A stretch of DNA of 20,000 nucleotides from an uncultured virus (IMG/VR IMGVR_UViG_3300011977_000424) (Duplodnaviria > Heunggongvirae > Uroviricota > Caudoviricetes): the IMG/VR virus record IMGVR_UViG_3300011977_000424; one strand, given 5' to 3'. This document shows, in pieces, positions 1 through 20,000 of the stretch; positions within the stretch are counted from its first letter, which is position 1; each line of letters starts with the position of its first letter. The notes under the pieces were generated by a model, which saw only the letters and a list, made by a program, of their open reading frames with translations, had not been told where the DNA came from and made no database searches. Position numbers and translations under genes: made by a program.

Positions 1-480
1 TCCGATCTTATTCAGGAAGCGGATAAGGTAGTGCTTAACCTTTCTCCACAAACTAAATTCCTCGGGTGTAGCCGGGCCTTCTTCGGCAATGTCGGAAAAT
101 ACTTCCTGTGCGGCCTCGCTGTATGGGTTGTTGTCGGTGAGGTCTACACCTCCTAACTCCTCTGCCTTATCCAGTATGCGGTCGCGCAACTCCTTGCCGG
201 CACTCTCAAAGATGAAGGTGCCAAACTGCTTCACGGCATCGTCGCTACCTAACAGTGCGCGCAATCCCTCGTGGCCTAACTTCTCATGGAACACGGTGCG
301 CTTTACATCGTCTACTCCCTGCATAGCCGGTGTATAGACATGCACACTGCCGTCCTTCCAGTCGTACCAACCTTTGGTACCGTCGCCTCCTTGGATCTCA
401 CGGCGTAAGCTCTCGTTGCTGATTGTGCTCATGTTGTCGAAGTGCACGGGCATGCCTCCCAACTGCTCGGCGGTTTCCTG
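1..480 (-). other. Zincin-like metallopeptidase domain (polyvalent MPTase type), possibly truncated by the window edge
   Basis: KGWYD...VHVY...DVKRTVFHEKLGHEGLRALLG (HExxxH at 271-288), then EAAQEVFSDIAE and SLWRKVK. Confidence 0.8.
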
Positions 481-3400
481 TGCGGCCTCAACCTGCAAGC
501 GGTACTGTTTATCGCCTTCCTGGTCGGTGAGCTTCGTCACCACAACGGCGCGTGCGCCTTTGAGCTCGGGAATAACCTTGCCGGCGGCCTCAACGCTGAA
601 ACCGTTGCCTAAGCTCTCCTGCACCCAGTTCTCCAGTTCACTTTGTGTAAAGCCTTTCTGGTAGGCACGTATCTTGCCTTTCTTATCGGTAACAAGTATC
701 TCGCTCGGGCTGTCAAGCTCTATCTTCTGCTTCTGTTTCTCGATCTCCTTCGCGTCGCGCACATTGATGATAAGCTTACCACCTGTTTTCATGTGGCGTA
801 CCATGTCACTTAGTACGTTGGCTCTCCAGTCGTCGGGAATAACATTGAGCACGGCGTTGCTGATTACTACGTCGTAGTCCTTATCAATGGCGGCATAGTC
901 GGTGAAGGTGGGGGCGCCTGCCTCGCGGTGTTCGGCTGGGTATGGTTCCACATCATCTACGGTAAAGTTGAATCCGGCGCTCTGGCCGTTCTCACTCTGT
1001 CCGCGTAACGTCATGGTACCATAGCCTAAGCCACTGCTGGCATCAAGGACGGTGAGCGTCTTACCGGTGCGCTCCTGCTCGCGCTGCATCCAGTTGCCTA
1101 TCTTGATATAGGTTTTCTCGGTGCTGCGTATCTGCGTGGAGTGCTGGCCGGTGCTCGTCTCTTGATCCTCAATCCAACGCTGGCCAAACTCATCAAACAG
1201 TGCGGTGCTACTGCGTTTGCTGATGTCGTTTGTACTATTTTTGTTACCCTCGTCGCCTTCGGGCTTCTTATCCTTGTTGTCGGCTGTGAGTTTCTTATAT
1301 TCAGCGTCGATTTTCTTCTTTTGCTCCAGGGCCTCGGCAAGCTCGGCTTCACGTGGGAAATTAGGTTCTCCGGGGTCGCCTCCCTCCAACTTATGTTTGT
1401 ATTCATCAATGGCCTGCTGATAAGCTTTGCCATTGTTGATTACTTTCTCCAACATGCGGCGGTAGGTCATACCGGCGGCGGTGTCGTCGTCGCTGAGCAC
1501 ACCTTCGTACTTAATCTTTGATGGGGCACGGAGAATCACTTTGCGGACTGGCTGAGTGCTGATTTTGAGATCAGTAGTAGGCGTGCCTACCTCAGCATCT
1601 ATGCCAAATCCGGACAGTTTCACCATTTCACCCTTCTTCAGCAAAGAATGAATATACTTGCCTGCCTCTCCGGCCTTGGTGAACTTCTGGCCCTCGGGGT
1701 GCTTATCAGAAGTGACGGTGACAGTAGAAGGATATTTACCTTCTTTGTCTGGCTTGAAGCCTGCGTCGGTGATAATCTCCTGGTCCCTGGCGTTGCCTCG
1801 TTTCAATGCCTCGAAGTTGGAAAGTGAGCGCTTATCACGGTAGAACTGATTAACTCGCTGCTCATGCTCTACCATGTATTGGCGCTTCGCCTTAATCAAC
1901 TTGTCCACCTTCTTATCCATCTTGGACTTGTCAAGGATGATTGGATTGCCGGACAGAAGGGCGACAACGCTTGCTGGGTCGAAATCGCTATCATCACCGG
2001 CGGCTCCTTCGTCAAAGCTTCGTGCCTCGCTTCCATTGCTGGCGCTTACCTTAAAGGCGTCGATCATCCTCTGTTTGGTAGACACAAGCTGATATTTATA
2101 GAGATCCAAACTTTGCTCGGTAGCATAGTAGAACACTTCTACTTTGTCATCGTTCTTGTCTCTTGCAAGCCAGTTGCCCTGACGGGCGCCACGGCCATTC
2201 TCCTGTGTCACGTTGGCTGGGTTCCAACTCATATCTACATGGTGGATAGCAACCATGCGCTGTTGAATATTCAGTCCTGTACCGGCGTTCTTAGCACCTC
2301 CAATGAGAATACGAACGGTACCGTCGTTCATCTTCTTACAAAGCTCAGCGCGTTTCTTGTCTGTATTAGCCTTGTGAATATCGAAAATCTCTTCCTTGGG
2401 GATTCCGTAATCAGTGGAGAGACGATTGATGAAGTCTGTGTATACGTCATATTCCTTCTTACCGTCGGGCACACCAAGGTCACAGAAAATAACTTGTGTG
2501 CCTTTGTCAGCACTGAATTTGTCGTATATTTTCTTTACGTTGTCACACACGTAGGTAATCTTACCTCCGTCGCCGTCGTCCATATCGGGCTTCACCAACT
2601 TAACGTTGATGGCTGCCTTAGTACTGATATTGGTTGCCAACAATGCCCACGGTTGATCCTGTCCACTCGCTGTTTTGTCGGGGATACCAAAATATCCTCC
2701 ATGATGGTTCCTGACCATGTTCAACACTTCACGGGTAATCTCTTTAAGTGAATCACTGGCTGGTACCGTGACGACGTGGACATTCATCTTCGGCTTGGGC
2801 AACTGTAAGTTGAGGTCGTTGCGCACATCGGCTACCTCTGTATAGAGCTTCGCAAGCTCTGCCAGGTTTTCAAAGTTCCTAAACCGTGCCTTGTCTACCA
2901 ATTCGCCTTTGTAGTCGAACTCGCCTTCGGTAGAACACTCTGCAAAGTTGGCGGCCCAGGCATCAAAGGTATTGAAGCCAAGCTCCTTCATCTTGTTGGG
3001 GCGTATATACTGGAACAGACTGTACAACTCCACAAGTGAGTTACTGATGGTGGTACCTGAAGCAAGTATCAATCCTTGGTCGCCTTGGTGAAGCTGCTGC
3101 AGATAGCGTGCTCCACAAAGCAAGGCCATAGAGCGTGCACTTCCTTCGGGGTTGCTAAGTCCGGCGATCCTGTTATGGGTTGTGACGTATGCAAGGTTCT
3201 TGAATTGCTGGCACTCGTCCACAAACAGATAGTCCACGCCTAAGTCCTCAAAGGTAAACTCGCGGTCTACCTTCCTATCTAATAGACGCTGGACCTTTAC
3301 CTTTAGTCGTTCTCTTCGCTTCTCCAGTGCCTTCTGTTGGCGCTTGGTGAGTTGAGAGTTGCCGGACGCCTGCTTTAGTATTTCTATCGCTGCTTCAAGC

Positions 3401-6400
3401 TGGTCGATCTGTTCTTGCAAAATACCGGTCTCTATTTCTTCCTTGTGGGGCAACATACCATATTGCTCATGGCTCAGGATAACGCAATCCCAGTCGTTCA
3501 CGGCAATGCGTGAAAGCATCTGCTTGCGGTTCTCCTTCTTGAAGTCGTTGTCCATAGGAGCAAGCACACGCGCAGTAGGGAAGGCTTCGTGAAACTCCTT
3601 CACCATCTGTGGCACGGTAGCCTTCAATGCAATAATCATTGGCTTTTTGGCAATGCCCATACGGCGCATTTCCATAATAGCACTGTGCATAACCAACGTC
3701 TTGCCGGCGCCGACAATATGATCAATAATGCCTCCGCGATTGTTAATGAGCATCCAAACGGCATCCTTCTGATGAGGGCGCAAGGTCTTACCCTGCAAGC
3801 CTGGTATCTGGAGGTGGCTTCCGTCAAACTTCGGAATAACGGTAGTATTAAACTTCTCGTTATAAATCTTGGTTAGGCGGTCGGAAATATCGTGGTGCGC
3901 ACTGATAAAGTCCTCGAATTTCTCGCGGATCTGGTCTATCTTATCGTTGGCACTGTTGGTCTCGTCCTCGTCGGTATATTCGTGGCCGTCTCTGTCTTTA
4001 AGTCTGACAGTTACCTTATTGTTCGTTAATGCGGCCTCTATGAGTTTTTGATTATTGCAGTGCTCGGTCTTCCACTCGTTGGCTTTGCCGGATGTCTCAT
4101 AGCCTTCAATATAGACGTTAAACACGTCGGCTTCTGGACTATAAACAATACCGGTGTTGGCATTATAGCGGTCTACGCCTAACAGGTCTTGAATGAAGGC
4201 GGTATAGATGTCGTCGGGTACCCAACGGGCTCCCATGTGGATGGCAATACCAATAAATGGGATGTCGGCTGGCTGCACGGCTTTCAGAGCCTCAACATTC
4301 CTGTCAAAGCGGTGATCCATCTTCGCGGCGGCCTCAGCTTCTTTCAGCTTGGCTTTAACATTGCCACTAAGATATAAGTCGCGCATTTGGTAGCCTCCAC
4401 CGGGTTCCTCAAACACAACGCCGTCTACCTTGTCTATCCAGTCCGGGCCTAACTTAGATTCCATGTACTCGGGGCGTATCTCTCCATACTCGGCGAGTGA
4501 CAACGTAATCATTTCAGAAGGCGTGCTGGCGCTGTCAAGGTCAATCTTGCTCTTGATGGTACTCTTCTCGAAGATGTCGCTAAGGCCGGCAAACTTGCCG
4601 TCGTTCATCTTCTCCAGGGATAGGATGCTATAACCGTCGATGTCCTTCTTGATAAAGTCGTTCTTCTTATCATTCAGACGGCCATAGTGGGCTACAAAGT
4701 TGTTGTAGGCCTGTTTGAGCTTGGCACGCAACAGTTTCACCTGTGCTTCTTCTGCTCCTCCTATCTCCTCGGCAATGAGCTGCTTCATGGCGGTGCGCAC
4801 GGGGATCATCAGGCGTATCTTGGCGGCCTGGCTCGCAAGTTTAGGATCGGCAAGGAACTGGAAGGTTCCTGATTTGTCGCCTTTGGGCTTGGATAGGTAG
4901 CCAAACTTGCCGTTCTGCTCCACAATGTTACCGTCGCCTTGGTAGTCACCATTGCCTACATACTCTTCGCGCACTGCGTCGTAAACCTGACGTGAGCTCT
5001 TGGTGGTATCGTAAAGCTTACCCTTGCGGCTGGCTGGTACCACGTATTTGTCGATGAGGTCTGTGAGCTTCTGGGCTATCTCGGCGGTGCTCAGGTCTGA
5101 GGTGAGGCCGTAAGCGTCGCCTCTGTACTGGTTACCAAGTTTGATGTTGCCGATAACCATTTCAGGATGCTTTCCGTAATAGCCATTGTAGTGCACAACG
5201 GCGCTTTCCCACTTCTGCTGTATCTCTTCTTCATAGTCGCTCAGGAATGGAGTTTCTATGTCAGATAGGTACTGCTCGGTGCGTGTGGCTGTCTTATCCT
5301 CTCCGTCTTTATACTTGCGGAAGAAGATAATATCAGTAACAGGATTGGTACCGGCTCCTTTGAAGGCGTTATCCGGCAAACGCACGGCTCCAAGTATCTC
5401 ACAGTTGTCTGCGATATACTTGCGCACAAGCTGGTTGCCCTTCGTGTCCATGATGGCATTGCTGGTCATTATATAACCAATGCCTCCGGGCTTCAAAAGG
5501 CTGATGTTCTTAACCGTGAAATAGTTGTGGATGCGGCTCTGAGCAAACTTCTTGACGGGTTCACTGGTGCCCTTCCATGACGGATCGTTGACGGCAATAT
5601 CGCCAAATGGGATATTACTGCCTACTACGCTCATACTATTGTCAGGGAATCCGGCATCCTGGAAACCGATAATCCTAATGTTGGCATCGGGATAGAGCAA
5701 CTTCACAATATTACCGGTGAGCCAATCAAGTTCGGTACCGTAGATCTGGGTACGCTGCTGCATGCTCTTAGGCATGGTTCCTTCAAGCACACCACTACCG
5801 ATACTGCCGTCAAGGAAACTGCCTCCTCCCTTGTAGCCTGCACGGTCAAGGAAGTGGTTAATGCCTCGGGCTACATCAACAGGGGTGTAATAGCTCGTCA
5901 GGGCGGCATGTTGGATGTCGTCAAGTAGTTTGTGCTCGTTGTGAGGGTCTATTTCCTCGAGTATGTCGGCAAGCTTAGCTACATCTGCTGATCCACGACG
6001 GCGCATGTAGTCGTAATCATACCACATACTGCCGTCGGTGCCTCCCCATCCTCTGAACTTGCCAAGCTCGGCACGCTCCTCGGGGGTGGCTGGTCTGCCC
6101 TGGCGCAAACAGTCTCTCAGTATCTCAAGGGCGCGTATGTTAGTGCGCAAGCGCTGGCCGGCGTTCATGTTGTCGATGTCGGTGGCATCGTCGGGATAGA
6201 GATAGTTGCGCGTGTTAAGCGGCTTCTCTTTCTCGCTTGCGGTCTTGGTACTGTGATCGTCCGGCCTTATATCGTCCTTTACTTCTGGCTTGGGCTTTGA
6301 GGCTGGTTTGCTTGCTGGCGTCTTGCTGCCAGTCGGCGCTGGCCGTCCTCCACGATCTGGTTTATCCAGTCCGCCATTGACGGGTCGCTGTCCTCCTCGT

Positions 6401-9400
6401 CCTCCGTCTGCATGTACTGTTCCTGCATCTGGGCTCTCAGTATCTCCGAAATCTGATCTGTCGAATAAGTCCCCTGAACTCGTAGGTCGTGTTCCTGGTC
6501 GTCGTACGCTTCCTGAGTGTCCTCCAGGCTTGCTTCCAGTTGTCCCTGCTGAAGAAGCTGCTCCAGTTCCTCCGGCCTGAACTCCTGCATCAGATCCAGT
6601 CTTTGCTGTGCCCAATACTCCCGGCTTTGGATTAGCTGGTTTCTCAGCTCCTCCACCTGTTGCTGTTGTTTCTTGTCCATGGTTATCTGTCTTTACTTCA
6701 TGTTCTGTTGGCAAAGATACGGAATTTTCCGGCTTCTTGGTCTCAGGAAGGGTAATATCTTCCCAATCGGCCACTTCATACATCACTGGAGCCAGGCCGG
6801 TATCAAGCACGGGCTGGCCGGTTGTCTCAAAGTCGGTAACGGTGGCCGGCTCGCCTTTGTATATCACCTTATCACCGATATTCAGTTTCGGGTGCTCGGC
6901 ATGGGCGGCGTTCTCACGTGCAAGTAGCTCCTCGGCGGCATCTATCTGGCCCTTCACCTTTTCAAGCTCTATTTCAAAATGACGGTGCTTGTTCAGTGTA
7001 TGGCTGCCATTCATGCTGTTTGTTAGCTGGTCTCTGAGATCTCTTAATCTCGTCAGCTCTTGTTTGAGAACATCGGCGGTATCAGTAGCATGGTCAGATG
7101 CATATCTAACTGCGGCTTTGGCGTTCACATCCTTCAAGGCGCTAAAGAACTTTGATGAGCTCAGTGTGAGAAGGTTCTTCTCGCTTAGATAATCTTCATC
7201 GGTAGGCTTTAATGGGCTGGCGGCTTCATCTTGCTTGGCTGCCTTCCTCTTCTCGTAGTCGGCAATAAGCTTGTTAGCCTCATCAACGGCTTTCTTTACA
7301 AGCTGGGTAAACTTCTCATCACCTACGGCGCTCTGTGCCTCAGCTATCCAACGTTTCAGATAGTCGCGCTGTTCATCGTTCTGCATGGGTTGTTTCCCAC
7401 TGCGGATGGCATCAACCATATCACGCACAATGAAGTTGCGCATGAGCTCGAAATCTTCAATACGTTTGAGCACATGTTTGCTGCCTTGTGTCAATGCAAG
7501 GTCTATCTTGGCCTGCTCAAGTATCTTGTTGATGCGTGCAAGGTCGGGGCGTCCGCACTCGTTCCATACGAAATAGAACTTATCGCGCTCGGGGTCACCC
7601 TTCATTCCTCTCAATACGGCATATTCGTAGGTAGGCTCGTCGATATAGTGAAGATGGTCGCCGGCATCGCTAAGGATCTCATAACCTTTCTTTCCGTCGT
7701 GTGACTTCTGCATCTTCACTTGGTTCTTACCCTCGCGTGCCCACTGGTCGATGTATTCAGCAACAGTCTTATAACCTTCTCCCCAGTCCTGCTTCTCATT
7801 CAGGAGCATCTTAGCCATTTCGCGCTTGCGTGGGGTAAGGGTATTAAGATACTGCTCCACTGCATCGGCGGTGCGGTTATCATTGCCTCCTTCCTGTGGT
7901 GCTGGATCCTCGGCGGCTGGTTGCACGGTGTCGGTAGTCTTAATGCCTAACTGCTCGTCGGCTTTCGGGTTCTGGGGCTCTATCATGTCAAACAAGGATG
8001 GCTCCTGAACTGTTGCCTTCTTTGATTTGGCTGCCTTGGTGGGCTTAGACTTTGGCGCTGGTGTCTCGGGAACTTCATAGCCAGTACTCCTCGCTAAACG
8101 CTTCATATCCTCTAAGAAGGTGGAAAGCGGTGTATCAACGGCTGTGAAATGGTTACTCTCGCTTCGTCCTTCTCCCTGCAGGCGGTACATGATACGGCCT
8201 AACACAAGGTCGTCAAAGTCGTTGCGGTCAAGATTCAAATTGATGTAGATATACTTGCCGGTGCCCGGAAGGTCTATCTTCATATAGATGTCACCTCCTA
8301 TCGGGGCAAGGTTAGCATTGGCAAGGTTGCGTTTGTTGGTCTTTTGGCCAAGGGCGGCATAAATCTCCTTTGCCAATCGGTTGGCGTCCTTCAACGCTAA
8401 CTTTTCTGCCGACTTCATATAACCATAACTCTCATGCTCGGGGCTATTGGGGTCATGCTTGTAGAAGCCTAACAGGGCAAGTTGCTCATCTACCTTCTCT
8501 AACTGCTCATCAATCTTCTTCTGGGCGTCGTTTACTTCATCCTCAGTTGTTGCTGTTTCTGCAACACTTTCTGCTTGGCTTGCAATAGCCTCTGCTTGGC
8601 TTGCAATAGCCTCTGTATTTGCTGGTTCGTTTCCTGTTTCATCGTTATTCTGTTTACCTAATACTGATTCTGCAAACTTCTTGGCATCGGCCTCTCCGGA
8701 TTCAAAAACAAATCCTGCCTTGCCAAAGCTGGAGTAATAGCCTCCAAAACTCTTTACCTGTTTCTTAAGATCAAGGAACTTGTCTCTGTCGAAACGCTCG
8801 GTGAAGTTCACTACCCAAATATCAATGCCTTTCTTCTTGTGCCAACGCTGAGTGATGGAGTAGCCGGGGTTATCCTCGGCCTTGTCTATCATTTCTCCTC
8901 CGTCGGTACTGCCAATGGTGGGTGACGGGATGGGCTCGGGTGCCTGCGCCTCCACGGTGGGGGCTTCGGGCTCTTCTGGCTTGTTCGCTGCCTTGCCACT
9001 GTTCTCAGGCTTTGAAGCCTGAGCTACTTCATTGCGGCGGTTCACCTCTGCCAACAGACTGTCTGCATCCGTAACCTTGATTGGCTCGGCGGCTGTTTTC
9101 TCCTCCTTGGTTGGATCAAACTTCTCAACGTCGAAGTTGTCTACCTCGTCGTGGCTCGACATTTCCTTGCGATACTCCTTCATATCGTCCATCTGTCGTG
9201 CTGCATCGTAGAAAGCTTTGAGATATGGGCGTATCTTATCGCCACAGTCCTCAATCATTCTGCGTGCATACTCGGCAAACTTCCTTGCGCCGGCCTCAAT
9301 ATGGTACATGGCCATCTGACTACCAATCATGAACAGTTCAGGATCAATACCTGAGTTGAGGTTGTTCAACTTATCGCGCATGCGCTTCTTCAACTGCTCA

Positions 9401-12400
9401 TAAGCATCATCGGTGATGATCTTATTATTGGTCTTGCGCTTTTTGCTGCCTCCGGCCTTGGATTGCTCCTGCTTCTTCTCGGCGTCTTTCTTGGCCTTCT
9501 GTTGCTTTTGCTTTTCCTGATTGGCTTGCTCTGCCTGCTTCTGCTCTTCTGGGCGCACATGGTCCATATAGTCTTGAAGGGCATCACGCTCACCCATAGC
9601 TTTCAAGAGTGTGGAGAATAAATCTACACTCTTGTTGCCTCGGAATGGTCCGGTCTGCTCGCCTTTCTCCACTCGTGGGGTAAGCTCGTCAATAGCTTGG
9701 TCGCGGTCACGGATAGCGGCATTGATGAGGCCGGGCTTCATCAGCTTGCCTTGCTTCTTTAAGTTCGCGGCCATAATGTTATATGCCTGTTTGGTGATAG
9801 CATCGGTGGTACCGGCAATATCAGCCTCAGCAACATTCATGGATGTTACAGGGAGATACTTCGGACCTGAGACGACATTATAAGTGCCGTCCTCGTTCAC
9901 GCTATCTATCTTAGCCATCTGGCCGCGATACATAACAAGTTCACCCTTTTTATACTTGCTCTCAGGCTTCTCTTCTGGTGCTGACTTAGGCTTGGGAATA
10001 CCACCTATAACAAGGTGCTGCTGCACGTAGGCTTTATCCTTTGCAAGCTTGTAATCGGCAAAGGGCTTGGTCTTGCGGTGGCTGCTCTCTACCCAGGCCT
10101 TGAAGTCGTCCTTGCTCACCTCGGTAACGGTGCCTACCTTCCATCCCTTTTCATACTGTGACTTGTAAGCTTCAATGGCGGCTTCCTTGGATGGGAAACC
10201 GTACATTACCTTGTGCTCATCAAAACTGCCGTCGCTCTGGTTCACCTGGTCTACAACATACACATTTCCGGTCGTAGGATCGTCACTGAGATAGACGTCG
10301 ATATGGTCGCCGTCTACACCTTCGGTGCCTTTGATGTAACCATAGTCATAGTTCATCTTTACGCTCCATTCCTTGCCGTCCTTGCCATGGCCGGTGCGCG
10401 TGGATCCATTCGGATTTTCAATAGTAATGTCGTAACCGTCAATCTTCACATGGCCCTTCTTATAGTTGCCGGCTTCCTTTTGCGCGTCGGTCGGGTGGGT
10501 GTCCACCTCCTTGCGCGCTGCTGCAATATCGCCACTGCTGGCACTCTTTTCACGAGTGTCATTGCCAGGTGCATTTTTCTGCTCATTTCTTTGCATGGTA
10601 GCGGAATTTTCACTACCTTTGCCTTCAGAAGAAGCGTTATTCTCTTGCGTAGGAAGGAGGTCCGGCACATCATTTTGATGTTCAGCTAAGCGCCTGTCAG
10701 AGCTGTTGGAGAGTAACGCTTGCTTTGTGTATTTACGTCTGTACTCCGTAAGCTTCTGCTTGATCTTGTTCTCGTTATTATAGTGGCTGCTTACTGAAAC
10801 TTCAAGGCCTTCTTGTGATACTGTAACTGATGTAAAATACTTGGTGGTGGTGCCGTCAGACTTCTTGAACGTCTTTACGAATACATAGGAATAGGGGCGC
10901 TCGGTTATCGTGCCTTCCTTAGCTTCGCTTGGCTCTATGAAAATAACATCTGGGTCGGTAAGCGTAAGAGAAACCATACCAAACTCCTTTGTCCTTTTCT
11001 TATCCACAAGCTTATTGTACTGATGTTCTCCCATCTTCACCTTACCGATAGGTGTGCCTATCTGGTTGTTAAAGCCAAATGTAGACATCCAATTTTCAGG
11101 TGTAAGGCTTATCTCAGGGTCTACTACGGCGCCCTGCGACATGGCCTTAATTATTGAGTCTGCTTTATCTACAGAGAGGGGGGCTTCACTCTCCGGCTCC
11201 ATCACGGCAATATCATCGCCGCTGGTGCCTACTTCTCCTGATTTTGCTTCTGACTGTACAGGTACGCCTCCGTTAGCATGGCCATTGCCAGTTGGTACTG
11301 GCGCTTGCGCTGGCTTACGTTCCGGTTCTGCAGTATGCGTACCTTCAACGCCGGGCTGAGAAGGTTCTTTTCTTGGCACAGGCGTTTCGCCTTGGCCATT
11401 TCCTGTTTTAGCTGCTGGTCGTTGAGGCTCTTGATCCATTCGCCTGCTGCCTGCAACTGTGGGTTGTTGCTGATTTTCTCCATTTTCTATTTCGTTTAAC
11501 AGTTCTGCCTGTTCGGGCAACATCTGGTTAATAGCTTCCTCATAGGCTTGACGCTCTTCCTCACGTTTGGCAATATCATCGGCAATAAGTCCGTCGATGT
11601 AAGCTTCTACTTCAGGACTGGGTTCATCGGCGCTCATGGCATCAAGATAGTCTTGATACTCCTGGATCTTCGCCTGACGCTCGGCTGCTTCCTCCTCCAT
11701 GTATTGTCTCTCCTGCTCTTCCTGAGCACGAAGGAACTCTTCGGCATCGGCAATGCGGTTGCGGACTATCATGTACGTGATATCCGATGGTTTGCGTGCT
11801 GAGCTGAGCAAGTCAAGCAAGGCGTTGCGGATCTCCTGGGTGCCTACGTTCTCAAAGCCAGGAGTGCTAAGGGCGGATTCCCACATTTCGTGAACAATGG
11901 CATCTACACTCTTCCCATGTCCCTTGGGCGCAAGGAAATAGTTAATAGTGTTGCTGTCATATCCATGGCCAATGCCACGACGGGTGCCAAGCTCTTGCTG
12001 TAAACCGGTGTACTTAACGCCTCCTCGCTCTATGCCTTCCCAGTTGATGGTATGGGGGCCAAGGTGGCTTGCCACAAATTCTTCAAGGGTCTGTGGCTCT
12101 TCTGCGTCAAGCAAGAATCCGGCCTCGGTACCGTCGTACACCTCGTGGGCCTTCTTCCAAAGGTCTTGCACGTTCTTTGCACCGGAAAGGGCGGCTGCTC
12201 GCTGCTCTTCGGGTGGTAGCTTCTTAATCTCTTCGGCGTTGCGCTGGGCATAGATGTTGGTAAGGGCGCCTAATGTGTCCTTCAACTGTTTCTGTGTCTG
12301 GAGAAGTGTTTTCTCCTGCTGCTCCAGTGCGGCCATTCTGTTGGCGGCCTCTTGGATCTCTACGTCGCTGAGCTCGGCGGCTCCATCCTCGTAGTCACCG

Positions 12401-15400
12401 ATAAGGCGGCGCACGTCGGCCATTTCGCTGCCTACTCCGTTACTCCACTGCTTTTGCAGCTCCATGCGCTTATCGGTAATGAAACGCTCAGCGTCACCTT
12501 GGGTGGGGAAGTTAGCGAGTAAGCTCTCGCCACTCAACTCTTTTGGCTTCTCAGGTGCCAACACTTGCGGATTGGCCTTGGCTACCTCTGCGCGTGCATG
12601 CTCAACGGCCTTGCCTACTTTGTTGGCTCGCTCCTGGGCAAACTGCGCACGCTGCTCACCGGTCATAACGCCTTTGCGGATCTCTCCCCACTTGCGCTGC
12701 CGTTGCAGATTGTCGGAAAGCTCTTCTTGCAATCGCTTGATGAGTGCGTCTTTCTGCGCTTTCTGCTCTGGAGTGTACATATCGCCGTTGGTCTCCATCC
12801 ATTGGGTGTGGCGGTCCAGGTCGAAACGGATGCGGCGCTCATGCTCCTTCAACTGGTCCTTCTCGGCCTGTATATTCTTCAGCACTCCGTCGGTCTTGCC
12901 GTCGGGGGCGGTCGTTCTCAGATACTCGGCGGCTGCGCTTGCGTCGGTTCCCTTAGCTGAATAGTCGGGGTGGCCTTCATTGTAGCCAACAATACCGGTA
13001 GTGAAACGATCCTTCTGCTCATTGGCCTTGTTCTGCTGGGCTTCCTGCTGGAGCTGGGCTTCTATCTTGGCATAGTCGGCCTCAGCTACATAACCGGAGG
13101 CTTCCAGTGGGCTCAGGGCAAAACGGCTGCCGTCCTCTCCCTCGAAGATAGTGTTGCCGTTTGGATCCTGGCCGGCTACCTTCACATGAAGGTCTTTGCC
13201 GGCCACTCTCAGGTCGGTTTCCATACCTGGCATTAGTCCTACGCTGGCTCTCAGGTTCCTATACTGATCGTCCAACTGCATGGTGAAGGTGTCCACATCG
13301 GCTTTCAATGCGTCGTTCAACGGCACGGCCTCACCAAGCTGCTTGATACGTCTCACTGGTACCTGTTGTGTCTGGCCGTCCTCATCAACAACAATAATAC
13401 CTCCGTACTGGTTGGTGACGTCACCACTCTTCACGTAGGCTTCGGTACCGTCGTCAAGCAATACGGGAATAATAGTGCCCTGGTCGCTGACTACGGTCTG
13501 CAATTGCTCTCGCCGTTCCTGCTCATAGTCGGCGGTCTGCTGATAGATGCTGTCATCCTGTCCTGCCTGTGCTTCCTGCACATCAAGATAAGCCTCAACG
13601 GCTTCTCTTTGGTAGGGCGTGAGGTTCTGACCGTCCAGGAACTGTTGCACGGCATCATCGTCACCGGCCTCAACAAGTGCGTTAAGGTCGTGAACAAACT
13701 TCGCGTTCTTTGGCTCTGACATTGGGAAAAGCATGTCCATACGGTGACGGGCAAGTCTATTCTCATATTCCAGTTGTGGCAATACGCTCCTGTCCTCGGC
13801 GGCTGATGCTCCGTGGTTATAGGCTGCCTCTCTACGCTGCTGGGTAGGTGTCAATGGTGCTTCGCCTTCTCCGGCGCCTGTGCCTCCCTGTGGTGCTTCT
13901 GGGCCTTGTCCTGCCGGCTGTTGTCCTGCTGGTCCTACTGGCTTTTCAGGAGAAACACCACCGTCCCCACCGGTGCCTCCGCTATCGACTGGGGGCAATC
14001 CGCGTGGGGCGTCGGGTGGTGTCGGGACGTTGGGAGATTCGTCTATATCTTGTGGCGCCTGGTCGGCTGGCTGTTCAGGTTCCTGTGACTGTTGTGCTCC
14101 TGGGCCTGCCTGCTGGCGCTCTTCTGTTGCATGGTCGTAAATGGTTGGTGGCGCGTTCTGAATGTCGGCGCGCAATGCTTCCTGATAAGCCTTAACAATA
14201 CGTTGTTCTGCTGGCGTGCGGAAATGCCCGTCGCCGGCATCTACTACTTGCTCTCCTTCCTGCAAAAGCGATGTGGCCTCACGCTTTGTGTGGCCCTTCA
14301 TAGCTGCTTGAAGTGCACCTTTGCTCAGGCCCATGGATGCTTCAAAGTTCTCTGCATACATTGTGGCTGCCTCGGTGCCTTGCTGGAGATCATTGTAAAC
14401 CTGGCGGTAGGAGTTGAAAAGATTAGCCTCATCTTCGGTGAGCTCTTCACCTCGGTTGCGGCGCTCGGCTACGTCTGAGAACTTCTTGGCGTTCTGGAAC
14501 AGATAGACGGCTTTCTTCTCTTCATCGGTGAGCTCTTCACCTCGCTGTTGCTTGGAAACAACTTGCTCGTACTGTCGGCGAAGGTCGTTCTGGAGATAGA
14601 TATTGTTATACATCCCCTCCAGGGCTCCGGTAGTGTTCACCTCTTTCTGCCAACGTAGTCTGTCGTTGTCTTTGTCTGCATCTGCGGCGCTATCGTAGTG
14701 GCGGCGGTCTATAACTCCTCCATCTTGGTTGTATGTTGTCAGGGTGGCTCCGTCGCCGTATTCGTCGGGTGTAACCTCGCTGTTGATAACAGGTGAGAAG
14801 GCATCTGGGCGCTTGCCCTCGATAACATTCATCATCTTGGCCTTGGTAGTCTCTGGAACATCTGGATCACGAAGTAACTGCATATACTCGGGGGTGTGCT
14901 GGCGCATAACCTCGTAGTCTGCATCTGCCTTGCTCCTTACTCCTGGCTGCTCTGCCTCTTGTGGGCCTCGGCTGTCCTGGCCCATCTTCAAGAAGGCATC
15001 GTAAAGACCTGCATATCCCTTTTCATTCAACACATGAAGGTCGTCGTCGTTGAATTGAAACTTTCGGTTGAACTCTTGCTGATTACGGAAGTTGAGATAC
15101 TTGGTAGCCTTGTGGGGCAAGCCTAACAGGTTCAAAGAAACATAGCTCTCTAAGAAACTTTCTGCGGCATCCTTGCCGGTGGGTGTGAAGGAAGGATCGG
15201 AGGCCATACGCTCCAGGAGTGAAGATGTGCCCATAATACCGGCGTCGGCGGCTGTGCCTAATTGACCTCCAAGCACATTAGCCCACACACCTTTGCCTCT
15301 GGTAAGGAACTGGCCCACGGTGTTTCCCTGCATGAGTGCACCCATGGCGGCGTTTTTAGCGGTGTTCACAACGGTATGGCCTACTATCTTGCCTACTGAT

Positions 15401-17457
15401 GTCTGGTAGGTGGTGCCGTCGCCTTGTGGCTGGCCGTTACGGTAAGCCTCGTTTACAGGAGTGGCAATTACAGACTGTCCACCAAAGGCAATAGCATTAC
15501 TGATGGCGCTCTTCTTGATTGTGAAGCCTAATTGCTTTTCAAGAATAACCTTTGCGGCACGCTCGGCGGCGGCTTTCTCCATACCATGTGATGTGAGGTC
15601 GGCGGCAAGCTTTTTAACGGCTCCTGCGGCTGCCTTCTCGCTTACCTTAGCACCAACACCACCTGGAATAAGATAACTCCACATGTCGGCGCCAAAGGTC
15701 ACGGCGCCACTGGCTACTTTGTCCCAGAAGCCTGCATGCTTCTGTTCATAGTCGCTGTTGGCCATATCCTCCAACCAATTCTGATAATTGGTCTGTGTGA
15801 GCTTGCGGCCTATCTGTCCGATAATGGAGTTACCTAAGCCGGTCTTTAGAATGTACTCCAGACTGCTCTTTGGCATCTGACGGGCCATTTCTGTCTGCAT
15901 GTAGCGGTTAGTAATGGCGTCGCCTAACTGCTTCTCAACATAGGTGCGGTAATAGTCGCCTAAGTCCATTCCTAATTTGTCGGCGTTGGCCTGCATCTGC
16001 TTGACAAACTCGGGGTTCTGTACGATCTTCTTCACCTGAGTAGCGAGATAGTCAAGCACCTTCTTTGGATCCTTGGCCTCGTTTGCTTGGCGTGTAGCCT
16101 CACCAACCATACCCATACGCATACCTCCAGGCATACCGGCAAAGTTGTCACTGTTGATTTCCTTCTCAAATGCTTGCTTGGCCAACTGGTCAAACTTGCT
16201 AATGGCATCATCAATGGGTTTCTGTGCCAGGTCGCCTATCATGTCGGCGGCTACGCGGCTATTCTTATCACGCTGGAGAAACTCTTGCTTGGTAAACATG
16301 CCACTGGTGAGCATACCGGCGGTGCCCTCGTCATAGCCTTTCTGCTGAAGTAGCTTTTGTGTGTATGCTTTCACAAGGTCATAGTAACCTTGGCCACTAT
16401 AACGGTTCTGGGCGCTGCGCTTATCCTCATCAGTCCAATTAGCGTTTGCCGTAACAAAGTTGGGAAGGAAGTCCGGACGATAATAGATCTCCTCAATAGC
16501 TTTCTTCACCTCCTCAGTGGTGGCGCCTTCTGGGATATTGCCTACTATCTTGGTGGCAATGTCGGCGGCACTCTGGCGCATATACATGCGGCGTGCCTCA
16601 TCGTATAGGACCTTCTTTGTCTTAGGAGGAAGGTTCGTTAGGTCTTTATCGGCATTAACAAGATCATTAACCTTATGAATGTCCGAAGCTCCGTTGGTTA
16701 ACTGCACATACTGATACATCTTGTTCAGCAAATCTTCGGTCTTGTATTGATCTCTATTCTCGACAAAGCCTTTTGAGGATTTGCCTTCTGGCAATTTTGC
16801 AGTAATAACTGCTTCTGGCTCCTGTTCCAGTTGTGGAACATTAGCCATTTGTGCCTGTTGCTGTGCGGATGGGGCCTGCTGTTGCTGCTCCTGAGCTCCG
16901 GCGAAAGGTTGGTTAGCCTGCTGAACGGCTGGCGTTGCCGGCTGGCCGTTGGCTGCTCTATCCGGGTCGGTTGCCTGCGAAATAAGGCCTGATGCGTATG
17001 GGATTTTTACATCCTGAGACTTCACCACAGGCTTAAATTGGTACTGCGACTGATTAATAGCCTGTTGCAGCAAACTGCCATTGAGCACCGGATTTTGTTG
17101 CGCTGCTTTCTGCTGCTCTGCGCGCTGTCTCTGTTGTTCCTGGGCTGTGGTCGTCGGTGCCTGCTGCCTCTGTTGCTGAGGTGCGGCGGCTTGGGCCTGC
17201 TGTGCCGGCTTGGCGTTTGGATCCTTAGTGTTCACGTAGATAGGTTTGTCAGTCTCTACAAACTGATAGCCGGCATCGTAGGCTGAGCTAAGATCATCCA
17301 TCTTAACATCACGCTCCGTGCCTTCTTTGTCTCTCATGCGGATGGTAGCATCTGGCATTTCACTGACAAACATATCTACTTTGTCGTTGAACTTATCGGC
17401 TGCAACAGTGCGCTGCTTGCCGTTCACATTCAACATGTATCTCTTGGTGTTTGGCAT
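1..17457 (-). CDS. Giant polyvalent internal-virion/ejection protein with a DarB-like methylase-helicase; 3'-truncated by the window edge (>5819 aa)
   Basis: ATG at 17457 (MPNTKRYMLNVNGKQRTV...) lies 23 nt after the stop of the 443-aa gene. The same frame is open at the window's left end (...FSLWRKVKHYLIRFLNKIG). Manual translation of long stretches shows no stop. The ORF track lists no long minus ORF here, as expected if no stop falls in the window. Many recognisable domains lie in this frame. Confidence 0.95.
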   Translation of the reverse strand, partial: MPNTKRYMLNVNGKQRTVAADKFNDKVDMFVSEMPDATIRMRDKEGTERDVKMDDLSSAYDAGYQFVETDKPIYVNTKDPNAKPAQQAQAAAPQQQRQQAPTTTAQEQQRQRAEQQKAAQQNPVLNGSLLQQAINQSQYQFKPVVKSQDVKIPYASGLISQATDPDRAANGQPATPAVQQANQPFAGAQEQQQQAPSAQQQAQMANVPQLEQEPEAVITAKLPEGKSSKGFVENRDQYKTEDLLNKMYQYVQLTNGASDIHKVNDLVNADKDLTNLPPKTKKVLYDEARRMYMRQSAADIATKIVGNIPEGATTEEVKKAIEEIYYRPDFLPNFVTANANWTDEDKRSAQNRYSGQGYYDLVKAYTQKLLQQKGYDEGTAGMLTSGMFTKQEFLQRDKNSRVAADMIGDLAQKPIDDAISKFDQLAKQAFEKEINSDNFAGMPGGMRMGMVGEATRQANEAKDPKKVLDYLATQVKKIVQNPEFVKQMQANADKLGMDLGDYYRTYVEKQLGDAITNRYMQTEMARQMPKSSLEYILKTGLGNSIIGQIGRKLTQTNYQNWLEDMANSDYEQKHAGFWDKVASGAVTFGADMWSYLIPGGVGAKVSEKAAAGAVKKLAADLTSHGMEKAAAERAAKVILEKQLGFTIKKSAISNAIAFGGQSVIATPVNEAYRNGQPQGDGTTYQTSVGKIVGHTVVNTAKNAAMGALMQGNTVGQFLTRGKGVWANVLGGQLGTAADAGIMGTSSLLERMASDPSFTPTGKDAAESFLESYVSLNLLGLPHKATKYLNFRNQQEFNRKFQFNDDDLHVLNEKGYAGLYDAFLKMGQDSRGPQEAEQPGVRSKADADYEVMRQHTPEYMQLLRDPDVPETTKAKMMNVIEGKRPDAFSPVINSEVTPDEYGDGATLTTYNQDGGVIDRRHYDSAADADKDNDRLRWQKEVNTTGALEGMYNNIYLQNDLRRQYEQVVSKQQRGEELTDEEKKAVYLFQNAKKFSDVAERRNRGEELTEDEANLFNSYRQVYNDLQQGTEAATMYAENFEASMGLSKGALQAAMKGHTKREATSLLQEGEQVVDAGDGHFRTPAEQRIVKAYQEALRADIQNAPPTIYDHATEERQQAGPGAQQSQEPEQPADQAPQDIDESPNVPTPPDAPRGLPPVDSGGTGGDGGVSPEKPVGPAGQQPAGQGPEAPQGGTGAGEGEAPLTPTQQRREAAYNHGASAAEDRSVLPQLEYENRLARHRMDMLFPMSEPKNAKFVHDLNALVEAGDDDAVQQFLDGQNLTPYQREAVEAYLDVQEAQAGQDDSIYQQTADYEQERREQLQTVVSDQGTIIPVLLDDGTEAYVKSGDVTNQYGGIIVVDEDGQTQQVPVRRIKQLGEAVPLNDALKADVDTFTMQLDDQYRNLRASVGLMPGMETDLRVAGKDLHVKVAGQDPNGNTIFEGEDGSRFALSPLEASGYVAEADYAKIEAQLQQEAQQNKANEQKDRFTTGIVGYNEGHPDYSAKGTDASAAAEYLRTTAPDGKTDGVLKNIQAEKDQLKEHERRIRFDLDRHTQWMETNGDMYTPEQKAQKDALIKRLQEELSDNLQRQRKWGEIRKGVMTGEQRAQFAQERANKVGKAVEHARAEVAKANPQVLAPEKPKELSGESLLANFPTQGDAERFITDKRMELQKQWSNGVGSEMADVRRLIGDYEDGAAELSDVEIQEAANRMAALEQQEKTLLQTQKQLKDTLGALTNIYAQRNAEEIKKLPPEEQRAAALSGAKNVQDLWKKAHEVYDGTEAGFLLDAEEPQTLEEFVASHLGPHTINWEGIERGGVKYTGLQQELGTRRGIGHGYDSNTINYFLAPKGHGKSVDAIVHEMWESALSTPGFENVGTQEIRNALLDLLSSARKPSDITYMIVRNRIADAEEFLRAQEEQERQYMEEEAAERQAKIQEYQDYLDAMSADEPSPEVEAYIDGLIADDIAKREEERQAYEEAINQMLPEQAELLNEIENGENQQQPTVAGSRRMDQEPQRPAAKTGNGQGETPVPRKEPSQPGVEGTHTAEPERKPAQAPVPTGNGHANGGVPVQSEAKSGEVGTSGDDIAVMEPESEAPLSVDKADSIIKAMSQGAVVDPEISLTPENWMSTFGFNNQIGTPIGKVKMGEHQYNKLVDKKRTKEFGMVSLTLTDPDVIFIEPSEAKEGTITERPYSYVFVKTFKKSDGTTTKYFTSVTVSQEGLEVSVSSHYNNENKIKQKLTEYRRKYTKQALLSNSSDRRLAEHQNDVPDLLPTQENNASSEGKGSENSATMQRNEQKNAPGNDTREKSASSGDIAAARKEVDTHPTDAQKEAGNYKKGHVKIDGYDITIENPNGSTRTGHGKDGKEWSVKMNYDYGYIKGTEGVDGDHIDVYLSDDPTTGNVYVVDQVNQSDGSFDEHKVMYGFPSKEAAIEAYKSQYEKGWKVGTVTEVSKDDFKAWVESSHRKTKPFADYKLAKDKAYVQQHLVIGGIPKPKSAPEEKPESKYKKGELVMYRGQMAKIDSVNEDGTYNVVSGPKYLPVTSMNVAEADIAGTTDAITKQAYNIMAANLKKQGKLMKPGLINAAIRDRDQAIDELTPRVEKGEQTGPFRGNKSVDLFSTLLKAMGERDALQDYMDHVRPEEQKQAEQANQEKQKQQKAKKDAEKKQEQSKAGGSKKRKTNNKIITDDAYEQLKKRMRDKLNNLNSGIDPELFMIGSQMAMYHIEAGARKFAEYARRMIEDCGDKIRPYLKAFYDAARQMDDMKEYRKEMSSHDEVDNFDVEKFDPTKEEKTAAEPIKVTDADSLLAEVNRRNEVAQASKPENSGKAANKPEEPEAPTVEAQAPEPIPSPTIGSTDGGEMIDKAEDNPGYSITQRWHKKKGIDIWVVNFTERFDRDKFLDLKKQVKSFGGYYSSFGKAGFVFESGEADAKKFAESVLGKQNNDETGNEPANTEAIASQAEAIASQAESVAETATTEDEVNDAQKKIDEQLEKVDEQLALLGFYKHDPNSPEHESYGYMKSAEKLALKDANRLAKEIYAALGQKTNKRNLANANLAPIGGDIYMKIDLPGTGKYIYINLNLDRNDFDDLVLGRIMYRLQGEGRSESNHFTAVDTPLSTFLEDMKRLARSTGYEVPETPAPKSKPTKAAKSKKATVQEPSLFDMIEPQNPKADEQLGIKTTDTVQPAAEDPAPQEGGNDNRTADAVEQYLNTLTPRKREMAKMLLNEKQDWGEGYKTVAEYIDQWAREGKNQVKMQKSHDGKKGYEILSDAGDHLHYIDEPTYEYAVLRGMKGDPERDKFYFVWNECGRPDLARINKILEQAKIDLALTQGSKHVLKRIEDFELMRNFIVRDMVDAIRSGKQPMQNDEQRDYLKRWIAEAQSAVGDEKFTQLVKKAVDEANKLIADYEKRKAAKQDEAASPLKPTDEDYLSEKNLLTLSSSKFFSALKDVNAKAAVRYASDHATDTADVLKQELTRLRDLRDQLTNSMNGSHTLNKHRHFEIELEKVKGQIDAAEELLARENAAHAEHPKLNIGDKVIYKGEPATVTDFETTGQPVLDTGLAPVMYEVADWEDITLPETKKPENSVSLPTEHEVKTDNHGQETTATGGGAEKPANPKPGVLGTAKTGSDAGVQAGGTGAASSAGTTGSKPGGHSGSVRRPGTRPTSSGDLFDRSDFGDTESPDAGTVHADGGRGGQRPVNGGLDKPDRGGRPAPTGSKTPASKPASKPKPEVKDDIRPDDHSTKTASEKEKPLNTRNYLYPDDATDIDNMNAGQRLRTNIRALEILRDCLRQGRPATPEERAELGKFRGWGGTDGSMWYDYDYMRRRGSADVAKLADILEEIDPHNEHKLLDDIQHAALTSYYTPVDVARGINHFLDRAGYKGGGSFLDGSIGSGVLEGTMPKSMQQRTQIYGTELDWLTGNIVKLLYPDANIRIIGFQDAGFPDNSMSVVGSNIPFGDIAVNDPSWKGTSEPVKKFAQSRIHNYFTVKNISLLKPGGIGYIMTSNAIMDTKGNQLVRKYIADNCEILGAVRLPDNAFKGAGTNPVTDIIFFRKYKDGEDKTATRTEQYLSDIETPFLSDYEEEIQQKWESAVVHYNGYYGKHPEMVIGNIKLGNQYRGDAYGLTSDLSTAEIAQKLTDLIDKYVVPASRKGKLYDTTKSSRQVYDAVREEYVGNGDYQGDGNIVEQNGKFGYLSKPKGDKSGTFQFLADPKLASQAAKIRLMIPVRTAMKQLIAEEIGGAEEAQVKLLRAKLKQAYNNFVAHYGRLNDKKNDFIKKDIDGYSILSLEKMNDGKFAGLSDIFEKSTIKSKIDLDSASTPSEMITLSLAEYGEIRPEYMESKLGPDWIDKVDGVVFEEPGGGYQMRDLYLSGNVKAKLKEAEAAAKMDHRFDRNVEALKAVQPADIPFIGIAIHMGARWVPDDIYTAFIQDLLGVDRYNANTGIVYSPEADVFNVYIEGYETSGKANEWKTEHCNNQKLIEAALTNNKVTVRLKDRDGHEYTDEDETNSANDKIDQIREKFEDFISAHHDISDRLTKIYNEKFNTTVIPKFDGSHLQIPGLQGKTLRPHQKDAVWMLINNRGGIIDHIVGAGKTLVMHSAIMEMRRMGIAKKPMIIALKATVPQMVKEFHEAFPTARVLAPMDNDFKKENRKQMLSRIAVNDWDCVILSHEQYGMLPHKEEIETGILQEQIDQLEAAIEILKQASGNSQLTKRQQKALEKRRERLKVKVQRLLDRKVDREFTFEDLGVDYLFVDECQQFKNLAYVTTHNRIAGLSNPEGSARSMALLCGARYLQQLHQGDQGLILASGTTISNSLVELYSLFQYIRPNKMKELGFNTFDAWAANFAECSTEGEFDYKGELVDKARFRNFENLAELAKLYTEVADVRNDLNLQLPKPKMNVHVVTVPASDSLKEITREVLNMVRNHHGGYFGIPDKTASGQDQPWALLATNISTKAAINVKLVKPDMDDGDGGKITYVCDNVKKIYDKFSADKGTQVIFCDLGVPDGKKEYDVYTDFINRLSTDYGIPKEEIFDIHKANTDKKRAELCKKMNDGTVRILIGGAKNAGTGLNIQQRMVAIHHVDMSWNPANVTQENGRGARQGNWLARDKNDDKVEVFYYATEQSLDLYKYQLVSTKQRMIDAFKVSASNGSEARSFDEGAAGDDSDFDPASVVALLSGNPIILDKSKMDKKVDKLIKAKRQYMVEHEQRVNQFYRDKRSLSNFEALKRGNARDQEIITDAGFKPDKEGKYPSTVTVTSDKHPEGQKFTKAGEAGKYIHSLLKKGEMVKLSGFGIDAEVGTPTTDLKISTQPVRKVILRAPSKIKYEGVLSDDDTAAGMTYRRMLEKVINNGKAYQQAIDEYKHKLEGGDPGEPNFPREAELAEALEQKKKIDAEYKKLTADNKDKKPEGDEGNKNSTNDISKRSSTALFDEFGQRWIEDQETSTGQHSTQIRSTEKTYIKIGNWMQREQERTGKTLTVLDASSGLGYGTMTLRGQSENGQSAGFNFTVDDVEPYPAEHREAGAPTFTDYAAIDKDYDVVISNAVLNVIPDDWRANVLSDMVRHMKTGGKLIINVRDAKEIEKQKQKIELDSPSEILVTDKKGKIRAYQKGFTQSELENWVQESLGNGFSVEAAGKVIPELKGARAVVVTKLTDQEGDKQYRLQVEAAQETAEQLGGMPVHFDNMSTISNESLRREIQGGDGTKGWYDWKDGSVHVYTPAMQGVDDVKRTVFHEKLGHEGLRALLGSDDAVKQFGTFIFESAGKELRDRILDKAEELGGVDLTDNNPYSEAAQEVFSDIAEEGPATPEEFSLWRKVKHYLIRFLNKIG
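530..1200 (-). other. Second class I SAM-dependent methyltransferase domain
   Basis: Motif I TVLDASSGLGYG (~1018-1053), DDVEPYP, DYDVVISNAVLNVIP (~835-879), HMKTGGKLIINVR, AYQKGFTQSEL (~634-666). Confidence 0.85.
1950..3800 (-). other. DarB-like SNF2/SF2 helicase (ATPase) domain
   Basis: LRPHQKDAV; Walker A HIVGAGKT (3697-3720); Walker B DYLFVDECQ (DECQ at 3208-3219); SGTTISNS; GTQVIFCD; GTGLNIQ; motif VI QENGRGARQGN (2173-2205). Confidence 0.92.
5100..6210 (-). other. DarB-like N6-adenine DNA methyltransferase domain
   Basis: N-terminal NIRALEIL...ATPEERAELGKFRGWGG and TSYYTP. SAM-binding motif FLDGSIGSG (5791-5817), ELD, catalytic NIPF (5605-5616), IHNYF, LKPGG, GAVRLPDNAF, TDIIFFRK. Confidence 0.92.
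6279..6680 (-). CDS. Nested overlapping gene (133 aa, acidic and helical) in the +1 frame of the giant ORF, just upstream of the methylase domain
   Basis: ATG after an A-rich leader (GTAAAGACAGATAACC-ATG) and a TATCTTTG -7 box. Gene-like codons (CTG, CAG, GAG, GAC). The host frame here is a G/T/S/P/R low-complexity linker. Confidence 0.75.
   Translation of the reverse strand: MDKKQQQQVEELRNQLIQSREYWAQQRLDLMQEFRPEELEQLLQQGQLEASLEDTQEAYDDQEHDLRVQGTYSTDQISEILRAQMQEQYMQTEDEEDSDPSMADWINQIVEDGQRRLAARRQQANQPQSPSQK
6712..6719 (-). promoter_or_regulatory. Internal Bacteroidetes-type -7 promoter element for the nested gene
   Basis: Minus strand reads GGAAAATTCCG-TATCTTTG-CCAAC, 31 nt upstream of ATG 6680. 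No clear -33 TTTG. Confidence 0.65.
8532..8642 (-). CDS. Possible nested small ORF (36 aa, Q/K/L coiled coil) in the +1 frame
   Basis: GGTAAACAGAATAACG-ATG...TAA gives MKQETNQQIQRLLQAKQRLLQAKQKVLQKQQQLRMK. Below the ORF-track cutoff. Confidence 0.3.
   Translation of the reverse strand: MKQETNQQIQRLLQAKQRLLQAKQKVLQKQQQLRMK
8570..8615. repeat. Perfect 21-nt tandem duplication (about 2.2 copies)
   Basis: TCTGCTTGGCTTGCAATAGCC at 8570-8590 and 8591-8611, then TCTG. Encodes EAIASQA x2 in the main frame and RLLQAKQ x2 in the +1 frame. Confidence 0.95.
9115..9430 (-). other. Helical module that recurs in polyvalent proteins; function unknown
   Basis: NKIITDDAYEQLKKRMRDKLNNLNSGIDPELFMIGSQMAMYHIEAGARKFAEYARRMIEDCGDKIRPYLKAFYDAAR. 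Confidence 0.55.
10050..10530 (-). other. Inorganic pyrophosphatase (InPase) domain of the polyvalent-protein type
   Basis: PTDAQKEAGNYKKGHVKIDGYDITIENPNGSTR...YDYGYIKGTEGVDGDHIDV (DGDHIDV at 10294-10314)...FDEHKVMYGF (FDEHK at 10210-10224)...FKAWVESSHRKTKPF. Confidence 0.9.
10590..10621 (+). promoter_or_regulatory. Consensus Bacteroidetes promoter, antisense to the giant gene
   Basis: TTTG (10590-10593), 20-nt spacer, TACCTTTG (10614-10621), then CC. Context: TTTGCA...AATTTTCACTACCTTTGCC. Confidence 0.8.
10627..10725 (+). ncRNA. Candidate structured (multi-stem, cloverleaf-like) antisense RNA overlapping the PBECR2 C-terminal tail
   Basis: Closing stem AAGCGTTATTCTCT (10632-10645) / GGAGAGTAACGCTT (10708-10721), 14 bp with two G-U pairs. 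Inner hairpins: GGA-aggagg-TCC (10652-10663), ACATCA-ttt-TGATGT (10667-10681), CAGCT-13 nt-AGCTG (10683-10705). The stem starts 11 nt after the -7 box. Confidence 0.65.
10730..11170 (-). other. PBECR2-like (phage Barnase-EndoU-ColicinE5/D-RelE fold) putative RNase domain
   Basis: LTPENWMSTFG...TPIGKVKMGEHQYNKL...GMVSLTLTDPDVIFIEPSEAKEGTITERPYSYVFVKTF...KYFTSVTVSQEGLEVSVSSH matches my recollection of the PBECR2 family pattern. Codons here look more A/T-ended than in the flanks. Confidence 0.8.
11229..11483 (-). CDS. Nested overlapping gene (84 aa, basic and helical) in the +1 frame, just upstream of the PBECR2 domain
   Basis: A-rich initiation region TTAAACGAAATAGAAA-ATG. Amphipathic helical product (AAGEWIKSLNDQQLKQEM...YQLAMAMLTEAYLY). 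Spans almost exactly a disordered linker of the host frame. Confidence 0.6.
   Translation of the reverse strand: MEKISNNPQLQAAGEWIKSLNDQQLKQEMAKAKRLCQEKNLLSPALKVRILQNRNVSQRKRQYQLAMAMLTEAYLYSQKQNQEK
14435..14544. repeat. 20-nt exact direct repeat with a 90-nt period (intragenic 30-aa repeat)
   Basis: TCGGTGAGCTCTTCACCTCG at 14435-14454 and 14525-14544. Protein: RGEELTDEE...RGEELTEDE. Confidence 0.9.
15120..15730 (-). other. Gly/Ala-rich hydrophobic/amphipathic segment of the giant protein (membrane-insertion-like, as in ejection proteins)
   Basis: Translation includes GFWDKVASGAVTFGADMWSYLIPGGVGAKV...NAAMGALMQGNTVGQFLTRGKGVWANVLGGQLGTAADAGIMGT...SYVSLNLLGLP. Confidence 0.55.
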
Positions 17458-17480
17458 AATGATATATGTTTGGGTTCTCG

Positions 17481-18812
17481 TTAATCAAGGAGTGAAGAAG
17501 CACTACCTGAACTCTTCTTGCGGCCACTGAACTTGTCAGCAATATAACCGTTGTACTGGTCGATGAGCTCTTTATTCCAGTTCTTCTTATCCCATGAGTG
17601 TATGTTATTCTGCTGCATGAAGTCGCGGCTCTCATTTGGATGGAGACGGCGGTTTCTTGCCCATATCCGGTAACGGTCCTTCTCATATCGCTTACCATAG
17701 GCCTGTTCGTTGGTGGCTCGTGTCGCTGCCCTGCTATGAGCTGCACTTGCCTCGCTGGCATCTGCACTGGCGTTGCTTGCTCTGGTCTGTGCCTGAACAC
17801 GTTCTCTAACCAACGGTGCCAAAGCTTCTTCGCGTTTATCTTTGTTGTTGATGGCTTCCGTCTGTGCTTCATGCTGTTTCTGCTGAGCTGCGATATTGCC
17901 TACATTAGCATCAGCAACGGCTTTCTTGTTAGCGGTATCACCTTCTATGCCTGCCTTGCGTGCTGCTTCGGTGTCCTGCTTGGCTCCATACAGTTTTTCC
18001 TGGGCTTTTGCCAAATCATTCTTGCGCTCATTGGCTTGCTGGTTCCAAAGCTGGGTAAGAAGGTTCTGGTTATTCTTGTCACGTTGCTGCATGGTGGCAT
18101 CGTAAAGTGCCTGTTGACGCTTGGAAAACTCAGGAGCTTCAATCTTCTGGGCTGGTCCTCCTGCGAGTGTCCCGGCAAAGTTGCCAAGGTGGGTGAGCAC
18201 TAAACCTAAGCTGTCCCACATCTGTTGCCGTTTGGCTTTCTTCTCCTCTGCTGCGTTCTGGGCTGCGCTCTTGGTTATGTCCTGGCCCTGCATGGCTCCC
18301 ATGACGTTGATAATGTCAATGGGCTTATCATTTTGATTGGCCCAGTTCCAATAGGAGCTAAGCACGTCGCCTATGCTATCGTTGCTGGTCTTTGCATAGT
18401 CGCTGATGCTCTGGCCGTGGTTCCATGCTTCTTCGGCGGTGTCGTAGATGGTTTCACCGTTGGGGCCAATATGAAAGCCTAATTTCGGTGGTTGGTTCAG
18501 TAGTCCGGCGGTCGGATCAGTCAGTGAGCCAAGTGAAGAAGGATCAACCTGCATTGAGGCTGGGTTATTCTGGCCTCCTGCCTGCTGATTCTGGTCTGTG
18601 GTTGGCTGTCCTGTTCCTCCGGTACCTGGATTATCGTCCCCACCTTGCTGTTGGCTCTGGTCGGACACATTAGTATTAGCCTTGGCATTTCCGGTGCCAG
18701 GGTTATCGTCACCTCCCTGTTGCTGATTCTGGTCGGTATTGCTATTGTCATTAACAGACGTGCTATCAGACTGCGGTGTGGTGGTCTGTTTCTTCTCTTC
18801 TTCTTCTCCCAT
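17481..18812 (-). CDS. Putative internal-virion/ejection protein (443 aa): disordered Q/G/N/D N-terminus, hydrophobic segment, coiled coil
   Basis: ORF track. Hydrophobic WDSLGLVLTHLGNFAGTLAGG is followed by a long A/Q/K coiled coil. Separated from its neighbours by only 12 and 23 nt. Confidence 0.85.
   Translation of the reverse strand: MGEEEEKKQTTTPQSDSTSVNDNSNTDQNQQQGGDDNPGTGNAKANTNVSDQSQQQGGDDNPGTGGTGQPTTDQNQQAGGQNNPASMQVDPSSLGSLTDPTAGLLNQPPKLGFHIGPNGETIYDTAEEAWNHGQSISDYAKTSNDSIGDVLSSYWNWANQNDKPIDIINVMGAMQGQDITKSAAQNAAEEKKAKRQQMWDSLGLVLTHLGNFAGTLAGGPAQKIEAPEFSKRQQALYDATMQQRDKNNQNLLTQLWNQQANERKNDLAKAQEKLYGAKQDTEAARKAGIEGDTANKKAVADANVGNIAAQQKQHEAQTEAINNKDKREEALAPLVRERVQAQTRASNASADASEASAAHSRAATRATNEQAYGKRYEKDRYRIWARNRRLHPNESRDFMQQNNIHSWDKKNWNKELIDQYNGYIADKFSGRKKSSGSASSLLD
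18560..18738. repeat. Imperfect peptide repeats DQ(N/S)QQQGGDDNPGTG in the 443-aa gene
   Basis: Two copies 72 nt apart (~18619-18665 and ~18691-18738) plus a degenerate third (DQNQQAGGQNNP). Confidence 0.85.
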
Positions 18813-18824
18813 ATCTCAGTCCTT

Positions 18825-19328
18825 TTACCATGGTAAACTATTTGCGGCACTGGCAAGTCCTCCGGCGGCGCTGCTAATAGCACTCGCCTTGGCTTGTGCC
18901 TGGCCTAACTTTGCGTCTGCAAGATACTTTGAGAAAGTGTCAATCTGATTGTCGGCACTCTGCCAGGCTTGATCCTTGCGCGCCTGCCCACTCGCGGCCT
19001 GCTGCTGCATCATATTGCCAACGGTGCCTGCTGCTGCCTGTTTGGCCATGGCTGCACTCTCGTCGCTGCCTCCGGTCACAATGCTTGTGGCCTGAGCACG
19101 TGCATTAGCATCATCAAGTACTTGCTGGGCTTGCGTAACGGCGGCCTGGTTCTCGGCGCTCTGCGTCGGGTCCTGGTAGTACACTGCATCACGATGTGCC
19201 TTCACATCGTTAATGCGGTTATTGTATAGCTCCTGCTGCTGGCGGTAGCCTTTGGCAAGCGCCTTGCCGGCAAAGATTCCACCGGCTGCGCTGGCGGCTC
19301 CACCTATAATGCCTCCAATAAGTCCCAT
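18825..19328 (-). CDS. Putative DNA pilot/ejection protein (167 aa; architecture like P22 gp7 or T7 gp14)
   Basis: N-terminal Gly/Ala hydrophobic helix MGLIGGIIGGAASAAGGIFAG, Q/A coiled-coil middle, Gly/Ala C-terminus AISSAAGGLASAA. A-rich leader. Function inferred from architecture only. Confidence 0.85.
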   Translation of the reverse strand: MGLIGGIIGGAASAAGGIFAGKALAKGYRQQQELYNNRINDVKAHRDAVYYQDPTQSAENQAAVTQAQQVLDDANARAQATSIVTGGSDESAAMAKQAAAGTVGNMMQQQAASGQARKDQAWQSADNQIDTFSKYLADAKLGQAQAKASAISSAAGGLASAANSLPW

Positions 19329-19347
19329 ATTATTTCAGTTTTTATAT

Positions 19348-19377
19348 TTTGTGAACAAAAATAATGTATTAGCTTTG
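19348..19377. promoter_or_regulatory. Overlapping divergent Bacteroidetes-type promoters
   Basis: Plus strand: TTTG (19348-19351)-N18-TAGCTTTG (19370-19377)-CC. Minus strand: TATTTTTG (complement of 19356-19363), 27 nt upstream of ATG 19328. Both lie in an AT-rich 87-nt intergenic gap. Confidence 0.7.
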
Positions 19378-19415
19378 CCACACAGTCATAAAATACCAAA
19401 TCAGAAAGGGACGAT

Positions 19416-20000
19416 ATGAAGAAGAAAGACGAAAACAAAACCGAAAAATCGGAAAGTAAAACTCCGAAAAAGCCTACAAGGGCGGCTTCAACGGCAAAGA
19501 AACGCACGAAAAAGGAAAGTGCTGCGCCTGCTAAGGAAAATAAAGAAGCTGCAGTGGAAAATCCTGCTCCAGTTGAGGAAAGCAAGCCTAAGCAAACGCG
19601 CAATGAGAAGGGCCAGTTCGTTAAGGGCTCACACTCCACTGGGCGGCCTCGTGGTGCCAAAGGTAGATATACCAATGTTCGTGACGCTCTCAAAGAACAA
19701 GTTATGCCATTCGTAAATACTCTGGGTGAGCTACTCATACAAATCAAGGATCCTGGCGACCGTGCCGGTGCTATTGCCAAGTTCCTACCCTTCCTCCTGC
19801 CTAAGTACAGTTCCTCTTCTATCACTGCAGAAGTAGACCGGCCAATCTCTGAGGAAGAGCGCCTACTTGAACTGGATGGGCAATACAAAGCTCGTGAGAC
19901 ACAGATCAACATCAAGACACTCACTATTGTGGACAACGACAAGCCAAAGGATGGAGAAAGCAATGTTCCCTTCATTCCTGACGCTGATCTCGGTGTATAG
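19416..20000 (+). CDS. Putative terminase small subunit-like protein (DUF5681-type motif), 194 aa
   Basis: RNEKGQFVKGSHSTGRPRGAK motif, helical core ending KFLPFLLPK, Lys-rich disordered N-terminus. Stop TAG at 19998-20000. Confidence 0.65.
   Translation: MKKKDENKTEKSESKTPKKPTRAASTAKKRTKKESAAPAKENKEAAVENPAPVEESKPKQTRNEKGQFVKGSHSTGRPRGAKGRYTNVRDALKEQVMPFVNTLGELLIQIKDPGDRAGAIAKFLPFLLPKYSSSSITAEVDRPISEEERLLELDGQYKARETQINIKTLTIVDNDKPKDGESNVPFIPDADLGV

Follow-up and report, generated by a model that had tools for sequence, protein, structure and literature searches.

The window analysed here is a 20,000-nucleotide stretch of DNA from an uncultured member of the Caudoviricetes, whose minus strand carries the first part of a giant gut-phage gene encoding a DarB-like polyvalent protein. 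A 133-codon ORF lies within this gene, in another frame, directly ahead of the part that encodes a methylase-helicase. The question is whether it is a gene in its own right and, if so, what its product does next to that enzyme. The relevant features are as follows.

1..17457, minus strand: host gene, first 5,819 of 7,103 codons; DarB-like polyvalent protein, phrog_10089
2205..6216, minus strand: LPD36-methylase-SNF2 helicase module; putative partner of the nested protein
6279..6680, minus strand: nested gene in the +1 frame of the host, ATG to TAA, 133 aa; acidic, TnpV-like product with a five-helix core (residues 3 to 90)
6681..6709, minus strand: leader rich in A, including positions -3, -12, and -13
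6719-6710, minus strand: Bacteroidetes-type -7 box TATCTTTGCC, its TA 39 nt upstream of the nested ATG

The full host gene (G000:C1 37869-59180) encodes an InPase domain, the LPD36-N6 methylase-SNF2 helicase module, and a second methyltransferase. The module is recognized by the motifs NTRNY (codon 3748), KFRGWGG (3800), and SNIPF (3947), with NIPF in place of the catalytic NPP(Y/F), and by the helicase motifs GAGKT (4580-87), DECQ (4747), and RGARQG (5085-94). The LPD36 GXGU motif, an N6-adenine methylase, and an SNF2 ATPase are thereby combined in one large multidomain protein, which places it among the DarB-like proteins; the architecture of the module is that given by Iyer et al. 2017 (PMC5512222). 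The main text of that paper, searched by keyword, mentions neither overlapping or nested genes nor DUF1896 or a linker, and literature searches found no published description of the nested-gene layout. Gene callers miss embedded genes: in 12 cultured phages, a single CDS (the giant, where named) is annotated beneath the matching ORF.

The ORF had been predicted as a 133-aa frame, +1 relative to the host, ahead of the DarB-like methylase, and it is found at 6279-6680 on the minus strand, wholly within host ORF 1-17457. Its stop is, as predicted, just ahead of the methylase; the measured distance to NTRNY, the conserved motif that opens the LPD36-methylase module, is 62 nt rather than about 70 nt, and KFRGWGG follows 219 nt past the stop. 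Host codons 3593-3727, which overlie the nested gene, form a low-complexity linker, and the claim that this frame is rich in G, T, A, S, P, and R agrees with the counts (69% within the ORF versus 37% for the 5,819 codons of the host gene that lie in the window). The longest +1 stop-free stretch of the giant is that of the nested ORF (137 codons), followed by stretches of 119 and 113 codons; one +2 stretch has 133 codons. Shadow ORFs of 110 to 120 codons are present elsewhere in the giant gene. ORF length by itself does not settle gene status; conservation and frame-specific selection do.

The predicted selection on the nested frame is evident from the dN/dS values, which are 0.06 to 0.33 for the nested frame in 14 of 14 pairs and 0.75 to 4.5 for the host frame over the same DNA; in the methylase control region, the pattern is reversed between the frames. 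Between L010 and L011, 33 of 46 substitutions fall on nested third positions. The alignment of the nested proteins from L002 and the window has an E value of 9e-19, that of the host frames only 2e-4. These comparisons show that the nested frame is under purifying selection as a conserved gene and that the host frame across it is an unconstrained linker, staying open being its sole visible constraint. Host-frame stops over the nested gene are absent in all 11 loci, where 5 to 10 (about 8) would be expected, and T occupies none of the 28 stop-creating third positions there, compared with 11 of 50 elsewhere in the giant. Since the host frame is kept open, the giant would be synthesized as a single continuous chain. 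The view that the ORF is no gene, just a shadow of the linker or a remnant, could appeal to the shadow ORFs of the same giant and to an internal stop in one relative; it is refuted by the frame-specific substitution analysis, in both the excess of changes at nested third positions and the far better alignment of the nested proteins, and retains a negligible probability. The 6279-6680 segment is confirmed as a real gene nested in a second frame of the giant: it is entirely enclosed by a longer ORF read in a different frame, and selection keeps both frames. In bacteria and phages, fully embedded genes with evident selection are seldom seen.

Besides the 133-codon gene, the giant hides an 84-codon gene and, probably, a 36-codon gene.

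11229..11483, minus strand: second nested gene, +1 frame, 84 aa, four helices
8532..8642, minus strand: probable third nested gene, +1 frame, 36 aa, Q/L/K-rich helix

The 84-aa protein gave no family match and no fold match, and no -7 box was found within 150 nt of its gene. The signal for the 36-codon ORF is weaker than for the two longer genes. Neither the 84-codon gene nor the 36-codon ORF is adjacent to the methylase.

In relatives, a +1 ORF occupies the same slot, immediately before the methylase, in all 5 distinct loci found via the methylase; in one relative, L023, the nested ORF is interrupted by an internal TAG. The slot ORF is also present in 8 loci found via the small protein, three of which are Prevotella, Porphyromonadaceae, and Bacteroides genomes. 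Among 10 distant annotated loci picked from the methylase matches, a +1 ORF immediately precedes the methylase in 5; in 4 others the nested gene is more distant from it and is TnpV or TnpV-like, with 3 of these exceeding the Pfam cut-off, and 1 has neither. The slot is maintained across phages of Bacteroidota and Proteobacteria, the culturable Sinorhizobium phage PBC5 showing this layout as well, and the distance from the nested stop to the enzyme module is 26 to 104 nt in every locus measured. The similarity of the nested proteins correlates with that of the methylases (Spearman 0.63), as linkage alone would predict. In L040, a related giant without codons about 2470-5142, the enzyme and the small gene are both gone, a joint loss that amounts to a single deletion. 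The slot holds unrelated 56- to 64-aa ORFs in L042, L043, and L028, L027 has no slot ORF in the 4 kb examined, and no small same-strand gene is annotated upstream of P1 darB; the enzyme thus does not always need the nested family.

The promoter box of its own that had been claimed for the nested gene is found as TATCTTTGCC, classed by the Bacteroidetes -7 box consensus TAnnTTTG, and it recurs in relatives: the strict form occurs within 100 nt upstream in 8 of 14 family loci and is not present there in the other 6, the chance expectation being 3.7% per 100 nt. No -33 element TTTG is visible at the usual spacing from TATCTTTGCC. The A-rich leader does contain the tiny ATG-AAG-TAA described in the original prediction (6701-6693, minus strand, in the nested frame); this 2-codon mini-ORF is absent from the leaders of 10 relatives, i.e., it is not conserved. 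The A at -3 is a translation initiation determinant according to PMC6847099. Read by the host sigma factor, the internal promoter would let the small protein be produced without the giant, and separate expression of this kind is probable.

The nested protein contains 29 D/E and 13 K/R residues, and all 17 tabulated nested proteins are acidic, with net charges of -3 to -22. The AlphaFold model is all-helical, with a core pLDDT of 85 to 92. A candidate 218-aa in-frame fusion of the nested family to an upstream domain is seen in P0009. The TnpV profile (PF14198) matches the window protein with 13.9 bits (E value of 0.054), below the Pfam cut-off of 27 bits, residues 22-91 aligning with profile positions 25-93. 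It matches 8 of 11 family members, all weakly (best E value of 2.7e-5), which fits the loose TnpV resemblance noted before. A profile of the family built without TnpV members ranked the TnpV of L031 first (15.9 bits, E value of 6.7e-4) and that of L032 third among 1,005 sequences, including 1,000 DUF1896 shuffles as decoys, one of which scored 11.1 bits. The nested protein appears to be distantly related to TnpV, with a score short of the Pfam threshold. True TnpV genes themselves occupy the +1 frame within methylase-helicase giants of the Firmicutes elements L029, L031, and L032, 0.4 to 3.6 kb upstream of the methylase and not adjoining it.

The proposed link to DUF1896 (PF08989), of which PDB entry 2apl (PG0816) is presumably a member, holds for gene order and not for sequence. 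In one Parabacteroides element, a DUF1896 gene directly precedes a stand-alone methylase-helicase, its stop abutting the enzyme start, and it shares this position with the nested gene of the window. Pfam searches with 11 family members returned no DUF1896 match at an E value of ≤1, none was found in 3 related phage records, hhalign of the two families gave an E value of 0.34, and the family profile places DUF1896 mid-rank among its own 1,000 shuffles; the fold link is weak. The suggested kinship with Ulx is rejected, as the similarity has an E value of 0.57 and P1 ulx is located downstream of darB and is not nested.

With a probability of about 0.5, the small protein is a separately expressed, putative regulatory partner of the methylase-helicase. 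The acidic helical protein would bind the LPD36-methylase-SNF2 module in trans and, in the donor cell, hold the enzyme off or keep it folded, so that the virion-delivered enzyme would act solely on newly injected DNA; a putative inhibitor is favoured over a chaperone by about three to two. As to origin, the frame of the small gene would be the older of the two: a promoter, a TnpV/DUF1896-type gene, and a methylase-helicase gene would have joined the giant as one unit, whose frame then came to read across the promoter and the small gene of this unit as a linker. Such capture of the small gene with its operon is likely.

A function of its own that has nothing to do with the enzyme, for instance DNA-mimic anti-defence or help in excision or recombination, with the gene carried along in the cassette, is possible, if unlikely. 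The retention of the slot in phages of two phyla argues against it, as does the all-helical, acidic model, unlike Xis, which is a basic DNA-bending protein; the filling of the slot by different families and the location of the two other nested genes away from the methylase are in its favour. It also fits TnpV of Tn4451, for which PMC3158075 gives a role in excision postulated by likeness to lambda Xis, as well as TnpV genes next to serine recombinases in mobilisable transposons. Distinctly less probable is a packaging or ejection adaptor, Ulx-like in action, that brings the giant into the phage head and travels along. P1 virions package both DarB and Ulx according to PMC11437467, and the helical, acidic character of the small protein may recall many chaperones, but Ulx similarity is absent, the gene position is opposite, conjugative elements, which lack a capsid, carry members of the family too, and the internal host-type promoter suggests a timing separate from that of late genes.

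A mainly cis-acting ORF, serving translational coupling, frameshifting into the methylase-helicase, or re-initiation of a shorter enzyme from the internal promoter, is very improbable. The abutting DUF1896 stop in the stand-alone operon and the constantly short distance from the nested stop to the enzyme module would suit it; strong purifying selection at the amino acid level would not. Of 18 loci, 17 lack a slippery heptamer, and a conserved host-frame start was not found near the nested stop, so neither route would yield a short enzyme or a fusion; the lack of longer fused forms among 7,999 candidates is a weak argument in the same direction.

Under the regulatory-partner reading, the layout connects the function-less families TnpV and perhaps DUF1896 with the widespread DarB methylase-helicase and offers a possible explanation of how an enzyme that modifies DNA and is delivered by the virion stays off in the donor cell. 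A tentative generalization, at present somewhat doubtful, is that polyvalent giants grow by taking in whole operons, the giant's frame running on as linker across every promoter and small partner gene so captured, that their low-complexity linkers hide regulators with expression of their own, one for each enzyme cassette, and that the DarB-type methylase-helicase of phages and conjugative elements would have its dedicated off-switch or chaperone in TnpV and DUF1896.

The host protein resembles the DarB-type methylase-SWI2/SNF2 dyad (PMC5512222) in its LPD36 GWGG motif, N6-methylase, SNF2, and InPase domains. Like the nested protein, P1 Ulx is a small protein encoded adjacent to darB, and it is packaged with DarB (PMC11437467). 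TnpV is likewise a small helical protein, true members of which are +1-nested in the methylase-helicase giants of L029, L031, and L032; the nested protein differs in being without the TnpV N-terminal part and in its longer acidic C-terminal tail, and its gene differs in belonging to a Bacteroidales phage and lying directly ahead of the methylase. In the embedded spanin genes Rz/Rz1 of phage lambda, too, an entire small gene is enclosed by a larger one and read in the +1 frame, and both encode parts of one complex. Here, in contrast, the outer frame encodes no more than an unconstrained linker, the gene inside it is apparently the older one and has its own promoter box, and a single giant carries several nested genes.

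The virus record is 61.7 kb long, and the window is its right end, most of which is a single minus-strand gene of 7,103 codons. The product of this giant gene matches PHROG 10089 (DarB-like antirestriction) and contains InPase, N6-methylase, SNF2, and Helicase_C domains. The phage host is probably a species of Bacteroidales, since relatives of the 133-codon nested gene are found in assemblies of Prevotella, Porphyromonadaceae, and Bacteroides and the closest named methylase is a Prevotella one. When all ORFs of at least about 30 codons in the +1 and +2 frames of the giant gene were screened for composition, exactly three stood out, of 84, 36, and 133 codons.

Features of the window
6279-6680, minus strand: nested ORF of 133 codons in the +1 frame of the giant gene
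8532-8642, minus strand: probable third nested +1 gene, 36 codons, Q/L/K-rich, with an A-rich leader
11229-11483, minus strand: a second +1 gene (84 aa) nested in the giant, conserved across the related loci L016, L018, L040, L042, and L043
19328-19416: intergenic region separating the virion-protein operon from a divergent plus-strand gene, with -7-type boxes in both orientations

The 133-codon ORF is a real feature, its length by itself being unremarkable within the giant gene. It ends 62 nt ahead of the NTRNY motif that opens the methylase-helicase module, and the host frame across it consists of 69% G/T/A/S/P/R. As the original prediction held, selection acts on the nested frame: in 14 pairs, which fall into three groups and are thus not independent, its dN/dS is 0.06 to 0.33, versus 0.75 to 4.5 for the host frame. 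The adjacent methylase, used as a control, shows the reverse, with 0.03 to 0.15 in the host frame (13 pairs computable) and 1.4 to 5.2 in the +1 shadow. Between L010 and L011, 33 of the 46 differences fall at nested third positions. The host frame is nevertheless kept open: all 11 loci have no host-frame stops over the nested gene, against 5 to 10 per locus expected from its synonymous recoding, and in this nested gene T occupies none (0) of the 28 third positions at which a host stop would result, compared with 11 of 50 others. Both products therefore matter, at the residue level only the small one, and the two frames are under two kinds of selection.

With the methylase as the query, five distinct relatives were found (L002, L004, L005, L006, and L023). 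Each contains a +1 ORF of 90 to 155 codons inside an open host frame, ending 44 to 104 nt ahead of the module. The nested proteins of L002 and of the window share 34% identity (E value of 9e-19), whereas the host frames are only weakly alike (E value of 2e-4); the type found in L004 to L006 is a more remote relative (hhalign probability 33, E value of 4.5e-4). The L023 ORF (679-951) has a single internal TAG, the host frame being stop-free over 649 codons; this is either a counterexample (decay), a case of read-through, or a sequencing error. Searches with the small protein itself, which bias the count, add eight loci (L010 to L014 and L037 to L039), all nested likewise, and retrieve 53 proteins from a large protein collection. 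In one related protein (P0009, 218 aa), the nested domain is fused in frame behind a domain otherwise belonging to the giant's frame, through a natural frameshift or an assembly error.

A -7 box, TATCTTTGCC, lies 39 nt upstream of the nested ATG, with no evident -33 box; it is a candidate promoter by its match to the consensus rather than by a mapped start. Of 14 family loci, 8 have a strict TAnnTTTG no more than 100 nt from the start (background, 3.7% per 100 nt). One-base variants occur at -75 in L006 and L010 and at -312 in L004 and L005; upstream of the L023 and L037 ORFs, neither form was found. Leader positions -3, -12, and -13 are all A; an A at -3 promotes translation initiation in Bacteroidetes (PMC6847099). 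In L042 (10287-10481), L043 (9960-10154), and L028 (7828-7998), whose methylases form a separate clade, the slot ahead of the module holds unrelated +1 ORFs of 56 to 64 aa, all three with a strict -7 box.

Elsewhere in the giant gene, an antisense -7 box, TACCTTTGCC (about 10607-10614, plus strand), coincides with the host residues SEGKGSENS, behind a domain that we take to be nuclease-like. It is possibly an antisense promoter; L004 and L005 have GKDS/GKDN strings resembling these residues. Further strong -7 boxes are found on both strands in the 3' part of the gene outside the window (e.g., 40791, minus, and 40904, plus, of the record contig G000:C1), and the composition screen shows no gene-like nested ORF behind them.

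The 84-codon ORF is 44 to 57% identical among three lineages, versus 17 to 35% for the host frame, and was found again in three more records. Its product, modeled from 3 sequences, is predicted to form four helices (pLDDT 88) and matches no known family or fold. Seven loci (L019, L010 to L013, L038, and L039) have a counterpart of the 36-codon ORF, which is probably a third nested gene; in all 15 pairs, identity is higher in the nested than in the host frame, by small margins. A related giant gene of 4,016 codons (L040, 2642-14689) is missing codons about 2470 to 5142, from downstream of InPase to the helicase, with the junction just before a conserved VALLSGNP motif; it has neither the enzyme module nor the TnpV-like gene and keeps the 84-codon gene.

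Additional +1 ORFs in related loci (L019, L028, and L037: candidates with gene-like composition)
L002, 1796-1972, plus strand: 58 codons, after a promoter-like stretch, just ahead of a presumably kinase-like domain
L019, 2375-2536
L028, 5905-6087
L028, 13741-14094
L037, 6864-7109
L037, 8436-8555

The L002 ORF suggests one nested gene for each enzyme cassette.

Ten annotated loci were opened from methylase matches (4 of 119 phage records and 6 of 1,976 plasmid records). In five (Klebsiella phage SopranoGao, Ochrobactrum phage POI1126, Burkholderia phage BcepIL02, a Parabacteroides giant gene, and a plasmid from Pseudomonas), an acidic +1 ORF lies directly ahead of the methylase; the plasmid record annotates the small gene, and the frame of the enzyme runs across it without a stop. 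Matches to the SopranoGao ORF were found in 21 records, from 12 phages, each time beneath one annotated CDS. In four others, all Firmicutes elements, the nested gene is TnpV and lies further upstream (31.6, 24.9, 150.5, and 62.9 bits; cutoff, 27), and one locus has no nested ORF within the 4 kb read.

The small gene is probably the older of the two frames, since members of its family occur as ordinary genes and the linker sequence is not conserved; the giant gene probably captured a unit of promoter, small gene, and enzyme, its own frame reading through. A slippery site is absent in 17 of 18 loci, and no conserved restart was found across them, so that an internal transcript should give the small protein only. 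According to PMC5512222, DarB is packaged and works in cis on the DNA that is injected. An acidic partner of the enzyme that is expressed on its own would most simply inhibit or chaperone it in the donor cell (probability, about 0.5); a role of the small protein independent of the enzyme is rather unlikely, and one in packaging improbable. A strict partnership is opposed by the loci whose slot is filled by other families and by TnpV, which may sit kilobases off or in transposons described with no mention of the enzyme.

No comparable gene is annotated upstream of P1 darB, and a literature search did not find this layout in print; embedded genes as such, and each component of the layout, are already known. 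The stand-alone methylase-helicase gene of a Parabacteroides element has a DUF1896 gene immediately upstream, which bears out the order given in the original prediction. The product of the giant gene belongs to the polyvalent proteins as defined in PMC5512222.

Follow-up and report, generated by a model that had tools for sequence, protein, structure and literature searches.

The linkers of a giant phage gene probably hold the remains of several small transcription units whose continued expression is predicted. In the window, by which we mean the whole 20,000-nucleotide stretch of DNA analysed here, three short reading frames in the +1 frame and two promoter-like boxes lie in the linkers of a single gene (Table 1), and from comparison of sequences we put the probability of this reading at about 0.65. 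By the same comparison, the layout of hidden frames and antisense box recurs in many related phages, and the spacers of the giant gene are likely dual-use DNA with three conserved small frames.

Table 1. Positions of the features of the window that are discussed in the text
Feature	Position	Strand	Remarks
Giant polyvalent (DarB-like) ORF	1..17457	-	7,103 aa in total, running past the window edge at position 1; G000 C1 40359-61670
N6 methylase + SNF2 helicase dyad	2176..5895	-	Pfam N6_Mtase, SNF2-rel_dom, Helicase_C
In-frame ATG where standalone methylase-helicases start	6166..6168	-	in the giant ORF's main frame
Hidden +1 ORF, 133 aa, TnpV-like helical protein	6279..6680	-	ends AAG-TAA
Internal sense -7 box TATCTTTG	6712..6719	-	32 nt upstream of the ATG at 6680; -33 position without TTTG
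Hidden +1 ORF, 36 aa, Gln/Lys/Leu-rich	8532..8642	-	ends AAG-TAA; least certain of the three
InPase domain	10087..10488	-	Pfam PF18823, E 8e-56
Antisense Bacteroidota-type -7 box TACCTTTG	10614..10621	+	128 nt past the end of PBECR2; a TTTG lies about 20 nt upstream
Predicted structured antisense RNA	10627..10725	+	10632-10644 pairs with 10709-10721 as closing stem; consensus is multi-branched; ends inferred
PBECR2, a predicted RNase domain within the giant protein	10750..11052	-	Pfam PF18810, 28.6 bits, cut-off 27.1
Hidden +1 ORF, 84 aa, no known family	11229..11483	-	ends AAG-TAG

The Giant Gene

The long frame encodes a DarB-like polyvalent protein of a Bacteroidota provirus. Like the polyvalent proteins of Iyer et al. 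2017 (PMC5512222), P1 DarB and Bcep22 gp75, it has an N6 methylase fused with an SNF2 helicase and carries InPase and PBECR2 in the same polypeptide, and its gene adjoins virion genes. Passages of PMC9024508 and PMC9144972 report packaging in the virion and injection for P1 DarB and JC1 gp69, and by analogy the window's giant protein would be packaged and injected as well. The main text of Iyer et al. 2017 (PMC5512222) mentions none of TnpV, DUF1896, antisense, overlap, promoter or linker.

Three Small Frames in the Linkers

The earlier note had pointed to three nested ORFs with a common frame and A-rich leaders, and re-reading the coordinates confirmed both: all three are minus-strand ORFs in +1 relative to the giant ORF, with 14-16 A in each 30-nt leader. 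The AAG-TAR ending is likewise present on all three, but its standing as a shared signal did not survive, and we call it a coincidence because it is seen in only 4 of 34 distinct relatives. Among the 29 +1 ORFs, these three are the sole ones with a positive, protein-like score; the remainder, including a 75-aa ORF at 10673-10446, were discarded as non-protein-like by score.

Chance within the gene was assessed with 1,000 synonymous shuffles of the giant gene. ORF length is not unusual, a 133-aa +1 ORF arising in 47% of the shuffles (P=0.47); AAG-TAR at all three ends (P=0.007) and an A-rich leader on all three (P=0.013) are rarer, both being features picked post hoc. Sense boxes number 8 vs 4.3 in shuffles (P=0.06), and antisense boxes show no excess (6 vs 5.8, P=0.50). 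These nulls are weak, so the window by itself is no more than suggestive, and it is the comparative evidence that raises the pattern above chance. The relatives are not independent of each other, and the counts given here therefore overstate significance. Three contig sets yielded near-identical pieces, with no usable variants across the hidden ORFs.

Constraint on the +1 frame in relatives supports selection on all three ORFs. The 84-aa ORF, very probably a real gene, found no match in the atlas search and has nested homologues in two relatives, where identity is higher in the +1 frame than in the main frame (48/84 vs 28/84 in L007; 49/80 vs 35/80 in L187); mismatches with the former fall 23/21/47 on the +1 codon positions. 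The suggestion that it partners the nuclease was rejected, the loci of both homologues having no adjoining nuclease; the small families that occupy its slot are unrelated to each other and vary with the upstream module. The 36-aa frame, a gene that we judge probably real, is open, and has a Met upstream, in the window and 21 relatives. It is open in 12/12 cases vs 5.2 expected, with the synonymous sites of the main frame frozen, and its mismatches are flat across codon positions (7/7/9).

A TnpV-Like Gene ahead of the Methylase-Helicase

Comparison shows the 133-aa frame to be a predicted TnpV-like gene, fixed directly ahead of the methylase-helicase across phage groups, and we consider it almost certainly real. 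In 49 of 51 giant relatives, against a background of 48 in 1,029 windows, the methylase has a corresponding +1 ORF in front of it. Of 15 annotated phage records, 12 contain such an ORF without calling it, and the other three have none under the rule used. In a blastn variation scan that covered the relatives' nested genes, variation at main-frame positions 1/2/3 was 125/66/54 in the nested gene of L013 vs 86/44/322 in the methylase; L010, L022 and L027 repeat this pattern, substitutions tracking the +1 frame in the nested gene. Profile A3 matches the hidden frames of three proteobacterial phages outside its training set (E 1.5e-6 to 2.7e-5) and further hidden frames in additional phage records, and in the proteobacterial phages the leaders of the hidden genes are Shine-Dalgarno-like. 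The same profile gave no matches in 301 Bacteroidales genomes, a search that had no positive control and is uninformative.

Among the window ORF and its relatives, Pfam PF14198 TnpV, a family of unknown function, is the best or a recurring match. The window's protein, which sits entirely within another gene, scores 13.9 bits against a cut-off of 27 (E 0.054; 0.0023 within its own genome) and is therefore filed as TnpV-like only; transitive homology is provided by nested relatives L051 (27.5 bits) and L054 (30.5 bits), which exceed the cut-off. Of 101 called proteins from the A3 search, 28 match TnpV at E<=0.001 and nine exceed the cut-off. A direct homologue search with the 133-aa protein returned none at E<=0.01 among 19 candidates, the PDB sequence search gave no relevant match, and the atlas search placed TnpV at rank 24 (score 0.78), which we treat as a lead. 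The structure model has a pLDDT of 88.5.

A link to DUF1896 (PF08989; PDB 2APL) is softer. In Bacteroidota conjugative elements this small helical gene overlaps the start of a standalone methylase-helicase; one protein matches the Pfam models of TnpV and DUF1896 over the same stretch, and 2APL, compared for a common N-terminal helical fold, ranks fourth against the 133-aa model (Z 6.0, in the tool's noise range; rmsd 2.2, 63 aligned). The 133-aa protein has no Pfam hit to DUF1896, and the hhalign probability of 0.2% is not significant. Unlike the window's ORF, DUF1896 is a separate gene, not nested, in +2 rather than +1 phase to its methylase, which it precedes in only 10 of 47 non-giant loci.

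Both boxes quoted in the earlier note are present in their contexts and fit TAnnTTTG, the -7 consensus of Bacteroidota primary-sigma promoters (PMC7366714). The TTTG near -33 accompanies the 10614 box, and is enriched after nucleases, but is absent for the 6712 box. Of 25 relatives, 12 have a strict sense box upstream of the 133-aa family and 13 have none, while 32 of 750 background windows contain one; this supports a promoter-like element ahead of this gene family. The proposed internal start at 6168 was not supported, as the ATG is conserved in only 9 of 33 giants (any in-frame ATG nearby, 11/33); of the standalone methylase-helicase starts, 38 of 44 map to query positions 9-12.

The Nuclease Domain and Its Antisense Box

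The pairing of nuclease and antisense promoter box held up well. Behind BECR-fold nuclease domains such a box occurs in 18 of 18 cases, vs 3 of 48 for other domains, and in a held-out set behind 12 of 16 nucleases vs 5 of 59 in the comparison, the strict box being lacking after the other four. Antisense boxes are depleted overall (152 vs 206 expected) save after nucleases. Two genes terminate directly behind the nuclease, and there the box is located past the stop codon. We consider it likely that the antisense promoter is active. For the predicted RNA, alignment A5 contains compensatory changes on both sides in 12 of 23 pairs (0/500 shuffles), the consensus structure being derived from the same alignment; folded as a single sequence, the window's RNA does only modestly better than its shuffles (z=-1.6; 13/200). 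An Rfam search gave no family and two chance-level matches. The tails behind different nuclease families differ from each other. Separately, a Treponema PBECR domain is followed by a sigma-70-like antisense site, a single instance and no more than chance would give (2 found, 1.3 expected).

Standalone Units and the Proposed Growth of the Gene

Judged by such comparisons, the giant gene likely became larger as its frame came to run through entire small transcription units, and an origin of the hidden units by absorption is somewhat favoured. Standalone small-gene-plus-enzyme units do exist: DUF1896 with a methylase-helicase, and a promoter, a 41-42-aa gene and a kinase in 11 of 12 loci, the twelfth having the small family inside a long frame. 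The kinase unit is not a module of the window's giant gene, and the hidden ORF of L007 has no detectable relation to the kinase-linked small gene. TnpV-type proteins are also called as separate genes. A solo PBECR2/3 gene was not found among 17 matches in 301 genomes. The wider proposal of cargo captured with its regulators keeps the +1 genes, boxes and standalone units, and loses the AAG-TAR ending, the 6168 start and the 84-aa/nuclease pair. The +1 phase would be favoured because stops in the read-through frame can all be removed with the small protein intact (stops not removable synonymously, 0/276 vs 32/194).

Discussion

We propose that small transcription units were overrun by the giant frame and now serve as its linkers. 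The 6712 promoter would allow the TnpV-like protein to be made without the full transcript, and the protein may be a partner of the methylase-helicase, either inhibitor or chaperone. The 10614 promoter would give a structured RNA of ~95 nt (about 70-120) that keeps the nuclease part in check, either through base-pairing to the giant mRNA or through binding to the nuclease itself. A safeguard role of the hidden units is tentative, at slightly under even odds.

The hidden genes and RNA could instead be real without being absorbed safeguards, having arisen or been inserted in tolerant linkers and serving the giant protein's assembly, packaging or transcript control. P1 DarB requires helper proteins (table in PMC9024508), Ulx and DdrB aiding its packaging, and the changing occupants of the 84-aa slot, the missing solo nuclease unit and a phase unlike the DUF1896 arrangement point the same way. 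We find this rather unlikely, as TnpV-type proteins occur as separate called genes, the kinase unit shows a standalone-to-fused series, the box lies past the stop in the two C-terminal nuclease genes, and P1 lacks a small gene of this kind upstream of darB, in contrast to the hidden ORF preceding the window's methylase-helicase. Ulx was dismissed as a homologue of the 133-aa protein on gene position, not sequence, ulx being downstream of darB.

The absorbed units might also be relics in decay, whose open +1 frames and boxes survive only because linkers diverge slowly from their ancestral sequence; the tails of L160 and L165, which keep RNA-like sequence and have lost the box, and the flat mismatches of the 36-aa frame would suit such decay. 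It is improbable given the wobble-type variation of close relatives in the +1 frame, retention in phages of Bacteroidota and of Proteobacteria alike, the latter with Shine-Dalgarno-like leaders, and the stop codons, which are TAA or TAG in 34 of 34 hidden genes and TGA in 608 of 1,179 other +1 ORFs. An origin by chance or codon bias, in which acidic, Gly/Thr-rich linkers happen to keep +1 open and to contain the boxes, agrees with the shuffled ORF lengths, but is very improbable in view of the positional recurrence, the +1 identity exceeding main-frame identity, the Pfam TnpV matches, the frozen synonymous sites and the depletion of antisense boxes outside nuclease tails.

The absorbed-unit arrangement resembles known systems in part. 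Type I toxin-antitoxin loci have a 3'-convergent antisense RNA, and the window's predicted RNA likewise points convergently at the end of a domain predicted to be toxic, but this domain lies within a 7,103-aa virion-type protein, not a small standalone toxin gene. Type III systems have a structured RNA antitoxin, with RNA repeats upstream on the same strand; the window's RNA, also predicted to be structured, is single copy, downstream, antisense and without an Rfam match. Embedded Rz/Rz1 spanin genes, as passages of PMC9144972 describe them, place a whole phage gene within another in a shifted frame, as here, whereas the window has several unrelated genes and an antisense unit in one frame's linkers.

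The linkers of polyvalent proteins are usually treated as filler, and the hidden genes are uncalled in public records. If our reading is true, many phages, cultured ones included, carry several missed proteins and a missed RNA in their largest gene; it offers a route for building giant multi-domain genes and a means by which the host could survive producing a protein packed with toxic domains, and it suggests a role for TnpV and DUF1896, two families of unknown function. More speculatively, and in our view doubtful, polyvalent genes in general may be fused operons in which every cargo enzyme is accompanied by a partner gene hidden in +1, and every BECR-fold RNase by a matching structured antisense RNA under a host-type promoter. 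These RNAs would then form an undescribed class of RNA antitoxin, and TnpV/DUF1896 proteins would be regulators of the methylase-helicase.

Nested Frames in the Giant Gene

The provirus record is 64,213 bases long, the window being its end, and the product of the giant frame belongs to the polyvalent, DarB-like proteins as PMC5512222 defines them. Pfam assigns InPase, N6 methylase, SNF2 and helicase C domains to it, and its closest relatives in named genomes lie on contigs of Prevotella and other Bacteroidales. Elsewhere on the contig of the full record (G000 C1), a 433-aa ORF that by eye resembles the reverse transcriptase of a diversity-generating retroelement sits beside a 2,286-aa gene.

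The earlier note had proposed that this gene absorbed whole transcription units in frame, and the three hidden +1 ORFs, their leaders and AAG-TAR ends, and both promoter-like boxes (TAnnTTTG) are found where it placed them. Taken by itself, this gene makes a weak case: against 1,000 synonymous codon shuffles, neither the 133-aa ORF (P=0.47) nor the sense (P=0.06) or antisense boxes (P=0.50) stood out, and a P of about 0.01 was reached only by features picked after the fact. When ORFs are scored for composition, with enzyme regions as the training set, the three are the sole positives (47.5, 11.5 and 1.4) among 29 +1 ORFs of at least 30 aa.

Features of the giant gene, its surroundings and related loci
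Feature	Location	Strand	Remark
Giant frame	start 17457	minus	7,103 aa
PBECR2 domain of giant	11052-10750	minus	Pfam
133-aa ORF	6680-6279	minus	+1
84-aa ORF	11483-11229	minus	+1
36-aa ORF	8642-8532	minus	+1
Sense box	6719-6712	minus
Antisense box	10614-10621	plus	after PBECR2
Predicted RNA	from about 10627
Back-to-back boxes	19363-19377
433-aa ORF	G000 C1 20201-21502
TACCTTTGC box	G000 C1 43281	minus
TACCTTTGC box	G000 C1 43394	plus
Sense box and +1 ORF	L007 8724-8897		kinase module
+1 ORF at zeta-toxin end	L008 9219-9413
+1 ORF at zeta-toxin end	L060 8265-8507
Tandem hairpin units	L063 5640-5770		antisense
orf33/orf23 region	L145 (PBC5) 7800-9300
Sigma-70-like site	L157 1108-1080	minus
Terminator-like stem	L157 987-958

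Conservation of the Hidden Genes

We gathered 136 loci, reduced to 98 distinct ones with 700 nt upstream of the methylase; 51 of these, including two copies of this phage, are giant-type, with the main frame open for at least 400 aa upstream. A +1 ATG ORF of 77-190 aa, ending at most 200 nt from the methylase, occurs in 49 of the 51, against 48 of 1,029 background windows; of the misses, L060 has the gene with its end further upstream (E 9e-20), and in the part of L047 examined the frame is open, with no ATG. Within the gene, relatives differ from one another in an inverted pattern: counts of variation at main-frame positions 1/2/3 are 125/66/54 (L013), 102/47/42 (L010), 140/85/70 (L022) and 37/17/15 (L027), and by the same measure the L013 methylase gives 86/44/322. 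The window's copy has higher +1 than main-frame identity in all four pairs (45 vs. 25, 43 vs. 38, 31 vs. 18 and 32 vs. 16). The leaders of hidden genes are A-rich (43% against 30%), in agreement with Bacteroidota translation as described in PMC7366714, and the stop is TAA or TAG in 34 of 34. Similarity makes the 133-aa protein, predicted to form a confident helical domain, TnpV-like; its own score is below the Pfam cut-off, and the tie comes through its relatives.

A long upstream frame is present in 15 annotated phage records; 12 of these have a +1 frame at the TnpV-like spot, none of them with a separate gene call for it. A profile backs eight of the 12 with varying strength (E 1e-10 to 2e-3), some scored against a small candidate set; the Bcep22 frame has just a weak Pfam TnpV match, and those of 8P and Y7 get no backing from similarity. 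In phage PBC5, annotated orf33 terminates in hidden TnpV-like sequence via a frame change and orf23 begins at the methylase; the change, which splits the giant gene, is due either to faulty sequencing or to a natural fusion. The best viral fold match of the 133-aa protein, Q8W6J4_2 (E 0.92), is probably the PBC5 orf33 protein, judged from its length. By eye, a PBECR-like stretch lies in the main frame between orf33 and orf23. Phage Itty13 (L155) has three opposite-strand ORFs annotated across the methylase match and hidden gene.

A blind sliding scan of the giant flagged the 84-aa and 36-aa regions alone, out of 83 informative windows. Both homologues of the 84-aa protein are nested in +1, with +1 likeness exceeding main-frame likeness. 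A nuclease directly follows neither of the two, and the ORF's supposed role as nuclease partner fell away; in L013 a close PBECR2 relative has a different hidden ORF before it, and, judged by eye, which ORF family occupies the slot goes with the upstream module. Two zeta-toxin domains also have a +1 ORF after them; those of L008 and L060, 65-81 aa long, begin at the domain end within the giant frame and are candidate hidden antitoxins. In 21 relatives the 36-aa frame is open and has a Met upstream, and it is open in 12 of 12 distinct anchor-matched loci against 5.2 expected; main-frame synonymous sites are frozen across it (e.g., GCA in 12/12), and an adjoining control varies freely. It is the least certain of the three, because constraint at the DNA or RNA level could yield the same pattern.

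Promoter-Like Boxes and a Predicted RNA

A set of 35 related giants contains more sense boxes than expected (218 vs. 132) and fewer antisense boxes (152 vs. 206). Comparison supports both placements suggested earlier. Strict sense boxes stand ahead of the TnpV-like ATG in 12 of 25 close relatives; the count for windows is 32 of 750. With domains taken from Pfam scans, 18/18 BECR-fold domains have an antisense box no more than 250 nt behind them, against 3/48 others. The 18 include the window's, one blast-defined homologue and LPD3 (presumably of this group); several of the boxes were known before the list was fixed. In a held-out set from 301 genomes, with one duplicate match removed, the box follows 12 of 16 nucleases, against 5 of 59. 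In L158 and L161, a gene stop lies 78 and 6 nt past the nuclease domain with the box beyond it, as it should if a gene once ended there naturally and was read through afterwards.

Two more TACCTTTGC boxes lie in the C-terminal part of the giant, outside the window, and the back-to-back boxes between a minus-strand 167-aa gene and a plus-strand 194-aa gene are likely a divergent promoter pair. On a Treponema contig (L157), a PBECR2-like domain has a sigma-70-like antisense site after it, a single case at chance level, with a terminator-like stem at 987-958.

The predicted RNA aligns with six relatives; both sides change in 12 of 23 pairs, and 96.8% of cells pair, with shuffled and slid controls nowhere near. 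The structure was derived from the alignment used to test it, and the sequences are related; the covariation is thus supportive of an RNA structure, not proof. A second RNA family has a long hairpin ahead of a U-rich run, and an Rfam search with the predicted RNA gave no match. L063 has two MuF_C-tail-type antisense hairpin units in tandem.

Standalone Units and Origin

Standalone pairs of small gene and enzyme, expected if modules were captured whole, exist for methylase-helicase and kinase units; among 17 matches in 301 genomes, there was no solo PBECR2/3 gene. Among 47 non-giant loci, 10 (four Pfam-confirmed) have a DUF1896-sized gene overlapping the start of a standalone methylase-helicase, as does one annotated record; the phase is +2, unlike that of the nested TnpV-like gene, and the tie between the two is soft. 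For a kinase module that relative L007 contains, 11 of 12 genome loci consist of a box followed by a 41-42-aa ORF that overlaps a short kinase frame in +1; in the twelfth, the ORF's small family is hidden within a long frame. In L007 itself, the sense box and a 43-58-aa +1 ORF stand immediately ahead of the Kinase-PolyVal domain; standalone units of this layout occur in Paludibacteraceae genomes (L175-L186). With synonymous changes in eight ordinary genes of this phage, 0 of 276 read-through stops are fixed for a small gene in +1, against 32 of 194 in +2; the constant +1 phase can be explained, since all +1 read-through stops are removable synonymously. The proposed internal start at 6168 coincides with the standalone enzyme start and is retained in just 9 of 33 giants.

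Overall, our sequence comparisons demonstrate that the dual coding is conserved and the boxes are enriched by position. The hidden units would be expressed from internal promoters, the TnpV-like protein may act as a partner, the RNA might restrain the nuclease, and the arrangement may have arisen by read-through. Searches of mainly open-access literature, together with main-text passages of PMC5512222, PMC8788219, PMC7366714, PMC9024508 and PMC9144972, turned up neither nested genes nor antisense units described for polyvalent proteins; an earlier mention may exist. This is apparently an undescribed architecture, real and widespread, inside a known gene class.

What the first reader, a model, noticed from the sequence alone, without database searches (positions are those of the whole stretch)
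10590..10725. Hidden antisense promoter and cloverleaf-like RNA in the tail of the PBECR2 RNase domain: candidate RNA antitoxin or decoy
Seen: a perfect TTTG-N20-TACCTTTG promoter on the + strand inside the giant gene. Right after the expected start site is a ~90-nt RNA with a 14-bp closing stem and three inner hairpins. The two wobble pairs (T10640-G10713, T10645-G10708) are G-U on the + strand but A-C mismatches on the mRNA, so the structure favours the antisense strand. The protein over this stretch (QALLSNSSDRRLAEHQNDVPDLLPTQENNASSEGKGSENS) looks like an unconstrained linker. One loop displays AGGAGG. Known: BECR-fold proteins include tRNA anticodon nucleases (colicin E5/D) and mRNA interferases (RelE). 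Inference: this RNA is a cis-encoded substrate mimic or antisense antitoxin that silences the RNase in the lysogen or producer cell. That would be a toxin/RNA-antitoxin module fused inside a virion protein. It is not a canonical tRNA (no CCA end, non-standard arms). I know of no description of this arrangement, but cannot check.
Basis: partly seen in the sequence, partly recalled or inferred. Interest (0 to 1): 0.92.

Follow-up and report, generated by a model that had tools for sequence, protein, structure and literature searches.

The report
Antisense RNA gene beside phage RNase domain
Hidden on the opposite strand of a giant phage protein gene, right after a predicted RNA-cutting domain, lies a small folded RNA gene with its own promoter that is conserved in many related phages and may be the RNA antidote that keeps that nuclease in check.

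Summary
Window 10627 to about 10735 (+ strand, antisense to a 7103-codon polyvalent-protein gene) encodes a roughly 100-nt four-way-junction RNA: closing stem P1 plus three hairpins.

- **Structure:** in 20 distinct homologues 97% of pair cells are paired, against 37-51% in slid controls. 18 of 30 pairs show compensatory changes (0 of 500 shuffles reach this).
- **Strand:** G.U pairs favour the + strand, 55 to 3.
- **Nucleotide-level selection:** synonymous codons are frozen over the element (87% identical codons, against 42% in the flanking domain).
- **Promoter:** a Bacteroidota TAnnTTTG -7 box sits 1-7 nt upstream in 25 of 33 distinct family members.
- **Generality:** 115 of 121 distinct PBECR2 loci carry an antisense -7 box 100-160 nt after the domain, followed by one of at least seven structured RNA classes. 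9 of 10 PBECR1 loci do likewise.
- **Stand-alone form:** two stand-alone PBECR2 genes have the same RNA convergent in non-coding DNA.

The "unconstrained linker" claim is wrong. No Rfam, tRNA or literature match was found. Expression and function are untested. The best reading is an RNA antitoxin or immunity partner of the RNase.

An earlier scan note (e1-6982212) mentions antisense RNA genes inside polyvalent genes elsewhere.

The parts
10590..10593 (+). -33-like TTTG, 20 nt upstream of the -7 box
   Evidence: Among other PBECR2 loci only 19 of 111 boxes have TTTG at a 19-20 nt spacing, so this part is weakly conserved.
10614..10621 (+). -7 box TACCTTTG (sigma-ABfr consensus TAnnTTTG)
   Evidence: The box lies 1-7 nt before model position 1 in 25 of 33 distinct family members. 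An antisense box is present in 115 of 121 distinct post-PBECR2 segments, against 6 of 121 on the sense strand. The consensus is quoted in PMC7366714 (passage).
10627..10627 (+). Predicted transcription start (A of the conserved CAGAAG)
   Evidence: Inference from the fixed spacing to the -7 box and from the conserved C-A after it in most classes. No transcript data.
10629..10726 (+). Match to covariance model R1 (whole RNA core)
   Evidence: 112.9 bits, E 4e-33. It is the only copy in the 61.7-kb record.
10632..10645 (+). P1 5' arm (pairs with 10708-10721)
   Evidence: 13 of 14 pairs show compensatory changes.
10649..10666 (+). P2 hairpin (10649-54 / 10661-66; loop AGGAGG at 10655-60)
   Evidence: Invariant in 20 of 20 distinct rows. 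There is no covariation, so support comes from conservation only. The loop is ACAAGG in divergent members.
10667..10681 (+). P3 hairpin (10667-72 / 10676-81)
   Evidence: 3 of 6 pairs compensatory in alignment A4; 5 of 6 in A6.
10683..10705 (+). P4 hairpin (10683-87 / 10701-05; 13-nt loop)
   Evidence: 2 of 5 pairs compensatory in A4; 4 of 5 in A6.
10708..10721 (+). P1 3' arm
10720..10736 (+). U-rich tract after P1; possible 3' end or terminator
   Evidence: Read from the sequence and from homologues. Not tested.
10750..11052 (-). PBECR2 domain coding region (predicted BECR-fold RNase)
   Evidence: Pfam PF18810, E 7e-7. AF2 model pLDDT 90.8. The best structural neighbours are BECR toxins, at low Z of 5.0 or less.
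10087..10488 (-). InPase domain coding region, next domain after the element
   Evidence: Pfam PF18823, E 1e-55.
1..17457 (-). Giant polyvalent-protein ORF. It is 7103 aa in all and runs on beyond the window start.
   Evidence: Domains. The portal gene lies directly downstream.

Best explanation
Window 10627 to about 10735 (+) is a small RNA gene written on the antisense strand of the linker that follows the PBECR2 RNase domain of a virion-type polyvalent protein.

A host-type Bacteroidota promoter (TAnnTTTG) starts transcription at about A10627. The roughly 100-nt RNA folds into a four-way junction (P1-P4) and ends in a U-rich tract at the edge of the PBECR2 coding region. RNA and RNase form a conserved two-part module. 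The module also occurs as a stand-alone gene pair.

Most likely the RNA is the antidote of the RNase. It would bind and neutralise the PBECR2 domain directly, as type III antitoxins do, perhaps helped by pairing with the complementary mRNA. That would protect the lysogen or producer cell. It could also switch the injected nuclease off once the incoming genome is transcribed.

Shown: conservation, covariation, strandedness, promoter motif and linkage to PBECR2.

Inferred: transcription, the RNA's ends, binding and inhibition.

Sub-confidences: real antisense RNA gene about 0.9; functionally coupled to PBECR about 0.7; inhibitor by direct binding about 0.4. The overall figure given is for the statement as a whole (RNA gene that acts as antidote of the nuclease).
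For: **Structure**
- RNAalifold gives P1-P4.
- 97.0% of cells are paired against 37.5-50.9% slid; 18 of 30 pairs are compensatory; 0 of 500 shuffles reach this.
- On 33 distinct, wider members: 95.5% paired and 22 of 30 compensatory. That alignment was fitted to the model.

**Strand**
- 55 G.U cells against 3 A.C cells on the + strand.

**Nucleotide-level selection**
- Identical codon at identical residues is 0.87 over the element against 0.42 in the PBECR2 domain, for 17 of the 18 sequences given.
- The core stays conserved where it is non-coding, in L224.

**Promoter**
- A -7 box lies 1-7 nt upstream in 25 of 33 members. It is 25-40 nt away in 3 and has no exact box in 5.
- In the stand-alone loci it lies in AT-rich intergenic DNA.

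**Linkage**
- All 22 extra R1 hits in 212 loci are antisense to the coding strand.
- PBECR2 is directly N-terminal in 30 of 32. The genome hit L265 shows the same.

**Generality**
- 115 of 121 distinct post-PBECR2 segments have an antisense box, against 6 of 121 on the sense strand.
- The R1-negative loci carry other structured antisense RNA classes with G.U far above A.C: 90:8, 96:1, 53:1, 10:1 and 12:1.
- Class D has 16 of 33 pairs compensatory.
- Tandem PBECR2 domains each have their own RNA.
- 9 of 10 PBECR1 loci have an antisense box 58-150 nt after the domain.

**Toxin-like partner**
- Pfam PBECR2. Nearest folds are CdiA-CT tRNases, colicin D/E5, BrnT and RelE.

**Direct binding rather than pure antisense**
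- About 40 of 98 positions are invariant across homologues whose PBECR2 is only about 40-64% identical. A purely cis-antisense RNA does not need this.
Against: - No transcript evidence. No RNA run holding the stretch was available.
- Single-sequence folding is unremarkable: + strand z -1.25 to -2.37 against codon-preserving controls, with 42 better windows in the same gene.
- The promoter motif overlaps a conserved K-x-[ST] peptide, so part of its conservation could be protein-level in embedded copies.
- The -33 TTTG is missing at the right spacing in 92 of 111 boxes.
- Five of 33 R1 members lack an exact -7 box.
- P2 has no covariation.
- RNase activity of PBECR2 is only predicted. Structural Z scores are 5.0 or less, and Foldseek gives no match at E<=0.001.
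- RNA classes B and C are interleaved among near-identical PBECR2 domains on the (quick) tree. This does not fit strict one-to-one co-evolution.
- In L228 the RNA follows an LPD3 domain and precedes PBECR2.
- Linkage by descent alone would also keep the RNA and PBECR2 together.
Confidence: 0.5

Rival explanations
1. Type I-like cis-antisense regulator. The RNA acts only by pairing with the complementary stretch of the giant mRNA (or the 3' end of the stand-alone PBECR2 mRNA). That would trigger dsRNA cleavage or block translation, limiting production of the nuclease-bearing protein. There would be no protein contact.
For: The RNA is perfectly complementary to the mRNA by construction. In the stand-alone loci it converges on and overlaps the 3' end of the PBECR2 ORF. 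Antisense antitoxins that overlap the 3' end do the same; for example SR6/yonT, abstract of PMC5848175 in the listing. Structured stem-loops are usual in antisense RNAs.
Against: Pure antisense action puts no constraint on the sequence, yet about 40 of 98 positions are invariant and synonymous sites are frozen. In embedded copies, cutting the mRNA after PBECR2 would not prevent synthesis of the PBECR2 part. Classical type I toxins are small hydrophobic peptides, not a 150-aa RNase domain.
Confidence: 0.2
2. A real antisense sRNA with another job. It could be a substrate, cofactor or cargo of PBECR2. It could also be an anti-defence or decoy RNA aimed at host systems or rival elements, kept next to PBECR2 only by linkage.
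For: Polyvalent proteins are hubs of counter-defence modules (PMC5512222, passages). The invariant loops could bind a host factor. An earlier scan note (e1-6982212, unchecked) describes similar RNA modules chained elsewhere and proposed to silence rival elements. Classes B and C are interleaved on the PBECR2 tree.
Against: A promoter plus RNA occurs after essentially every PBECR2 and PBECR1 examined. Each of two tandem domains has one. None is seen conserved after other domains of this gene; the + strand has only 5 TAnnTTTG in 17.4 kb, about the chance rate. R1 was found in 2 of 151 Bacteroidales genomes, both next to PBECR2.
Confidence: 0.17
3. Not an RNA gene. The alternatives are a DNA-level element (a recombination linker for domain shuffling, or a single-strand DNA hairpin) or a feature of the coding or mRNA strand.
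For: It sits at a domain boundary in a mosaic gene family. Identical 25-nt stretches could promote recombination. The mRNA strand also folds, z -2.86.
Against: Compensatory changes in three helices. A G.U bias of 55:3 for the antisense strand. A conserved promoter box with free nn positions. Conservation in non-coding DNA of stand-alone loci.
Confidence: 0.04
4. Chance inverted repeat plus chance promoter-like motif.
For: The single-sequence statistics are weak. The 13-nt inverted repeat is one of 11 in the window.
Against: All the comparative results.
Confidence: 0.01

Closest known systems
Type III-like toxin-antitoxin pairs in which a structured RNA binds the toxin protein. Examples: AvcI/AvcD (PMC10511110, intro passage) and RCd22/AbiF of a C. 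difficile prophage (bioRxiv 10.1101/2025.04.15.648962, abstract).
   Same: A structured non-coding RNA is encoded beside a toxic enzyme gene on a mobile element. The proposed mechanism is direct neutralisation of the protein.
   Different: Here the RNA is a single copy, convergent and antisense. It is usually overprinted inside the coding sequence of a 7103-aa virion protein. The partner is a BECR-fold domain. Binding is not shown. The classical ToxI-type tandem repeats upstream on the same strand are absent.
Type I toxin-antitoxin pairs with antisense RNAs overlapping the 3' end, e.g. yonT/SR6 on prophage SPbeta (PMC5848175, abstract seen in the listing).
   Same: A roughly 100-nt antisense RNA converges on the 3' end of the toxin reading frame. 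It is carried on a prophage or mobile element.
   Different: The toxin is a predicted RNase domain, not a small membrane peptide. The RNA sequence is far more conserved than pairing alone needs. Most copies lie in the middle of a giant ORF.
Polyvalent proteins and PBECR domains of phages (Iyer et al. 2017, PMC5512222; passages read).
   Same: The host gene is such a protein: PBECR2, InPase, SNF2 helicase and methyltransferase domains, next to the portal gene.
   Different: That paper describes protein domains only. The word 'antisense' does not occur in it, and it describes no RNA partner or immunity factor for PBECR.
Cis-antisense sRNAs of Bacteroides with sigma-ABfr promoters, e.g. the DonS family (PMC7366714, passages).
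   Same: Promoter type, size range (78-128 nt) and antisense location.
   Different: DonS-type RNAs lie opposite susC 5' regions of the host chromosome. This family is phage-borne, linked to an RNase domain and has a four-way junction.
tRNA cloverleaf.
   Same: A four-way junction with a closing stem and three hairpins.
   Different: The closing stem is 14 bp, one loop is 3 nt and one is 13 nt. ARAGORN and Rfam give no match.

Membership tests
sigma-ABfr (Bacteroidota) promoter | TAnnTTTG at about -7 | tested here: met
   10614-10621. Conserved in 25 of 33 R1 members at 1-7 nt and in 115 of 121 PBECR2 loci.
sigma-ABfr (Bacteroidota) promoter | TTTG at about -33 (19-21 nt spacer) | tested here: inconclusive
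   Present in the window with N20. Found in only 19 of 111 other boxes. The -33 motif is not always found in the phylum (PMC7366714 passage).
sigma-ABfr (Bacteroidota) promoter | A mapped transcription start downstream | not testable with these tools
   No RNA run listed.
Structured non-coding RNA family | Helices supported by compensatory changes beyond controls | tested here: met
   P1, P3 and P4 covary. P2 is invariant only.
Any Rfam 15 family / tRNA / tmRNA | Match to a curated covariance model or a tRNA detector | tested here: not met
   No hit at gathering threshold. Only an irrelevant 14.7-bit lncRNA hit at E<=10. ARAGORN 0 genes.
Type I toxin-antitoxin | Cis-encoded antisense RNA overlapping the toxin transcript | tested here: met
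   The RNA is on the opposite strand of the PBECR2-bearing ORF in all 33 distinct members. It overlaps the 3' end in L224 and L211.
Type I toxin-antitoxin | Toxin is a small, usually hydrophobic peptide | tested here: not met
   The partner is a roughly 150-aa PBECR2 domain in a 7103-aa protein, or a 166-195-aa stand-alone protein.
Type I toxin-antitoxin | RNA lowers toxin mRNA translation or stability by pairing | not testable with these tools
   Needs experiments.
Type III toxin-antitoxin | Antitoxin is an array of direct repeats upstream of the toxin on the same strand | tested here: not met
   Single copy in the record. Antisense and downstream of the domain.
Type III toxin-antitoxin | RNA binds and inhibits the toxin protein | not testable with these tools
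   The complex tool takes no RNA. Inference only.
PBECR2 / BECR-fold RNase | Match to PF18810 above the curated cut-off | tested here: met
   29.9 bits against 27.1. Among the 30 R1-linked domains 23 are above and 7 below the cut-off.
PBECR2 / BECR-fold RNase | Fold like barnase / EndoU / colicin D, E5 / RelE | tested here: inconclusive
   AF2 pLDDT 90.8. The VIA wide list is led by CdiA-CT NC101 (Z 5.0), colicin D (4.1), CdiA-CT Kp342 (4.0), colicin E5 (4.0), BrnT and RelE, but all Z are 5 or less. Foldseek gives no E<=0.001.
PBECR2 / BECR-fold RNase | RNase activity and toxicity | not testable with these tools
   Prediction of Iyer et al. 2017 only.
Polyvalent protein (Iyer et al. 2017) | Many unrelated effector domains in one polypeptide, encoded among virion genes | tested here: met
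   PBECR2, InPase, SNF2/helicase and methyltransferase. Portal and terminase genes are adjacent.

The most novel reading that the evidence does not exclude
Phage BECR RNases (PBECR1 and PBECR2) of Bacteroidota would form a large, undescribed toxin/RNA-antitoxin system. Each nuclease domain would carry its own cognate structured RNA inhibitor gene, convergent on the opposite strand.

In giant virion-packaged polyvalent proteins that gene is overprinted in the linker, so toxin and antidote cannot be separated by recombination. Because the RNA uses a host-type promoter, it would be made from the injected genome within minutes. It would then act as a timer: the injected nuclease attacks host RNAs first and is then switched off so that the phage can express its own genes. 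In lysogens the same RNA would give immunity to the nuclease of superinfecting relatives.
Probability: 0.3. Interest if true: 0.93.

Novelty: new variant of a known kind. Interest (0 to 1): 0.85.

Why it matters
How phages tolerate the nucleases that they package and inject as parts of polyvalent proteins is open. The founding paper describes no immunity factor for PBECR domains, and 'PBECR' occurs in only 2 papers of the library.

A conserved antisense RNA gene after essentially every PBECR domain gives a concrete, testable candidate. It also defines several new structured RNA families in gut phages.

It is a clear case of an RNA gene overprinted on a protein-coding linker. There, apparent peptide conservation is really RNA conservation, which is a trap for annotation and for linker or domain prediction.

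If the RNA is an inhibitor, the module would be a compact RNase/RNA-off-switch pair of possible use as a tool in Bacteroides.

Tried and rejected
- **RNA-seq evidence:** no RNA holder listed for window 10300-11100. The 4 runs, from one study, are kept as contigs.
- **Rfam and ARAGORN:** nothing.
- **GenBank phage isolates:** tblastn with the PBECR2 domain found no match at E<=1e-3, so no cultured phage could be named. A blastn search found only InPase-region matches, for example a Bacteroides phage gene annotated DarB-like.
- **Foldseek against PDB:** no match at E<=0.001.
- **Earlier scan notes by sequence:** none.
- **Single-sequence folding statistics** cannot decide and were set aside in favour of comparative tests.
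- **AGGAGG loop as a ribosome-binding-like or 16S-pairing site:** rejected as a general feature, because the loop is ACAAGG in most divergent members. No conserved start codon follows, since that region is the covarying P3.
- **Integron attC-like, retron-like or DGR-linked readings:**
  - The stem ends do not have the attC core order. That motif is recalled, not tested.
  - The record does hold a reverse transcriptase, but it lies about 33 kb away.
  - The RNA travels with PBECR2 in loci fetched without regard to any RT.
- **L241 as a fully intergenic example:** rejected. The -7 box is degenerate and the short contig may carry a frame error.
- **Tree:** the careful tree search did not finish, so a quick IQ-TREE tree was used. 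Rows with internal stops or under 120 aa and duplicate proteins were dropped (87 rows kept).
- **L027:** a 16-bit R1 hit after a PBECR1 domain. It is too weak to count as a member. It was the lead for the PBECR1 survey.
- **Literature:** searches for an RNA partner of PBECR/BECR toxins found none. Supplements were not read.
Full report
**Context.** The window is the last 20 kb of a 61.7-kb IMG/VR record classed as a provirus. Its minus strand carries one ORF of 7103 codons (window 17457 down to 1 and beyond).
- Pfam finds PBECR2 (E 7e-7, 29.9 bits, cut-off 27.1), InPase (1e-55), SNF2/helicase and weak methyltransferase matches.
- The portal gene lies directly downstream, with a large terminase nearby.
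- This is a polyvalent protein in the sense of Iyer et al. 2017 (PMC5512222, passages read).
- The finding (10590-10725) lies between the PBECR2 and InPase coding parts.

**The observation in the single sequence.** TTTG-N20-TACCTTTG is at 10590-10621 on the + strand. The spaced pattern occurs twice in the window against 0.16 expected.
- The 99 nt from 10627 fold to -34.2 kcal/mol with a long closing stem (z -2.36). The mRNA strand gives -27.8 (z -2.86).
- This is not exceptional by itself. 42 of 3472 windows of the same gene fold better after GC correction.
- Codon-preserving controls give z -1.25 (107 of 1000) or z -2.37 (23 of 1000) for the + strand.
- The 13-nt inverted repeat is one of 11 in the window.
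- No tRNA and no Rfam family match.

**Homologues decide it.** Protein-guided searches of viral, metagenome and genome contigs gave relatives no closer than about 64% amino-acid identity.
- The "linker" peptide NSSxxxLAEhQxxVPDLLPTQENN is present in 16 distinct DNA versions.
- At the DNA level long stretches are invariant, synonymous positions included.
- Where two homologues share a residue they share the codon in 87% of cases over the element, against 42% in the adjacent PBECR2 domain (17 of the 18 sequences given were usable).
- RNAalifold on 23 sequences (20 distinct) returns a four-way junction:
  - P1: 10632-45 with 10708-21.
  - P2: 10649-54 with 10661-66, loop AGGAGG.
  - P3: 10667-72 with 10676-81.
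  - P4: 10683-87 with 10701-05.
- 97.0% of 598 cells are paired, against 37.5-50.9% with slid partners. 18 of 30 pairs have compensatory changes (13 of 14 in P1, 3 of 6 in P3, 2 of 5 in P4, none in the invariant P2). No shuffle of 500 reaches any measure.
- 55 cells are G.U on the + strand, and only 3 are A.C, which would be G.U on the mRNA strand. The T-richness of the + strand could explain only about 1.5 to 1. So the fold belongs to the strand antisense to the gene.

**A wider family.** A covariance model (R1) finds one copy in the record.
- Among 212 further loci it finds 22 more hits, including one weak 16-bit hit. All lie on the strand opposite to the coding strand.
- On the 33 distinct members 95.5% of cells pair and 22 of 30 pairs covary. 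That alignment was fitted to the model.
- The P2 loop is AGGAGG only in the window's subgroup and ACAAGG in most others.
- An exact TAnnTTTG lies 1-7 nt before model position 1 in 25 of 33, 25-40 nt before it in 3, and is absent in 5.
- The nn positions vary, and with them the encoded residue. The six fixed letters do not vary.
- TAnnTTTG at -7 and TTTG at -33 are the published sigma-ABfr consensus (PMC7366714, passage).
- Spacing and a conserved C-A place the start at about A10627. A U-rich tract follows P1.

**Linkage to the RNase domain.** PBECR2 is encoded directly before the element, in coding sense, in 30 of 32 distinct loci. 23 are above and 7 below Pfam's cut-off.
- In L228 the element follows an LPD3 domain and lies about 20 codons before a PBECR2 domain.
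- The weak hit L027 follows PBECR1.
- R1 was found in 2 of 151 Bacteroidales genomes searched. The second hit is again about 40 codons after a PBECR2 domain in a long ORF.
- Two loci are different and informative. In L224 (166-aa ORF) and L211 (195-aa ORF) PBECR2 is a stand-alone gene.
  - The RNA converges on its 3' end.
  - Most of the RNA and its TTTG-N20-TATCTTTG promoter lie in AT-rich non-coding DNA.
  - The neighbours are chromosomal-type genes: a pseudouridine synthase, a REase-ARP-like gene and a TonB-receptor plug.
  - The RNA core is conserved there too, so its conservation is not a by-product of the peptide.

**Generality.** Of 190 PBECR2-positive loci, 70 have R1 and 120 do not.
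- Yet 115 of 121 distinct 300-nt segments after the domain carry an antisense TAnnTTTG, against 6 of 121 on the sense strand. The 300 nt inside the domain carry one in 22 of 120 (antisense) and 1 of 120 (sense). The box lies mostly 100-160 nt after the domain.
- The R1-negative segments fall into at least six further sequence classes.
  - Five of them (B, C, D, F, G) were folded. Each gives a conserved multi-helix fold on the antisense strand with G.U far above A.C.
  - Class D was re-checked with the alignment tool: 16 of 33 pairs are compensatory.
- Tandem PBECR2 domains (L180, L228/L229) each have their own RNA.
- The RNA class is clustered on a quick PBECR2 tree (11 changes against 55 for shuffled labels). 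Classes B and C are interleaved among close relatives.
- 113 of 121 copies are embedded in a continuing ORF.
- PBECR1 (PF18809) was found in 9 of 401 Bacteroidales genomes. 9 of its 10 loci have an antisense box 58-150 nt after the domain. Most sit behind stand-alone 155-181-aa genes with a short hairpin-rich stretch between; the tenth is cut by a contig end. No matched genomic control was run for this small set.

**The protein partner.** An AlphaFold model of the domain is confident (pLDDT 90.8). Foldseek gives nothing at E<=0.001.
- The fold-wide search is led by BECR-type toxins, but with Z of 5.0 or less. By the tool's own note such values are not significant singly. The leading rows are:
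  - CdiA-CT NC101, Z 5.0.
  - Colicin D, Z 4.1 and 3.9.
  - CdiA-CT Kp342, Z 4.0.
  - Colicin E5, Z 4.0.
  - BrnT, RelE and YoeB.
- RNase activity remains a prediction.

**Interpretation.** Shown: a conserved, strand-specific, covarying RNA structure with a conserved host-type promoter box. It is overprinted on the linker after PBECR2. It belongs to a general pattern in which PBECR domains carry a convergent RNA gene.
- Inferred: that the RNA is transcribed, and where it starts and ends.
- Most likely function: antidote of the nuclease. The arrangement equals a toxin plus a convergent RNA, and stand-alone pairs exist. Each domain has its own RNA. The sequence invariance exceeds what cis-antisense pairing needs, which points to recognition by a protein. 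PBECR2 is the only constant companion.
- Known parallels are RNA antitoxins that bind their toxins: AvcI/AvcD and RCd22/AbiF. Another parallel is the 3'-overlapping type I antitoxins such as SR6. The element fails defining features of both classical types (see the membership table).
- Rivals are pure antisense control, another role for the RNA, or a DNA-level element. They are weighed in their own section of this report.

**Novelty.** Rfam has no such family.
- Iyer et al. 2017 never use the word antisense.
- 'PBECR' occurs in 2 library papers.
- Three further full-text searches found no RNA partner of BECR or PBECR toxins.
This is an unchecked lead that agrees with the general pattern found here.

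**Limits.**
- No expression data.
- No cultured phage with this domain in the GenBank set.
- All relatives come from metagenomes.
- The host is inferred as Bacteroidota from the promoter type and from a 64%-identical locus in a Prevotella MAG.

Noticed in passing
window 17216-17248 (+) and 17236-17253 / 17362-17379: A second TTTG-N21-TAGGTTTG match sits inside an 18-nt, 94% inverted repeat near the 5' end of the giant ORF (ATG at 17457). Each arm carries a TAnnTTTG box, one per strand (17241-48 on +, 17367-74 on -). The minus-strand box lies after the first ATG, so the true start or an internal promoter may be there.
   Followed up: no
G000 17711-19120 (-), i.e. L266:17714-19120: A 469-aa reverse transcriptase (PHROG 1423, E 2e-76) lies next to a 2286-aa protein gene (genome 19522-26382). 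This is possibly a diversity-generating retroelement.
   Followed up: no
window 16751-16866, 5966-5996, 15596-15656, 1046-1061, 13921-13951: These stretches of the giant gene fold better than the finding after GC correction, with z down to -4.3 on the mRNA strand at 5991 and -3.7 on the + strand at 16751. They were not compared with homologues.
   Followed up: no
L271-L280 (Bacteroidales genomes): PBECR1 genes, mostly stand-alone at 155-181 aa, are followed by a convergent TAnnTTTG box and a short hairpin-rich stretch. In several the hairpin is followed by GTAAAA. This is a likely second RNA family.
   Followed up: partly
L228/L229 (metagenome contig), element at L228:582-679: An R1 RNA follows an LPD3 domain and precedes a PBECR2 domain. 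That PBECR2 domain is itself followed by a class C antisense RNA.
   Followed up: partly
   Followed up: no
L224:1180-1260: The intergenic region of the stand-alone module holds two back-to-back TATCTTTG boxes. One faces the RNA gene and one faces the neighbouring pseudouridine-synthase gene.
   Followed up: no
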